64,000 nt of DNA from Desulfobacterales bacterium (GTDB taxonomy: Bacteria; Desulfobacterota; Desulfobacteria; Desulfobacterales; UBA5852), in assembly GCA_963674755.2 (NCBI GenBank), contig CAXXVS010000002.1:1536001-1600000 (forward strand), given 5' to 3'. The notes beneath the pieces were generated by a model, which was given only the letters and a program-made list of their open reading frames with translations, was not told where the DNA came from and did no database searches. Position numbers and translations under genes: made by a program. This document shows positions 1 through 64,000 of the stretch, piece after piece; position 1 is the first letter of the stretch, and the number at the start of each line of letters is the position of its first letter.

Positions 1-1710
1 GATGGCGCGCTCCAGGGTCATGGGCTTCACCGGCGACAGGATGACGTTTTCGTCCCGGCCGGCGGCCCGCATATTGGAGAGCTTCTTTTCCTTGCAGGGA
101 TTGGCGTTGATGTCGTTGGACCGGTTGTGCTCCCCGAAAACCAAACCCTCATAAACCGGGTCCCCGGGCTCGATAAACAGCTGGCCGCGGGGCTCCAGGT
201 TGAACAGGGCATAGGCCACGGCCTGGCCCTGGCGGTCGGATACGATGGAGCCGGTGAAACGGCTGGGAAATTCCCCCCGGTAGCTGTCGTAGCCCGCGAA
301 ATAGGTATTGAGGATCCCGGTGCCCTTGGTATCGGTAAGAAACTCGTCCCGGTAGCCGATGAGCGCCCGGGCCGGAATGGTAAATTCCAGCCGCACGCGG
401 CCGCTGCCGTGGTTGACCATATTGGCCATCTGCCCTTTGCGGGCCGAGAGCTTTTCGGTCACGATGCCCAAAAAGGTTTCATCGCAGTCGATATAGAGAT
501 GTTCGATGGGCTCCAGGCGCTCCCCGTCGCGGTACTTGAAGATGACTTCGGGACGGCCCACGGTGAGCTCGAACCCCTCCCGGCGCATGGTCTCGATCAG
601 AATCGCCATCTGGAATTCCCCGCGTCCCTTGACCAGGAAGACATCCCGGCTCTCGGTCTCCTCCATCTGGATGGCCACGTTGCGCAGGGTCTCTTTGACC
701 AATCGCTCCCGGATTTTGCGGGACTGCACGATCTTGCCCTCCCGGCCGGCCAGGGGCGAATTGTTGATGGTAAAGCGCATGGCCACCGTGGGTTCGTCCA
801 CCCGGATGCGGGGCAGGGCCACCGGCCCTTCCCGGGTGGCGATGGTGTCCCCGATCTGAACATCCTCGATACCGGACAGCACGATGATATCCCCGGTCTG
901 GGCGGTCTCCACCTCCTGTAGAACCAGCCCGTCATAGGTCTGGAGGCGCGAAACTTTGAGCGGGCGCTGGTGGCCGCCCACCCCGATGCAGATCAGGTTG
1001 TCCTTGAGGCGGGCGTTTCCGTTGACCACTTTGCCGATGGCCAGGCGTCCCAGGTAGTCGGAGTAGCCCAGATCGGATACCAGCATCTGGAAGGGGGCTT
1101 GCGGGTCAAAGGCCGGGGCCGGAATGGCCTCCACGATGAGATCCAGCAACGGATGCAGGTTGACGCCTTTTTCGCGGGCCGTCTTCTGGGCCACGCCGTC
1201 GCGCCCGATGGCATACAGATAAGGAAAGTCCAGTTGGTCTTCGTTGGCATCCAGATCGATAAAAAGATCGTAGACCATGTCCAGGACCTCTTCGGGACGG
1301 GCATCCTTGCGGTCGATCTTGTTGATCACCACGATCACGGGCAGCCCGGCCGCCAGGGTCTTTTCCAGGACGAAGCGCGTCTGGGGCAGCGGCCCCTCGG
1401 ACGCATCCACCAGCAGCAGGGCGCCGTCGGCCATGGAGAGGGCCCGCTCCACTTCCCCCCCGAAATCCGCATGGCCCGGGGTGTCGATGATATTGATTTT
1501 GACGTCCCGCCACACCACCGAGCAGTTTTTGGCGGCGATGGTGATCCCCCGCTCCCGCTCCAGGTCCATACTGTCCATGACCCGTTCGTCCACATCCTGA
1601 TTGTCCCGAAACGTGCCGCTTTGGCGGAACATGGCGTCCACCAGGGTGGTCTTACCGTGATCCACGTGGGCGATGATGGCAATGTTGCGAATCAACTTGT
1701 TTTGCTGCAT
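1..1710 (-). CDS. typA: Translational GTPase TypA/BipA (3' end runs off the window)
   Basis: Manual translation from ATG 1710: MQQNKLIRNIAIIAHVDHGKTTLVDAMF (G1 motif). The far end reads NPCKEKKLSNMRAAGRDE, the TypA C-terminal signature. Absent from the ORF track because it is truncated. Confidence 0.97.
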   Translation of the reverse strand, partial: MQQNKLIRNIAIIAHVDHGKTTLVDAMFRQSGTFRDNQDVDERVMDSMDLERERGITIAAKNCSVVWRDVKINIIDTPGHADFGGEVERALSMADGALLLVDASEGPLPQTRFVLEKTLAAGLPVIVVINKIDRKDARPEEVLDMVYDLFIDLDANEDQLDFPYLYAIGRDGVAQKTAREKGVNLHPLLDLIVEAIPAPAFDPQAPFQMLVSDLGYSDYLGRLAIGKVVNGNARLKDNLICIGVGGHQRPLKVSRLQTYDGLVLQEVETAQTGDIIVLSGIEDVQIGDTIATREGPVALPRIRVDEPTVAMRFTINNSPLAGREGKIVQSRKIRERLVKETLRNVAIQMEETESRDVFLVKGRGEFQMAILIETMRREGFELTVGRPEVIFKYRDGERLEPIEHLYIDCDETFLGIVTEKLSARKGQMANMVNHGSGRVRLEFTIPARALIGYRDEFLTDTKGTGILNTYFAGYDSYRGEFPSRFTGSIVSDRQGQAVAYALFNLEPRGQLFIEPGDPVYEGLVFGEHNRSNDINANPCKEKKLSNMRAAGRDENVILSPVKPMTLERAI

Positions 1711-2328
1711 TTCTAACGACATGAGTTGTATCCTTGCTTGGCGCAAAAAAAAACAGCCATCACTGGCGACGGCCTAAAAATAATCATCCTCGAGCGACCC
1801 ACCAGGGGCGGCGCGGCATACCCATCGGTGAAAGCGGCTGCCGGCAGAGGATATGGCTTAGGGAAACCAGGGCCTATATGCCATCCAATGTGTTTTGTCC
1901 ATAGAAATCCCTTTACCCGAACAGGCAGGCGCCCATACCGCAACGCCAGGAAACGTTCCGATGCAGAAAATCAGGTCTCCGATCCCGTCGTTTTTCAACA
2001 CAGGATCGGATCTTGACTTAAGAATTCACGATTGGGGCCGATAGCCCTATGGGGGTTGTCATGAACAGCGGTCATTCCACCGGGTGCATGGCGAACCTGT
2101 TCATTCAGGCGAACGGCCAAGGATGCAAATGGTAGGTTAGCGCAATATGCAACGGGCAGACGGGAGGGATGGCGTTTGGTTCCGTTTGATTTTGATAGGG
2201 AATGCCCCAACAGGCGGCCATCGGCAACCGCCCCGGCGACGCTCTTTTGACATGCACCTTGACCGAGGGATCTAATTGGGTTAAGGCGACGCTTTCCTGT
2301 ATAAAACAAAAGGTGGGACTTCGCTTCC

Positions 2329-2748
2329 ATGGAAGATCATAGCAGACAAAAATGGCTCTCAATCCTGTTTTTTACCGTGTCGGGATTGGTTTTCGGCATT
2401 TCGTTCTATCTGATCACGGCCGGTGCCGGCGCCTCGCCCGAGCCGACGCCGGCCACCGTCGCGGCCGCCACCAATGTCCTGCCCTACGCGGACCAACCGC
2501 AGGTCAACATTGTGTTGCAACGGGACATTCGGATGCGGTTGGGTGATCTGGACATCACCTACCGGGGTGTGGAAGATCACAAGCTGCGCCTGGAAGTGGT
2601 GGTCCTGGATCTCGATCCCCAATATGCTTACCAGCACGCCATTGCCTTGGACAAGGCCGGCCTTGGTTTCCGGCTGGCGGGCGTCCGGCTGAAGCTGCTT
2701 TCCGCCCGGGATTCGCGTGCCAAACTCCTTTGGGACCGCCAGGGATAG
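2329..2748 (+). CDS. Hypothetical protein with N-terminal membrane anchor
   Basis: 139-aa ORF with a hydrophobic N-terminal helix and host-like GC codon usage. Confidence 0.7.
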   Translation: MEDHSRQKWLSILFFTVSGLVFGISFYLITAGAGASPEPTPATVAAATNVLPYADQPQVNIVLQRDIRMRLGDLDITYRGVEDHKLRLEVVVLDLDPQYAYQHAIALDKAGLGFRLAGVRLKLLSARDSRAKLLWDRQG

Positions 2749-2769
2749 AGACCGCCGGCCCGAAACGGG

Positions 2770-3153
2770 TTACTCGTGAATACGTCGATCCCAGTCGAAT
2801 TCCCGGGACGTCACGCTGTCTTCCAGCCGGCGGATGCGCCGTTCGAGATCCCGGGCCCGGCGCCGGATGCGCTGGGCGGCCCCTTCGGGGGAGTGGACAT
2901 AGCTGTGGTAGAACTCGCGCTCATCGTCGCTGCGGATGGGACGAACCGGTTCGGGCTTCATGATCAGGGCGGCGATCAGGTAGATGCCCGTCATGGGCCA
3001 CAGACCGGTCGTGATGAGCAGCACGACGGCCAGCATTCGAATCCAGCCGACTTTGAGGTCGAAATAGTCGGCAAGCCCCCGGCATACCCCAAAAAGCACG
3101 CCCTTGCGGGACCGATAGAGACCGTTGGAAGGTCTAATGCGTTTTCTCGCCAT
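2770..3153 (-). CDS. pspC: Envelope stress response membrane protein PspC
   Basis: LYRSRKGVLFGVCRGLADYF PspC motif, LEDSVTSREFDWD C-terminus, psp operon context. Confidence 0.93.
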   Translation of the reverse strand: MARKRIRPSNGLYRSRKGVLFGVCRGLADYFDLKVGWIRMLAVVLLITTGLWPMTGIYLIAALIMKPEPVRPIRSDDEREFYHSYVHSPEGAAQRIRRRARDLERRIRRLEDSVTSREFDWDRRIHE

Positions 3154-3400
3154 GATCTTTGGAACTCCTCTCTGAATACTCCATCAGGATGGTCTCCAGC
3201 GCTTCCACCCGTTGTTCCATTCGTGACAACCCCTGGTAAATATCCTGAATCATCCGGGCCTCTTTCTCCCGGGCCTCCCGGCTGTGAGCGGAAAGCCCCC
3301 CGTGGCGCAATTTCATGGCCAGGAGGATGGTGGCGCAAACCGTGCCCAGAATAAGCACCAGGCTGCCGAAAACTATCGTGACAATCCAGACCGCCGTCAT
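3134..3400 (-). CDS. pspB: PspB-like phage shock protein
   Basis: N-terminal TM helix plus RMEQRVEALETIL coiled-coil motif; lies between pspA and pspC. Confidence 0.8.
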   Translation of the reverse strand: MTAVWIVTIVFGSLVLILGTVCATILLAMKLRHGGLSAHSREAREKEARMIQDIYQGLSRMEQRVEALETILMEYSERSSKDHGEKTH

Positions 3401-3706
3401 GGGGTATCCACTCCCGGGTTAGATCGGTATCCATCCAGAGGTGACAACTTTTGGCCCCTGGCCCGCCGCCGGTGGACCAAATCCACCTTTAGCGGGCAAG
3501 CTGGCGTTCGCGCCTCCTGTCGGTCCTCGGCGTAGCCGGGCTGCGCCGGTGGACGCCCGTCGGCTGCGCTTTGTTGAACACCGATGTGTTACAGATCCGG
3601 CGTGAAATCCCGCGCTGTGCGGCGGGACCAGGAACCCAAATCTACCACCTCTGGATGGATACATGATAATTCGCGTCTATAACATGATACGGGGTGCCCG
3701 GCCGTT

Positions 3707-4387
3707 TCAGGTCGCCGCCGGCTTATCGACTGTTTCTGGCCGTGATTTGATTGCGGCCAGCTCATTTTCGATGTCGTCATCCGTAACCAGTTCCTCGAAA
3801 GCCTTATCGAGGGTCGGGCCGGCGCCGTAGTTGACCAGATCGGCTTCGGCTTCCATGCGATCGATGCGCCGTTCCAGCTCCTCGAATTTGGCGATGGTTT
3901 CATGATTGCCGGCGCGCCGGATCTCTTCCTGCGCACGGCGGGCGTTCTGGGCCCGGGCGTGGCGGTGAACCAGCATACGCTGTTTTTCACGCGCGGAATG
4001 CAGCTTGTTCTCCAGTTGCTGGATATCATCGTGGTATTGATTGATCAATCCATCCTGCTCGGCCATCTCCCCCTGGAACCCTTCGGCCAGACGCGTAAAA
4101 CGACGCTTTTCAAGAAGGGCCTCCCGGGCCAGGTCGTCGCGGCCTTTGCGCACCGCCAGACGGGCCCGCTCATCCCAGTGGCGCTCCCTGTCCTGAACTT
4201 CCGCCAGGCGCCGCCCTGTCTTTTTGTGGTCGGCGATAACACCGGCGCAGGCCGCCTTGATCTCCACCAGCGTGTCTTCCATCTCCCGGATCATCAGCTT
4301 GATCAATTTCTCCGGGTCTTCCGCCCGATCGAGCATGGCATTGATATTGGAACTGATAATGTCGCGAAAACGTGTAAAAATTCCCAT
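3707..4387 (-). CDS. pspA: Phage shock protein PspA
   Basis: MGIFTRFRDIISSNINAMLDRAEDPEK; GGAGG RBS upstream of ATG 4387. Confidence 0.96.
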   Translation of the reverse strand: MGIFTRFRDIISSNINAMLDRAEDPEKLIKLMIREMEDTLVEIKAACAGVIADHKKTGRRLAEVQDRERHWDERARLAVRKGRDDLAREALLEKRRFTRLAEGFQGEMAEQDGLINQYHDDIQQLENKLHSAREKQRMLVHRHARAQNARRAQEEIRRAGNHETIAKFEELERRIDRMEAEADLVNYGAGPTLDKAFEELVTDDDIENELAAIKSRPETVDKPAAT

Positions 4388-4421
4388 GAGGACCTCCTGG
4401 TTTGGTTTGGTCGAATACCAA

Positions 4422-4438
4422 AGCAGAAAGGATGCCAA
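4422..4438 (-). promoter_or_regulatory. Sigma54 -24/-12 promoter of pspA
   Basis: Minus strand TTGGCATCCTTTCTGCT fits GG-N10-GC; divergent from pspF. Confidence 0.8.
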
Positions 4439-4573
4439 ACTGATCATCCGCGTTGTTTATACGTTATTCCAACTAGATACCCATTGACAGGGCCAATATC
4501 CCTATTGTATTTATTCTCCATATATTAGCTAAATTTACCATTTTTACGTCTTTTTACCACACTACGGATCGCC

Positions 4574-5602
4574 ATGGTCGCCCTATCATCCCCCGCCGCC
4601 GACTACCAGGAAGGCCTCGGTCAATCCGAAGCGTTTCTGGATTTCCAGGAACGGCTCTCCCGGGTGGCGACGGTCGAACGTCCGGTCCTGCTGATCGGCG
4701 AGCGGGGCACCGGCAAGGAACTGGCCGCCCGCCGCCTGCATTATCTCTCCCCGCGCTGGGAGGGTGCCTTTCTGACGTTGAATTGTGCGGCCCTTAGCCC
4801 CGCCCTGATCGAATCCGAACTCTTCGGACACGAACGGGGCGCCTTCACCGGAGCCCAGCAGCGGCGCATCGGCCGCTTTGAAACGGCCCATCGCGGTACG
4901 TTTTTTTTGGATGAAATCGGGTCCATCCCCCTGGCCGCCCAGGAAAAGATCCTGCGGGTGGTGGAGTATGGTAGTTTCGAACGGGTGGGCAGCAGCGCCC
5001 CGGTGGAAGTCGATGTGCGCATCGTGGGCGCCACCCATGCCGATCTGCGCGGCATGGCGCGGGAGGGTCGCTTCAAGCAGGATTTGCTGGATCGGCTGGC
5101 CTTCGAAGTCCTGTACCTGCCGCCCCTGCGATCGCGCCAGGGGGATATCCTGCTGCTGGCCCGCCATTTTGCCGGACGCATGGCACTTGAATTGGGCCGC
5201 CGGGAGGTGCCGGTGTTCAGCCGCGCGGCCGAAAAGGACCTGGCGCGTTACCCCTGGCCGGGCAACATCCGCGAACTTAAAAACGTGGTGGAACGGGCGG
5301 TCTATCTTGCCGAAGGAGACCGTATCACCACCATCCGCTTCGATCCCTTCGATCTGCCCGGATTGCCGGCGACGCGGCCCGATCCGCCGTCGACACTCCC
5401 GGCAGAAGAAGCGCCGGCCGTACCGGCGGCCGGTCCTCCGTCCGATCTGCCGTTAACCGAGGCGGTCGCGCAACTCCAGCTGGATCGGCTGAAAGCGGCC
5501 CTTCAGGCCACCCGCTTCAACCAGCGCCGGGCCGCGACGCGTTTGGGCCTGACCTACGATCAGTTCCGGGGGCTCATGCGCAAGTTCAAAGACCACCTGT
5601 GA
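4574..5602 (+). CDS. pspF: Phage shock operon sigma54 activator PspF
   Basis: GERGTGKE Walker A, GAFTGA loop, WPGNIREL, C-terminal HTH, no N-terminal regulatory domain; divergent from pspA. Confidence 0.95.
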   Translation: MVALSSPAADYQEGLGQSEAFLDFQERLSRVATVERPVLLIGERGTGKELAARRLHYLSPRWEGAFLTLNCAALSPALIESELFGHERGAFTGAQQRRIGRFETAHRGTFFLDEIGSIPLAAQEKILRVVEYGSFERVGSSAPVEVDVRIVGATHADLRGMAREGRFKQDLLDRLAFEVLYLPPLRSRQGDILLLARHFAGRMALELGRREVPVFSRAAEKDLARYPWPGNIRELKNVVERAVYLAEGDRITTIRFDPFDLPGLPATRPDPPSTLPAEEAPAVPAAGPPSDLPLTEAVAQLQLDRLKAALQATRFNQRRAATRLGLTYDQFRGLMRKFKDHL

Positions 5603-5659
5603 CCCGACTTTCGGCCGCCTGCGAGCGGAGCGGAACGGCCTTCTTCCCGGGCGGCATCA

Positions 5660-8600
5660 TCACACCCGCCGCACAGGGGACCGGTCCAGTTCCCCACGGA
5701 CCGCCATACCGATTTTTTCGAGGGTGTAAGGCTTCTTCAGATACTGACCGACGCCCAGATCCAGGGCGGTCTTGACGCGCTCGGTTTCGGCGTATCCGCT
5801 GGCGATGATCACCTTCTGCTCTGGCCGGATGGCCATGATTTCCCGGTAGGTATCCAAACCGTCCATTCCGGGATCCATGATCATGTCGAGGATCACCAGA
5901 TCCACGGCATTCGCTTTCAGAAAGGCGACCGCCTTTTCGCCGCTGGAAACCGTTGTAACGGCATAGTTCAGGCGGCTCAAGATGCGGGAGGCGATTTCAC
6001 GCTGCTCCTGAATGTCGTCCACCACCAAAATTGATTCGTTGCGCCCGCGGATGGTATCGTGCGACGGGACCGGGTGATCCTGGCGCACCTTGCGCGACAT
6101 CGGGAAGTAAAGTTCGAATACGCTTCCGTTGCCGGTTTCGCTCTGGATATCGATGTAGCCCTTGTGGTCCTGGACCGTACCCCACACCACGGCCATGCCG
6201 AGGCCGGTGCCGCTGCGCCCCAAAACCTTTTTGGTGTAGAACGGCTCAAAAATGCGGGGGAGATCTTCTTCGGCAATGCCGTGCCCCTGATCGGCAACCC
6301 GCAGGAGGATATATTCCCCTTCAGCGACTTTTTCATATCCGGCCAGGGGTTGGTCTACATAGCAGCTTTCGGTAGAGATACGGACCAGACCGCCACCCGG
6401 TTGGGCTTCGGCGGCATTGGCAATCAGGTTCAAAATCGTCTTTTTAAGATGGATCGGCGAGCCTTCCAGGTTGGGCAAATTGGGCTCGCAGACGACCTGG
6501 AAATCCACATCCGGGTGGAAGCCGACCAGCTTGTGGTGCTCCGGCGAGCGCATAACGTCGGTAACGATGTCATTGAGGTTGATCACTTCGAAGGCGGTGA
6601 CCCCTCTGCGGGCCAGGGTCAACAGATCCTGCACGATAGCGGCGGCCTTGAGGCCGGATTCCTTGATCGTCATCACCGAGGCTGCCAGGGGGCTGTCCGC
6701 CGGAAGATCCATCAGAATCAAATCCGGATAGCTCACGATGCCGGAAAGGACATTATTGAGATCGTGGGCCACACCCCCCGCCAGAAGGCCAAGGGCCTCC
6801 ATTTTTCGGGACCGGGACAGCTTTTCAAGGAGTTCGAGACGCTCGGCTTCGGCTTTTTTGCGCTGGGAGACGTCCCGGGCGACGCCCAGAATCGTCTCCG
6901 GACATCCTTTTTCATCCAACATGATCGTGGCGGTCACCTCGGTCCAGACCTGAGTGCCGTTTTTGTGACGAAGCGCCAGTCCCAGGGTCTGCAAACGTCG
7001 AAAATTCCCGGGCCGCTCCCTGTCAGCGACCGCCCGGTCAAGGGCCGCCTGAACTTTTGCGCGTTCGAACTCGGGAATGATCTCCTCGAGGTTGAGCGCC
7101 ATGATTTCCTTGGCGGTCCATCCCAGGATATGCCTGCTTGTGGGGCTTACGTAAGTAAAGTTATAATTCAGGTCCATGGTCCAGATGGTTTCAGAAATGC
7201 TCTCGGTGAGCAGCCGATATTTCTCTTCGCTTTGCCGCAAGGCCTCCTCGGTCTTCTTCCGCTCGGAGATGTCGCGCATGATGCCCACAGCATGCCACTG
7301 CTCCTTGAGTCGGACGGACGCCAGGGAAAGCTCCACCGGAATTTCGCTCCCGTCCCGGTGGCATGCCGCCAATTCGATGGTGCGGCCGACCGCATCCCCT
7401 TCGCCGGTAAGCTGGAAGGCGTCAAAGGCCTGCATGAAACCTTTCAGATACCGATCCGGTGCCAGAAAGCGGTGCAACCGCCGGCCCAGCACGTCCTCCT
7501 CCCGATAGCCGAACATCTCCTCCCCGGCACGGCTCCAGTAAGCAATTTTCCCTTCGTTGTCGATCATGATGATGGCATCCCGAGCTGCATAGCCGATGGC
7601 CCGGAACATCTCCTGGCTGTCCTTTAAATCCTGCTCCGCCCGCAGGCGTTCCGTAATGTCCCGGAACTCGGTGACACGCGCGTTCTCATCGCCGAAGGGG
7701 ATGTCTTTGCCCTGGATCTCCAACGGATAGACGGATCCGTCCTTGCGCAGGCCCACCACCTCGTAAGGCGCCTCGAAACCGGAGAGGATGTTGCGGCGCA
7801 CGGTATCGCGCCATTCGGGGGCAATCAACTGCAGCCCGTCCATGCCGATCAATTCGTCTTCGCTGTAGCCGGTCAAGCGGGTCAGCGCCTGATTGACATC
7901 CTTGATGAGGCCTTTTACGTGGATGCCGATGGCGCCCACCGATGCTTCATGCATCCGGCGAAAGCGGGCTTCGCTTTCCTGCAGTTTGATCTCGTTTTTT
8001 TTGCGCTCGGAGATGTCTTCAAGATTGACGACCATGCCGCCGGCCGAACCGGTTCCCGGACGATAGGTGGCGGCATGGATCTGAACGTGAATGACGGTGC
8101 CGTCCTTGCGACGCCGCTGGGTTTCGAAGGCGAAAGAGCAGTCCTGAAAAGCTTTCTCGATGGCTTGGCGGGTCTCTTCCCGGCAGTCCTCCGGGACGAA
8201 ATCGATCGGTTGGCCGATGAGCTCCCGCAGTTCCCAGCCGAAAATGCGAGTAAAAGCCGGGTTGCAATACAGGACCTTGCCCTGGTTGTCATACACCACG
8301 ACCGCGTTGGGACTGGATTCCAGAACGGCCCTGTACTTTTCACGGCTTTCAGCCAAGTCCCGCCAGGCCTCATGCCGCCGCTTTTCCGTTCCACTCCACT
8401 GCCAGACATAGTAGCCCGAGAAGGCGATCAGCAACAGCAGCAGCGCCACGCTGAGCATGATCAGACGATGGGACAGGACGGCGGCCTCCGCACGGACATC
8501 TTCGATATAGATCCCCGAACCGAGGATCCATCCCCAGGGCTGGAAGGCCTCGACGTAGGATATTTTCGGAACGATGCGATGGGGGTCGTCCTTCCACTGC

Positions 8601-9067
8601 CACATGTAGTCCACGAAACCGCCGCCCTTATGACGGGCCGCGCGCACAACCTCGCGAAACAGGAATTTCCCGCTGGGGTCCTCGTAATCCGCAATATTGT
8701 GGCCGACAAGATCCTGCCGATAGGGATGCATGATCAACGTGGGGGTAAAGTCGTTGATCCAGAAGTAGTCTTTATTTTCCGGTCCATAGCGCATGTTCTG
8801 CAGCAGGTGGAGGGCCCTTTGCTGGGCTTCGGCACGGGACAGCAGCCCCTGCTGTTCCTGGTCGTGGTAATACACCAGCGTCTGCATGGCCGTCCGGACC
8901 AATTCCCGGACCATTTCCTTCTTCAAGGCCAGCATGCGGCTTTCCACCAGGGGGAGCGCCACCCGGAGGACGATCAGCACAAACGCCAGCAACAATAGCA
9001 GGGCGGGAATGACGATCCGCATGGGGCTGGCCGGTTTGCCGCTTACGGATGCTTTGTGAGAAAGCAT
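5660..9067 (-). CDS. Hybrid sensor histidine kinase (sCache, four PAS, HisKA, HATPase, receiver)
   Basis: DYFWIND/HP Cache motif, repeated PAS, AGGVAHDLNN H-box, GTGLG, C-terminal REC. Start uncertain (9067 or 9022). Confidence 0.92.
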   Translation of the reverse strand: MLSHKASVSGKPASPMRIVIPALLLLLAFVLIVLRVALPLVESRMLALKKEMVRELVRTAMQTLVYYHDQEQQGLLSRAEAQQRALHLLQNMRYGPENKDYFWINDFTPTLIMHPYRQDLVGHNIADYEDPSGKFLFREVVRAARHKGGGFVDYMWQWKDDPHRIVPKISYVEAFQPWGWILGSGIYIEDVRAEAAVLSHRLIMLSVALLLLLIAFSGYYVWQWSGTEKRRHEAWRDLAESREKYRAVLESSPNAVVVYDNQGKVLYCNPAFTRIFGWELRELIGQPIDFVPEDCREETRQAIEKAFQDCSFAFETQRRRKDGTVIHVQIHAATYRPGTGSAGGMVVNLEDISERKKNEIKLQESEARFRRMHEASVGAIGIHVKGLIKDVNQALTRLTGYSEDELIGMDGLQLIAPEWRDTVRRNILSGFEAPYEVVGLRKDGSVYPLEIQGKDIPFGDENARVTEFRDITERLRAEQDLKDSQEMFRAIGYAARDAIIMIDNEGKIAYWSRAGEEMFGYREEDVLGRRLHRFLAPDRYLKGFMQAFDAFQLTGEGDAVGRTIELAACHRDGSEIPVELSLASVRLKEQWHAVGIMRDISERKKTEEALRQSEEKYRLLTESISETIWTMDLNYNFTYVSPTSRHILGWTAKEIMALNLEEIIPEFERAKVQAALDRAVADRERPGNFRRLQTLGLALRHKNGTQVWTEVTATIMLDEKGCPETILGVARDVSQRKKAEAERLELLEKLSRSRKMEALGLLAGGVAHDLNNVLSGIVSYPDLILMDLPADSPLAASVMTIKESGLKAAAIVQDLLTLARRGVTAFEVINLNDIVTDVMRSPEHHKLVGFHPDVDFQVVCEPNLPNLEGSPIHLKKTILNLIANAAEAQPGGGLVRISTESCYVDQPLAGYEKVAEGEYILLRVADQGHGIAEEDLPRIFEPFYTKKVLGRSGTGLGMAVVWGTVQDHKGYIDIQSETGNGSVFELYFPMSRKVRQDHPVPSHDTIRGRNESILVVDDIQEQREIASRILSRLNYAVTTVSSGEKAVAFLKANAVDLVILDMIMDPGMDGLDTYREIMAIRPEQKVIIASGYAETERVKTALDLGVGQYLKKPYTLEKIGMAVRGELDRSPVRRV

Positions 9068-9188
9068 GGCAGGTCTCTCCAAAAGTTCTTCCCTCTCCGG
9101 GATCCATGCCAAAGATTTGGGTCTGGATTGGCCTCGACCCGTCCGCTGGCGCTGCGGATAGGAAGTGATCCGACCCCTCAACCCTGTT

Positions 9189-10568
9189 CTAACGAAAGGA
9201 TTGGGAATCGATTCGCAACAACCGGCGCACCACCCGCCAGGCGAAAAAAGCGAACAGCAGGACGCATCCCAGCAGCAGGGAGGACAATGATACCATTCTT
9301 CCCGATGTGCGCCGGGGGGAGGCTTTCGCCTGCAGGTACCCGCCGAGCGTTATCGCAGGCCCGATGGCGAGGGTCGCGATCCGTTCGCCGGCCGCCGCCC
9401 GGGCTTCCGTCAGGTCGGCCGGCGGCGGCAGGGCTTCCGCCATCCGGCTGCCGTACGCCAAAAGGTAGGCCCCACCGCGTTCCGCCTTAAAAAAAAGCGC
9501 TTGGGGCCGCCACCCCAGCATCAATCGGGGAACATTGTTTCCCAGACGGCTGCGGCGAGGGTCGATATCGAGCTTCCAGTGCCGATCGGCGGTTTCCGGC
9601 AGACTCACCGGAAGATTGCGCAGAATTTGATCTTCCCAGGTCAACTGATAGAAGAGCCCCTGATAGTGAATACGCCACACGGCGCGTTCGGCATCCCGCG
9701 ACTGAAGAGTGCCGACCAACAAGCTGTTGCCCTGTGAAAACCGCAAATCGACTTGATCCACCGGGAACCACCCGCCGCTGTCGAATTGCATACTGCCGGG
9801 GGCTTGCTGGTCGGTTCGATAGGCGGCCCGAACCCACCGTCGTGGGGGTAGCGGGGTCCGGAGGACCGGCACACCCTCCACCGCCTTCAACATCACGGCA
9901 TCGGCGCCGCTGATCCAGGACAATTTGAAATACCGATCCTGCGGCTTTCCGACGGGCAGAACAATGGTCCGATTTTCCAGCCGCCACTCGCCGTGCCGGA
10001 TGTCCCACAAAGAAACGGCCGGAACCAGCGGCTGCCAGTGGGTAAGATCGCGGCCGGTCTCGAGGCGGACGTTGACCAGCACATTGGGCCGGTTCCGCTG
10101 CCAGACGAGGGTGAGCTTGGCAAGGCCCCGCGGCAGACCGTTGTGATCGATAAGATAAGCCGGTGCCGCCTTTTCTTCCCCTGTGACCGGTAAACCGGAA
10201 CGGCCCGGCAGCGCGCGGCTGGGGTTCGTGCCCACGCTCACATCGGGGCGGCCCTTACCCGGCGTTTCATTGCCGAGCGGAGAAAATGGCAAGGGAGTGG
10301 GGTGGACCGTGCCGTCAGCCGCCGGAGGACGTTCCAGGAGGTGGGGCACCGGGCGCCCGTCCATGCGAAAAATAGCGATATCACCGGCATCGGACCGGGC
10401 CATATGACGATAAACCGTCTCCGGCAGGACCACCCTTACAAGACCGCTTTGTTCGGGGGGGGCCAGACGCAGGCCATAGGCGAAATCATTCATGCGGAAT
10501 GCGGCACGACCTGCCACGGGGAGGGCAAGAATAGCAAGCAACCATAGCGCCCGGATACTGGCTTTCAT
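9189..10568 (-). CDS. DUF3999-like exported protein with C-terminal TM
   Basis: Signal peptide, DFAYG start, LGWRP...YLLAYGS motif, C-terminal TM. Confidence 0.7.
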   Translation of the reverse strand: MKASIRALWLLAILALPVAGRAAFRMNDFAYGLRLAPPEQSGLVRVVLPETVYRHMARSDAGDIAIFRMDGRPVPHLLERPPAADGTVHPTPLPFSPLGNETPGKGRPDVSVGTNPSRALPGRSGLPVTGEEKAAPAYLIDHNGLPRGLAKLTLVWQRNRPNVLVNVRLETGRDLTHWQPLVPAVSLWDIRHGEWRLENRTIVLPVGKPQDRYFKLSWISGADAVMLKAVEGVPVLRTPLPPRRWVRAAYRTDQQAPGSMQFDSGGWFPVDQVDLRFSQGNSLLVGTLQSRDAERAVWRIHYQGLFYQLTWEDQILRNLPVSLPETADRHWKLDIDPRRSRLGNNVPRLMLGWRPQALFFKAERGGAYLLAYGSRMAEALPPPADLTEARAAAGERIATLAIGPAITLGGYLQAKASPRRTSGRMVSLSSLLLGCVLLFAFFAWRVVRRLLRIDSQSFR

Positions 10569-10833
10569 TGGTCGAGCCCTTGTGAAAGGAGGGGCCGTGG
10601 ATCGTTCAAACCCCTCAAAACGGAGTTGTGGTGCCGCCTTATTTGGATAAGGTAGCATTCACGTTAATTGATTGCAATGCGGATCACAACCGAAGCTCGG
10701 ATGAAACGCATTGCCACAAGAATCCAGCGGATATCTAAAACCCGGGGAAATCGTTTAATTTCGAGCCAGTGCGTTTCGACGGGGGGTAAAGCACGGCGCC
10801 ATCTTTTGAAGGGGCGGCGGGGCAAACCCGCTT

Positions 10834-13800
10834 TTAGACCGAGGGGATTTCATCCAGGATGTCGCGCAGCAGAAAGGCCAATTCGCGTATCACCACCGGT
10901 TTCATGACAAACCCGCGGATCCCCAGGGCTTCGGCCGCCGCCTCCGTAATCCGCTCACTATAGCCGGTGCACAGGATGATCGGCAGGTCGGGGCGATTGG
11001 CCAGGATACGCCGGGCCAGCTCATCGCCTGTCATTTCCGGCATGGTCATATCGGTGATCACCAGATCGATCGCCTGCGGATCGGCTTCAAAGGCCTCCAG
11101 GGCTTCCGAACTGCGGGTAAAGGCTTGGACGCGATACCCCAAACGGCCCAGCATCTGACACCCCAGGTCGGTTTGAAACGGTTCGTCGTCCACGAAAAGA
11201 ATCCGTTCACGGCCACCGGGCATTTTCAGGGAGGCCGGCAGGATCGCGGAAGGCCGGTCCTCGATGACCGGCAGAAAAATGATGAAGCAGGCGCCCTCCC
11301 CCGGCGTGCTGTTCACCGCGATGGCCCCGCCGATGCGCTCGACAATGCCGTGAACCACGGCAAGACCCATTCCGGTGCCCCGGCCTTCGCCCTTGGTGGT
11401 GAAAAAGGGATCGAAGATTTTTTCCATGACATGGCTGGGGATGCCCTGCCCCGTATCGCAGACCGTCAGCTTGCAGAAATTGCCGGGCGTCAGCCGCGGG
11501 TAGCGCGCCGCCTCTTCGGCACCCAGGGCCGCCACCTCCAGAATGACGGTGAGGGTGCCTTCGACATTCTCCATGGCATCCCGGGCGTTGGTGCACAGGT
11601 TCATGACCAGCTGGTGGATCTGGGTGGGATCGGCCATGACCATCCCCACCGGCTCGATGATGGCATCCATTTTGATGGTGGTCGGCAACGAAGCCCTCAG
11701 CAATTTAAGGGCCTCCTTGATAATAGGCTGGAGCTGGATGGGTCTGGGATCCATTTGCGCCTGCCGGCTGAAGGTCAGGATCTGCTTGACCAGATCCCGT
11801 GCCCGGCCGCCGGCCTGCAGCACTTTCTCGAGGTTTGCGGTTAGCCCGGATTCCGGAGGAACATCCATCAGGCTCATCTCGGTAAAGCCGATGATGGCCG
11901 ACAGGATGTTGTTGAAGTCGTGGGCAATGCCGCCCGCCAGGGTGCCGATGGCCTCCATTTTCTGCGTTTGCAGCAGCCGAAACTCGAGTTCCTGCTTGGC
12001 TTCCTCCGTTTTCATGCGCTCGGAAATATCAATGGCCACACCGCCCAGATAGGTGGGTTCCCCCTCACGGTAGAGAGGGAACTTGGATACCTGCCAGTAT
12101 TGCGTCTCACCACGATGCTCGGTGGTTTCGACGAAATTGGAAATGCGGCGTTCGTTCAGCACCCGCCGGTCGTTGGCCATCAATGCCCGCCCAACCTCCT
12201 CGGGCCAGAGATCCAGATCGGTCTTGCCCAGGCGATGGCCCTGGGGTTCGTCAAATTGCGTGCTGTAGAACGGATTCGTGTAGATATAGCGGCCTTCGCG
12301 ATCCTTGATAAACGCCAGGGCCGGAAGGTGCGTCATGAACGAATCGAACAGGGCGCGGCTTTGCCGCAGGGCCATCTCGGCCTCTTTCTGGTCGGTGATG
12401 TCCCGTCCGACGCCGATGATGGCCGTCACCTGACCGGCCTCACCCAACAGGGCCGTGTCCGACCATGCCAGCCAGCGCCATCCCTCTTTGGTACGTGCCC
12501 GCTGTTCCACAATAGCGGTATGCGGCGGGTGCGACAGCGCTTCCATGGCCTGAGCCGTGCTTTCCCGGTCATCTTCGTGCACCAGGGGCATGAACGTCCT
12601 ACCGAGCAGCTCGTCTTCGGTTTTGCCGAACATCCGGCAATAGGACGGACTTACAAAAAGAAAACGGCCTTCCAGATCCACCTTGACCACCAAATCGGTC
12701 TGGTTTTCCACCAGCAGCCGATAGCTGGCTTCCCTGGCCTGCAGACGATGGTGATTGCGGGCACTGGTAACCCCCAGCGCAATCTGGGATGCCACGCCTG
12801 AAATAAGATTGATGTCGCTGAAGGAAGTGCGTTCGGTGGCGGTGTCTTTATACATGAACAGCAGGCCGATGGTCCGATCTTCATACTGCAGGGGAACCGC
12901 TACCAGGGAGTGCACACCCAGGGCTTTCCAATAGGCGCTGCCACCCGGAAACTGACGGCGGATTTCGTCGGCATCATCGATTACCGTGGCGGCGCCCCGC
13001 CGGCAGACGGTTGCCAGGAGGCCCCCGAAGCCGTCTCTCGAAGGGTCGAGGGGCACCTCACGAATTTTTTCCATAAGCGCCGGAGGAATTCCAAACCCTC
13101 GTCCCACAAGGTGTTCCGGCTGGTCTTCCGCCATCAGCCACAGCATTCCCCCTTTATAGCTCAGCCGTTTTTGTAAAAGCGCCACCGCAGCCGATACGAA
13201 TTGTTCCGGGGTCTGCAGGGCCGAGGCGGCTTTGCCGATTTCCTGGATCAGAAACGCTCCGCTGTAACGGTATTTGATTTCCTGAATATCGCGGTCCGCC
13301 GTTTCGCCCGCGTGCGTGATCTTGTGTTTGAGTTCCCGGTTTTCCAGCAACACGGCCATCGTTCCGCCCGAACCCAGCGCCACAATCCAACCCGCCAATT
13401 CGATCAACCAGCCCCGGAGGGGCATGAAAGCCGCCGAACCGGCGAGGAGGGCAAAGGCGCCCAGAGCGCCGTAGCGCAATCCACGCTTCCAACGGTTGGA
13501 GGGCAGTGCCTGCCATGAAATCATATACTCGCAACTTTGACCGCCTCGGTGCATGCAGGCGGGGTGCTCGACCTGTGCATATTGACCGGTGAAAAGCTTG
13601 GCCAGGGCCTCCAGCATCCCGACCCGGTTATCGCACTGAAAGGACTGCTCTCGCACACCCGGCCGGGGCGTGACTTTGAGGGCAATCCGGGTGCCGGAAA
13701 CGGGCCGCGCCACATAATCCGTTGCCCTGGTCCACTCCGAAGCCACTTTGGCCACGCCGCGATACGCCATCAAGGGGGTTACGAACCCCAGGACATAGCG

Positions 13801-14067
13801 TGTCAGTATGCCGGCCGTCCGGGAAGCCTGGGAAAAGCGCCCCACTTCACGGGCCAGCCCGGGATCGCGAACCACCTGCTGCAGAGACTGGTGAAACGCA
13901 TCGATCTGCGCCTGGTTGAACCAGTGTCCCGGGTCTTCGACTTCCGCACGCCCGATATCGGCGGCTGACAAAAGGTCGTCCAGTGAAATGTCCGGATAAT
14001 GTCTTTCCAGATACTCCAGATAATTCTTTACCAAGCGGCTATTGTAGAGGGGAGGCGCATCCGTCAT
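10834..14067 (-). CDS. Hybrid histidine kinase with N-terminal V4R/HNOB-like domain, TM, GAF, two PAS, receiver
   Basis: CDNRVGMLE...[15 protein letters not shown]4R-like Cys motif, [11 protein letters not shown]-box, REC domain. Confidence 0.9.
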
Positions 14068-14209
14068 GTCACATTGCCTGGAAATGGTTTAGATCACTCT
14101 AAGTAAAAGGTATCCGAGAATCATGTCAATCGTTTCTAATCGACGCATGCGGATAAGGATGCGGGGTTACGTCATTGGGCCGCTATCAGCGAAGGCAGGA
14201 TGAGCCATG

Positions 14210-14563
14210 TCAGGCCAGCGCATCGAGCAGGGTACCGAGCATTTCATCGCGGGACCGGATGGTTTTCAAGTTGGCCTTGTACCCGATCTCGCTCGGTATC
14301 ATACCGGTCAGTTCATCGGCCAGATCGACGTTGGAAAGTTCCCTTTCCACCCCGGGGGTATCAGGCGCCAGGGGGTCCTCCGGCGCCGACGACATGTCTT
14401 TGGACAAACTGACCCGCACATCCCCGGCCGGCCCTTCCTGCAAAACCGCCCGGTCCCGTTTGAAGCCATTGGTGTTCACGTTGGCGATGTTGTTGGCCGT
14501 GACGCTCATTTTGCGCTCATGCGCCTGGAGGGAGGAGACCGTGCTGCTTAAACCGTCGACCAT
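14210..14563 (-). CDS. Short flagellar basal-body rod/hook family protein (FlgC/FlgE-like termini only)
   Basis: ANNIANVNTNGFK N-terminal motif and SNVDLADE...YKANLKTI C-terminal motif. Confidence 0.85.
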   Translation of the reverse strand: MVDGLSSTVSSLQAHERKMSVTANNIANVNTNGFKRDRAVLQEGPAGDVRVSLSKDMSSAPEDPLAPDTPGVERELSNVDLADELTGMIPSEIGYKANLKTIRSRDEMLGTLLDALA

Positions 14564-14691
14564 CGCGAAAGCTCCTTCGGTTCACTGTGATTCCGTCCGG
14601 GAAGGCCTGTTAAGATGGCGGAACCGTTTGAAAAGGTCCATCACCGTTCCCCGGGACGCGCCGCTACGAAACGGCAAGTCCGTCATTCCCG

Positions 14692-14718
14692 TTATCGGAT
14701 TCCGGATATAAAACTTGA
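14692..14718 (-). promoter_or_regulatory. Sigma28 (FliA)-type promoter
   Basis: Minus strand TCAAGTTT-N11-TCCGATAA against consensus TAAAGTTT-N11-GCCGATAA, upstream of the rod-family gene. Confidence 0.7.
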
Positions 14719-15002
14719 GCTTTTTTCGTCATTTTCCAGCCATACGGCCCCCGCAGCGGAAATCGCAGGATGCGGAAGGGGTCTCATGCGGGCAACGTTC
14801 GGAAATGGTCAGGATGCCTCACAGCGCTTCGCGCCAGGGCCGGGGGCCTCGCTATCTTGCGGAATGCCTGTCGATTTTGCGCTAACCCCTTGAAGGGTCT
14901 CAAGTAATTCACGATCCAGCCGATAATGTCTCTGATGTCCACACATGCTGAAAGGCATCATGGGCATCGACCTTACTATTTCGCCACCCTTAACCATTAA
15001 CC

Positions 15003-16799
15003 GTGTTGGATCAAATGCGTAAGAATATGGCATTATCCATTTCCCCAGATGATGATTCACAGCCGATGACGTGTCTCGACAATATCCAACCCCATCGGAT
15101 TCAGGCAACCTATCGCAGCGTTTTCGAAAATACGGGTACGGCCACCATCATCGTTGAAAAGGATATGACCATCGTCAAGGCCAATGCCAAATTCGAGCAA
15201 CTTTCCGGCTATGCCCGGGCGGAGATCGAGGGGCGGCTGAGTTGGCCGGAATTCGTCCATCCGGACTATGTCGCAATGATGAAGGGATTTCATCTGGCTC
15301 GCCGTTCCGGCGAGGGCCAGCCGCCCACTGAATATGAGTGCCGGGTCGTGACACGCGGGGGGCAGGTCCGTGACATCCAGATGAAAGTCGGCATGATTCC
15401 CGGCACCGGCCAGAGTATTCTTTCGTTGATGGATATCACCGCCCTCCGGGAAGCCGAGCAGACCGCTATCCACCACATGAACGAAACCCGGGAAATCGTC
15501 GATCTGATCGACGGCTATGTCTACACCTGTTCCGAGGATTACCGCATCGAATTCATGAACCGGCGTCTGATCGAACACATCGGTTGGGACGGAACGGGCC
15601 ATCACTGTTTCAAGGTGCTGCACGAACTCGAGAAACCGTGCCCCTTTTGCGTCAACAAGCGTGTCTTTCAGGGGGAGGCCGTTCGCTGGGAAATGCAGAA
15701 CCCGAAGGACCAGCGCTGGTATTATTCCATGAATACGCCGGTATTCAAGGATGGCCAGGTGGTGCGCAAGCAATCGGTGATCATCGACATCACCGACCGC
15801 AAACTGGCCGAAGAAAAGCTTCAAAAAGAACACGCGATTTTAAAGCACACGATGCAGAACCGGCAACGATTCGGCCGTATCGTCGGCAAGTGCCCGAGAA
15901 TGCAGGAAGTCTACCAGAACATCCTCCAGGCGGCCGCAACGGACTCGCCGGTGATCGTCTACGGTGAATCCGGCACGGGCAAGGAGCTCGTGGCCCGCGC
16001 CATCCACGAAATGAGCGCACGGCGGGCAAAGCCCTTCATCACCGTCAACTGCGGCGCCATTCCGTCCAATCTTCTGGAAAGTGAATTTTTCGGCCATGTG
16101 CCGGGAGCCTTTACCGGAGCCGATCGCATCAAAAAGGGCCATCTGGAGGTGGCTGACCGGGGCAGCCTCTTTCTGGATGAAATCGGCGAGATCGAATTGA
16201 TGCTGCAGCCCAAGCTGCTGCGGGCCATCGAAGGCGGGGGCTACATGCCCGTCGGTGCGGAAACCCTCAAACACCCGGATGTCCGCATTATCGCCGCCAC
16301 CAACCGCGACCTCCAAAAACTGGTTTCCGAGGGACGCATGCGTTCCGATTTCTACTACCGGGTCCACGTGATACCGATCTATCTCCCGCCCCTGCGGGAG
16401 CGCACCGGCGACCTGCCCCTGCTGATCGACCATATCATGGCCGAAATCGATCCCCACCGCACCCGGCCCATCAGTTCCGACGTAATGACTCGTCTGTTGG
16501 ACTATCACTGGCCCGGCAATGTGCGCGAACTGCAGAACGCGTTGCGGCAATATGTTGCCCTGGGCCATCTCGCGCTGGCAGCGGTCGCCCCACCCCGCAC
16601 GACATCCCCCCCTACCGTTTCCGAAACGCTTTCATCTGACCGGGAAAATGATCTCCAGGACATGATTCAGGCCTATGAGAAAAAAATCATCTCCCTGGCC
16701 TTGCAGCGTAATCGCTGGCATCGCACCAAGGCGGCCGAAAGCCTGGGCATCAACCGCCGGACGCTTTTCAAAAAAATGAAGCAGCACGCCCTCGACTGA
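15003..16799 (+). CDS. PAS-domain sigma54-dependent Fis-family activator
   Basis: Two PAS domains, GESGTGKE, GAFTGA, WPGNVREL, HTH. Start uncertain. Confidence 0.93.
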   Translation: MLDQMRKNMALSISPDDDSQPMTCLDNIQPHRIQATYRSVFENTGTATIIVEKDMTIVKANAKFEQLSGYARAEIEGRLSWPEFVHPDYVAMMKGFHLARRSGEGQPPTEYECRVVTRGGQVRDIQMKVGMIPGTGQSILSLMDITALREAEQTAIHHMNETREIVDLIDGYVYTCSEDYRIEFMNRRLIEHIGWDGTGHHCFKVLHELEKPCPFCVNKRVFQGEAVRWEMQNPKDQRWYYSMNTPVFKDGQVVRKQSVIIDITDRKLAEEKLQKEHAILKHTMQNRQRFGRIVGKCPRMQEVYQNILQAAATDSPVIVYGESGTGKELVARAIHEMSARRAKPFITVNCGAIPSNLLESEFFGHVPGAFTGADRIKKGHLEVADRGSLFLDEIGEIELMLQPKLLRAIEGGGYMPVGAETLKHPDVRIIAATNRDLQKLVSEGRMRSDFYYRVHVIPIYLPPLRERTGDLPLLIDHIMAEIDPHRTRPISSDVMTRLLDYHWPGNVRELQNALRQYVALGHLALAAVAPPRTTSPPTVSETLSSDRENDLQDMIQAYEKKIISLALQRNRWHRTKAAESLGINRRTLFKKMKQHALD

Positions 16800-16808
16800 C
16801 CTCCTTTC

Positions 16809-16893
16809 GGGAACGATCGTTCCCATTCTACTTTTCCCCTTTTATTTCAATCAGATATACTATGGTCTCTTCAAATCGGGAACGATCGTTCTC
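16809..16893. promoter_or_regulatory. Tandem palindromic enhancer (UAS) sites
   Basis: Perfect palindrome GGGAACGATCGTTCCC at 16809-16824 and near-identical GGGAACGATCGTTCTC at 16878-16893, upstream of a sigma54 promoter. Confidence 0.7.
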
Positions 16894-16983
16894 ATCCATT
16901 TCACACCATACCGGCACTTTCGCAAGGTATATTATTCTATATTTATCAGTAGGTTAAAATTTTTTCCGTTCGTGCCGAGAGCG

Positions 16984-17000
16984 TTGGCATTGTCATTGCT
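16984..17000 (+). promoter_or_regulatory. Sigma54 -24/-12 promoter of the receiver-MCP-cheW operon
   Basis: TTGGCATTGTCATTGCT fits GG-N10-GC. Confidence 0.85.
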
Positions 17001-17050
17001 TTAAACCCTGGCGAGTCTCAACAGAAATCGCACCAAGGGAGAATAGGCAC

Positions 17051-17413
17051 GTGAATGTTTTGATTGCGGAAAACGAGTTTACAACCGCCGACGCCATCCA
17101 GCAGACGGTGGAAAACATGGGCCACCGGACCGCTTGGGTCTGCACCGGTCAGGAAACCCTGCACAGTCTGGCCAGCCAGCCCTGCCAGCTGCTGATCCTG
17201 AGCGCCCAGCTGCGGGACGCGGATATCATCGAGCTGCTGCCCGACCTGCGCAAGCGCTATCCCGATATCCCGGTGGTGGCCCTGACCTCCCGTAACAGTC
17301 TGGCCCTCGAACAACAGGTACGGCAGCTGGGGGTCATCTGTTATCTTATCAAACCCCTGGATATCGATGAGCTAGGGTCCATCGTCTCGCACGTTTCCCA
17401 TAAACAGGCATAG
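17051..17413 (+). CDS. Single-domain response regulator, atypical acidic pocket
   Basis: REC fold (VLIAEN...YLIKP). The phospho-acceptor position reads LLILSA rather than Asp. Confidence 0.8.
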   Translation: MNVLIAENEFTTADAIQQTVENMGHRTAWVCTGQETLHSLASQPCQLLILSAQLRDADIIELLPDLRKRYPDIPVVALTSRNSLALEQQVRQLGVICYLIKPLDIDELGSIVSHVSHKQA

Positions 17414-17434
17414 GCAACATTTAAGGAGAACACC

Positions 17435-19324
17435 ATGAAAAAAAGAACACTCGGTTTTAAACTGGTTGCCGGCGGGATCGCCGCTGTCTTGATCCCCCTG
17501 CTCGTGGTCGGTCTGTTTGCCGTCGACAAGGCGGAAAATGCCATTACGGAAGCCTCCCAGAGCCAGGCCCTGAACATCGCCACCGATTTGGCGGAGTCCG
17601 TCAACCTGGTCCTGGCAGAGCAAATCAATAAAGTCGAAAGCCTGGCCGCGATCGACGCCTTTCGCCAAGCGGCTGAAGCACCAAGTTTGACCCCGGCGGA
17701 AGAAGACATCCTCAATCACCAGATCCATGCTGTGCTGAAAGGGATGGGCGACAATTATCAGGGCATCTTTCTGGGACGCAACGACGGCATCCTGTTCGCC
17801 GGCACCCTGGCCAACGGCACGGCCTCCTATAAGGGAATCGATGTCAACGACCGCGACTACTTCAAACAGGCCGGCAGCGGCGGCAAGGCCGTATTGAGCG
17901 ATGCGCTGCGGTCGAAGATCGACCAGAAACCGGTCATTTTTGCGGTTTCCCCCCTCCGTTCAAACGACGGGCGTCAGGTCGGCATCATCGGCCTCACCCT
18001 CAAGATCGATTTCCTGATCGACACCGTCTCCCGCAAAAAAATCGGGACCACGGGCTATGCCTTCATGGCCAACCGCAACGGCATCGTCGTGGCGCATCCC
18101 AAGTCGGAATATGTCCTGGAGCTGGATTTCAAAACCCTGGAGGGTATGGAAGACATTACCCGTCAGATGATGGCCGGCGAAACGGGCGTAGATCCGTATA
18201 CCTTCGAGGGCGTCGATAAAATCGCCGGCTTTGCCCCGGTACCCCTCACCGGCTGGAGCGTGGCCGCCACCCAGAATACCGATGAATTCATGAGTGCCTC
18301 CCGCTCCATCCGCAACGTGATCCTGATCGTGGCGTTCGGCTTCCTCACCCTCACCGTCCTCGGCGTGCTGTGGTTTGCCCGCTCCATCACCTTGCCCATC
18401 AACCGGGTGGTGACCTTGATGAACGCCGGGGCCGAGGAAGTGGCCTCGGCCTCCGGTCAGGTCTCGTCCGCCAGCCAGTCCCTGGCCGAGGGATCCTCCG
18501 AGCAGGCGGCCGCCATCGAAGAAACCTCTTCTTCGCTGGAAGAAATGGCCTCCATGACCCGTCAGAATGCGGACAACGCCAACCAGGCCGACCAGCTGAT
18601 GAAGGATGCCAACCAGATTATCGATGAAGCCAACCAGTCCATGAATCAGATGACGCACTCCATGGCTGAGATCACGCAAACCAGCGAGGAAACCCAGAAA
18701 ATTGTCAAAACCATCGATGAGATCGCCTTCCAGACCAATCTGCTGGCCTTGAATGCGGCCGTGGAAGCCGCCCGGGCCGGTGAGGCCGGGGCCGGATTTG
18801 CCGTGGTGGCCGATGAGGTCCGCAACCTTGCCATCCGCGCCGCGGAAGCTGCCAAGAACACCTCCACCCTGATCGAAGATTCGGTCAAACGCATCAAGGA
18901 GGGCTCCAGCCTGGTGGAAACCACCAACAGCGCTTTTGACAAGGTGGCCCAGAGCTCAAGCAAGGTGGCCGATCTCGTGTCGGAAATCAGCGCCGCTTCC
19001 AGCGAACAGGCCCAGGGCATCGAGCAGGTCAACAAGGCCGTCTCCGAGATGGATCAGGTGGTTCAGCAGAACGCTGCCAATGCCGAGGAATCCGCTTCGG
19101 CTTCAGAGGAAATGAACGCCCAGGCCGAGCAGATGAAAGCCGTCGTTCTGGAACTGGTGGCCATCGTGGGGGGATCGGACAAACAGGCGCCTACAGGCCA
19201 TGCGCACCGCGGCACGGCCAAAGCAACGGTAAAACCGGTCAAGAAGCCCAAACGGCCGGCCATGGCGGCCCATGCCCCCCAGGACATCATCCCGTTTGAA
19301 GACGATCAGTTTTCCGAGTTTTAA
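17435..19324 (+). CDS. Methyl-accepting chemotaxis protein with dCache domain
   Basis: Two TMs, dCache, [37 protein letters not shown] signalling hairpin. Confidence 0.96.
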
Positions 19325-19349
19325 GGTGAATCTGTAGAAAGGAGCTCCC

Positions 19350-19823
19350 ATGAAGAACGATCTGGCCGGCAAATATCTGACCTTCCGTCTGGCGGAGGAG
19401 GACTATGGCATTCCCCTGCTGCAGGTCAAGGAGATCATCGGCATGATGCCCGTCACGGCCGTGCCCCGCACGCCCGATTATGTCAAAGGCGTCATCAACC
19501 TGCGGGGCAAGGTGATCCCGGTAAGCGATCTGCGGCTGCGGTTCGGGATGGAGGCCGTTCCCTACAACGACCGCACCTGCATCATCGTGGTGGACATCCA
19601 GGGCATCGAGCAGGCCACCCGCATGGGGGTCATCGTGGATGCCGTATCCGAAGTCCTCAACGTCCGGGAGGAGGAAATCGAACCGGCACCGTCTTTCGGC
19701 GAGCATGTCGAGACCCGCTACATCCTGGGCATGGCCAACATGGACGAGCAGGTCAAGATTCTCCTGGACATCGATCGGGTCTTTGATCCGGAAGACATCG
19801 CCCAGCTGGAAATGGCCGCCTGA
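19350..19823 (+). CDS. cheW: Chemotaxis coupling protein CheW
   Basis: KYLTFRL...VPRTPDYVKGVINLRGKVIPV. Confidence 0.95.
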   Translation: MKNDLAGKYLTFRLAEEDYGIPLLQVKEIIGMMPVTAVPRTPDYVKGVINLRGKVIPVSDLRLRFGMEAVPYNDRTCIIVVDIQGIEQATRMGVIVDAVSEVLNVREEEIEPAPSFGEHVETRYILGMANMDEQVKILLDIDRVFDPEDIAQLEMAA

Positions 19824-20037
19824 AAGAGGGGCGCTCGAAGCCCCGCTGAAAGCTCATACCACCGGGAGGGATTCAACGGTATCGGATCCCTCCCGGATCG
19901 GTTTCCTGGGGGCGAATCCCCTCCCCTTTCATTATCCTACACGCGTGGTTCGGTCACAGGCCCGCGGCCTGCTAAAGCGGGGCGGCTCTGCGGTGGTTTG
20001 CGTTTCAGCGGCCGGACCGGCCGCCTGGTCAACGCGT

Positions 20038-20226
20038 TCAATTGGTATCTTTGGCAAGACCGCTGAAGGGGGCGATGCCGTCGAAAAGGCCGGCCGGACC
20101 TTGAAGGGGTTTCACGCCGGAGGCGTTGCATCGCGGGCATACCGCCGGCAGCGGCGTTTCACCGCGGAGCGTCACGCGCTTGAAACTGTGACCGCAGCAG
20201 GGGCAGCTATAGTCGATCGTCGGCAT
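20038..20226 (-). CDS. FmdB-family zinc-ribbon protein
   Basis: MPTIDYSCPCCGHSF...CPRC. Confidence 0.75.
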   Translation of the reverse strand: MPTIDYSCPCCGHSFKRVTLRGETPLPAVCPRCNASGVKPLQGPAGLFDGIAPFSGLAKDTN

Positions 20227-20342
20227 GCTGTTCCTCTATCGGAGATCCGCTTCACCGTCAACCGAGGGATCCGACGCCCTGTCCGCCAGACGGACCTACC
20301 CACTCCCCGTAACGGCCGGCAACCACACCCACGCACCTCCGC

Positions 20343-20741
20343 TCAGGCAGGGGTTTTGCTCCCGCTTTGTCCCATCAGAGCGGTCAGGGAAAGGCCCAGA
20401 CTGGGCAATCTCTCCACCGCCGTGCGAAAATCCTCCCGGGAGGGGACCGGACAGGCCAGCCAGTCGAATAGGAAGGTTTCGGCCTGGGCCTGGGGCAGGT
20501 TGTCCGCGGCGATGAATCCCGCCCCGGGCAGGCCCGTGCGGGCACTGACCACGAGGCTGGTGAGCGGGGGCAGGCCTTTGAGGATGCAATGGGACTGGAT
20601 CGGTTCTAGCAGCGGCCCCAGGTCGGAGGCCGGCACGCCGATCAGGCGTCCCAGGAGATCGTAAGTCAAAACCTGCCTGTTATGGGCGGCCAGCACCAGC
20701 AAAGGCCAGATACCTGTGCTCTGATCAAATCGGGATATCAT
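20343..20741 (-). CDS. Hypothetical protein (winged-helix-like)
   Basis: WPLLVLAAHNRQVLTY...LPPLTSLVVS...PGAGF; abuts the exeB stop region. Confidence 0.7.
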   Translation of the reverse strand: MISRFDQSTGIWPLLVLAAHNRQVLTYDLLGRLIGVPASDLGPLLEPIQSHCILKGLPPLTSLVVSARTGLPGAGFIAADNLPQAQAETFLFDWLACPVPSREDFRTAVERLPSLGLSLTALMGQSGSKTPA

Positions 20742-20765
20742 AGGCTCCTCGCCATAAAAACCGGT

Positions 20766-21839
20766 CTAATGGCCGGTTCTGATTTTGACCTTACCGTCCC
20801 CGTAATCCAGAACGATCCCGTCCGCGGTGATGCGCTCCAGCAAATAGCCCTCGGATCCGATACGGTCACCGGCACGATAGCGCCGGGAGTTGATATAGAC
20901 GACAGACGCCGCCGGCCTTGCGTCATAAACCAGCACGCTGATTTTAAGGCGTTTAAATTTTTCACGAAGATCCGGGGACAATTCCTGCAGCAGGGGAATC
21001 CCCTGGTCGGCGTCCTGGGACACAGCCGGCAATGGCCGGGCCGCGGCCGGTTTTTGGGCGGGCGCAGCGGTTCGGGGGATGTGCGCGCCGACCGCGTCCG
21101 GGGCCGTCTCAAGGTGGGAAGGCGATGCCGATGCCAGCGCCGCGTTTTTCTCCGGTACCGGCATCGGGGCGGAAGTTGCCGAAGCGGTCGGGGATGACGG
21201 CGCTGCACGGGGCGCCTGCGAACCAAGCGTTTCGCTTGGGAGTTCCTCCGTTGTCAGCGCCCCGGCGGCTGCCGGCGCGTCCCTTTCCGGGACGACGGCG
21301 GCCGGAGAAGTCCGGGGTGTGCGGGGCGTCCGATCCGGGGCGGCCGTTTCTCCCACTTGGCCGCCGGGAATGCGGCCTGTCCCGCCGGCCGACACGGCCA
21401 CCGGCGGGCCGAAACGCACCGCCGTTGAGCGTGATTGTTCTTCGATCGGCGCAGTTGTCTGCGTTTGCACCTCGACCGCAGGAGGCTCTGCGAGGGAGGA
21501 CGACGGGAATGGCGGCGCCTGGGGTTCCACGGCAGGGGCTTTTGGGGCAGCGCTTGGCATGGCAGGCGGGTGGGGCGCCGCAGTTGCTGCCGTTGCCTGG
21601 CGGTCCGGCCTGTCGGGGAGTGGAACCTTGTCAGGTACGCTCCGTGTGTGCAGCACGATACCCAAAACAAGGGCCAGGGCCGCCAGATTGGCCAGCAACA
21701 CGCCCACCAGCCAGGTTTGGCTTGTCTTGCGCGGCCTGGCCGGCGGAGCGTTTTCCTCGTAGAGGGCGTACAAGGCCGGCTTTTCGCCCAGCCGGCGCTC
21801 GCGTTCGGCCCTTTTCAGCGAATCAAGGATGAATGACAT
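20766..21839 (-). CDS. gspB: Type II secretion accessory protein GspB/ExeB
   Basis: MSFILDSLKRAERER N-terminus, TM, Pro/Ala linker, C-terminal VYIN...GD domain; coupled to exeA. Confidence 0.85.
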   Translation of the reverse strand: MSFILDSLKRAERERRLGEKPALYALYEENAPPARPRKTSQTWLVGVLLANLAALALVLGIVLHTRSVPDKVPLPDRPDRQATAATAAPHPPAMPSAAPKAPAVEPQAPPFPSSSLAEPPAVEVQTQTTAPIEEQSRSTAVRFGPPVAVSAGGTGRIPGGQVGETAAPDRTPRTPRTSPAAVVPERDAPAAAGALTTEELPSETLGSQAPRAAPSSPTASATSAPMPVPEKNAALASASPSHLETAPDAVGAHIPRTAAPAQKPAAARPLPAVSQDADQGIPLLQELSPDLREKFKRLKISVLVYDARPAASVVYINSRRYRAGDRIGSEGYLLERITADGIVLDYGDGKVKIRTGH

Positions 21840-23788
21840 CAGTGACGATTCCCCGGCCCCATGGGCGTCAACAAAGGCGTGTGGGCATCGTGGACAGCCG
21901 CGTTGAGCCGGATCAGCGTTTTCTCCCCCACCACGCCGTCCACCGGTACGTGGCTGCGTTCCTGGAAACGCATCACCGCCTGTTGCAGCGCTTCATCGAA
22001 ATATCCCTCTTGTCGGTCATTGCCGGATGACGGTTCACGCCCCTCGATGCGTGCCAGACGATCCCGCAGCCAGAGCACGTCAATGCCCCGGCTGCCCTTT
22101 TGCAGCATCAGATTTTCGAGCAGCGGAGGGCGCCAGAGCAGAACAAATTGGCCGTTCCAGGCCGCCCGCACCGCCGGGGCGTCGAAGGTGCGTTCCCGGC
22201 CGCCGATGTTGAGGGTCACCTGTTGGTTCGTCATGGCGCCCACCGTCACGTAGTGCACCTGCCCGCGTTCATCGAACAGGGTCAAGACCGCCGGGCGGTT
22301 GTAGGCCGCCAGGTGCTCGAGGCGGCCCGTCCTGGAAAGGCATCGCAAACCGGCGCCCAAAGCCCGCACACAGGCGGTATGGCCCGCCAGCGCGTCGAAG
22401 TTCAACTGCCAGTACTGAAAAAGCGTCCTGTAGGCGGTTTCGGCATCCGTCTTCAGGCGCCCGCTGCCCAAAAGCGCCGTCAGATCCCCGGGCAGCGCAG
22501 CCGGCCGGTCTTCCCGCGGAACCGCCAGGGCCAGAAGATCCGTCTTGGGGGGCATCGTCTTCTCAGGGTTTTCCGGCACAGCAGCCGTAACCGATGCGGG
22601 CGCCGGCGGCGCCGGTTCGCTCCCGTCAATGAGGGCGAGCGCTTCGGGGCGCGGGTTTTCGGTTGCCGCAAGTTTCCGTTCCTGACGGAGGGCTTCCGCG
22701 GCCGGATCGTTCGTATCCTGGGGGGGGTCCGCTTGCGCCGCGGGCGATCCGGCCGGGGACGGCATCTGCGCCGCGGTCTCCCCTGCCGGTGCGGGCTTTG
22801 CAGCCGCGATCGCCTGCGATGGGGGTTTCTCCGCCAAAGGTTCGGCCGTTTCGGTTTTCGCCGCCAGGGAAGGTTCGCTCGCGATGGGCCACTGGGTATA
22901 GGCCCAGCCCCCGATAAATCCGAGCAGAAGAAGTGCCGGAATCCCCCACACCAGGCCCAACCGTCTCGGCCGGGCCGGCGCCCGGCCCTTGATTTCTTGT
23001 TCGGCCTGTCTCACCAAGGCGGGGGTGATAAGGTCCGCTTGGCGGGCATAGGCGCCCAGCAGGGCCCGGTCGCAGATGATATTGATCAGACGCGGGACCC
23101 CCTGGCTGCCCTTGTAAATCTGCCGCAGGGCCTTTGGGGTGAACAATTTCTTCCGGCAACCGGCGACCGCCAGACGATGGGCGATATAGGTCTCTGTTTC
23201 GGTAGCGGAGAGCGAGGTCAGATGATAGCGGGCCGTGATGCGCTGGTCCAGTTGCCGCAACTCCGGCCGGTCCATGATGGCCTGAAGCTCGGGCTGGCCG
23301 ATCAGGAGAATCTGGAGAAGCTTGTGGCGGGTCGTCTCCAGGTTGGTCAGCAGACGAATCTGTTCCAGCACCTCCGCGCTCAGATTTTGGGCTTCATCGA
23401 TCACCAGAACCGTGCGCTTGCCCTGGCTGTGGCGCTCCAGAAGATGGGCGTTCAAGCGATCGATCAGCGTTTTGATGCTGTCGTTTTCCCGGGGATAGCC
23501 CACGCCCAGCTCGTCGCAGATGGAGGCCACCAGTTCCAGGGCCGACTGCCGCGGGTTCAGGATTAAAGCGACGTCGACTTCTTCAGGGGTGTTCTCCAGC
23601 AGATAACGGCAAAGGGTCGTCTTGCCCGTCCCCACTTCACCCGTCAACTGGACGAACCCGCCCGTATCCCCAACTCCGTACAGGAGGTGGGCAAAGGCTT
23701 CCCTGTGATCGTGACTGAGGAAAAGAAAACCGGGATCCGGCGTTATGGAAAAAGGAGCCTGCGTGAAACCGAAATAATCAATGTACAT
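21839..23788 (-). CDS. exeA: ExeA/GspA AAA ATPase with C-terminal peptidoglycan-binding domain
   Basis: MYIDYFGF...PFSITPDP, GEVGTGKT, IDEAQ, C-terminal VDGVVGEKT PG-binding motif. Confidence 0.92.
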   Translation of the reverse strand: MYIDYFGFTQAPFSITPDPGFLFLSHDHREAFAHLLYGVGDTGGFVQLTGEVGTGKTTLCRYLLENTPEEVDVALILNPRQSALELVASICDELGVGYPRENDSIKTLIDRLNAHLLERHSQGKRTVLVIDEAQNLSAEVLEQIRLLTNLETTRHKLLQILLIGQPELQAIMDRPELRQLDQRITARYHLTSLSATETETYIAHRLAVAGCRKKLFTPKALRQIYKGSQGVPRLINIICDRALLGAYARQADLITPALVRQAEQEIKGRAPARPRRLGLVWGIPALLLLGFIGGWAYTQWPIASEPSLAAKTETAEPLAEKPPSQAIAAAKPAPAGETAAQMPSPAGSPAAQADPPQDTNDPAAEALRQERKLAATENPRPEALALIDGSEPAPPAPASVTAAVPENPEKTMPPKTDLLALAVPREDRPAALPGDLTALLGSGRLKTDAETAYRTLFQYWQLNFDALAGHTACVRALGAGLRCLSRTGRLEHLAAYNRPAVLTLFDERGQVHYVTVGAMTNQQVTLNIGGRERTFDAPAVRAAWNGQFVLLWRPPLLENLMLQKGSRGIDVLWLRDRLARIEGREPSSGNDRQEGYFDEALQQAVMRFQERSHVPVDGVVGEKTLIRLNAAVHDAHTPLLTPMGPGNRH

Positions 23789-23920
23789 ATGCTGTCCACC
23801 GCGCCCGGGCTGGAAAACGCGTTTTTCCGGGGGCACCCATTTCGGTAATCTGCTGCGTGAAAAAAAAGAGCATGTACAGACGTCACTTTTGAAATAAATA
23901 CAGAAATTTGGGCACGCCTG

Positions 23921-24451
23921 TCAATAGGAGACGGGCGGTTTGCCGGACAGAACCCGTCGAACCCAAGCGGTGAATTTGCAGGGGGTGCGCATGACGAGAA
24001 ACCAGCCCAGCTTGTAGAAGCCGCGCTTGACCGCTTTGATTTCCGGCGCGATCCCGTCGGTGCTGCTGCAAAAGGTCGTCAGGCAGACCTCGGCCCGGGC
24101 GGTGGCCGGCAGGATGCAGGGCCCTTGGCCGTCCGCCAGGAAAACGCAGTCGGCGGCATAGAACGGGATTTCTTCTTCCAGACAGGTGGCCATGCGGTCG
24201 CGGCAGTCACCCGCCACGGTGAGGATGTAAACCAGATCCCAGACCCCGATAATTGCGTCGAGCTGAATATTGCGGCAGCACAGCCCCTGGCAGACATGGA
24301 TGCAGCGCGCCATGGCGGGGCCGGACTTGGCCAGGAGCTCGGCCTCGGCGGATTGGATCGCATCGCAGATTTGGCCCAGACGGACCTTGTCGTCCGGCCC
24401 CAATCGCGCCAGGATACGCTCCGCTTCGGCAAAGTCCGCGCTGATGCCCAT
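23921..24451 (-). CDS. Cys-rich hypothetical protein (YkgJ-like cluster)
   Basis: CIHVCQGLCC...CVFL...C...RAEVC pattern. Confidence 0.7.
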   Translation of the reverse strand: MGISADFAEAERILARLGPDDKVRLGQICDAIQSAEAELLAKSGPAMARCIHVCQGLCCRNIQLDAIIGVWDLVYILTVAGDCRDRMATCLEEEIPFYAADCVFLADGQGPCILPATARAEVCLTTFCSSTDGIAPEIKAVKRGFYKLGWFLVMRTPCKFTAWVRRVLSGKPPVSY

Positions 24452-24727
24452 GCGCCCCCTTTCGGGCAGTCGTGCTCCCCAATGCATCCTTTATGAAGGA
24501 AGGTGACGCAAACCGCAAGGGGCGTGGAAGGGCGGCGTCACATCAAGACCCGCCGGATCGCGCTGCGGCGTCATTCCTCCACACGGTGAACAGGTTGCAT
24601 AGGCCTTAACGCTGTTTTATCTCCTGAACACAGGGGCGTGTTAGCCGGGCACGACCGCACCAACTTTCGGGCGGCACGCCGTTTCGATGAAAAGCACGGC
24701 TTCGCTAGGAAAGGCAATTTTATAAGT

Positions 24728-24897
24728 AGTGTCCGTCCAGAGATGGTAAATTTCGGTTCTGGCCAAAGCCGCAGCGATTTGAAAACCGACGGCGTAGCCG
24801 TATGAGCGATAGTGTTGCGTAGCTGGGCTACGGCGAGGATTTCCACAGCGCAAGAAAGCCGGCCGGGGCTGAAAGATGCCGTTTATGGATAGGCAGT
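24728..24897 (-). repeat. ~170-bp MITE/REP-like element, copy 1
   Basis: Ends AGTGTCCGTCC...GGATAGGCAGT. Its reverse complement aligns with the element split by IS21 (36910-39301) and with 61285-61427. Confidence 0.7.
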
Positions 24898-24943
24898 GCG
24901 ACTCCTCCTGCCTAGCGGGAGATCTCGGGAAGCCCTTTCGAAG

Positions 24944-25175
24944 GGGGCTTGAAAAAGGTTTCTGAGGTTCGGCTTTTGAATTTCCCTTTGTCCCGCGCTG
25001 AGCATCGGCGCGGCGGACGGATTAAAGCGCGCGGACTGTTTGAGTCCGCCGTAGCCTTGGCGAAGGCGGGCGAGTTTCCGCGTGCTCCGGCCGCCGTGAC
25101 GACGCGCAGGGAGAAGCGGGACACGGGCGTTTTCTTTTGCTTCCGTTTTCTTTCACGTGAAAGAAAATGAAGAAA
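24944..25175. repeat. Structured REP-like intergenic element
   Basis: Hairpin CCGCCGTAGCCTTGGCGAAGGCGG at 25046-25069 and perfect palindrome TTTTCTTTCACGTGAAAGAAAA at 25146-25167. Confidence 0.5.
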
Positions 25176-25316
25176 CCAATTGATGTAAAGGCACCCCGGA
25201 TCGGTCGAACCTCTTCGCGTACTCCATCAGAGGTGGAGGGTTTAGAATAAAGAACAAAAAATGTCTCTGCTGACAAGCGTACCGCAACCCCTTAAAAACA
25301 ACGGAGCGTATACCCG

Positions 25317-26147
25317 ATGCAAACCATCAAGAATCAGATTATCCTGGTAACCGGGTCAACAGACGGCCTGGGCAAGCAGGTTGCCCAAGACCTGGCAGCC
25401 CAGGGGGCGACCATCCTCATGCACGGCCGCCACCCGGCCAAAGGAGAGGCCGTGCTGCAGGATGTCCGGCAGTCCACCGGCAACCCTAACCTCACCTACT
25501 ACAACGCCGACTTGGCCTCCCTCGATGCGGTGCGGCAGCTCTGCGAACAGCTACAGGCCGACCAGACGCGGCTGGATGTGCTCATCAACAACGCCGGCCT
25601 GGGGCCGGGTGCACGGCAATCCCGGCGCGAGCAGAGTACTGACGGCCATGAATTGCGGTTTGCCGTCAACTACCTGGCACCCTACCTGTTGACCTATCGC
25701 TTGCTTCCGCTGCTCCGCCGGTCGCCGGCCGCGCGCATCGTCAATGTCGCTTCCATCGGCCAGCAGCCCATTGAATTCGACAATATCATGCTGGAGGATG
25801 GCTACGACGGCCTGCGGGCCTACCGCCAGAGCAAACTGGCCCAGATCATGTTTACCTTCGACCTGGCCGGGGAGCTCGAGGGATCCGGCATTACCGTCAA
25901 TTGCCTGCACCCGGCGACCCTGATGAACACCAAAATGGTGGTTGAAACAGACTACTTCGGGGGCGGCATGAGCACCGTGGCCCAGGGGGCGCAGGCTGTG
26001 GTGTATCTCGCCACCGCCCCCGAACTGGACAATGTCACGGGGCAGTTCTATGACGGCATGCGGTCAGCACGGGCCAATGCGCAGGCCTATGACAGGGAAG
26101 CCCGCCGCCAGCTGCGGGCGCTAAGCCGGCAGCTTACTGGGCTATGA
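25317..26147 (+). CDS. Short-chain dehydrogenase/reductase
   Basis: TGSTDGLG, NNAG, YRQSK catalytic motif. Confidence 0.95.
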   Translation: MQTIKNQIILVTGSTDGLGKQVAQDLAAQGATILMHGRHPAKGEAVLQDVRQSTGNPNLTYYNADLASLDAVRQLCEQLQADQTRLDVLINNAGLGPGARQSRREQSTDGHELRFAVNYLAPYLLTYRLLPLLRRSPAARIVNVASIGQQPIEFDNIMLEDGYDGLRAYRQSKLAQIMFTFDLAGELEGSGITVNCLHPATLMNTKMVVETDYFGGGMSTVAQGAQAVVYLATAPELDNVTGQFYDGMRSARANAQAYDREARRQLRALSRQLTGL

Positions 26148-26654
26148 CCGCGCTAAGGTGAGCGGTGTGTCGTTTACGCGATGGTATACAACCACCCGTT
26201 ACCGCATTTGCATAACTGGGATCCTAAAGCCCTATCCCCCTCTCGATCCCGGATAAACCCTATCGCCTGTCTTTGCATTTCCCATGCGCATTTTTCCCGT
26301 AAAAATTGCTCTCAAGTGATTGTAGGTATTGCAAGAGACCGTCGTATACAGTATATGCGAAATAGTTCTTTCCTTTGCTTCAAAAAATAATTGGGAAGGG
26401 GTTCGGTTTTTACCTACCCACAAGGCACCCAGTTCACATTCTTAGCCAATAACCTGCCCCCTCCTTTATCAGTTGTTTTTATTCAACCTTTCCTGTTTTG
26501 CCAAAATCTTGAATTCTTAAGGCTACCCTATAGGTACGCCTTTTCGAAAATAGTAAGTGGGTTTTTAGATCTCTTCTGCGGAGGCGGCGGGCTTCTGTTG
26601 ATGATTCATGTTCGCTAATCGAGTGTGATGAAATCGGATATTTGAAAGGACATA

Positions 26655-26728
26655 AGGATCAGGTCTCAATATTTACCAAACCAAAAGTCTGGTTCCAACT
26701 AATTTGTCAGATGTTGAGACCCGACCCC
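26655..26728 (+). repeat. Family A inverted-repeat element, copy 1
   Basis: GGATCAGGTCTCAATATTTACCAAA, ~22-nt spacer, TTTGTCAGATGTTGAGACCCGACCCC. Confidence 0.85.
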
Positions 26729-26985
26729 TGATCCTTTTTCTGGACTAGAAGTGTCTCAAAATAATTTTCCGCGTAACTATGTCGCTGCGACATAATTACG
26801 CTAATAAGCGGTAAAAGACGCAAATTGAGGAAAAGGTTGTGATCTACATATTTTGTTTACTTTAGGTATCACACTGTTATGATGTAAAAATATCAATAAA
26901 CGCGAAGTCATGCATCGAGACCCGAAAAGTGTCTCATATTTCAGTTTCCGTCAAAAAGTTGAAAACTATTTAATATTATAGTTCG

Positions 26986-27372
26986 ATGACCAATATGACA
27001 TCTACAAACAACAATATTCTCATCAATGCTGATGACACCGTAAGAGATATAGTGGACCGGATAATGGCAATTTTATCTGAAAATAAAGCCAATTTATCCA
27101 AATTGAAAAATGAAATATGCCTTCTTTTGGAGCACTTGACAACGGAAGAAGGAAGAACCGATCTAAATTGTAAGGCTGTCGATTATTATTTTATGAATAA
27201 TGACCTGTGGGCTGAAAAAGATTTCCCAGATGAATTGCATGATATTTTTGCGGACATCTCTGGGGCTTTGCACGATACAATTTCATCGCCTGATGTGGCA
27301 AAAAATTTTGATTCAACTCCAGAGCAACTGCTGGAAAGACTAAGAAAGGTTCGCATCGAACCAGGGCATTAA
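26986..27372 (+). CDS. Hypothetical cassette-borne protein
   Basis: 128-aa AT-rich ORF whose stop lies inside the attC site. Confidence 0.7.
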   Translation: MTNMTSTNNNILINADDTVRDIVDRIMAILSENKANLSKLKNEICLLLEHLTTEEGRTDLNCKAVDYYFMNNDLWAEKDFPDELHDIFADISGALHDTISSPDVAKNFDSTPEQLLERLRKVRIEPGH

Positions 27373-27416
27373 GGGCGACGGCCAAAAGCCGCCGCGCCTT
27401 ATGCCCGCCGTTAAGC
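27355..27416 (+). mobile_element. Integron attC recombination site
   Basis: R'' ATCGAAC; arms GGGCATTAAGG and CCTTATGCCC with an extrahelical base; central hairpin GCGACGGC-CAAAA-GCCGCCGC; R' core GTTAAGC. Confidence 0.85.
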
Positions 27417-27430
27417 GTAAATTAAAACTT

Positions 27431-27940
27431 ATGGATATCGAACCAGAAATCAAAGAGCTTTCTGAGTTTTTAGACGAATTCAACAAAGAAAGCGACAGGG
27501 GCGCTGTTCTTAATGCTGCAACAGTCCTTGATGAATGGCTGCTAAGCATAATTAAAGAGTTTTTAGTGGATAACCAATCTTCGAAAGAACTGTTAACTGG
27601 ATTCAATGCTCCACTTGGCACTTTTTCTTCAAGAGCAGCTGCAGCACATGCGCTAGGGTTAATCCAAGACAATGAATTTCAAGAAATCACAACAATTAGA
27701 AAAATCAGAAATGAATTTGGTCACAACTAGAGAGGTATTTCATTCAAAACACAAAAAATCTCAGACCTTGCAAACAATTTACCGTGGCTTGGACCTCCTG
27801 AAATAGAGAAGCAATCAAGCCTAAGAGTGCGTTTTGATTTTGTGGTTGCTGTTTTATTAACAGATCTATTGTGGCGTTCTCGAATGATAAAAAACGAAAA
27901 AAGAGAAATGAAGATTTGGCCAAACAGAGCCAGAAAATAG
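27431..27940 (+). pseudogene. MtlR-like HEPN-family cassette gene with internal TAG
   Basis: ESDRGAVL...PLGTFSSR...IRKIRNEFGH. TAG at 27728-27730, then the frame stays open (RGISF...LPWLGP...) to TAG 27940. Flanked by GTTAAGC (27410) and GCTTAAC (27950). Confidence 0.8.
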
Positions 27941-28055
27941 CTATGGCTCGCTTAACAAAGCCATTAAGACGGACCGCAATCGCGCTCGATGAACGCAAGA
28001 GCAGTAGTCGTGGTGAGAAAACCGTTAACCCAAATTTCAGTGTAGGGATAAGATT

Positions 28056-28187
28056 GGGGTCGCATCTTAATTGTTAACTATTGACATCTGCGTTATATCA
28101 GTTCTCTATACCCTATACCGACCGACGATTCCGAAATAGAATGTGGTAACTTAAACATCGTATAATTAATAATTAAGATGCGACCCT
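28056..28187 (+). repeat. Family B inverted-repeat element, copy 1 (complete)
   Basis: GGGGTCGCATCTTAATTGTT...AATAATTAAGATGCGACCC; internal sequence shared with 36428-36552. Confidence 0.9.
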
Positions 28188-28217
28188 CTTTCTCTTCCTT
28201 ATGTATCGAAAAAACAA

Positions 28218-28859
28218 ATGGGTTTATTAATGAATGACGAAATATCAAAAGCTATAGCAAAAGCCGGCGTTGAGGGAGGGATAGAGGCTGCTAAGGGTTT
28301 TCTTAGAAGATTAGCAGGCCCTGCTGTTGATGAATTAGGATTTCTATTGCAGGATCAAGTAAGGTTTTTTAGGCTTAAAAATCAGCTAAAAATATTATCA
28401 AAAGCCCAAAATATGATACTAAAGTCTGGCCTTTCTCCAGGGGCTATCCCACTTAGGACTTTGATCCCGTTACTGGAGGGGGCAGCTCTAGAGAATGATG
28501 AATATCTATCCAGCAAGTGGGCTGCTTTATTGGCCAATGCATCCATCGGTAAAAATGATATTGCAACGCACCCATCATTCCCACACATCCTTTCGCAACT
28601 CTCACCAGATGAGGCTTTGTTTTTGGATAAATTGGAAACATATGGTGGCGAGACTAATTGGAGTATATTCCGTAGAAATTTTGCTGCCGATTTTTCGAAG
28701 TCTATTGAAGAAGTAGATCAATATTTTGGAAACCTATTTCGCTTAGCACTGTGTCGAATATCTAACAAGGAAGCAGGAAAGCCATATAGCTCGTTATCAA
28801 TTGGGCCATTTGGCAAAAAATTCCTAAAAGCGTGCTCTTCTATCGACAATAATGCATAG
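28218..28859 (+). CDS. Abi-alpha (DUF4393)-like protein
   Basis: IPLLEGAALE...KWAALLANA...HPSFPHILSQLSPDEA. Confidence 0.8.
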   Translation: MGLLMNDEISKAIAKAGVEGGIEAAKGFLRRLAGPAVDELGFLLQDQVRFFRLKNQLKILSKAQNMILKSGLSPGAIPLRTLIPLLEGAALENDEYLSSKWAALLANASIGKNDIATHPSFPHILSQLSPDEALFLDKLETYGGETNWSIFRRNFAADFSKSIEEVDQYFGNLFRLALCRISNKEAGKPYSSLSIGPFGKKFLKACSSIDNNA

Positions 28860-28942
28860 TCAGTTGTTGGCGCATACAGAAAATATTTCTCGATTCTATA
28901 ATATCTTGTTTGATTAACTATTTTTAAATATACTTAGCTATT

Positions 28943-30094
28943 ATGAATAGGCCAATAACCCGCGAAAACCCTATGTTTCGGACAGGAAGCGATATCAATC
29001 TTAACGCTTGTGTAGGTTATAATGGATTTCCGAACATCCACACCTATCAGTTTGGGTACCATCAAGCTGTAGTCTCATTAATTGCGACCGCAAAAGAGAA
29101 GACCTACGATTCGGATTCATTGATTTACCCAATTTTATTTTGTGCAAGGCATGCGATAGAGCTTTTTCTCAAAAAACAAATTTATCTTTTATCAGATGTT
29201 AAGGCTATTACTTTGGATAGTGATTCTGAGAACCGCCTGCTAACTGCACACAGCTTGTATTCTTTATGGAATAATTTCAAAGACCTCTCAAAAATAGATA
29301 AGAGGTATGACTCCTTTATCGATAAATTGGAGCCTCATATTAAATGTTTTTGTGATGTGGATGATACGGGCCAAACTTTTCGATACCCCTTGGATGTAGA
29401 TGGCAAACGTCATCTAACAGAGTTCGGTTGCATCAATATCGGAATTTTCAGCAAAAAATATGAATCGATGTATAAAATCATCGAAGAAGTCGTTCTTCTG
29501 ACTGAGTATATTAAAGCCGAGTACAAACAGGGCACATTTATTAAAGAATTGTCTAGAGAACAAATTTCTGAAATTGCTCACATGCTTCCGATAAGAAGGA
29601 ATTGGGTTACAGATGACTTTTCAAAAGCGAAAAACGATATTTGTGCTGAATATGGCATAGGCTCAAGAACCTTTTCAAGGACTCTTAACCTGATTCAGAA
29701 GCACCGGGAGTTTGCATCATATATTGGGATGGAACTGCCCTTAAATGAGATTACTTCACACGAATTGAAAATATTTATCAATTTGTTTAATAAACACAGA
29801 AAAAGATTCAGAACTGATGATTATATCGCCATTATAAATGATTTCCCAAACGAGGTATGCGAAAACCTTTCGAACGATAATATTTATGCTATTTCGGCTA
29901 TTTTTGACATATCATTTTTTGATTTATTCAGTGAAGAGTATGATTCTGACATTGAAAGAAATAGAAAGCGTGATGATCCATTTGGTATTGTATTCAATAA
30001 TATATCTGTAAGGCGTGGCATTGTCTTAAAACATATAAAACGTGGGCTTGGTAGATTAGGCCAGATAACTTTACTCAAAGTTTTTGACGAATAA
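28943..30094 (+). CDS. Hypothetical protein with divergent HEPN-like N-terminal domain
   Basis: YPILFCARHAIELFLK...HSLYSLW...DDTGQTFRYP pattern; 383 aa, AT-rich. Confidence 0.7.
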   Translation: MNRPITRENPMFRTGSDINLNACVGYNGFPNIHTYQFGYHQAVVSLIATAKEKTYDSDSLIYPILFCARHAIELFLKKQIYLLSDVKAITLDSDSENRLLTAHSLYSLWNNFKDLSKIDKRYDSFIDKLEPHIKCFCDVDDTGQTFRYPLDVDGKRHLTEFGCINIGIFSKKYESMYKIIEEVVLLTEYIKAEYKQGTFIKELSREQISEIAHMLPIRRNWVTDDFSKAKNDICAEYGIGSRTFSRTLNLIQKHREFASYIGMELPLNEITSHELKIFINLFNKHRKRFRTDDYIAIINDFPNEVCENLSNDNIYAISAIFDISFFDLFSEEYDSDIERNRKRDDPFGIVFNNISVRRGIVLKHIKRGLGRLGQITLLKVFDE

Positions 30095-30104
30095 GAAGGA
30101 TCAC

Positions 30105-30184
30105 TGGGTCAGATCTCAACATTTTACAGCCCAGTAATAACGGTTCCAGCAAAATAAAGTTGTCAAACGTTGAGATCAGACTCA
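30105..30184 (+). repeat. Family A inverted-repeat element, copy 2
   Basis: GGGTCAGATCTCAACATTTTACA...TGTCAAACGTTGAGATCAGACTC. Confidence 0.85.
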
Positions 30185-30334
30185 GCGGTTTTTTTAATTT
30201 CAGATATTCGGATGAAATTCCTGTCAATCACTAGTTAGAAATAAAATAATGAGCAGAAACCTTACCAGAATATTTAAAAAATTAAATTTTAAACATCGGA
30301 TTCTACTTTCAAAACACAACGATCGTAGACTCCA

Positions 30335-30919
30335 ATGGAAAGTTTTAGAAAAAAAGCTGAATCAATTTTCAATGAAATAATTCAGCAAGCAAAGGATTGT
30401 AGCTTTTGGGAAAATCTTTATATTCAAAAAAGTCCAGAAAAGTGTAAAACCATATTTGAAGGTGAGAAGTATTTAAATTTCAATATGATTGCACTTTCAT
30501 ATGGGAGTCATCCAACAGATATATCCGTCGAGATATACAAATCTGGAAAAAGAGTAAACGAACGTACAATTTCAGAAACCGGGGGTGCATTCTTAATTTC
30601 CCAGATTCCAAACGGTGGCGTCACTTTTTATCTATATTCTTCTAGTTCTGAATTGCATAAAGCAGATGAATATCCAAAACTGATAAGAGTATACAAAAAG
30701 CCATGTGATGTAAAAGAAAGGCAAATTTGGAGATGTGCAATTCGATTACTAAATTTTTCACATGACACCTCTTATGCTTCTTTCTATCCTTACCATAAAT
30801 ATTTGTATGAGCTTGCGAATAAACATAAAAGAGATTTTTTATTTTTATTGATCGGTGCTTTTATGTCTTATTTTATAGCATTTATTTTTGAAAACTTAAC
30901 AAATATTTTTTCTGGATGA
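30335..30919 (+). CDS. Hypothetical cassette protein with C-terminal TM (possibly frameshifted from ATG 30249)
   Basis: 194-aa ORF bracketed by GTTAGAAAT (30234) and ATTTCTAAC (ends 30932). Confidence 0.65.
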   Translation: MESFRKKAESIFNEIIQQAKDCSFWENLYIQKSPEKCKTIFEGEKYLNFNMIALSYGSHPTDISVEIYKSGKRVNERTISETGGAFLISQIPNGGVTFYLYSSSSELHKADEYPKLIRVYKKPCDVKERQIWRCAIRLLNFSHDTSYASFYPYHKYLYELANKHKRDFLFLLIGAFMSYFIAFIFENLTNIFSG

Positions 30920-30968
30920 AATAATTTCTAACAAGTGCGAAATCGCAGTCTTTTATCGAAAGAGAATG

Positions 30969-31043
30969 AGGGTTGGCTTTTAACATTTTATAAACCAAAA
31001 CTTATGGTTTCAACTAATTTGCTAAATGTTGAAAACTGGCACA
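30969..31043 (+). repeat. Family A inverted-repeat element, copy 3 (degenerate)
   Basis: GGGTTGGCTTTTAACATTTTATAAACCAAAACTTATGGTTTCAACTAATTTGCTAAATGTTGAAAACTGGCAC. Confidence 0.75.
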
Positions 31044-31080
31044 AGATTATTTTCGTAACTTAGTTAGGCGAGAAGAAAAT

Positions 31081-31659
31081 ATGAAAGTAGAAATTATAAT
31101 ACCACTAATTGGTGTACTTCTTGGTTGGTTTCTAAATGAAATCAGTCAGGCAATTAGACAAAGCAGAGAAAATAAACCCTTTTTGGCACAAGCTATTGGT
31201 TCAATTTGTTGCATTTTATTCATACTTGAACGTAAAAGAAACTATTTAAACAGTGCTATCTACGCGGGAAAGCTCAGCGAGCACGGACACGAATTTTTAA
31301 ACTCTATCCTGCAAAACAAAGAAAATGAAATTAGAACCATAAGGGAAAAATCAGTATCAGCTGTTTCAAACCTAGACAAATTTGAACCTTTTATCTCACA
31401 TGAGTTAGACTTTTTCATGTTATATGCCTTAGATCTTGATGAAAAGATACAAAATAAATTACATAATATTGAAACGAACCTTGAAGAAATTCAGCGATTA
31501 GTAAGAGAGTTGAATATTGCTATTAAAAAATTTCATTTTATTATAAAGAAACTGACGTTAAAGCACAGCGTCTCAATGTATTTTAAGTATAGATGTGAAG
31601 CAAGAAAGAATAATAGTGACAAGATAGATTCTTTTGTTGAGGTATTCCAGCAAATTTAA
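31081..31659 (+). CDS. Hypothetical protein with N-terminal TM
   Basis: 192-aa AT-rich ORF starting 11 nt after the core-like GTTAGGC (31063-31069). Confidence 0.7.
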   Translation: MKVEIIIPLIGVLLGWFLNEISQAIRQSRENKPFLAQAIGSICCILFILERKRNYLNSAIYAGKLSEHGHEFLNSILQNKENEIRTIREKSVSAVSNLDKFEPFISHELDFFMLYALDLDEKIQNKLHNIETNLEEIQRLVRELNIAIKKFHFIIKKLTLKHSVSMYFKYRCEARKNNSDKIDSFVEVFQQI

Positions 31660-31673
31660 AGAATAAGAGCCAT

Positions 31674-31748
31674 TGGGTCAGATATCAACATTTTACGAAC
31701 CAGAAATTATGGCTCGAACTAAATTGTCAAATTATTTGATCTAACACG
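31674..31748 (+). repeat. Family A inverted-repeat element, copy 4
   Basis: GGGTCAGATATCAACATTTTACGAACCAGAAATTATGGCTCGAACTAAATTGTCAAATTATTTGATCTAACAC. Confidence 0.8.
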
Positions 31749-31812
31749 GATTCTTTTTTGAGATACGAAGCGCATTTCTTTTCTATTTTCCGAACTCGAT
31801 ATGGAGTAACAA

Positions 31813-32583
31813 ATGAAATGTTTCATTATCATGCCAATTACCACTCCTGCTGAGTGGGCACATCATTATGGCAACGATCCTGACCACTTCTCAAACGTCA
31901 TAGAGTATCTTTTCATTCCTGCAATTAAAGCGGCAAATATGGAACCTATACCACCTAGTTCCGAAGCCTCCCAGATAATCCATTCTGATATTATTTCAAA
32001 GCTTGCTTCTTCAGAAATGGTTCTCTGTGATATTTCGTCTCTAAATTCAAATGTTTTTTTCGAGCTTGGTGTCCGAACGGCCCTTAATAAGCCCGTCTGT
32101 CTTGTTAAAGATGATGTCACAACTAATATTCCTTTCGACACCATACCAATTCAATATGAAACATATAGAAGTGCTCTGACAGTTATGCATCACGAAAATG
32201 ACCTTAAAAGAATCTCTGATCATTTAATAAGAACTCAAGATAAGAACTCAAATTACAACGCAATGTGGAAGGCGTTCGGGATTTCACAGACCGCATCTCC
32301 GCCAGAACCAAGCTCGATTGAGGAAAAACTTGACTTCTTAATTCAACGATCAGATCCTAATTTTGCATTATCTCTCACATGGCTTCGGGAGTTTTCTCCC
32401 AAAGTTGCGACGGTTTTGATAAATGCAGACCTTTATTCACTACGTGAAGTTGCCAACATATCCGAAGAAATGTTTAAAAAGGTAAACGGTATTGGCAACA
32501 TAGAAATCAGTGAGATAAAGCAAGTTCTTGCTAATCATGGACTATCACTAAAATGCCATAAGGCAATGAGGGTCATGTCTTAA
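31813..32583 (+). CDS. Nucleoside 2-deoxyribosyltransferase-like domain fused to an RNA polymerase alpha-CTD-like domain
   Basis: KCFIIMP...CDISSLNSNVFFELGVR...PFD (NDT-like); C-terminal FSPKVATVLINADLYSLREV...VNGIGNIEISEIKQVLANHGLSL. Confidence 0.75.
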   Translation: MKCFIIMPITTPAEWAHHYGNDPDHFSNVIEYLFIPAIKAANMEPIPPSSEASQIIHSDIISKLASSEMVLCDISSLNSNVFFELGVRTALNKPVCLVKDDVTTNIPFDTIPIQYETYRSALTVMHHENDLKRISDHLIRTQDKNSNYNAMWKAFGISQTASPPEPSSIEEKLDFLIQRSDPNFALSLTWLREFSPKVATVLINADLYSLREVANISEEMFKKVNGIGNIEISEIKQVLANHGLSLKCHKAMRVMS

Positions 32584-32640
32584 CACTTAACAAACCAATA
32601 GTTTTCACAGCTAATTTGTCAAATTTTGAGTTCTAAACCC
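32569..32640 (+). repeat. Family A inverted-repeat element, copy 5 (degenerate)
   Basis: GGGTCATGTCTTAACACTTAACAAACCAA...CTAATTTGTCAAATTTTGAGTTCTAAACCC; contains the upstream gene's stop codon. Confidence 0.75.
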
Positions 32641-32671
32641 GGATTCTTTATAATTTATTTTTAATGAGACA

Positions 32672-33670
32672 ATGAGTACTATACATAACGGAAAAGACAA
32701 ATTAACCTTTAGGCGCTTGTTGCTATCTAAAGAATTTTATTTACACGGACTGGAGCATTCACGGTTAAAATCACCTCTTAACAGGATGATTGCTATTCAT
32801 AATTTTCATAATTCCCTTGAAATTGTTTTGAGATCAATATTCTTATATCACGAAATACGTCCGGAAAAGCAGCTAAATATCGACTTTGAATCTATGTTAA
32901 ATGCGATTGATTCTTTTCAATCATTCAAAGAGAATAATGTCAAGCTCCCATACCGACAAGAATTAAGGAGTTTGAATCAAATACGAAATATGGTTCAACA
33001 TCAAGCAGTTGAGCCGGAAGAATCTACTCTTGATGATTGGAGAGTTTTTACTATTAGATTTTTAAGAGAAGCCTTCGATACTTACTTTAGTATCAATTTT
33101 GACGAAGTAACATCAATCCATTTTATACACAATAAAGATTTAAAGAACCTCTTATTAACTGGTAATAAACTTAATAATATAAATAAATATCTCGACTCGG
33201 TAGTTGCTGCTAAATTGGCTTTTATCTACGCATCTTATGCAATCAGTAATTTTTTACCATCTGATGGACTTAATTCTGATTTTTTTGTAATTTCTAGTAT
33301 CTCCTCTATTACGCGTAATATTGATACGATACTTTCACATAAAATAGAAAATGTAATACGTAAAATCTATGATAAAATTGGTGATACCAAACTTTATTCA
33401 TCAATAATATCAAGTGGTGTATCTTTAGCCGACTATAAGCAATATGAGATGCTTACACCATCTATCATCTTAACCTTAGATGGTGGTTACGTTGTACAAA
33501 CAATGAATATGCCAAATCCTGATTTCGAGTCTTCCTCATGGATTTTAAATTTCGTAGAACAATCAATAATTAAATGGCAACTCTCTGGTATCGATCTTAA
33601 TTTAAATGAACGATTAGCATACTCATGCAAAAAATCTAATGAAAATCTTTCTGCTAATATCCCTGTATAA
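32672..33670 (+). CDS. HEPN-like domain protein
   Basis: AIHNFHNSLEIVLR and RNMVQH (RxxxxH) motif. Confidence 0.72.
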   Translation: MSTIHNGKDKLTFRRLLLSKEFYLHGLEHSRLKSPLNRMIAIHNFHNSLEIVLRSIFLYHEIRPEKQLNIDFESMLNAIDSFQSFKENNVKLPYRQELRSLNQIRNMVQHQAVEPEESTLDDWRVFTIRFLREAFDTYFSINFDEVTSIHFIHNKDLKNLLLTGNKLNNINKYLDSVVAAKLAFIYASYAISNFLPSDGLNSDFFVISSISSITRNIDTILSHKIENVIRKIYDKIGDTKLYSSIISSGVSLADYKQYEMLTPSIILTLDGGYVVQTMNMPNPDFESSSWILNFVEQSIIKWQLSGIDLNLNERLAYSCKKSNENLSANIPV

Positions 33671-33684
33671 TGCGGAATACTATT

Positions 33685-33730
33685 GGGGTCGCATCTTAAT
33701 TATTTACTATTGACATCTATCCTATATCAG
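33685..33730 (+). repeat. Family B element, left arm only
   Basis: GGGGTCGCATCTTAATTATTTACTATTGACATCTATCCTATATCAG, then similarity stops. Confidence 0.85.
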
Positions 33731-33838
33731 CTCGCAATAACTATCTAATCCAGTAGATGAAAACCGATTTAGCACACCGGAAAAGAGTCACTTATGCAAC
33801 AAAACAACAGCGCATGTGGCGCCTTGTAGAGGGACCCC

Positions 33839-34180
33839 ATGCTCCGAACCGAAAGCATTACCACTAGAACCACGGATGGCACGGAAGTGGAAATCCGTGG
33901 GAAAATCGCATGGCCGAAGAATCAAGAGCGCCTGCCGCAAGGCTGTTATATCCGAGTCTATTTCAATGATGAAACTGGAAACCGCATCGAGACCACCCCG
34001 AGCTACTACGGAACTCTCCGTGGCAAAACCGGATTGGTTACCTCTGGGCTTATTGAACGGTATATCCTGGAAATCCCGAAAGCAGATTATGAAGATTTCG
34101 AAAAGCGTTGCCTTGATATCTTTTGGGAAGGCATGGGAAAAAACTTTGGAAGGCCAAGGCCCAAGTGGTTAGATAGCTGA
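33839..34180 (+). CDS. Hypothetical protein
   Basis: 113-aa ORF with GAGGG RBS. Confidence 0.6.
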   Translation: MLRTESITTRTTDGTEVEIRGKIAWPKNQERLPQGCYIRVYFNDETGNRIETTPSYYGTLRGKTGLVTSGLIERYILEIPKADYEDFEKRCLDIFWEGMGKNFGRPRPKWLDS

Positions 34181-34228
34181 AAAGGGTCATATATACTTGG
34201 CATTTCCCCATATGGATAGTATTGACAT

Positions 34229-34435
34229 ATGAAAATAAAAGTAGCCCAGGCAAGCGATCGAATTGTAATCAAGCTGGAAAACGGCCGAAATATCGAATTC
34301 TCTTTTACCGCCGCGGAAGACCAGGACACGCCCAGCCTTTGTCGCATATCCACCGATGGCCGAGAAAATACAAGACACGAAACCCACCAATCCGGCAAGT
34401 TGGAGTTTTGGGAATTCAGTTTCCCTGAGAAATAA
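34229..34435 (+). CDS. Small hypothetical protein
   Basis: 68-aa ORF in the same orientation as its neighbours. Confidence 0.45.
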   Translation: MKIKVAQASDRIVIKLENGRNIEFSFTAAEDQDTPSLCRISTDGRENTRHETHQSGKLEFWEFSFPEK

Positions 34436-34465
34436 TAGAAAGAATTGATGAAGGGGCTCTGAGAG

Positions 34466-36442
34466 TTGGAAGAACAAAAATCAAAGCTGGAGAAAGTTGG
34501 TGATGCCTTTCTGGACCGTGAGACGTTTTTCCGCACTCTAATCGAGACCATACCGGACCTTGTTTGGTTGAAAGATCCAGATGGTGTTTTCCTTGCGTGC
34601 AATCGAAGATTTGAACGCTTTTATGGTGCAAAGGAAAAGGATATTTTCGGAAAAACGGACTATGATTTTGTGAGCAAGGAGCAAGCTGACTTTTTCCGTA
34701 AAAATGACTTGGATGCCATCACAAACGGAAAGCCAACGGTAAACGAAGAAGCCGTCACCTACATCAGTGACGGCCATGAGGAATTGCTCGAAACCATTAA
34801 AACACCAATGTACGATTCCCTAGGCAACCTAATTGGCGTGTTGGGTATTGCCCGGGATATAACGGAACGCAAGCGCATCGAAAGAGATCTTCGATTGAGC
34901 GAGGAGCGTCTAAGATTAACGCTGGAGGTCGCCAATATCGGAATCTGGGATTGGGACATTGCCAATGATACGTGGCACGCTTCCCCGATATATTACACCA
35001 TGCTCGGCTATGAACCCGTTTCCGGTCCCTCGGATAGGGAAATATGGCTAAAGCGGGTTCACCCTGAAGACAGGGAAGCCGTTCGAGCAAAAATAAGCAG
35101 TATTCTCAATTTTGAAACCAACGAATATCACTACGAGGCACGCATGAAGCACGCCGACGGCACCTACCGCTGGCATTATGTCATCGGATATGTGCTTGAA
35201 AGGGATAAGGATAACAGGCCGATTCATTTAATCGGGCTTCGGATTGACATCAACGACCGTATCAAAGCGCAAGCCGACAAAGAAAGGCTCCAGACCCAGT
35301 TGACACAGGCCCAGAAAATGGAAGCCATCGGCCGGCTGGCCGGCGGTGTTGCCCATGACTTCAATAACATGTTGGGCGTAATTCTGGGGCAGACAGAGTT
35401 GCAGCTGGATCAAATTGATCCAGCCCAGCCAGTCTTCACAGCCCTGCAGGACATCAGAAAAGCCGCAGAGAAATCAGCCAATCTGACTCGGCAACTGCTG
35501 GCTTTTGCTCGTAAGCAAGCCATTTCCCCAAAGGTGCTTAACTTGAATGACGTGGTTGAGAGCATGATCAAGATGTTGCACCGAATCATTGGCGAGGATA
35601 TCCATCTTGTCTGGTCTCCAGGGAAAACCACGTGGCCGGTCAAGATCGACTCCAGCCAAATTGATCAGATTTTAGCCAACCTATGCGTAAATGCCCGGGA
35701 CAGTATCTCGGGTGTCGGAAAAATCGTCATCGAAACAAGAAACCGCACTTTCGACACGGATTACTGTAACCGGCATCCGGAATTTATACCCGGAGACTAT
35801 GTGATGATGGCCATTAGCGATAGCGGTTGCGGCATGGATCAGGAAATTCTCAATAACATCTTCGAGCCTTTTTTTACGACGAAGGGAGAAGAGAAAGGGA
35901 CCGGCTTAGGTCTTGCCACGGTATATGGCATCATCAAACAAAACAATGGATTTATCAATGTATACAGCGAGCCGCAGCACGGATCGACATTCAAGATTTA
36001 TTTACCACGGCACAGGGACAAGGCCGATGAGCCTGTAAAAACAATTGAGGCATCACCGATAGCGCGCGGTTCCGAGACTGTTCTTGTGGTGGAGGACAAT
36101 GCTCAGCTTCTAACCCTAACCCAGTCAATTTTGGAAAGACAGGGATATACCGTGTTGACTGCAACCTCGCCTGCCGGGGCCTTGCGGTTGGTGGATGAGT
36201 TTGCCGGCCCCATCGATTTGCTTATTACCGATGTGATAATGCCGGAGATGAATGGTCGTGATCTGGCAAAAAAGATAAGATCGCAGCGTTCTGGCGTAAA
36301 ACTGCTCTATATGTCTGGTTACACGGCAGATGCCATTTCTATTAATGGCGTGGTAGACAAGGGCGTCAATTTCATTCAGAAGCCCTTTTCAATAGGGGAA
36401 CTGGCTCGTAAAGTAAGGGATAGTATTGGGGTCGCATCTTAA
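34466..36442 (+). CDS. Cytoplasmic PAS-PAS hybrid histidine kinase
   Basis: PAS domains, AGGVAHDFNN, GTGLGL, REC; TAA stop lies inside the family B repeat. Confidence 0.92.
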   Translation: MEEQKSKLEKVGDAFLDRETFFRTLIETIPDLVWLKDPDGVFLACNRRFERFYGAKEKDIFGKTDYDFVSKEQADFFRKNDLDAITNGKPTVNEEAVTYISDGHEELLETIKTPMYDSLGNLIGVLGIARDITERKRIERDLRLSEERLRLTLEVANIGIWDWDIANDTWHASPIYYTMLGYEPVSGPSDREIWLKRVHPEDREAVRAKISSILNFETNEYHYEARMKHADGTYRWHYVIGYVLERDKDNRPIHLIGLRIDINDRIKAQADKERLQTQLTQAQKMEAIGRLAGGVAHDFNNMLGVILGQTELQLDQIDPAQPVFTALQDIRKAAEKSANLTRQLLAFARKQAISPKVLNLNDVVESMIKMLHRIIGEDIHLVWSPGKTTWPVKIDSSQIDQILANLCVNARDSISGVGKIVIETRNRTFDTDYCNRHPEFIPGDYVMMAISDSGCGMDQEILNNIFEPFFTTKGEEKGTGLGLATVYGIIKQNNGFINVYSEPQHGSTFKIYLPRHRDKADEPVKTIEASPIARGSETVLVVEDNAQLLTLTQSILERQGYTVLTATSPAGALRLVDEFAGPIDLLITDVIMPEMNGRDLAKKIRSQRSGVKLLYMSGYTADAISINGVVDKGVNFIQKPFSIGELARKVRDSIGVAS

Positions 36443-36552
36443 TTATTTACTATTGTAATCTGCCCTATATCAGTTCTCTATACCGACCGACGATTCCGAA
36501 ATAGCGTGAGGCAACTATAACATCGTATAATTAATAATTAAGATGCGACCCT
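36428..36552 (+). repeat. Family B inverted-repeat element (complete)
   Basis: GGGGTCGCATCTTAATTATT...AATAATTAAGATGCGACCC. Confidence 0.9.
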
Positions 36553-37056
36553 TTTTGTCTCCCCAGCCTGACGCTTTAAAGCATTTGGGTTGCTATTAGT
36601 CGCATATTTTGTTAGGTCATCAGGCATACGTTCTCTATGAAGCCGGCCCCCCACCCTCTGGCCGCAATGGCTTAAAACATCTTGCTCCTGCTGTGCAACC
36701 CTGCTGCAAATCTGGACGTCTTTCCCGGGTCCTGAACTTATACTTCGAAAGCAAAAAGAACGCTTCACCTGCCGTTTAGCTTCCGGCACAAGTGCGACAC
36801 CTTCAAGTTCCCGTAGATAATTCCGGCTAAAACGCCCGACGAACTATCCATTCAGCGCTCGTTCTCCATGAAGCTAAAAGCGAGCGTTGGCACATAGCGA
36901 CAGGTTAGATCGTGTCCATCCCGAACGGGCACCTTTTGACCCGGTCCACAGCGCTCTCACTCTTTTGAAATTTTCGCCATAGCTCACCAGGCGACGCTTG
37001 TCAATGGGAATGAAAATTGTACCATTTTCGGGAAACGAAAAGTGTACCACTCCCGC

Positions 37057-37845
37057 TCAGTTAAGGGTTTCGGTTAATGCAGCCGGTGTAGCCGGCGCGG
37101 TGTTAAATTCGTTCTTTGACAAAGTGTGCTTTCTGAGCCGGTAGCTGTGGCCCTTGATGTTGACCACCCGACAGTGGTGGAGCAGCCGGTCGAGAATCGC
37201 GGTGGCGATGACCTGATCGCCGAACAGCTCCTGCCAGTCCCCGAAGCTCTTGTTGGAGGTGATGATGGTGGAGCTTCGTTCGTAGCGGTAGCTGATGAAC
37301 TGGAAGAACAGGTAGGCTTCCTTGCTGTCGATGGGCAGATAGCCCACCTCATCGACCACCACCAGACTGGAGGTCAGATAGGCCTTGTGCCGGGACTGGG
37401 ACTGCTCCTTAAGTTTTCGCATCAGGGCGTCCATGGTCATGAAATAGACCTTGAAGCCGTGATGACAGGCCTTGGTGGCCAATGCGATCGCCAGATGGGT
37501 TTTGCCCACCCCCGGAGGCCCCAGGAAGATCACGTTCTCGTGCTTGGGGATGAAGTCCAGATCGAAGAGCGCCATGACGTCTTTCTTATTGAGATCCGGG
37601 TGGAACGAGAAGTCGTAGGCATCGATGGTTTTGGCCGCCGGAAGGCCCGCGGTCTTCATGGCGGTCTCCACCCGCCGCTTTTCCTTGGCGCCGACTTCCT
37701 CCTCCAGCAGGTGATCCAGGAAAGCCATATATGAGCTCTTGTCGGTTTCGGCCTGCAAAAGGACAGTGTCGAGCACGGCGGCAGCCTGGGTGAGCTTTAG
37801 CCGCTGAAGATTGTCCCGAAGGCGGTCTGTAATCAGTTGGTCCAT
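37057..37845 (-). CDS. istB: IS21 helper ATPase IstB
   Basis: GPPGVGKT, VDEVGY, TSNKSFGDW, AILDRLLHH. Confidence 0.96.
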   Translation of the reverse strand: MDQLITDRLRDNLQRLKLTQAAAVLDTVLLQAETDKSSYMAFLDHLLEEEVGAKEKRRVETAMKTAGLPAAKTIDAYDFSFHPDLNKKDVMALFDLDFIPKHENVIFLGPPGVGKTHLAIALATKACHHGFKVYFMTMDALMRKLKEQSQSRHKAYLTSSLVVVDEVGYLPIDSKEAYLFFQFISYRYERSSTIITSNKSFGDWQELFGDQVIATAILDRLLHHCRVVNIKGHSYRLRKHTLSKNEFNTAPATPAALTETLN

Positions 37846-39110
37846 ACCCCACCTCCTTTCTGGGCCGCCTGTTCGTAGACGGACAGCGGCCTGTAGAGCA
37901 CTTGGGGAAACAGGCTGCCGTTGACCAGACCCCGCGTGGCCTTGCCCTTGCGGCGGCCGTAGGGTGGTGTCTTCGGCGGCTGTTCGCGGCGCAGCTTGAG
38001 GATCTCCTCGATGATGGCCGGATCGGTGATCATCCGCCCCTTCTCCGGGCTCTCGGTGTGGGTGATCAGCAGCCGGTCGTCGTCGTAAATGCGGATGACG
38101 CCGTCCTTGATCCTCAGCAGCACTTTTTTGCCGACCGCTTCCGGCGGCACCTGGTAACGGCTGGCGTCGTAGGAGATCAGGCAGTCTTTGTAGACCTTCC
38201 GGTAGACCTTGATGGCGGTGTCGTAGTCTCTGGGCACCGGGCCAAGGCTGCGGACCTCCTGCTGCCAGCGCATGTCGACGAGCTGCCGGTGAGTACGGTG
38301 CTGGCGCCGGTTGGCGGTCTCCGAGATCCAGTGGAGCAGATCCGCATTGGCCTGGTCGATGCTCTCAAACACATAGCCGCGCCAGAAAGCTTCCCGGATG
38401 TAGTCGATGGGGCGTTCCACCTTGCCTTTGGTCCAGGGGCTATAGGGGGCGCACAGCACCGGCTTGAAGCCGCAGTGGTCGGCAAAATCGGTGAACTCGA
38501 CATTGATGCGCGCTCGCCCATCGGCGCGGCCGGCGAACACATGGCGCATGTTGTCATAGAGCAGTTCGAAAGGCACGCCCCCGAGATACTTGAAGGCCCG
38601 CAAGTGGGCGTCCATAAACGCCGCCAGAGTGCAGCGGGTGACGAACTCGGCGTACATGGCCCGGGAAAATCCGAGAACCAGCAGGAACAGATGCACGGTG
38701 ATGTCGGCGACACCGGCAGCGGCGATCTTAAAGTCGGCCCAGTCCACCTGGCCTTGCAGACCGGGAACCGTCTCGAATCGCAGGAAGGCCTGACGACGAT
38801 TGCGGGCTTTGACGGCCCGCACATAGGTTTTGACCGTGTCGTAGCCGCCGGAATAGCCGAGGTCTTTGATTTTCTGAAAGATCCATGTACCGCGGTAATT
38901 GTCCTGCTGGAGCCAGTCGTCGATCATCTGGTGGTAGGGGGAAAGGATCGATTCCTTGCGCTTGCGTTTACAGTATCGGGGCATGGTGGGATCTGCCAGG
39001 TACTTGGTGACGGTGTTGCGGTGAATGCCAAGCTTCCTGGCAATGGCGCGCATCGTGAAGCCTTGGCGGTGATAGGAATGAATGTCCATGAATGCCTCCC
39101 TGGTGATCAT
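37833..39110 (-). CDS. istA: IS21 transposase IstA
   Basis: N-terminal HTH, RFETVPGLQGQVDW, YDNM, KGKVER. Confidence 0.96.
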   Translation of the reverse strand: MITREAFMDIHSYHRQGFTMRAIARKLGIHRNTVTKYLADPTMPRYCKRKRKESILSPYHQMIDDWLQQDNYRGTWIFQKIKDLGYSGGYDTVKTYVRAVKARNRRQAFLRFETVPGLQGQVDWADFKIAAAGVADITVHLFLLVLGFSRAMYAEFVTRCTLAAFMDAHLRAFKYLGGVPFELLYDNMRHVFAGRADGRARINVEFTDFADHCGFKPVLCAPYSPWTKGKVERPIDYIREAFWRGYVFESIDQANADLLHWISETANRRQHRTHRQLVDMRWQQEVRSLGPVPRDYDTAIKVYRKVYKDCLISYDASRYQVPPEAVGKKVLLRIKDGVIRIYDDDRLLITHTESPEKGRMITDPAIIEEILKLRREQPPKTPPYGRRKGKATRGLVNGSLFPQVLYRPLSVYEQAAQKGGGVWTN

Positions 39111-39379
39111 GGCGGCGCCCTCCTTTAGCAGAGGGTCTTACCACCAATTACACCACCGGGGTGGTACACTTTTCATTCCCATTTTTGGTACACTTTAGCA
39201 TTCCCGCCGACAACGCTGTCGCTCATAGCGCTGCACCGTCGATTTCAAAAACGTTGCGGCCTTGGCCTGAACCAAAGTCTGCAACAGCCGGATGGACACG
39301 AGATAAGGACGACCAACGTTTGGGACTTCGTATGGTCAGATACGAAGCGGATTTTTTTAACACCAGAGGGAGGATAATC

Positions 39380-40534
39380 ATGAGCAAAACTTTGATTTTC
39401 TGCGCTGACGGTACTTGGAACGGACCCGACCAGGATGACGACAACGATGGGGCCCCGGACTTCACCAACGTCTACAAGTTGTTTCTTGGCCTGGAGGGCG
39501 AGCTGAGCCCGGAGACGATTTGTAGTGCCGATGAACAGGAGAAATTTCTGAAGAAAGGGACCCCGTTGGTCCAGGTGGCGAAATACATCCATGGTGTTGG
39601 CGATTCCCGCAACCCCATCCGCAAACTTCTGGGTGGCGCTTTCGGCGCCGGAACCATTGCCCGAATTGTGCGGAGCTACACCTTCTTTTCCCGTCATTAC
39701 ACACCCGGGGATGCCATCGTACTGACCGGTTTCAGTCGAGGGGCATATACGGCACGGGCTTTGGCGGGGCTGATCGCCAGCGAAGGGCTGCTCGCCAAAG
39801 CACGAACCAGGGATAAGGAAGCCGCCTACCGCTGGGGCGCCAAGGCCTGGTATCGATATCGCAGCAAAGCCAGGGGCGCCAAAAAGCCGCGCTTTCTGAA
39901 ACGCTTTGCTGAGGCTATGGCGGACCTGCCGGCATTTGTTTCGGCCGATGATCTGAAGGACAGGGATCTGGTTCCCGTGCAAACCATCAAAGCCGTGGCG
40001 GTGTGGGACACGGTGGGTGCCCTCGGACTGCCCACCTATGAAAACGATGCCCGGGTGGATGCTTTCCGGTTTGCCGACAATCGTTTGAGCAGCAAGGTGG
40101 AATGGGGGTTTCATGCACTCTCTCTTGACGAGCAGCGGGTGGATTTCCTCCCTACGGTGTGGGCAAACCGGAGAAACGTGGTGCAGGTGCTGTTCCCGGG
40201 AGCACACGCCGATGTAGGAGGCGGCTATACCACCGGAGACGGTGAAAGCGGTCTGTCCAACGGGGCCCTGCTGTGGATGGTGGATCAGTTGAAAGGCGTT
40301 GAGGTGCAAACTGCGGATAGCATTGCCGCTTCAAACAAGGCCGACGCCGGGGGTGTCGCCCACCAGCCCTGGCGGCATAAGCCGTTTGATTTGCCAGGTA
40401 AAGCCCACCCCCGGAATTTTGCCGGTATGGCCGTTAAGGAACACACCTCCATTGCCCAGCGTATGGCCTTGCCAAGCGTCGTGGCGGAACCGGGAGATCC
40501 TCCCGGCAAGTACAGGCCGACGAACCGGCCCTGA
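39380..40534 (+). CDS. DUF2235 / Tle1-like alpha/beta hydrolase
   Basis: CADGTWN, GFSRGAYTAR, WDTVGALG, FPGAHADVGGG; GGAGG RBS before ATG 39380. Confidence 0.92.
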   Translation: MSKTLIFCADGTWNGPDQDDDNDGAPDFTNVYKLFLGLEGELSPETICSADEQEKFLKKGTPLVQVAKYIHGVGDSRNPIRKLLGGAFGAGTIARIVRSYTFFSRHYTPGDAIVLTGFSRGAYTARALAGLIASEGLLAKARTRDKEAAYRWGAKAWYRYRSKARGAKKPRFLKRFAEAMADLPAFVSADDLKDRDLVPVQTIKAVAVWDTVGALGLPTYENDARVDAFRFADNRLSSKVEWGFHALSLDEQRVDFLPTVWANRRNVVQVLFPGAHADVGGGYTTGDGESGLSNGALLWMVDQLKGVEVQTADSIAASNKADAGGVAHQPWRHKPFDLPGKAHPRNFAGMAVKEHTSIAQRMALPSVVAEPGDPPGKYRPTNRP

Positions 40535-40632
40535 ACCACTGACGCCCCATGTTTAGAACATAAACCAACCGGGGGTGAAGTCTGCCAAACCATAGCCGTA
40601 CGATTGGAGGACAAAGCATATGATAGCGGTCG

Positions 40633-40878
40633 ATGGGGATTTTATTCCATCAGAAGGCCAGAACAGCGCTTGCCAAACGGGAAGGTCCCAGAGTCGCCCT
40701 CGATGAAGGCGGCCATACCATCGTGCTACGCCGGGGCTCCTTTGGGGAAGCCGTCGCGGAACTGCAGGAATTGCTGCGCGCCAAAGGTTTCGACCTGGCC
40801 ATCGACAGCGATTTCGGTCCTGCCACGGAACTGGCCGTCTTGCTGTTCCAGAAAAATAGCGGCCTTGTCGGGTGGTAG
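40633..40878 (+). pseudogene. Peptidoglycan-binding domain fragment
   Basis: LRRGSFGEAVAELQELL...DSDFGPATELAVLLFQ; ends 3 nt before a family B arm. Confidence 0.6.
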
Positions 40879-40881
40879 TAT

Positions 40882-40906
40882 GGGGTCGCATCTTAATTAT
40901 CAATTA
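40882..40906. repeat. Family B element, single arm
   Basis: GGGGTCGCATCTTAATTATCAATTA; best matches the inverted right arm. Confidence 0.8.
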
Positions 40907-41303
40907 TTCACGAATCCAACATAGACAAATTGGCTATGAATTCGATAACAAAATGGCTGAAGTCTCCGGACGCCCAAGCTACTCTTTCGCCTTTCAGATT
41001 GGGGACCGTCTCAGATCATTCAGCCAAAAACATCTAGTGAACTATCCGGAACACAACCACGACATTATACAGCTGACAACGTACGCATTAATGGGATGAG
41101 CCATAAATTCATTAGGTTTTTTATATTTGGATAACTTCTGTATCAATCATTTCATCTTTTATTATTTTTTCGATTTGCGCACTTTCTTTTTATGTTGCAT
41201 TAAAAACAAACTACATTTGAAAACTTCACCACCTACTGTTAGGAACGCGCAGAAATCCGCGCGCTTCAAAGGAGCATGATAGACCTATCAGGAGGACTTA
41301 TAA

Positions 41304-41627
41304 ATGAGCAACATTATCATCATAACAATCTTCGTATCTGGCATTATTGGAATTAAAAGCCCTATTGTTGCAGGTATTGTCAGTGCATTATTGTTTCCGT
41401 TATATTTCTACTTATTTGATTCTGTTAGTCTTTACAAATTGATACTGTTTGGTCCTGTAGGGTTTATTTTAGGCTATATTTTAGGAAAAATATCCTCCTG
41501 GTTCTTTTCTGGTTTTAAAGGTGGTAAACATAGTGGGGGGCCATCTTACATTGGCGGTGGAGAAAGAGGCAGGCACACTGGTGGTATAGTATATTCTGAT
41601 GATGAAATTAAAAATATGAAAAAATAA
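41304..41627 (+). CDS. Small membrane protein of cassette origin
   Basis: Hydrophobic 107-aa ORF with GGAGG RBS; GATAGAC upstream (41278) and GTCTAAC right after the stop (41629). Confidence 0.75.
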   Translation: MSNIIIITIFVSGIIGIKSPIVAGIVSALLFPLYFYLFDSVSLYKLILFGPVGFILGYILGKISSWFFSGFKGGKHSGGPSYIGGGERGRHTGGIVYSDDEIKNMKK

Positions 41628-41728
41628 AGTCTAACCATTAAAAAGCATATTGATATTCCCGTTATTGTCGTCGGAGGAATTCGGTCACTTGAGGCATATA
41701 ATTCTGACCAAGGAATAAGGAGCACACC

Positions 41729-42970
41729 ATGAAATCACCAAAAGTTTCTATTGTGTTCAGCAATTGCCTTATAGGGAATATTGAAATTAAAAACAGACTG
41801 ATAAGATCTGCCACCTATGAGAATGCCGCCACAAATGACGGCAAGGTAACCGAAAAACTGATCTCGATTTATCGTGAACTGGCAGAGGGAGGCGTCGGAC
41901 TCATCATTACAGGAACGATGGGGGTATCTGCAAAAGCAATGTCATATAGATTTGGCCTCGGCATTTATGATGACGCTCTTATCAAGGGCCTAAGAAAAAT
42001 ACCTCAGGCTGTTCGTGATGCCGACCGCACCTGCAAAATTATGGCACAGGTCTTTCACCCGGGCCGGCAGGTTATTCCCGATCAGCCAGGTCCGAAATTC
42101 ATCGCCAGCCTCCCAAGAGCGCTTATAACTTACATTCGGCGGCATCCTGAATCGTTGCAGTCCGGCGGACAGCACAAGACATCTGTCGAACCGACGGCGC
42201 CATCTCCCGTGTACGATGCTTTCTTCGAGCGCACCCCACGGGCATTAACGGTCGAGGAGATCGATGAGATCACCGACACGTTTGCGGAAGCAATCCGTCG
42301 GGCTCAGGAGGCTGAATTTGATGGGGTGCAGATTCATGCCGCTCACGGCTATTTACTCAGTTCGTTCCTGTCACCCTATACAAACAAGCGCGACGATCAG
42401 TATGGCGGTTCAACGGAGAACCGTGTTCGGATCTTTAGGGAAATTTACGAAAAAGCAACCAAGAAAGTCGGGGAGGACTTTCCGATCCTGATAAAGATAA
42501 ACACAACCGATTTTCTTCCCGGCGGAATGGATATTACGGAAGCCACGAAAGCCGCTGAAATACTGGAAAAGATCGGATTTGCCGCTATTGAGACAAGCGG
42601 TGGGATGTGGGAGGCTGTAACGCGGGGCCACGAAGAACTGGGTTGGCCTCCTGTTATTCTCCCGGAGGCTCGGACAGAGATAAGGTCCAAAGATCAGGAA
42701 GCCTACTTTCTGCCAGCCGCCAAGGCTCTGAAAAAGACAATGAATTGCCCCATTATGTTAGTCGGCGGCCTCAAGTCATTTGACCGGATAGAACAAATTC
42801 TTACGGCAGGAAGTGCGGATTTTGTATCGCTATCACGTCCTTTAATACGTCAGCCCGACCTGCCTGATTTATGGCTTTCAGGTGCTGGCCCGAATAGAGC
42901 GGAATGCATTTCCTGCAATGCTTGCCTGGCAATAGGCGCAGAACCGATAAGATGCAGAGCGAAAATATAG
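41729..42970 (+). CDS. NADH:flavin oxidoreductase (Old Yellow Enzyme family)
   Basis: KNRLIRSAT, DGVQIHAAHGYLLSSFLSP, RDDQYGGS, CISCNAC. Confidence 0.95.
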   Translation: MKSPKVSIVFSNCLIGNIEIKNRLIRSATYENAATNDGKVTEKLISIYRELAEGGVGLIITGTMGVSAKAMSYRFGLGIYDDALIKGLRKIPQAVRDADRTCKIMAQVFHPGRQVIPDQPGPKFIASLPRALITYIRRHPESLQSGGQHKTSVEPTAPSPVYDAFFERTPRALTVEEIDEITDTFAEAIRRAQEAEFDGVQIHAAHGYLLSSFLSPYTNKRDDQYGGSTENRVRIFREIYEKATKKVGEDFPILIKINTTDFLPGGMDITEATKAAEILEKIGFAAIETSGGMWEAVTRGHEELGWPPVILPEARTEIRSKDQEAYFLPAAKALKKTMNCPIMLVGGLKSFDRIEQILTAGSADFVSLSRPLIRQPDLPDLWLSGAGPNRAECISCNACLAIGAEPIRCRAKI

Positions 42971-43079
42971 AACCCGAAATGAGATATCGTCTATTCAGGT
43001 TCGCCCTTGTATGATCTATCAAATCTGGCTTTGGGCAACAGCCCGTTAATTCTTAATAAAATCGCCCATTAATCCGATA

Positions 43080-43685
43080 TCAGGCAGTTGATTTTGTCAA
43101 TCGCCGCATCGAGTAGTTATAAGAGATGATCTGCCATGCGATTAACATCAAAATCACCGTTGCGGTGGACACAGGAAGACCGGTGTAAGAGAATATGTCC
43201 TTCTTTTCGATTGTCTCTCCTGGTTTATCATGTCCGGAGTGCGCCAAGATATTGAAACCAAGACCCAATGAAACGACGCCGGTTTTGCCATCAATGGCCT
43301 TTTCCGGTGGCAGTCGATAAATAGAGACTTGAAAACAGGAAAGGCAAAAAAGGAAAATCAGGACTGCCAGCGAGGTCAGGAATGTTGTCCTGGCGGCTTT
43401 TCCCGTTAATAGGGCTTCGCGTTCGTCACGCTCGCGTATGAAAGTGAGTTTCGTCAATACCTGGTCACGAAACGGCTCCGAAACCATCAAGCGGACACAC
43501 AAATAAAGGGCAAGCGCCATCCAAAGTGCAAAGACAAACCCCACGATACTATTCAGCAAGTTAAGGTAGGCATTGGCGTGGTTAACAACGCCCGAGCTGT
43601 AAACGTAAGAAAAGGCCGCCAAAACGATGAATGCCGGAAGCCCGTATAAAAAAACCTTCAATAGGATTGAGTCAAGCCTCTTCAT
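43080..43685 (-). CDS. Membrane protein (DUF2178-like)
   Basis: Several TMs with a DERE motif; coupled to the XRE regulator. Confidence 0.7.
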   Translation of the reverse strand: MKRLDSILLKVFLYGLPAFIVLAAFSYVYSSGVVNHANAYLNLLNSIVGFVFALWMALALYLCVRLMVSEPFRDQVLTKLTFIRERDEREALLTGKAARTTFLTSLAVLIFLFCLSCFQVSIYRLPPEKAIDGKTGVVSLGLGFNILAHSGHDKPGETIEKKDIFSYTGLPVSTATVILMLIAWQIISYNYSMRRLTKSTA

Positions 43686-43912
43686 TCTGTCTCCTCCTCG
43701 ATCGAGAAAATGGTATTTATGTCGGCTCCGAAATAACGCGCAATGCGAAACGCCAATTCAAGCGAAGGGTTGTAACCGCCCCCCTCGATTGCCACAATGG
43801 TGGCCCGTGTTACCCCGACTTCTTTCGCGAGTTGCTCCTGGGTCATCCGCCTTTCGGCGCGGAGAACATGCAAACGGCTCACGATCTTTAGCTGTGGAAG
43901 GGACTTAGACAT
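43682..43912 (-). CDS. XRE-family HTH transcriptional regulator
   Basis: MTQEQLAKEVGVTRATIVAIEGGGYNPSLELAFRIA. Confidence 0.92.
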   Translation of the reverse strand: MSKSLPQLKIVSRLHVLRAERRMTQEQLAKEVGVTRATIVAIEGGGYNPSLELAFRIARYFGADINTIFSIEEETE

Positions 43913-44050
43913 GCTTCGCCTCTGATGTCTTGTTAATTTTACATAGTGTCACACATTCTATACTTTTTGTCAAGTTTATTTTACTTTCAGGCCAGAATCA
44001 ATCTGCTATTTCAACGTTACGACCAATCATAACTCTGAAAGGAGGATGAC

Positions 44051-45541
44051 ATGCCTAAGATCACCCCGCCGTTTTTCCCGATCATTTATGTCCGCGGTTA
44101 TGCGATGACCAAAAGCGAGATCGAAGCCACGGTAGCCACGCCCTATATGGGTTTCAATCTGGGCGCGACAAAAGTCCGCCAGGACTGGAACGGCAAGGTG
44201 GTCAAATATATTTTCGAATCGCCGCTGGTGCGGTTGATGAAGGACTATGACTACCGGGATATCTACGCGGATGGCAAGGAGCGCGCCGGGCTTGTTTCCC
44301 CGCGCCGCATCGTCATCTATCGCTATTACGAACAGGGCGATGTAGATCTGGGCAGTGGCCAGGTGCCGTCGATTACCGAGGCGGCGGAAGGCTTGGGGGA
44401 ACTGATCCTCAAACTTCGTGGACAAGTCTGCGGTGAGGACCAGGAAGCTGCCAAGGCTTTTCGGGTTTATCTGGTGGCCCATTCCATGGGAGGGCTCGTT
44501 TGCCGCTGCTTCCTGCAGAATCCTGCTGTATCCCGGGAAGAAGTGAAGAAGCTGGTGGACAAGGTTTTCACCTATGCAACGCCGCATAACGGTATCGAGA
44601 TGGCCGGTATGAACGTCCCCGAATTCCTCAGTCTATGGGACATGAACAACTTCAATCGCGATAAGATGGCCGGATACCTTGCGCTTCCCGGCCAACCGGA
44701 GAGGGTGGACGACCTTAACGGCACCTTCGATCCGAAACGTTTTTTCTGTCTGGTCGGGACCAACCACAAGGATTACGCCGCTGCGGCAGGACTCTCCCGC
44801 GTCATGGCCGGCGAAATGAGTGACGGACTGGTCAAGATTGAGAATGCCACCGTGCGCAATGCCCCGCGTGCCTTTGTCTATCGCAGCCACAGCGGCCCTT
44901 ACGGAATTGTCAATTCCGAGGAAGGGTATCAGAACCTGACCCGTTTCCTGTTCGGCAACGTCCAGGTGGACGGCATGCTCGAGGTGGAAAACCTACCCCT
45001 CCCGCCTCCAGTGAAGAAGGCCTACGACAACAACAAGCAAGTCCGAAGCTCCTATTTTTTCGAAGCCACCGTCTCGCCCCGCGGCGCGATAGACTATAAA
45101 CTCACCGAGCGCCGCAAAGAGACGTATTCCGCAGTCTTTCGAACCTTCGACGAGATCTTCCGGGTCGCAAGGGTCGACAGCCTGTCCGCACCGCGCATGC
45201 CTGTACTGTTCTCGGTTTTTCTCGACACGAAGAAAATCACTGTCGGCCGAACCGTGGTTTTCGGGGTGGATCTTAGTGTTTCCAGCACCGAATACGAGAT
45301 CGATGGATTCCTGTTCTTTAACCGAAGCATCCCCGGTGAATATCTCTTTAGGAACACCATCGTGATCCGCGCCACTCCCGATGGGGACAGCTGGCGGGTG
45401 CGCTATAACCTGACCGATGATGCCTGGAGCGACACCAGGGGCAAGGAGGCGGTAAGCGATGACGAAGGGTTTGTCATTCCCCTGCAGTCCGCCAAAGGGT
45501 TCAAGGGAAAACTGAGGCTGGATACCAAGAGGTGGGGGTGA
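44051..45541 (+). CDS. Alpha/beta hydrolase (PGAP1/lipase-like)
   Basis: VAHSMGGL nucleophile elbow, ATPHNG, SDGLV; GGAGG RBS. Confidence 0.88.
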   Translation: MPKITPPFFPIIYVRGYAMTKSEIEATVATPYMGFNLGATKVRQDWNGKVVKYIFESPLVRLMKDYDYRDIYADGKERAGLVSPRRIVIYRYYEQGDVDLGSGQVPSITEAAEGLGELILKLRGQVCGEDQEAAKAFRVYLVAHSMGGLVCRCFLQNPAVSREEVKKLVDKVFTYATPHNGIEMAGMNVPEFLSLWDMNNFNRDKMAGYLALPGQPERVDDLNGTFDPKRFFCLVGTNHKDYAAAAGLSRVMAGEMSDGLVKIENATVRNAPRAFVYRSHSGPYGIVNSEEGYQNLTRFLFGNVQVDGMLEVENLPLPPPVKKAYDNNKQVRSSYFFEATVSPRGAIDYKLTERRKETYSAVFRTFDEIFRVARVDSLSAPRMPVLFSVFLDTKKITVGRTVVFGVDLSVSSTEYEIDGFLFFNRSIPGEYLFRNTIVIRATPDGDSWRVRYNLTDDAWSDTRGKEAVSDDEGFVIPLQSAKGFKGKLRLDTKRWG

Positions 45542-45728
45542 AAAGGAATATGGGGGGGTGATCGCCCATATTTCCCGGGAAAGGTCGCGGGGTCGCCATT
45601 CACAAAGGACTCGCAGGGACGGGCTACCTTGGTTTTATCCAAGCTAAGTATTGAAATCTCATCTGCTAAATCTGTATTCCCTGCTCGCCTGTGATGGTGG
45701 GCGTTAGACCGATTAGGAGAACCTCTAT

Positions 45729-45901
45729 ATGAGCAACATCATCATCAGAACAATCTTCGTATCGGGCATCATTGGGATTTAAAGCCCTATGGTTGCCGGT
45801 ATTGTCAGTGCATTATTGTTTCCGTTATATTTCTACTTATTTGACTCCGTTAGTCTTTACAAATTGATACTGTTTGATCCTGTAGGGTTTATTTTAGGCT
45901 A
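45729..45901 (+). pseudogene. Truncated duplicate of the 41304-41627 membrane gene
   Basis: Near-identical 5' ~170 nt with an early TAA (ATT AAA to ATT TAA); preceded by core GTTAGAC at 45703-45709. Confidence 0.88.
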
Positions 45902-46017
45902 AATAAATATTTCAAAACGCATTATTTCAAAGGGTGCAATGAAGGCATGGCATCAACGCCGATACTATCATTAGTTCATGCCGACATTGAGAATAGGGAT
46001 TCGCGGGATAAACAACC

Positions 46018-46497
46018 ATGAGAGATTTTCTGCTCGGTGGATTACTGAAAATTATACCCTATGAGGATGCATACAAAACGCCATTAAGACAACTCACCTT
46101 GGAGTGGCTGGAAAAATATGTTTCCGTGGAACCGGAAGACGCGCTTTTTCTGAACGACCCGGACAAATACGTTTCCAGCAGGGATGGGGCGATCTATCTG
46201 GCCCGATATGATGGCGATATTGTAGGAACCGTGGCCCTCTACAAGCTTTCCGAACGCAATTATGAGCTGGCGAAGCTGGCCGTAACGGAACGCTGCAAAG
46301 GAAAACGGATCGGTTGCGCCCTGATCGAGCACGGCATCGAGACATGCCGCCGTTGGGGGGCGGATACCATCACCCTATTCACCACCAAACGCCTTGAAGC
46401 TGCTTACCGGCTCTATCTCAAATATGGTTTTCGCGAAGTTCCGGATGGAAAACAAAAGTATATCGAGTCCGACACCCAAATGATTCTCAAGATATAG
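46018..46497 (+). CDS. GNAT family N-acetyltransferase
   Basis: ELAKLAV...KGKRIG...AYRLYLKYGF. Confidence 0.9.
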   Translation: MRDFLLGGLLKIIPYEDAYKTPLRQLTLEWLEKYVSVEPEDALFLNDPDKYVSSRDGAIYLARYDGDIVGTVALYKLSERNYELAKLAVTERCKGKRIGCALIEHGIETCRRWGADTITLFTTKRLEAAYRLYLKYGFREVPDGKQKYIESDTQMILKI

Positions 46498-46622
46498 TCT
46501 CAAGACCTTGATCGTTTCTCAAAGAGACAAGAGAGCATGGATGAAGGGGGGGCTGGATTCCTGATTCCCAAAAAGTTTATTTCTCTCTGATCAGATCTCC
46601 TGAATTGTTTTTTCAACCTTGT

Positions 46623-48515
46623 TTACGGCTTTGGATCCCCGGCGTCCGCCATGGGGCCTCCTGCGGCTCTGGCCATGGCTTGCGCCCGGTCCCGGAACTG
46701 GCTCATGTACAGGCGATGGTAGACGCCTCCCAAAGCCAGGAGTTCGGTGTGGCGGCCCCGTTCCACCACCCTGCCCTGCTCCATGACAATCAGCTGGTCG
46801 GCATGGGCGATGGTGGAAAGCCGGTGGGCGATGATGAAGCTGGTGCGGCCCTTCATCAATTGCTGGAGGGCGTTTTGAATATGCAGCTCGGTGCGGGTGT
46901 CGACGGAGCTGGTGGCCTCATCCAGGATGAGGATGGCCGGATCGGCCAGGATGGCCCGGGCAATGGTTAACAGTTGGCGCTGGCCTTCGGAGAGGTTGGC
47001 CCCCCGTTCCGCCAGCACCGTAGCGTAACCCCGGGGGAGCCGGCGGATAAACCCGTCCGCATGGGCCAGCCGGGCGGCCTCGCAAACCTCCTCGTCCGTG
47101 GCATCCAGCCGGCCGTAGCGAATGTTTTCCATCACCGACTCGCTGAAAAGAAACGACTGTTGCAGGACCACCCCCAGCTGCCGCCGCAGGCTGTCCCGGG
47201 TCACGGCACGGATGTCGACGCCGTCCAGGTAGATGTTTCCTTCATCGCTGTCATAAAAGCGCGAGAGCAGGTTGACCAGGGTCGTCTTCCCGGCGCCGGT
47301 GTGCCCGACAAGCGCGATCTGCTCGCCGGGGCGGGCATGGATGGAGACATCCTGCAGCACCGGGACGCCGGGCACATAGGCAAAGGTGACGTGTTCCAGC
47401 CGCACGTCACCGGCCAGCCGGGGAAGCGCGGGCGCCCCGGGCGCATCGGTTTGATCCGGCGCCGTATCCAGGATTTCAAAAATGCGTTCGGCCCCGGCCA
47501 GGGCGGCCTGGATCTGGTTGTACAGATTGCCCAGTTGGCGCAGCGGCTCGGCAAAGCGCCGCGAGTACGTGATAAACGCGGCAATCGTGCCGATCGTGAC
47601 CATCCCCCGCAGTGCCAGCCAGCCGCCAAATCCGCACAGCACGGCCACATTCAGATTGGACAGGATGCCCATCATGGGCATCACCAGAAGGGCCAGGGTC
47701 ATGGCCTTCACCCCCACCGCGCGGGCCGCCTCATTGGCCTGGTCGAAGCGGTGCAAAACGGTCTCTTCCTGCCCGAAGGCCAGGACGACCCGTTGCCCGC
47801 TGTAGGTCTCCTCTAACACGGCGTTCAGCGCACCCAACCGCATCTGGTAGCTGCGAAAGACCGCGCGTGTCCTGCGGCCGACCATGCCTACGAGGCCGAT
47901 CATCAGGGGGAAGGCAATCATCGAGGCCAGGGTCAGCCAGGGGCTGAGAACCGCCATGACCGCCAGAATACCGGCAATGGTCAGGATCCCGGTAAACAGT
48001 TGGGTGGCGTTGTAGGTCAGCACCTGGCTGATGGCATCCATGTCGTTGGTCAGCCGGCTCATCAGATCCCCCTGGGAGCGGGAATCGAAGAATCGCAGAG
48101 ACAGCGTCTGCAAATGACTGAAAAGCGCGGCCCGCAACGCGCGCATGACCTGCTGGGCGATGCCGGCGATCAGAACGCCCTGTCCGAGCTGGGCGGCTGC
48201 GGATAGCAGGTATACTCCCATCATGAGGAGGGTCAGCCGCAGGAGGGCGGCCAGGTTTCCGCCGACGAGTTGGTCAATGGCCCGTCCCATCAGGAAGGGG
48301 CCGGCAATGGCCAAAGCGGTGGCGCATGCGGCCAGCATAACCACCAGGACAAGGGCGCCGCGATGGGGGTGCAGATAGGGCATCAGGCGGCCCAAGGCCC
48401 CCTTGGCGTCCCGGGCCCGTTCCGCGGTCGGCCCCTGGCCGCCAACTTTGCCGCCCGGCCCCGGCAACCCGGAAATGCCCGGCGACGCCTGTTTGGGCGT
48501 GGGGTCAGCCGTCAT
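46623..48515 (-). CDS. ABC exporter, fused permease/ATPase
   Basis: TM domain, GHTGAGKT, LSEGQRQ, ILDEATS. Confidence 0.95.
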   Translation of the reverse strand: MTADPTPKQASPGISGLPGPGGKVGGQGPTAERARDAKGALGRLMPYLHPHRGALVLVVMLAACATALAIAGPFLMGRAIDQLVGGNLAALLRLTLLMMGVYLLSAAAQLGQGVLIAGIAQQVMRALRAALFSHLQTLSLRFFDSRSQGDLMSRLTNDMDAISQVLTYNATQLFTGILTIAGILAVMAVLSPWLTLASMIAFPLMIGLVGMVGRRTRAVFRSYQMRLGALNAVLEETYSGQRVVLAFGQEETVLHRFDQANEAARAVGVKAMTLALLVMPMMGILSNLNVAVLCGFGGWLALRGMVTIGTIAAFITYSRRFAEPLRQLGNLYNQIQAALAGAERIFEILDTAPDQTDAPGAPALPRLAGDVRLEHVTFAYVPGVPVLQDVSIHARPGEQIALVGHTGAGKTTLVNLLSRFYDSDEGNIYLDGVDIRAVTRDSLRRQLGVVLQQSFLFSESVMENIRYGRLDATDEEVCEAARLAHADGFIRRLPRGYATVLAERGANLSEGQRQLLTIARAILADPAILILDEATSSVDTRTELHIQNALQQLMKGRTSFIIAHRLSTIAHADQLIVMEQGRVVERGRHTELLALGGVYHRLYMSQFRDRAQAMARAAGGPMADAGDPKP

Positions 48516-50277
48516 GATGCCTCGCCTTTTCCGCTGTCGGCTGCCCGAGCTGGGAGCGATAGATGTCCTGATAGGCGGCACTCGTGGCGAGCAGTTGACG
48601 GTGGGTGCCCATGGCGCTGATCCGCCCCTGTTCGAGGACCACTATCTTGTCGGCCAGCAGCACCGTGCTGATGCGCTGGGCCACGATGAAACGGGTGGTG
48701 GCCCTTTGCGAATCGGCGATGAGCCGGTCGAGGGCGTCCTGCAGCCGGACTTCGGTCTCGATATCCAGCGCGCTGGTGGAATCGTCGAGGATCAGGACTT
48801 TGGGCTGGACCAGCAAAGCCCGCGCAATGGCGATCCGCTGGCGCTGTCCGCCGGAAAGCGTCACGCCCCGCTGGCCGATCACGGTGTCGTAGCCGTCGGC
48901 CAGCGCGGCAATGAACGGGTCGGCCTGGGCCGCCCGGGCCGCCGCCCGCACCTCCGCATCGCTGGCGGCCCTTCGGCCGTAACGGATATTGTCGCGGATG
49001 CTGCCGCTGAAAAGGACCGACTCCTGCAAAGCGATTCCGACCGCGCCTCGCAAAGCGGCGAGGTCCAGCTCCCGCACGTCCATGCCGTCGAAGGTAATCC
49101 GCCCGGCCGTTACGTCATAGAAGCGCGGAATGAGGTGGATCAGGGTCGACTTGCCCGCGCCGGTGGCCCCCACGATGGCCACCGTCTCCCCGGGCTCGGC
49201 CGTGAAACTGACGTCCGACAGAACGGGTTCGGCGCCGTTGCCGGCATAGCTGAAGCAGACGTTCTCAAAGACGATCCGTCCCCGGGGATTGACGAGCTGG
49301 GATGCCGATGCCGATTGCCGGACATGGGGCGCGGCGTCAAGGACCTCCAGAATCCGGGCGGCCGAGGCCTCCGCGGCGGAGATGGGCCCGAGCATCCCGG
49401 TCAGCAGGAGGATCGGGAAAAGGGCAAAGGAAAGATAATTGATGGCGGCCACCACCTGTCCGGAGGTCATCTGGCCCGCCAGGGCGCTGCGCCCACCGAT
49501 CCAGAGCGCGGCCGCGATCGCCAGGTTGACCATCAGCAACATCACGGGCGCAAAGACCGCCATGAGATGCGCAACCCGGATCGTCTGGTCCATCAGGGCC
49601 TGGTTGGCCGCATCGAAACGGGCTTCTTCATGGGCCGTGCGGCAGAGGGCCTTGACCACGCGCATCCCGGCCAGGTTTTCCTGGAGGACGACGTTCAGCC
49701 GGTCGAGCCGCTGCTGGACCCACCGGAACAGCGGCCGGGCCTGGCGGGAAAACAGCCACACCAGCACTACGATCAGGGGGACAAAGGCGGCCATGATCAC
49801 GGCAAAACGGCGGCTGGTGAGAACCAGCATCACCGTGGCCCCGCAGGTCCAGATGGGCGCCCGGGTTAAGATGCGCAGGGACAGCATCACGATGAGCTGG
49901 ACCATACGGACGTCGCTCGTGGAGCGCACGATGAGATTGCCGGTCTGGAGCCGGTCGAGGTTGCCGAAGGAAAAGGTCTGAACCTTGCGGATCATGGCGC
50001 TGCGCAGGTCGGCGCCGAACCCCATGGCGACCTTCACCGACAGGTAATTGTTGGCGATGGCCAGGCCGGCCGAGAACAGGGCGGCCCCCACCATCACAAG
50101 GGCCGTCGTCATGATGACGTGCAGGTCGCGGGGCACGATCCCCTGATCGATGATGCGCTGGGTCAGATGCGGTATGAGCAGGTCGGCCCCCACCATGGCC
50201 AGGAGCAGGATCAGCGCGACCGCGGCCGGACTGCGGTAAGGCCGCAAATAGGCGTAGAGGCGCAGGAGGGATTTCAC
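48505..50277 (-). CDS. ABC exporter, fused permease/ATPase (heterodimer partner)
   Basis: GATGAGKS, LSGGQRQR, degenerate ILDDSTS and AQR switch. Confidence 0.95.
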   Translation of the reverse strand: MKSLLRLYAYLRPYRSPAAVALILLLAMVGADLLIPHLTQRIIDQGIVPRDLHVIMTTALVMVGAALFSAGLAIANNYLSVKVAMGFGADLRSAMIRKVQTFSFGNLDRLQTGNLIVRSTSDVRMVQLIVMLSLRILTRAPIWTCGATVMLVLTSRRFAVIMAAFVPLIVVLVWLFSRQARPLFRWVQQRLDRLNVVLQENLAGMRVVKALCRTAHEEARFDAANQALMDQTIRVAHLMAVFAPVMLLMVNLAIAAALWIGGRSALAGQMTSGQVVAAINYLSFALFPILLLTGMLGPISAAEASAARILEVLDAAPHVRQSASASQLVNPRGRIVFENVCFSYAGNGAEPVLSDVSFTAEPGETVAIVGATGAGKSTLIHLIPRFYDVTAGRITFDGMDVRELDLAALRGAVGIALQESVLFSGSIRDNIRYGRRAASDAEVRAAARAAQADPFIAALADGYDTVIGQRGVTLSGGQRQRIAIARALLVQPKVLILDDSTSALDIETEVRLQDALDRLIADSQRATTRFIVAQRISTVLLADKIVVLEQGRISAMGTHRQLLATSAAYQDIYRSQLGQPTAEKARHHDG

Positions 50278-50786
50278 CGGTCCTTCTCCTCACGTTCCCG
50301 GGAAGCGGCCTGTTTCAGGCATGACCGATCTGACTCCGGGATGGCTGCGTCGGACAGATAGCGGTGAACCTTGCCAAGCGCCCTGGTGAGAATTTCGTAC
50401 TCCTGCGCGCTCAGCAGCGATGTCATTTCACGGTCCAATTCCCGGAAGGAGGCGCGAGCTTCCCGACGGAGCTTGCGGGCCTTCTCGGTCAGATAAACCC
50501 GCACCACGCGCCGGTCCGCTTCGCCCCGGCGGCGATCGACCCAGCCGTCGCGCTCCATGCGCCGCAAAGTGCTGGTGGCCGTGGGCGGCCTGATATGCAG
50601 GGCCTGGGCGAGCAGGCTCTGGGAAAGGCCGTCTTCCTGCCAGAGCTGAAAGAGAATCATCCCCTGGGCGTGGTGCAGGCCGATGTTTTCCAGCATCAAT
50701 CTTCGGCGTCGGCCCACCAGGCGGCAGACCTGCCCCAGCAGATGTCCGAGGGTAAACTTGCGTGGGTCTTCCTGCGTATCAACCAT
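50274..50786 (-). CDS. MarR family transcriptional regulator
   Basis: LSQSLLAQAL...MERDGWV...DRRVVRVYLT. Confidence 0.92.
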   Translation of the reverse strand: MVDTQEDPRKFTLGHLLGQVCRLVGRRRRLMLENIGLHHAQGMILFQLWQEDGLSQSLLAQALHIRPPTATSTLRRMERDGWVDRRRGEADRRVVRVYLTEKARKLRREARASFRELDREMTSLLSAQEYEILTRALGKVHRYLSDAAIPESDRSCLKQAASREREEKDR

Positions 50787-50801
50787 AAGGGCCGGTCCCT
50801 G

Positions 50802-50838
50802 TTAGTTAGATAGCTAATTATTAGTTAGCTAACTAATA
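50802..50838. promoter_or_regulatory. Putative MarR operator (tandem palindromes)
   Basis: Perfect 20-bp palindrome TATTAGTTAGCTAACTAATA at 50819-50838 plus imperfect TTAGTTAGATAGCTAA at 50802-50817. Confidence 0.75.
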
Positions 50839-51172
50839 GAGCATCCCTAACGATCTGTCAACCAAATCGGTGCCGGGGTATGGACACATTGCGTACCCGG
50901 TTGCCCGCCCTCTGACCATCGCGCAAGCCACGACGAGGCAAAAGACATCCCTAACGTCATCGCGCGGTATATGCCTGAAAAACGGCATAAGAAGGCACCT
51001 AATCGTTCAAGCAATCGATGATGTCGGCCGATATATATAGGATGAAAACTTAAAAACTGATTTATCGTGCGTCGACGGGCGATTTAAGACCGTGCCCACG
51101 CGGATGGTTGCCAAACTGAGAGCCCCAAAGAACAAGTTTTCATCTCCACCAGATCAATCAAAGGAAAACGTC

Positions 51173-53212
51173 GTGACTGACTTTGATTCGAAAAAAAGCA
51201 GCGTCATTACAGCAAGCGATAATTTGAACATGGTCCGCGGCGTTTCCCGTCGGGAATTTGTAAAATATTCCGCCGGTGCGATTGCCGGCCTTTGTATGGG
51301 CGGGCTGACGACGGCCTGTGGCATCGGCCGGAAGGCCCCGCCGATTCAGCCGATCCAGGGCTACCCGATCAGCGGAAATGTTGTTAAGACGACGGAACAG
51401 ATGCTGGCCTTTCCCATGCCGGCGACGCCGTCGGGACCCGACTCGGGGACAGGGCTTTATCCGACCGAGCTGCCGCTGATCTCGGAGTATGCACAATACG
51501 GATACGGCGCGTATGAGGTGATTGCCACAGGGCTTCCCGTCGTGCCGCGCTACGATCTCCTGCCGGACCCCGATCGTTACGCGAAGCCCGCCAGGCGCAA
51601 GCAGCTCGCCCACTTTTTTGCCATGACCGACATCCATATCACCGACAAGGAAGCCCCCAATCAGTTGATCTATATCCAGCAGGCGGATGCCCGTTTCGGC
51701 GCGCCCGTGACCTCGATCTATTCACCGGTCATGCTGTACACGCCCCATGTGCTCGATGCCGCCATCCAGACCATCAATGCCCTGCACCAAAAAACACCCT
51801 TTGATTTCGGCATTTCCCTGGGGGACACATGCAATAATACTCAGTATAACGAGCTGCGCTGGTATCTTGATATCATCGACGGCAAAGTCATCACCCCCAG
51901 TTCGGGCGCGCATCTCGGTGCCGACTGCATTGATTACCAAAAACCCTTCCAAGCCGCCGGCCTCGACAAGTCGATCCCGTGGTATCAGGTCCTCGGCAAC
52001 CACGATCATTTTTATATCGGCTCCATCGCCGTGGATGCCGATCCCACGCTTGGCATCCGCGAGGCGTACGTCGGCAACAAGGTCTGGGCGATCGGGGACC
52101 TCCTGCTGCCGAATCAGAATTACGTCGGACATCATTTCCCCTGCATGCTTGATTCGACATTCAACCTGACGGAATTGCCGCAGTCCTACATGGGGGTCAT
52201 TGACGGATCGACCCCAACCGGCACGATCAAATATGCCGGGCCCCGCGACGCCATCAGTCCTCCCCCGATGGTCACCGCCGATCTCCATCGTCGCTCGCTC
52301 TTGCGAACGGAATGGATCGCGGAGTTTTTCGAAACGCAAACCCTCCCCGTGGGCCACGGCTTCGGTCTCGTGGACCCCGCGATGGGCGAAGGCTTTGCCT
52401 GCTACAGTTTTGCGCCGAAAGCGGACATCCCGCTCAAAATAATCGTGCTTGACGATACGCAGTCTGAAACAGACGGATCACGTGACATTCACGGGCATGG
52501 GGTTTTGGATGAGGCCCGTTGGAATTGGCTCAAGGCGGAACTTGAGGCCGGACAGCGCGACCATCAGCTGATGATCATCGCCGCGCACGTGCCGATTGCC
52601 GTTTCCGGCTATGGCTCGGAGCTGGAGTGGTGGGACTCGGGCAGCGACCCCAATGCGACGGAACAAAATGCCGTAACCTTGACAGAGCTGGTTGCCACGC
52701 TCCAGAAGGCGCCTAATCTTCTCATGTGGATTGCAGGGCACCGCCACCTGAATACGATCAAGGGTTTTCCATCGCCCGACAGGATCAACGCTCCCGAAAA
52801 AGGGTTCTGGCAGGTCGAAACCTCCTCCCTCAGAGATTTCCCGCAGCAATTCCGGACCTTTGAGATCTACCTCAACAGCGATTATACGGTTTCGATCGTG
52901 GCCACCAATGTCGACCCGACCGTGGCTGACGGCACCCCGGCCGCGGCCTCGCGGACCTATGCGGTGGCAACGCAGCAGATTGTCAAAACGAAGTTGCAGG
53001 TCAATTCTGAAAATGTGCCGACAATATATGGCAAGCACGTCGACCCCATGGATCCCACGCGTCCCCAGGACGGCAGCCCAGACCCGACCATTGCGTACGG
53101 GGAGGTGCCGGGAGTCCCCTGCTGCGCCTCATACAATGCGGAGCTCTACAAGCAACTGAGTCCCTCGATGGTCCGCGTCCTGCAAGCGACGTTCCCCGCG
53201 GCTGTCAGTTAA
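51173..53212 (+). CDS. Tat-exported metallophosphoesterase (TIGR03768-like)
   Basis: SRREFVK twin-arginine motif, DIH, GD, GNHD and GHRH calcineurin-like motifs. Start uncertain. Confidence 0.88.
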   Translation: MTDFDSKKSSVITASDNLNMVRGVSRREFVKYSAGAIAGLCMGGLTTACGIGRKAPPIQPIQGYPISGNVVKTTEQMLAFPMPATPSGPDSGTGLYPTELPLISEYAQYGYGAYEVIATGLPVVPRYDLLPDPDRYAKPARRKQLAHFFAMTDIHITDKEAPNQLIYIQQADARFGAPVTSIYSPVMLYTPHVLDAAIQTINALHQKTPFDFGISLGDTCNNTQYNELRWYLDIIDGKVITPSSGAHLGADCIDYQKPFQAAGLDKSIPWYQVLGNHDHFYIGSIAVDADPTLGIREAYVGNKVWAIGDLLLPNQNYVGHHFPCMLDSTFNLTELPQSYMGVIDGSTPTGTIKYAGPRDAISPPPMVTADLHRRSLLRTEWIAEFFETQTLPVGHGFGLVDPAMGEGFACYSFAPKADIPLKIIVLDDTQSETDGSRDIHGHGVLDEARWNWLKAELEAGQRDHQLMIIAAHVPIAVSGYGSELEWWDSGSDPNATEQNAVTLTELVATLQKAPNLLMWIAGHRHLNTIKGFPSPDRINAPEKGFWQVETSSLRDFPQQFRTFEIYLNSDYTVSIVATNVDPTVADGTPAAASRTYAVATQQIVKTKLQVNSENVPTIYGKHVDPMDPTRPQDGSPDPTIAYGEVPGVPCCASYNAELYKQLSPSMVRVLQATFPAAVS

Positions 53213-53291
53213 ACGGCATCGCCATTTCTCACATGTCGCTCCCGTGCAGACCGCCGATGTTGGACGACGAGAGCTCTGGGCGACGACGACC

Positions 53292-53328
53292 AAAAAATTA
53301 GGCCGCCCGGATTTCCGAGGCGGCCTAA
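53292..53328 (-). terminator. Intrinsic terminator downstream of the tRNA
   Basis: TTAGGCCGCC/GGCGGCCTAA stem with a T-tract on the minus strand. Confidence 0.75.
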
Positions 53329-53343
53329 CTTATTGAGTTCATT

Positions 53344-53419
53344 TGGTGGAGATGAAGGGATTCGAACCCTCGACCTCAGCGTTGCGAACGCTGCGCTCTC
53401 CCAGCTGAGCTACATCCCC
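53344..53419 (-). tRNA. tRNA-Ala (anticodon CGC)
   Basis: GGGGATGTAGCTCAGCTGGGAGAGCGCAGCGTT-CGC-AACGCTGAGGTCGAGGGTTCGAATCCCTTCATCTCCACCA; G3:U70 pair, encoded CCA. Confidence 0.97.
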
Positions 53420-53654
53420 ATGGGAAACGGCAGATCTCTTAACAGATCCCACGGCAGGAATCAATTCAAAAAAACCTTGTCAGGACAAGGTTTTTGATTT
53501 ACACCCCCGCGCAACCCGAAAGCGGGCCGGACAACGGCCATTGGCGTCTGGGAATAGCGGCGTCGTGATAGTCTTGCTATCCCCCGGATGGCCATCCGGG
53601 GCCACAGACACCAAATCGCGATTGCGTTGATCATCGAAGGAGCGCTCGAACATC

Positions 53655-55400
53655 ATGAACCACGTCAAGATCACCCTGCAGGATGCCTACAAGACCTCCA
53701 CCTACGACCAGGACAAGATCATGTCGCCGGAGGAGACCGTGGCCGCTTTTAAAAGCCGGCTGCAGGGCGCGAAGCTCGATATCCTGGCTCATACCGAGCG
53801 GATCGACAACGGCCGTCTGGACATTCCCGTCTTTTTCAGCGTATGCGGCCAGGATGCCCAAGAAGTGATCGGCAATAAGAAGCAGATGGGCAAGGGTGCC
53901 AGTCCGGCCCAGGCCGAGGCCAGCGCCGTCATGGAACTGGCCGAGCGCTTCAGCTTTTTCAGCTTCTGCCAGAGCCCGGACCACTTTACCATCGACACCT
54001 ACGCCAACCTCAAAAAGGAGGCCCTGCCCTTCGATCTCATCGCCCGTTCGGTCCACGACACGTCCGGAGATCTGGAGGCCGCGGCGCGAATCTTCGAAAC
54101 CATTCCCATGCGCTGGACCCGGGCCTGGAACCTGACGGCCGGCGGCGAGGTCCTGGTGCCCTTCGACTGGTTTTACGCCATCAACGAGTTCAACGGCCCG
54201 TCGGCCGGCAATTGCCAGGAAGAAGCCCTGAGCCAGGGGATCTGCGAAATCGTGGAACGGCACGTCTCCTCCATCGTGAGCCGAACCAGGCGCCAGACCC
54301 CGGCCATCGACCCGGGCTCGGCCAACGATCCCATGGTCCGCGCCATGCTGCAGAAATACGCAAGCAACGGCATCAACCTCTATGTGCAGGACTTGAGCCT
54401 GGATACCGGCATCCCGACGGTGGGGGTGTTCGCCTATGACCCGGCCAACTTCCCGGGGTCCAGCGAGCTGGTCTGGACGGCCGGCACCACCCCCAGTCCG
54501 GAAAAAGCCTTCAGCCGGGCCCTGACCGAAGTGGCCCAACTGGCCGGCGACTTCAATTCCGGCGCCAACTATATGGCCAGCGGACTGCCCAAATACACCC
54601 GCCTGGAACAGGCCGCCTTTCTCATGCAACCCGAAAAGACGGTCCGCTTGGACGCCCTGCCGGACCTCTCCCACGACAATATCCGCATCGAAGTGGAAAA
54701 CCTGGTGGGCGCCCTGGCCCGCAACAACCTGGAGGTTTTGGTGATCGACACCATGCACCCCCAACTTGCCATACCGGCCTTTTACACCATCGTACCGGGC
54801 ACCCATTTCCGGGAACGGGCCCAAGGCACCAGCGTGGGGATGTTTTCCGCCAAACTGGTGGTGGAAAACCAGCCGCCGGAGATCGCCCTTTATGAGCTTG
54901 AGAAATTCGAGAGTCTGCTGCCGGGCCGCTACTACATCCAGTTTTACATGGGGTTATGCCAGTTGAACGCGGACCGTCCCGAGGCCGCCCTGGGCCATTT
55001 CCAGCAAGCCCTGGAGCGCGATCCCGTGGAGGAGGACATCCCCAGCATCTATTCCTACATGGGGGTCTGCCTGAAAGACAGCGGCCGCTATCGTGAGGCT
55101 TTGGAAGTCCTCCAGCGGGGGCTGGCTCTGGACGAGGAGCGCACCGATCTGCACAACCTGATGGGATTTTGCCATTTTCAGCTCAAGGAACACGAACAGG
55201 CCATCGGCTGCTTCGAAAAGGTAATCCGCTTAGATCCCGGCTCGGCCATCGACTACGCCAATATCGCCTCCAACTATCGGGATCTGAACCGGCCGGAGGA
55301 CGCCGTCCGCTATTACCGCATGGCCCTGGAAATCGACCCCACCATCGAATTCGCCCGGGACAACCTGGCCCGTCTGACCGGCGGCAAGCCTCTGGCATGA
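53655..55400 (+). CDS. YcaO-like protein with C-terminal TPR repeats
   Basis: QMGKG...ASAVMELAERFS, NGPSAGN...EIVERH, RALTEVAQ; TPR helices in the last ~150 aa. Confidence 0.9.
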   Translation: MNHVKITLQDAYKTSTYDQDKIMSPEETVAAFKSRLQGAKLDILAHTERIDNGRLDIPVFFSVCGQDAQEVIGNKKQMGKGASPAQAEASAVMELAERFSFFSFCQSPDHFTIDTYANLKKEALPFDLIARSVHDTSGDLEAAARIFETIPMRWTRAWNLTAGGEVLVPFDWFYAINEFNGPSAGNCQEEALSQGICEIVERHVSSIVSRTRRQTPAIDPGSANDPMVRAMLQKYASNGINLYVQDLSLDTGIPTVGVFAYDPANFPGSSELVWTAGTTPSPEKAFSRALTEVAQLAGDFNSGANYMASGLPKYTRLEQAAFLMQPEKTVRLDALPDLSHDNIRIEVENLVGALARNNLEVLVIDTMHPQLAIPAFYTIVPGTHFRERAQGTSVGMFSAKLVVENQPPEIALYELEKFESLLPGRYYIQFYMGLCQLNADRPEAALGHFQQALERDPVEEDIPSIYSYMGVCLKDSGRYREALEVLQRGLALDEERTDLHNLMGFCHFQLKEHEQAIGCFEKVIRLDPGSAIDYANIASNYRDLNRPEDAVRYYRMALEIDPTIEFARDNLARLTGGKPLA

Positions 55401-55448
55401 TGGGGTCCGGTATCCGCCGATCCCCTCCTTTCACAATGCCGGCCCGCA

Positions 55449-55487
55449 GAAAAGGCCTTGCGGCGGCAAAGCCCGCAAGGCCTTTTC
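55449..55487. terminator. Bidirectional terminator between convergent genes
   Basis: GAAAAGGCCTTGCGG/CCGCAAGGCCTTTTC. Confidence 0.8.
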
Positions 55488-55534
55488 AGTTAAGCATGTC
55501 CTCTTAAAGCAGGTCCGGGATCGTGCGGCCCCAC

Positions 55535-56314
55535 TTAGCCGGCCAATTCCTCGGCCAATCGCATGTAATCCCGGGCCCCATAGCTGCCCGGCCGATAGAA
55601 AACCACCGGCTTGCCCACATGGGCGCTTTCGGCCACGGTGATGTTGGACCGGATGACCGTCTCGAACAACAGCGGTCCGTAGCGTTTGTCCGACTTCAGG
55701 CGTTCCAGGGTGTGGTTGCTGACCCGGGTGCGCTGATCGTGAAAGGTGGCTACCACGCCGGTGGTCTTGAGCTTGGTGTTGATGCCCCGGCGAATGGCGC
55801 CGATGGTGTCGAACAGCTCGTTGAGGGCATTGAAGGCGTAAGGTTGGGTCTGGCAGGGCACCAGCACTTCGCCGGCGTAGGCGAAGACGTTGACCGTGAG
55901 CAGGGAAAGGCTGGGGGGCGTATCCAGCAGAATGTAGTCATAGCCGCCGTCGAGACCGGCCAGACCCTGCCGAAGGCGGTTTTCACGCCCTTCCACGTTC
56001 ACCAGCTCCACTTCCGCGCCGGCCAGATCGGGCACCGACGGCAGGCAGGCCAGGCCCTTCCAGCGGGTCGGCAGTACCGCATCGGCCGGGCTGAGCGCTT
56101 CCTCCCCATTGATGAGGTCATAAACCGAATGGGCGATATCATCCGCGCTGATCCCCAGCCCCTGGGTGGCATTGAACTGGGGATCCATGTCCACGATCAG
56201 AACCTGGTAGCCTTCCAGGGACAAGGCCGCGCCGAGGTTGACAATGGTCGCCGTTTTCCCCACCCCGCCCTTTTCGTTGGCCACCGCGATCTTCCGACTC
56301 TTTTTGGACGCCAT
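55535..56314 (-). CDS. ParA/Soj family ATPase (orphan)
   Basis: NEKGGVGKT, DMDPQ, DTPPSL. Confidence 0.93.
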   Translation of the reverse strand: MASKKSRKIAVANEKGGVGKTATIVNLGAALSLEGYQVLIVDMDPQFNATQGLGISADDIAHSVYDLINGEEALSPADAVLPTRWKGLACLPSVPDLAGAEVELVNVEGRENRLRQGLAGLDGGYDYILLDTPPSLSLLTVNVFAYAGEVLVPCQTQPYAFNALNELFDTIGAIRRGINTKLKTTGVVATFHDQRTRVSNHTLERLKSDKRYGPLLFETVIRSNITVAESAHVGKPVVFYRPGSYGARDYMRLAEELAG

Positions 56315-56393
56315 GCACACACCTCCCCTTGCGGTTGCAGCGGGTCAGGTCTGCCGTCGACATCCTCGTACGCACGCGGCGGCGGGTGGCGAA

Positions 56394-58649
56394 TCAGTCG
56401 GGAAGGGCCTCCTGGGGCACAACCGCGTCCCGCAGCCGTTGGGCCCGCTGGAAGAGAAGATCCGTACCGGCCGCAAACGCCCGCAGGGTATCGGCCCGTT
56501 TGCTCTTGTCCGCCTGGCTGGCACCGATCAACTCGGCCATCTGGGTGAGATCGTCCTCGTAGGTCTGAAAACGATCCAGAAGAACTTCCGCGATCTGATT
56601 GGCAGCTGACTCCACCATTGGAAAAATATATCTGAATTTGATGTTTTCGCGATAATCCTTGAAATGGAAGAGAATCGAACGCTCGGTTTCCTTCTTCATG
56701 CGTTCCACCCCGTCCCGGAGGGCCTGGATCTCTTCCTGGCGGCCGTCGGCCACCGGCTTGCGGATCAGTTTGCGAAAGCCCCGCAGAATTTTATAGGCCC
56801 CCAGACGCATGATGGCCTCGGTTTTGACCTTGGCCGAATAGCGCATGGCGGCACTGGCCGACGGCAGTTTGAGGTTGGATGCCTGACGGATGGTGTCCAG
56901 GCCCGGCAGGGCGGTGTGGTGGTTCGGGTGGCCGGTCGGGCCGTCGATGCCCAGCGTCCGGGCCGTGGCTTGGAAATCGCCGACCGCGTCCTGCACCATG
57001 CTGCCGTAAGGGCCGGCCACGTCATGCAGGTATGCCACGATGCGTTGCTCCCGGTCTCGCACGAAATGGAAAATATCCGGGTTGATGGACTCGGCAATGT
57101 AGCCGTCCAGGGCCTGTTTGAACTCCTGGTAGACATGGTAGAGCGTATTCGGAAAACCGGAGGAGGCCATGTTTTCCAGATGCTCCTGCCAGGAGGGCAC
57201 GCTGTAGGAGCGGATAAATTCCAAGAGCCCCTTCATGACATCGCCGGAATGGGGATCGAAGAAGCGGTCCACATCGCCGCGCAATTCTTTGCGGATCTTG
57301 CGGATGCTGCCCTCCAGGGTACTTTTGATCACCGAACGGATGCGCGCCATCTGGTCCTGGTTGCGCATGATCCGCGCGACGATTTCCGTGGCCTTGCTGT
57401 CGTCGGCCAGCAGCAACTCACGCTTCACGCTCACCATGCTGTTCAGGTCGGCCGTCATCACCAGCAGGCGTTCCACATGGTTGCGCAGCAGCAGGACCAT
57501 GGATTCATTGACGAGCTTGTCCTGCAGGGCCGCCAGGAACCGCTCTGTCTCCTGATCGGAGTAAGCCTTCAGAGCCTCATCCTTTTCCCACTGCTCCAGG
57601 CGATGGCGGTCTTTCTCCGACAATTGATCGGGTTGGGCGCGGAAGAGGTTCAACAGGGCCGACAGGGTGTAGATCTCGGGGTTCGGGCGCAGCAGGGCCA
57701 GCTCATCGCCAACGCGTTGCCGCAGCTGCTGCAAGTCTTCCAGGGCGTCGTGTTCGCTGAAATCGGCATTCAGGATGAAGAGCACATTGTCGATGATGCC
57801 CATCTTCTTGATGATGGAGAGAAAGCGGATATCCGCCCGGCGCAGTCCCGTGCGGCTGCTGATGACGTAGATCAACAGGTGGGTTTGCAGGAGATAATCC
57901 TGAATCATGGCCAGATGCAGGGGATTGGGCGAATCACTGCCCTGACAGTCGGCCAGTTCGACGTGGCGCTTGAGATGCGGGCTGCAGACTTCCAGCCGGA
58001 TGTCGCGCAAATAAACCGCGAGGGCATCGTCGCCGGCGAAATCGCGGTGTTCGGCAAACCGTTCGGCGGAATAGCAGATCGTTTCCGGCGTAGACGCAAT
58101 GATATCACGGACCCGTGCATAGCCCTTGAGATACGAGGAGAGCAGAACACTGTTGGCGTTACGGGTGTCGCGGGACAGCAGTTGTTCGGGATTCAGGTCT
58201 TCCAGGGCGCGCGTCAAGGCCTGGCGCTCATCTTCGCGGCGCATGTCGAAGCCGTCATCGACATGCCAGTCCATGGAGGGGAATAAAACAAGGGCCTGCT
58301 CAATGTCTTCGTTGATTTCATCCCATGTCTTGAACTGCAATTCCGCCTTGAGGGTTTGGCCGCGATGCACCCGGGTAACGAAAGACGTCACCACGCCGGC
58401 GCCGCGCTTGAGATAATCCCCTCCCAGAATGGCATTGGCAAAGGAACTTTTACCGGATTTGATCGGGCCCACGACCGCCACCCGAATGGTCTCTTCATTC
58501 AATTGCTGTTGAATAAGTCGGCAGGCCGCAAGGCTTTTGGTGAGGGACGCTTCGGCCATCCCGTTCGTGGCACCGGCGCGTTCGATGAGGTCGGCAAATT
58601 CCTGGGTAAGATCGATCAGTTGGTTTTTGATATCGTCGTAAGCTTGCAT
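56394..58649 (-). CDS. Dynamin-family (BDLP-like) GTPase
   Basis: GPIKSGKS, T, DCQG motifs followed by a long helical stalk. Confidence 0.85.
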   Translation of the reverse strand: MQAYDDIKNQLIDLTQEFADLIERAGATNGMAEASLTKSLAACRLIQQQLNEETIRVAVVGPIKSGKSSFANAILGGDYLKRGAGVVTSFVTRVHRGQTLKAELQFKTWDEINEDIEQALVLFPSMDWHVDDGFDMRREDERQALTRALEDLNPEQLLSRDTRNANSVLLSSYLKGYARVRDIIASTPETICYSAERFAEHRDFAGDDALAVYLRDIRLEVCSPHLKRHVELADCQGSDSPNPLHLAMIQDYLLQTHLLIYVISSRTGLRRADIRFLSIIKKMGIIDNVLFILNADFSEHDALEDLQQLRQRVGDELALLRPNPEIYTLSALLNLFRAQPDQLSEKDRHRLEQWEKDEALKAYSDQETERFLAALQDKLVNESMVLLLRNHVERLLVMTADLNSMVSVKRELLLADDSKATEIVARIMRNQDQMARIRSVIKSTLEGSIRKIRKELRGDVDRFFDPHSGDVMKGLLEFIRSYSVPSWQEHLENMASSGFPNTLYHVYQEFKQALDGYIAESINPDIFHFVRDREQRIVAYLHDVAGPYGSMVQDAVGDFQATARTLGIDGPTGHPNHHTALPGLDTIRQASNLKLPSASAAMRYSAKVKTEAIMRLGAYKILRGFRKLIRKPVADGRQEEIQALRDGVERMKKETERSILFHFKDYRENIKFRYIFPMVESAANQIAEVLLDRFQTYEDDLTQMAELIGASQADKSKRADTLRAFAAGTDLLFQRAQRLRDAVVPQEALPD

Positions 58650-58955
58650 GCCGCCTTTAGTGCGATGGGGCCTCGGGCATTGACCGTCAGCAGTAAGAAA
58701 GTTGTTGGTAACCACAAAAATCCGTTGGCCGGCATTCGCCGGAGTCCTCCTGTAAAGCGTCGGGCGGCCTTCCGGACGGCATCCGTGCGGCTAATGATTA
58801 CAATGTCTTACGGAGATTGTCAAAACGAATTGCATCATGGATAATAAGCGGGCCATACTGAATGAAAAACATAAGCTGTTGTAAAATCAATGATTTTATG
58901 TTATTTTGATTGTTCTGAAGCATATCGAACCCGAAGCGCAAAGGGAATAGCCTCC

Positions 58956-59108
58956 ATGTCTGACAAGCACCCGGAATGCCCTCTCTATAACCCCCTCAAC
59001 TGCAAGGAATACTACAATCCCAAGCTCTGCGCATTTGTCCGCAAGGATAAAATCTGTCTCAAGAAGAAAAAACCCAAAGCCAAAAAAAAGAACACTGCAG
59101 ACGCATAA
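58956..59108 (+). CDS. Small Cys/Lys-rich hypothetical protein
   Basis: MSDKHPECPLYNPLNCKEYYNPKLCAFVRKDKICLKK... Confidence 0.6.
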   Translation: MSDKHPECPLYNPLNCKEYYNPKLCAFVRKDKICLKKKKPKAKKKNTADA

Positions 59109-59138
59109 TCTTCCCGTACTCCCGCCGGGGAAGGGCCT

Positions 59139-59705
59139 TCAGGCATGCCCGGCCGCATTCGTCAAAAGGGATGGATCGATCCCCAATTTCCGTATGGCCG
59201 ATTCCCAGCGCTGACCGACCGGAACCTCAAACAGGAGGCTCTCGTCGCAGTCACAGGTCAACCAGGCATTCTGTTGAATTTCCGCTTCCAGTTGGCCGGG
59301 TCCCCAGCCGGCACATCCCAGGCTGATCATAAAGGGGCGGGGGCCCTCCCCGCGGGCAATCCGTTCGAGAATCTCCCGTGTGGTGCTCATCGCCAGCCGC
59401 GGCGTGATCTGCAGACTGGTAAGCGCATCGAAAGGATGTCCGTGCAGGATAAAGACCTCGCTGATATGCACGGGGCCGCCCAGGAAAATCGGGACTTGGC
59501 CGGCGTCGGCTTGATGCGGCATGCCCAGCTCATCGAAAATATTCTCCGCTTTGAGGGTCGGGTGGGTGCGGTTGATGACGATCCCCACCGCGCCCTCGCG
59601 GGTATGTTCGGACAGGCAGACCACCGTCTGATAGAAATTGGGATCCAGCAGACCCGGCATGGCCATCAGAAACTGACCCTTCAAGGATTCGGGATAATCC
59701 GTCAC
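59139..59705 (-). CDS. YqgE/AlgH family protein
   Basis: FLMAMPGLLDPNF, GGPV, GWGPGQLEAEI...W, GHA C-terminus. Confidence 0.93.
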   Translation of the reverse strand: MTDYPESLKGQFLMAMPGLLDPNFYQTVVCLSEHTREGAVGIVINRTHPTLKAENIFDELGMPHQADAGQVPIFLGGPVHISEVFILHGHPFDALTSLQITPRLAMSTTREILERIARGEGPRPFMISLGCAGWGPGQLEAEIQQNAWLTCDCDESLLFEVPVGQRWESAIRKLGIDPSLLTNAAGHA

Positions 59706-59939
59706 ACGTCACCCCATCTTTTTTGCGAAAATATCGTGATGCATCAGCCCATACGTGGAACCGGAAAAGTTGTCAAGCATCAGCCCCCCAATACCTGCTC
59801 GTCGGCGCGCTGTGCCATCTCGCGCAGGAAGTCACATGGTCATTGACGACGACCAGGACACGGCATTGCCAAGTCAGGTTTCCATTGATACGGTGAAAGC
59901 AACGCCACGCTGTTGATGACGCATAGGAGACGCCCAACC

Positions 59940-61283
59940 ATGCCCCCCAAATCATTGCAGGAGATGCGGCAGGACGCCCAGGCTATTTTCAGGGCCGGCG
60001 TGGATGCCGTGGCCCCGGAAGCGGCGATCAGGGCCCACTGCCGCCGGGACGGCCAGTGCTTGCAGGTCGGAACGCAGATCTACGATTTGGCCCGCTATAA
60101 AAAGGTCTGGATCATCGGCACCGGCAAAGCCGCGGCGGCTATGGCCCGCACCCTGGAAGACATGCTGGGCGACCGCATCGCCGGCGGCCTGATCACCGTG
60201 AAATATGGCCACCTGGCGCCTCTGCACACGGTCCGCGTGATCGAAGCGGGCCATCCCCTGCCGGATGCCAACGGCTGTCAGGGGGCCCGCGAAATTCTGG
60301 CCCTTGCCGCGGCGGCCGGACCGCAGGATCTGGTCCTCTGCCTGATTTCCGGGGGCGGCTCCGCTTTGCTGCCGCTGCCGGGCAAGGGGCTGACCCTGGA
60401 AGACAAACAGGCGGCCAACCGGGTGCTGTTGTCCTGCGGCGCCGCCATCCATGAAATGAATACGATCCGCAAACACCTTTCCGCCATCAAGGGGGGGCGT
60501 CTGGCCGCGGCCGTTCATCCGGCCACCCTCGTCACCCTGGTGCTCTCGGACGTGGTGGGGGATGACCTGGATGTGATCGCCTCCGGACCGACCGTTCCGG
60601 ACCCCAGCACCTTTACGGACGCCCTGGCCATTGTGGACCGCTACCATATTGCCGCCGAGCTGCCGGATGCCGTGGTCCGTTATTTGAAAAAGGGGGTGAC
60701 CGGTGAGCTCGACGAATCACCGAAGCCCGGGGATAAATGCTTCGCCCAGGCCCATCACCTGATCGTGGGCAGCAACCGGCAATGCGTGCAGGCCGCACGC
60801 GCGGAGGCGCTCAAGCGCGGCTATCACACGTTGGTGTTGTCCACGCTGATGGAGGGTGAAACCCGTGACGTGGCCCGGGTGCACGGCGCCATGGGACGTG
60901 AAATTCTGGCCAGCGGCCATCCGGTCCCTCCCCCGGCCTGCCTCATTTCCGGCGGTGAAACGACCGTCACCCTGAGGGGCCGGGGACGCGGGGGGCGCAA
61001 TCAGGAATTTGCCCTGGCGGCGGCCTTGGATATCGAAGGCGTCCGGGACGTGGTGGTACTGAGCGGAGGGACCGACGGTACGGACGGCCCCACCGACGCC
61101 GCCGGGGCTATCGTCGATGGCCGGACCACGGCCCGTGCCCGTACCCAGGGCATGGATCCGCGGCGATATCTGGAAGACAACGACGCCTATCCGCTGTTCG
61201 ACCGGTTGGGCGACTTGCTGCGGACGGGCCCCACCAACACCAACGTCATGGACCTCCGACTGGTGTTGGCTTCAAGCCGCTGA
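59940..61283 (+). CDS. Glycerate kinase type 2 (MOFRL family)
   Basis: GTGKAA, ISGGGSAL, GGETTV, GGRNQE, TDGTDGP, TNTNVMD. Confidence 0.93.
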   Translation: MPPKSLQEMRQDAQAIFRAGVDAVAPEAAIRAHCRRDGQCLQVGTQIYDLARYKKVWIIGTGKAAAAMARTLEDMLGDRIAGGLITVKYGHLAPLHTVRVIEAGHPLPDANGCQGAREILALAAAAGPQDLVLCLISGGGSALLPLPGKGLTLEDKQAANRVLLSCGAAIHEMNTIRKHLSAIKGGRLAAAVHPATLVTLVLSDVVGDDLDVIASGPTVPDPSTFTDALAIVDRYHIAAELPDAVVRYLKKGVTGELDESPKPGDKCFAQAHHLIVGSNRQCVQAARAEALKRGYHTLVLSTLMEGETRDVARVHGAMGREILASGHPVPPPACLISGGETTVTLRGRGRGGRNQEFALAAALDIEGVRDVVVLSGGTDGTDGPTDAAGAIVDGRTTARARTQGMDPRRYLEDNDAYPLFDRLGDLLRTGPTNTNVMDLRLVLASSR

Positions 61284-61284
61284 A

Positions 61285-61427
61285 AGTGCCCAGCCCTAAT
61301 GGCATCTTTCGGCCCCTGGCGTCGTTCTCGCTTATTTTCAATCCTCGAAATAGCGGGCTATTCCTCCGGTTGAAAACGCGCTCGGGCCTTGCCAGGAACC
61401 GGAATCTACCCTTTATGGATGGGCACT
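61285..61427 (+). repeat. MITE/REP-like element, copy 3
   Basis: Ends AGTGCCCAGCC...GGATGGGCACT; internal AATCCTCG...GGCCTTGCCAGGAACC similar to the other two copies. Confidence 0.7.
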
Positions 61428-61456
61428 GAAACTCAAATAGTTGCTTAAAATGGCGG

Positions 61457-64000
61457 TCAGGGCCGCCGGGGATGCGCCAACTCCACCAGTTTTCCGCGCG
61501 GCGTCTCATCTTGGGCTTCATCCAGCAGGGCGTACAGTTTGAGATCGCCAAGCATTTCGTCGATGGGCATCAGGTTGAAGGACGTCTGGCAGGCCCGGCG
61601 CGTGGTTTCACCAAGCAGGATCCCATTCGGATAGAAACGGGTCAGGTCCTGCAGCCGGAAGACCGCATTGACCGCATCGCCGATCACCGTATAGTCCATC
61701 TTCTTCTCAAATCCGATATTGCCCACCACCACCTCGCCGGTCAGGATGCTGGTACCGATTTTGATGGCCGTGCCGAAGGCTTTGCGGAAGGCCGGATTGG
61801 CCGTCTCCAGGGCCCGGCGCATCTCGAGGGCGGCGGTCAGCGCATTGTCGGCGTCCTGGGTGCTGGCCACAGGCGCCCCGAAAATGGCCAGAAAACCATC
61901 CCCGAGATATTTATCCACGATGCCGTTGTGCTTGAAAACGATGTCCCCCATGATGGTGAAAAAGCGGTTCAACAGCGAGACGGTTTTCTGGGGCCCGATA
62001 TCTTTCGACAGAAGCGAGAACCCGCGGATATCGAGATTGAGCAGCGTCAGGGTCCGCAGCTCTTCGAAGACGGTCTTGCCCGTCTCGGATCCATGGAGAA
62101 TACGATCCAGCACCTCCTTGGGGACGAATTTTTGGAACATGCGCCGCATACTGCGCTCGTGATCCGCCATGGAAACGGTTTCCCGGTATAAGCGGGCGTT
62201 CTCAATGGCGATGCTGACCGAAGAGGCGATGGACTGGAGCAGGTCTTCGTCACTGGCGGTGAAGTCGCCATTGATTTTATTGAGCACCTCGATCACGCCG
62301 ACCACCCGCCCCTTGGAAATCATGGGCACGCACAGGGCCGAACGGGTCAAAAACCCGGTGGAGCGATCGACTCCGGCGAAAAAATGGGGAGAACGGTTGG
62401 TGTCGTTGACGATGATGGCCTTGCCCTTGGCGGCCACGTATCCGGCAATCCCCTGCCCCAAGCGAATGGGATGGGTCATGTTGGATTTGACCTTGGTGTT
62501 GAAGGCCACGGCAAACTTCAATTCTTCTCCCTTGAGGAACAGGAGGGAGCCGGCTTCCACATTCATGATCACCCGGATCATGTCCATGGTGTATTTCAAC
62601 ACCTGCTTCATATCGAAGGTGGAGGACGCCAGGGCGCTGCCGATCTGTTTGATGCTGCCCAGTTCCCGGTCCCGCTTGTAGACTGCCGCCGAGAGGTTGC
62701 TGCGCTCCATGGCAAAGGCCAGCGTGTTGGCCATCCAACCCATCAACTCCCTGCGATTGCGGAAAAGGTCTTTACCCGGTCCGGTCATCGTCAACAGGCC
62801 CTTGACCGCGCCTTCCATTCGCAACGGGGCCACCAGGCCGCAACCGCTCCCCTTGGGCCCCAGAAGCCGACGTTCGGCAGGGTGCTTGAGCGACGCCAAG
62901 TCTTCCACCACCATCAACGTATCCTGCCGGATCACCCGATCGAAAAGGGTGTCTTGAAAAGGAAAGCTGTTCCCGCGATTGATGCGGCAGGGCCCCGCCG
63001 ACACGATATCGTAAATCACGAGATGACCGGCCCGGTTTTCACTGAGCGTCATGACGGTTGCCAGGCTAAAGGGAATGATGCTCTTGACTTCGGCCAGGAT
63101 GGCCGTCAGCAGCTCTGTATCCCGGAAGCTGGAATTGATGATTTGAAAAATCTTTTCGATGACGTTCAGCTGCTGGGCATGTTGCTTGTTCTGCTCCACC
63201 AGTTGAAGATTTTCATAGGAGAAGGCGGCATTGCTGAGCAACGGTGTGAGGGCCTCGACATCATCGTGGGTATATGTACGGGCGCCATCCCGGCGTGAAA
63301 TCGTGAGCACCCCCACAATGTCTTTCCTGGTTTTGATGGGCATACAGACAAAGGATTTCGTACTGTATTGCGCCAGATTGGCCCGCCCGAAGCGGCTGTC
63401 CCTCTCGACGTCTTCCACAACAAGCGGCGATTTGTTGACCACTGCATATTTGGCAATGCTGGTTTCAAACTCAATGCGGTCGCCGATCTGGATATGCTGT
63501 CCGGTGCCGATGCTGGCTTTGACCGTAAAATAACGGGCATTCGCGTTTTCCAACACCAGCACCGAACCGATATCGGACTTGGTCAGGGAAAGGGCGCGCT
63601 CCAGGGTGACATAGAGGATCTCCTCCGGGTCGAACGTGACATAACAAAGATCGGAGAGTTCCTTTAGAATGGCCATTTCCGAGGCCTTCATCTCCAGTTG
63701 GTGCAAGGTCCGGTCGAATTGACGTTCAATGGCATTGACCGACTGGATAATGTTTTGCAGCTGATTGGCGCCGGTTGCGAGCTGGTCGACATGGAACCCG
63801 GTTACCACCCTCTGGGTCACTTCCTGCGAAACGGCGTGGACTTGGTCAAACAGGCGCCGCAGCATAAAAAAGCCGATCAGCGAAAAGCACAATAAGCCCA
63901 GCAGGAAGTAAATGGTGTATGGATCCCGGAAGAGATCGTATTTATGGACAAGATAGGCGAAGCCCGCCAAGGGCGACAGGAATAACAAACCGAATGCCAG
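61457..64000 (-). CDS. Membrane-anchored multi-GAF class III adenylate cyclase (5' end outside the window)
   Basis: TM helices, three GAF domains, DIRGFS, DKYLGDG, DYTVIGDAVN...R. Confidence 0.92.
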   Translation of the reverse strand: MAFGLLFLSPLAGFAYLVHKYDLFRDPYTIYFLLGLLCFSLIGFFMLRRLFDQVHAVSQEVTQRVVTGFHVDQLATGANQLQNIIQSVNAIERQFDRTLHQLEMKASEMAILKELSDLCYVTFDPEEILYVTLERALSLTKSDIGSVLVLENANARYFTVKASIGTGQHIQIGDRIEFETSIAKYAVVNKSPLVVEDVERDSRFGRANLAQYSTKSFVCMPIKTRKDIVGVLTISRRDGARTYTHDDVEALTPLLSNAAFSYENLQLVEQNKQHAQQLNVIEKIFQIINSSFRDTELLTAILAEVKSIIPFSLATVMTLSENRAGHLVIYDIVSAGPCRINRGNSFPFQDTLFDRVIRQDTLMVVEDLASLKHPAERRLLGPKGSGCGLVAPLRMEGAVKGLLTMTGPGKDLFRNRRELMGWMANTLAFAMERSNLSAAVYKRDRELGSIKQIGSALASSTFDMKQVLKYTMDMIRVIMNVEAGSLLFLKGEELKFAVAFNTKVKSNMTHPIRLGQGIAGYVAAKGKAIIVNDTNRSPHFFAGVDRSTGFLTRSALCVPMISKGRVVGVIEVLNKINGDFTASDEDLLQSIASSVSIAIENARLYRETVSMADHERSMRRMFQKFVPKEVLDRILHGSETGKTVFEELRTLTLLNLDIRGFSLLSKDIGPQKTVSLLNRFFTIMGDIVFKHNGIVDKYLGDGFLAIFGAPVASTQDADNALTAALEMRRALETANPAFRKAFGTAIKIGTSILTGEVVVGNIGFEKKMDYTVIGDAVNAVFRLQDLTRFYPNGILLGETTRRACQTSFNLMPIDEMLGDLKLYALLDEAQDETPRGKLVELAHPRRP

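Follow-up and report, generated by a model that had tools for sequence, protein, structure and literature searches.

TIRtrons are mobile elements that carry the gene of a TIRYT, a Y1/HUH transposase (Di Nocera et al. 2013, PMC3733652), and TIRYTs correspond to subgroup 2.1.2 within subclass 2.1 of TnpA-Y1 (Quentin et al. 2018, PMC6006769). Some of their terminal inverted repeats (TIRs) lack the GGGGWSAS motif (PMC3733652). In the TIRYT and TnpA-REP literature consulted, we found no assay of any TIRYT.

The locus compared with these elements lies in the window, by which we mean the whole stretch of 64,000 nucleotides that was analysed. The initial annotation described about ten AT-rich plus-strand genes punctuated by two families of hairpin repeats, A and B, and took the hairpins for junctions made by a new gene-capture system. 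Its sequence observations were confirmed in part, and its interpretation is likewise supported in part. Our analysis indicates that the locus is probably a decayed integron colonised by non-autonomous TIRtron minis.

The integron relic and its neighbouring genes

The head of the array consists of an intI tail, an attI, a cassette, an attC, a second cassette and half an attC. Alignment with intI 3' ends identifies 26740..26748 (+) as the final three codons of an integron integrase gene that is otherwise deleted, so that no more of intI remains beside attI. The codons are followed by an integron leader (26749..26987, +) that ends in the attI crossover, GTT at 26981. The same leader lies directly 3' of full-length intI in 4/4 cases (31 leaders examined; 3/30 fetched leader loci were excluded from the comparison), and homology to three other leaders stops at the GTT. 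A putative attI site therefore precedes the first cassette. The gene of cassette 1 (26995..27372, +) has no Pfam match, and its attC opens with 7 nt that are exactly the reverse complement of the 7-nt core at 26981. This attC is complete (27355..27416, +) and scores 33.2 bits (E 2e-4) with a covariance model trained on 17 further attCs from the same genome. The gene of cassette 2 (27431..27940, +) has weak MltR/HEPN-like matches and an internal stop at 27728; the cassette retains an exact complementary core pair (chance 0.004), and the left half of a truncated attC follows at 27950..27980 (+; half-site score 12.7, p=0.006).

Further along, the frameshifted gene at 30234..30932 (+) is a probable cassette remnant, with exactly complementary cores at 30234 and 30926 (chance 0.004) and remaining attC sequence that does not score. 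Another cassette remnant, outside the span first annotated, lies at 41304..41635 (+); its partial second copy, at 45705, comes after the right half of an attC (p=0.001). Across the nine array genes, attC sequence thus amounts to one complete site, one half and one core-only remnant, and three of the nine genes are broken. The array is a relic, not a working integron array. The initial annotation, which overlooked the attI leader, the complete attC and the intI tail, had proposed a new platform that dispenses with full attC sites; an ordinary integron relic at the head contradicts that proposal. Its remark that no integrase or HUH gene is visible was right, with no Y1 or tyrosine-integrase match within the window, and an intact IntI is encoded ~780 kb away on the same contig.

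The description of AT-rich plus-strand genes applies to 26.99-34.18 kb, where the nine genes lie at a GC content of 32-40% per kb. Besides those above, they comprise a putative defence gene resembling Abi_alpha and PDC-S47 (28218..28859, +), a 383-aa gene (28943..30094, +), a 192-aa gene (31081..31659, +), a nucleoside-deoxyribosyltransferase-like gene with an RNAP alpha-CTD-like tail that runs into A5 (31813..32583, +), a 332-aa gene of which one homologue carries the name HEPN-domain protein (32672..33670, +), and a 113-aa gene (33839..34180, +); the 383-, 192- and 113-aa products match no Pfam family. Half-site scoring detected no attC remnant at the genes starting at 28218, 28943, 31813 and 32672, and neither attC nor TIR stands beside the gene in any of eight homologue loci, a weak test given how distant these homologues are (25-66%). 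Delivery of these four genes by IntI is therefore not demonstrated.

The description fails beyond ~34.2 kb, where GC rises to 46-61% and the region is a mosaic rather than an array. It holds a PAS hybrid histidine kinase gene (34466..36442, +) whose last codons and stop come from the B3 arm, a minus-strand IS21-family element (istA, istB; 37026..39183), of which a 98.6% identical copy occurs in another locus (L041), and a gene with a Tle1-like (PF09994) phospholipase domain (39161..40534, +). A kinase elsewhere (L076) has the same arm-derived ending. Kinase and B arm were considered there as a shared unit and rejected as such: the kinase is a 67% paralogue, and the arm is followed by another element than in the window. 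We read this as an independent insertion.

The repeats as ends of TIRYT elements

All nine repeats first reported were found again. A1-A5, B1 and B3 are two-armed minis, and B2 and B4 retain one arm each, so that the description of B elements as palindromes suits only B1 and B3. A1 (26655..26728) occupies the site of the deleted intI, and its arms match those of two loci in relatives (L244 and L247). A2 lies at 30105..30185, A3 at 30969..31042, where the attC of the 30234..30932 cassette would be expected, A4 at 31674..31748 and A5 at 32569..32641; all five A minis lie on the minus strand, which for A1 was inferred from the arm that bears a TTGACA-like motif. B1 (28056..28186, +) is 131 bp long with ends as in full TIRtrons, and the C-terminus of TIRYT finds a weak match in its 3' part (E 0.015). 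B2 (33685..33740, +) is a left arm only, and B3 (36428..36551, +) a mini of 124 bp. B4 (40882..41100, -) is a single arm followed by ~200 bp that are common to four other copies in the genome; since the arm is of the right-end form, B4 points the opposite way. An assignment of B4 to the TIRYT C-terminus was dropped, the protein-level match not being significant.

The initial annotation saw in family A five inverted repeats of one orientation with a conserved spacer and arms of ~26 bp. Orientation and spacer are borne out. The arms are decayed: 15-20 of 24 positions pair in A as compared with 22/24 in B1 and B3, and the five A copies are 58-73% identical to one another, i.e. 27-42% diverged. 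The A copies are old. Held-out A copies score 33.5-53.4 bits vs 20.4-28.5 for the best match elsewhere in the genome. The motif GGGGTC-N3-TCTYAA, said to be common to both families, occurs exactly in five places in the window; these are the four B arms first reported and, within A, the right arm of A1. The A-family consensus fits the GGGGWSAS start, from which several A copies have decayed, and B is mismatched at position 7.

TIRYT elements, whose enzymes combine Y1 with a DnaA-like HTH, have the A and B arms as their terminal inverted repeats. L019 is a full TIRtron with B ends, and five more distinct ones were found in a set of 80 B-arm loci fetched from at least 126 matches; Y1 sequence is present in 26/80. 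The partly deleted L086 and L113 are intermediates in a series of internal deletions, of which the minis form the short end. TIRtrons with A ends, full or left-anchored, are found at L244 and L247. Both A-ended and B-ended enzymes show the Pfam pair Y1_Tnp and Bac_DnaA_C, as in subgroup 2.1.2. The cognate gene thus lies between identical arms in relatives, which bears out the initial assignment of the repeats to a GGGG-ended family of Y1/HUH transposases that act in trans. In the studied genome, which has eight RAYT-like Y1 matches, none of the seven long ones inspected carries A or B arms.

The close spacing of genes and repeats was also reproduced. The distances from stop to arm are 10 nt (28943 gene to A2), 49 nt, 14 nt (31081 gene to A4), 14 nt (32672 gene to B2) and 3 nt (40878/40882), and two stops fall within a repeat, that at 32583 in A5 and that at 36442 in B3. 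A stop is found within 30 nt of 18/83 B arms vs 603/5743 control positions; this count and those of attC, duplications and target motifs below use 72 B loci, after removal of 8 overlapping duplicates. The stop inside A5 appears to arise, probably, from a frameshift in the 31813 gene, because close homologues finish before that point. One homologue, 81% identical, ends in a C-terminal peptide that an A arm could encode (1/202 proteins screened; judged from the protein sequence alone).

Movement of the minis and origin of the array

The position of B differs between related genomes. In one related contig, from sediment, B has moved alone: the kinase lacks B3 at its end where it adjoins the 41127-41635 cassette, and a B lies past that cassette; a 4.7-kb block, the left edge of which is B3, is absent. 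A third family, C, comprises 17 near-identical 62-bp minis that cluster within or close to other attC arrays; some interrupt genes, and others lie tens of bases downstream of an intact attC. The minis thus behave as insertions that hop locally. The initial annotation held that a genome-wide scatter of repeats without a link to foreign genes would count against gene capture. This is partly the case: 67 TIR-type sites occur across the genome, although AT-rich accessory DNA is favoured. All seven TIRYT genes (7/7) lie on the GC-skew strand, so that co-orientation requires no cassette model; the window array and B1-B3 run against this rule. Two-armed minis sit at the break in 3/27 intI-truncated leaders, as judged by eye. 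A looser TIR pattern, found at 11/27 such leaders and also in 14.7% of random windows, was dropped save for the two-armed cases.

In the account we favour, IntI would have assembled the first cassettes and possibly more. TIRYT acting in trans would later have mobilised single-stranded minis, cutting and rejoining them with the HUH chemistry of IS200/IS605 and TnpA-REP enzymes, and the copies would have hopped locally in one orientation, surviving chiefly at the 3' ends of genes, where a dense array has gaps that tolerate them. Deletions beside or between minis may then have removed intI and most attC sequence, freezing the array. On this view the repeats would mark junctions as places in which they inserted and which they eroded, rather than as points where each delivered a gene. 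One feature is still unexplained by this account: the five A copies share a locus-specific spacer, and A2-A5 stand singly at four junctions in a row. A model search with strict filters, scoring 27 candidates per genome, found no match to the spacer in 150 other genomes and arm-level matches only, in 5/150; the exact spacer pattern had 3 matches in metagenomes, none with arms.

That feature speaks for an alternative we regard as unlikely, in which the A minis became cassette delimiters after A1 had replaced intI, and TIRYT in trans added or shuffled gene-plus-mini units; this is the initial proposal restricted to A2-A5 and B2. It is further favoured by stops ~8-14 nt from the arm at 4/5 junctions (the 31813 value taken in the shifted frame), by the four genes without an attC trace, by the arm-like peptide that ends one homologue of the 31813 gene, and by the cleavage of TnpA-REP at variable, distant sites (PMC8266576), which could carry flanking DNA. 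However, no gene-plus-arm unit is common to the 86 loci compared, bar paralogous kinases and same-genus neighbourhoods, and B relocates without its neighbour gene in the sediment contig. The divergence of the A copies, the decay of their arms and the broken state of three array genes also speak against it. The initial claim that the hairpins are junctions of gene capture is not supported, in view of the B minis at other junctions in the related contig, the 62-bp minis inside genes and the eight homologue loci without a repeat. A broader version of the idea, equally doubtful in our estimation, is that minis take over dead integrons: they would replace intI and detach the attI-plus-cassette block, and locally amplified copies would delimit cassettes for HUH-driven gene addition or shuffling. 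No syntenic locus appears among the matches listed in 12 same-genus genomes, which leave aside 185 weaker ones, and none is listed in other species; homologues were found in 1/200, 2/250, 2/230 and 1/220 other genomes, and viral contigs yielded two loci in one search and none in another. Joints in runs X1-X3 trace to repeats and other organisms and show no circle, although contigs of this kind do not speak to the absence of circles.

Two further readings were weighed against the favoured colonisation of a decayed integron. The minis could be passive joints, old repeats that either provided homology to host recombination or were retained as hairpins resembling terminators, TIRYT not having acted here recently. 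The age and decay of the A copies agree with this, as do the T-run that ends all five of them, the terminator score of A2, and the known arrangement of TIR repeats as dimers and clusters of REP-like kind (PMC3733652). We nonetheless consider it improbable: only 1/5 A copies is called terminator-like, promoters inside the minis were rejected with promoter-like sites at chance (29 vs 29.2), and the initial multiplication of the copies is left unaccounted for. Additionally, junction duplications, present at 12/89 arms vs 10/1780 controls, suggest that an enzyme has acted on the ends. Least probable of all is that the minis target attC specifically and destroy it on insertion, like IS1111-attC elements. 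In its favour, complementary core sites flank A3, the left part of an attC precedes a B mini at C1:726487 (by eye), B begins 11 nt past the attC inverse core in the sediment contig, and attC is detected at E<=0.01 in 9/72 B loci, four of them within ~120 bp of the arm. Across the family, however, half-attCs are not enriched beside arms (4 on the left and 3 on the right of 78 arms vs 19 and 16 of 234 control windows, with five more loci excluded whose match had no arm continuation), and targeting by family B was rejected. Moreover, attC lies within 3 kb of 14/67 genome sites vs 9.0 expected after GC matching, none of the 67 TIR sites falls in the intact integron at C2:2.32-2.34 Mb, and the 89 flanks share no fixed target motif. 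A fixed GGA target 5' of B arms was likewise discarded (34/89 near vs 21-22/89 farther, with no conserved position), leaving a purine-rich bias only. Attraction to attC is thus largely refuted family-wide.

The locus offers a clear example of integron death, in which TIRYT minis settle where genes end and where intI is broken off, and attC sites erode. Such erosion would hide former cassette arrays from attC-based searches. Matched pairs of enzyme and substrate are now in hand (L019 with B, L244 with A, C1:916398 with C), together with two testable features, the tandem duplication at the outer junction and the strand bias. Should gene-plus-mini units prove mobile, they would provide a new route for building defence islands; were dead integrons truly taken over, this would constitute a second, attC-independent route by which defence-gene arrays are extended and the first function for subclass 2.1 Y1 enzymes.

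Comparison with described systems

Mobile elements at cassette junctions or integron truncation points have precedents in IS1111-attC elements, group IIC-attC introns and MITE-flanked integrons (PMC3934969). IS1111-attC elements, group IIC-attC introns and MITEs use an IS110-type recombinase, a reverse transcriptase and a DDE transposase, respectively. The IS1111-attC elements and group IIC-attC introns are attC-specific, whereas family B is not, its arms showing no insertion at a fixed attC position (89 flanks; 78 arms).

REPtrons and the REP, BIME and REPIN repeats (TnpA-REP groups 2.2 and 2.5; PMC8266576) resemble the minis as non-autonomous hairpins that a Y1 HUH enzyme spreads in trans and that frequently lie just past stop codons. 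In contrast, the arms described here start with GGGG or GGGT rather than containing a GTAG tetranucleotide, are long TIRs in tens and not hundreds of copies, and belong to another enzyme subclass. Subclass 2.1 TnpA-REP genes and C-terminal fragments are interspersed in the fixed-orientation, variable arrays of prochlorosin clusters (bioRxiv 10.1101/2020.03.09.984088), where the authors later added that the evidence for causation is not strong. No inverted repeats were found there, while repeats and not genes mark the array studied here.

With a sedentary integron relic or CALIN (as defined in PMC12444791), the locus shares an attI leader, an attC, promoter-less co-oriented cassettes and an intI that is gone locally and intact elsewhere. 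It differs in retaining attI, in having only one complete attC, below a cluster of sites, and in that the later junctions hold TIR minis and four genes lack a cassette signature. With TIRtrons it shares GGGG-led terminal inverted repeats, free repeats occurring as singles, dimers and clusters, and, in the relatives' elements, a Y1 gene with a DnaA-like HTH and a stop overlapping the right repeat. It differs in lacking the transposase gene, and in a placement at integron junctions and a locus-specific spacer subfamily of which the available sections of PMC3733652 and PMC6006769 make no mention that we found. The locus is two known kinds of mobile DNA layered on each other, rather than a demonstrated new gene-capture system.

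Repeat families in the window and their Y1 genes

All nine repeat positions of the initial annotation were reproduced. The A-family repeats A1-A5 (26655, 30105, 30969, 31674 and 32569) are co-oriented with 58-73% mutual identity, and their arms have decayed, pairing at 15-20 of 24 positions. Held-out copies score 33.5-53.4 bits each and the top-scoring site in the rest of the genome 20.4-28.5, so the A copies are a real subfamily. Of the B family, B1 (28056) and B3 (36428) are two-armed, with 22/24 positions paired, and B2 (33685) and B4 (40882) are single arms rather than palindromes. The reported stop-to-arm gaps of 10, 49, 14, 14 and 3 nt were confirmed. The proposed AT-rich plus-strand array holds between 26.99 and 34.18 kb, a stretch of nine genes, and several of these look defence-related (Abi_alpha/PDC-S47; one homologue is named a HEPN protein); the rest of the span contains a hybrid kinase (34466..36442), a minus-strand IS21 and a Tle1-like gene. 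A second alpha/beta-hydrolase (PGAP1-like) gene lies at 44051-45541, some 3.5 kb away from the Tle1-like one.

Four further B4-type single arms in this genome (C2:1187391, C2:1189230, C1:1288456 and C2:707517) are flanked by AT-rich genes, three of them with tyrosine-integrase genes or fragments within about 5 kb; their closest attC-model match is weak (E 0.03, C2:707517 locus). At about 24895-25250, there is a ~350-bp non-coding repeat that may be a MITE or a structured RNA. It is present in many copies at 75-90% identity, both here and in 12/12 same-genus genomes searched.

A scan of genome contigs for B-type stretches found at least 126, and among the 80 fetched, 26 contained Y1 sequence and five distinct complete elements were recovered. 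In a same-genus genome (L019), a 325-aa Y1 gene lies between B arms with its stop in the right arm; L086 and L113 are part-deleted intermediates, and in L244 and L247 a Y1 gene is bounded by A arms. Both A-ended and B-ended enzymes match Y1_Tnp and Bac_DnaA_C. None of the eight RAYT-like matches of this genome falls in the window, where the initial annotation had likewise seen no HUH gene, and A or B arms are absent from all seven long RAYT-like genes inspected; the suggested Y1 transposase with the same arms was found in relatives (L019, L244, L247) and not at these seven genes. At L021 1501-2272, an intI fragment is followed by a B mini (a short non-autonomous TIRtron derivative), and directly after the mini comes a Y1 gene of REP type, shorter and from a different subclass.

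One long RAYT-like gene of this genome carries arms of a third family, C. This family has 17 near-identical minis of 62 bp at several loci, all on the plus strand (C1:729683, C1:730626, C3:2475141-2494345, C3:1419427-1436311 and others), with conserved flanks (left mostly TAAT, right AAG) and a matching Y1/HUH transposase (TIRYT) at C1:916398; together they offer the best substrate/enzyme pair for assay. An IS200-type element is nested in a family C mini at C2:1977406-1978105.

The integron relic at the array head

In other genomes, DNA immediately 3' of intI is homologous to the 245 bp that follow A1, and full-length intI directly precedes 4 of the 31 such leaders examined. By alignment, the intI remnant at 26740 is the last three codons, and leader homology stops at GTT (26981), just 5' of gene 1 (26995). 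An intact IntI copy elsewhere in this genome scores as an integron integrase. A covariance model from 17 other attCs identified a complete attC at 27355-27416 and no further significant attC in 26-47 kb. At gene 2 (27431) the core sites are exact complements and half an attC remains (p = 0.006), at gene 5 (a remnant, 30234) the core sites are complementary (chance 0.004), and an attC right half precedes a second copy of the 41304 cassette. Genes 28218, 28943, 31813 and 32672 bear no attC trace here or at eight distant homologue loci. Since intI codons, leader, complete attC, core pairs and half attC are all present, the array head is an integron relic, and for this head the earlier picture of an array without full attC sites does not stand. 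Of 27 leaders with a truncated intI, three (the window, G001 and C1:481.5 kb; judged by eye) have a two-armed mini where intI breaks off, a minority, yet notable.

As seen at C2:2339253-2340566 and about ten other sites, cassettes in this genus are located 3' of intI, and many copies of the leader, which contains an internal palindrome, lie dispersed without intI (11 matches here, reverse self-matches included; 10/12 same-genus genomes). Another array that lacks intI but has this leader (L037 3100-13400, C1:722-732 kb) holds at least six attCs together with three minis of family B and two of family C; the C mini at C1:730626 is followed by a second attI-like core. In the window, 41280-41479 and 45705-45904 form a 200-bp duplication (91% identical) of a small membrane-protein cassette start, the latter copy frameshifted and truncated.

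Gene capture, attC targeting and landing between genes

That minis capture genes, rather than land between them, appears improbable. In its favor, A2-A5 stand one per junction at four consecutive junctions, the A spacer is unmatched in 150 other genomes (limited scoring) and by exact metagenome pattern, and an 81% homologue of the 31813 gene, known as protein sequence only, ends in four A-arm-encodable residues (1/202 proteins). However, a sediment-study contig, 91-92% identical, continues from the kinase (to 36414) through about 190 unplaced bases into the 41127-41635 cassette, and 11 bases later a B element begins from the equivalent of 36418. This single contig thus lacks B3 next to the kinase but carries a B after another gene, which shows that B position varies between related DNAs; the B3-B4 block is absent, its left edge at the B3 side and its right edge only approximate. 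Family C minis are found within genes and a short way past intact attCs, and, paralogous kinases and neighbourhoods of the same genus aside, no cargo-plus-arm unit is common to loci among the 86 compared. Stops lie within 30 nt of 18/83 B arms vs 10.5% of control positions. Of the two stops reported inside repeats, the one in A5 probably reflects a frameshift, judging from homologues; the kinase ending encoded by the B3 arm recurs, with identical residues, in an unrelated kinase. The shared orientation has a replication-linked explanation, as 7/7 TIRYT genes follow the GC-skew strand, with the window array and B1-B3 as exceptions.

Landing between genes could be directed by attC, which appears locally at A3, C1:726487 and the sediment contig, and in 9/72 B loci, four times within about 120 bp of an arm. 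Yet half sites do not occur more often next to arms (4 and 3 of 78) than in controls (19 and 16 of 234). Genome-wide, 14 of 67 sites of terminal inverted repeat (TIR) type, a list from loose patterns that includes some chance matches, lie within 3 kb of attC; 1.1 were expected at random and 9.0 with GC matching, itself partly circular because arrays make up much of the genome's AT-rich DNA. On these counts the minis prefer accessory DNA rather than attC itself.

Mechanism and relation to TIRtrons

Beyond the arm identity, integron head and variable B position shown by these comparisons, the established HUH chemistry (PMC8266576) suggests that a TIRYT acting in trans would cut and rejoin single strands near the hairpin. 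Mini copies would hop locally, those at gene ends persisting, and adjacent deletions may have taken away intI and attC halves. Tandem duplication of the outer junction (12/89 arms vs 10/1780 controls) fits repeated cutting at the ends. This junction, flank plus first arm bases, is copied up to four times at TIR ends (C1:917375; L025, L063, L077, L088, L096, L101, L115, L119 and L121).

No arrangement of TIRYT-type elements with integrons appears in the passages and listed titles that the literature search covered, most subscription papers and supplements lying outside it. TIRYT/TIRtrons are classed as subclass 2.1 (PMC6006769) and their TIR repeat families occur as singles, dimers and clusters (PMC3733652). 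The A- and B-ended elements match these descriptions, and the A and B arms are two arm families of TIRYT/TIRtrons, seated in an integron relic.
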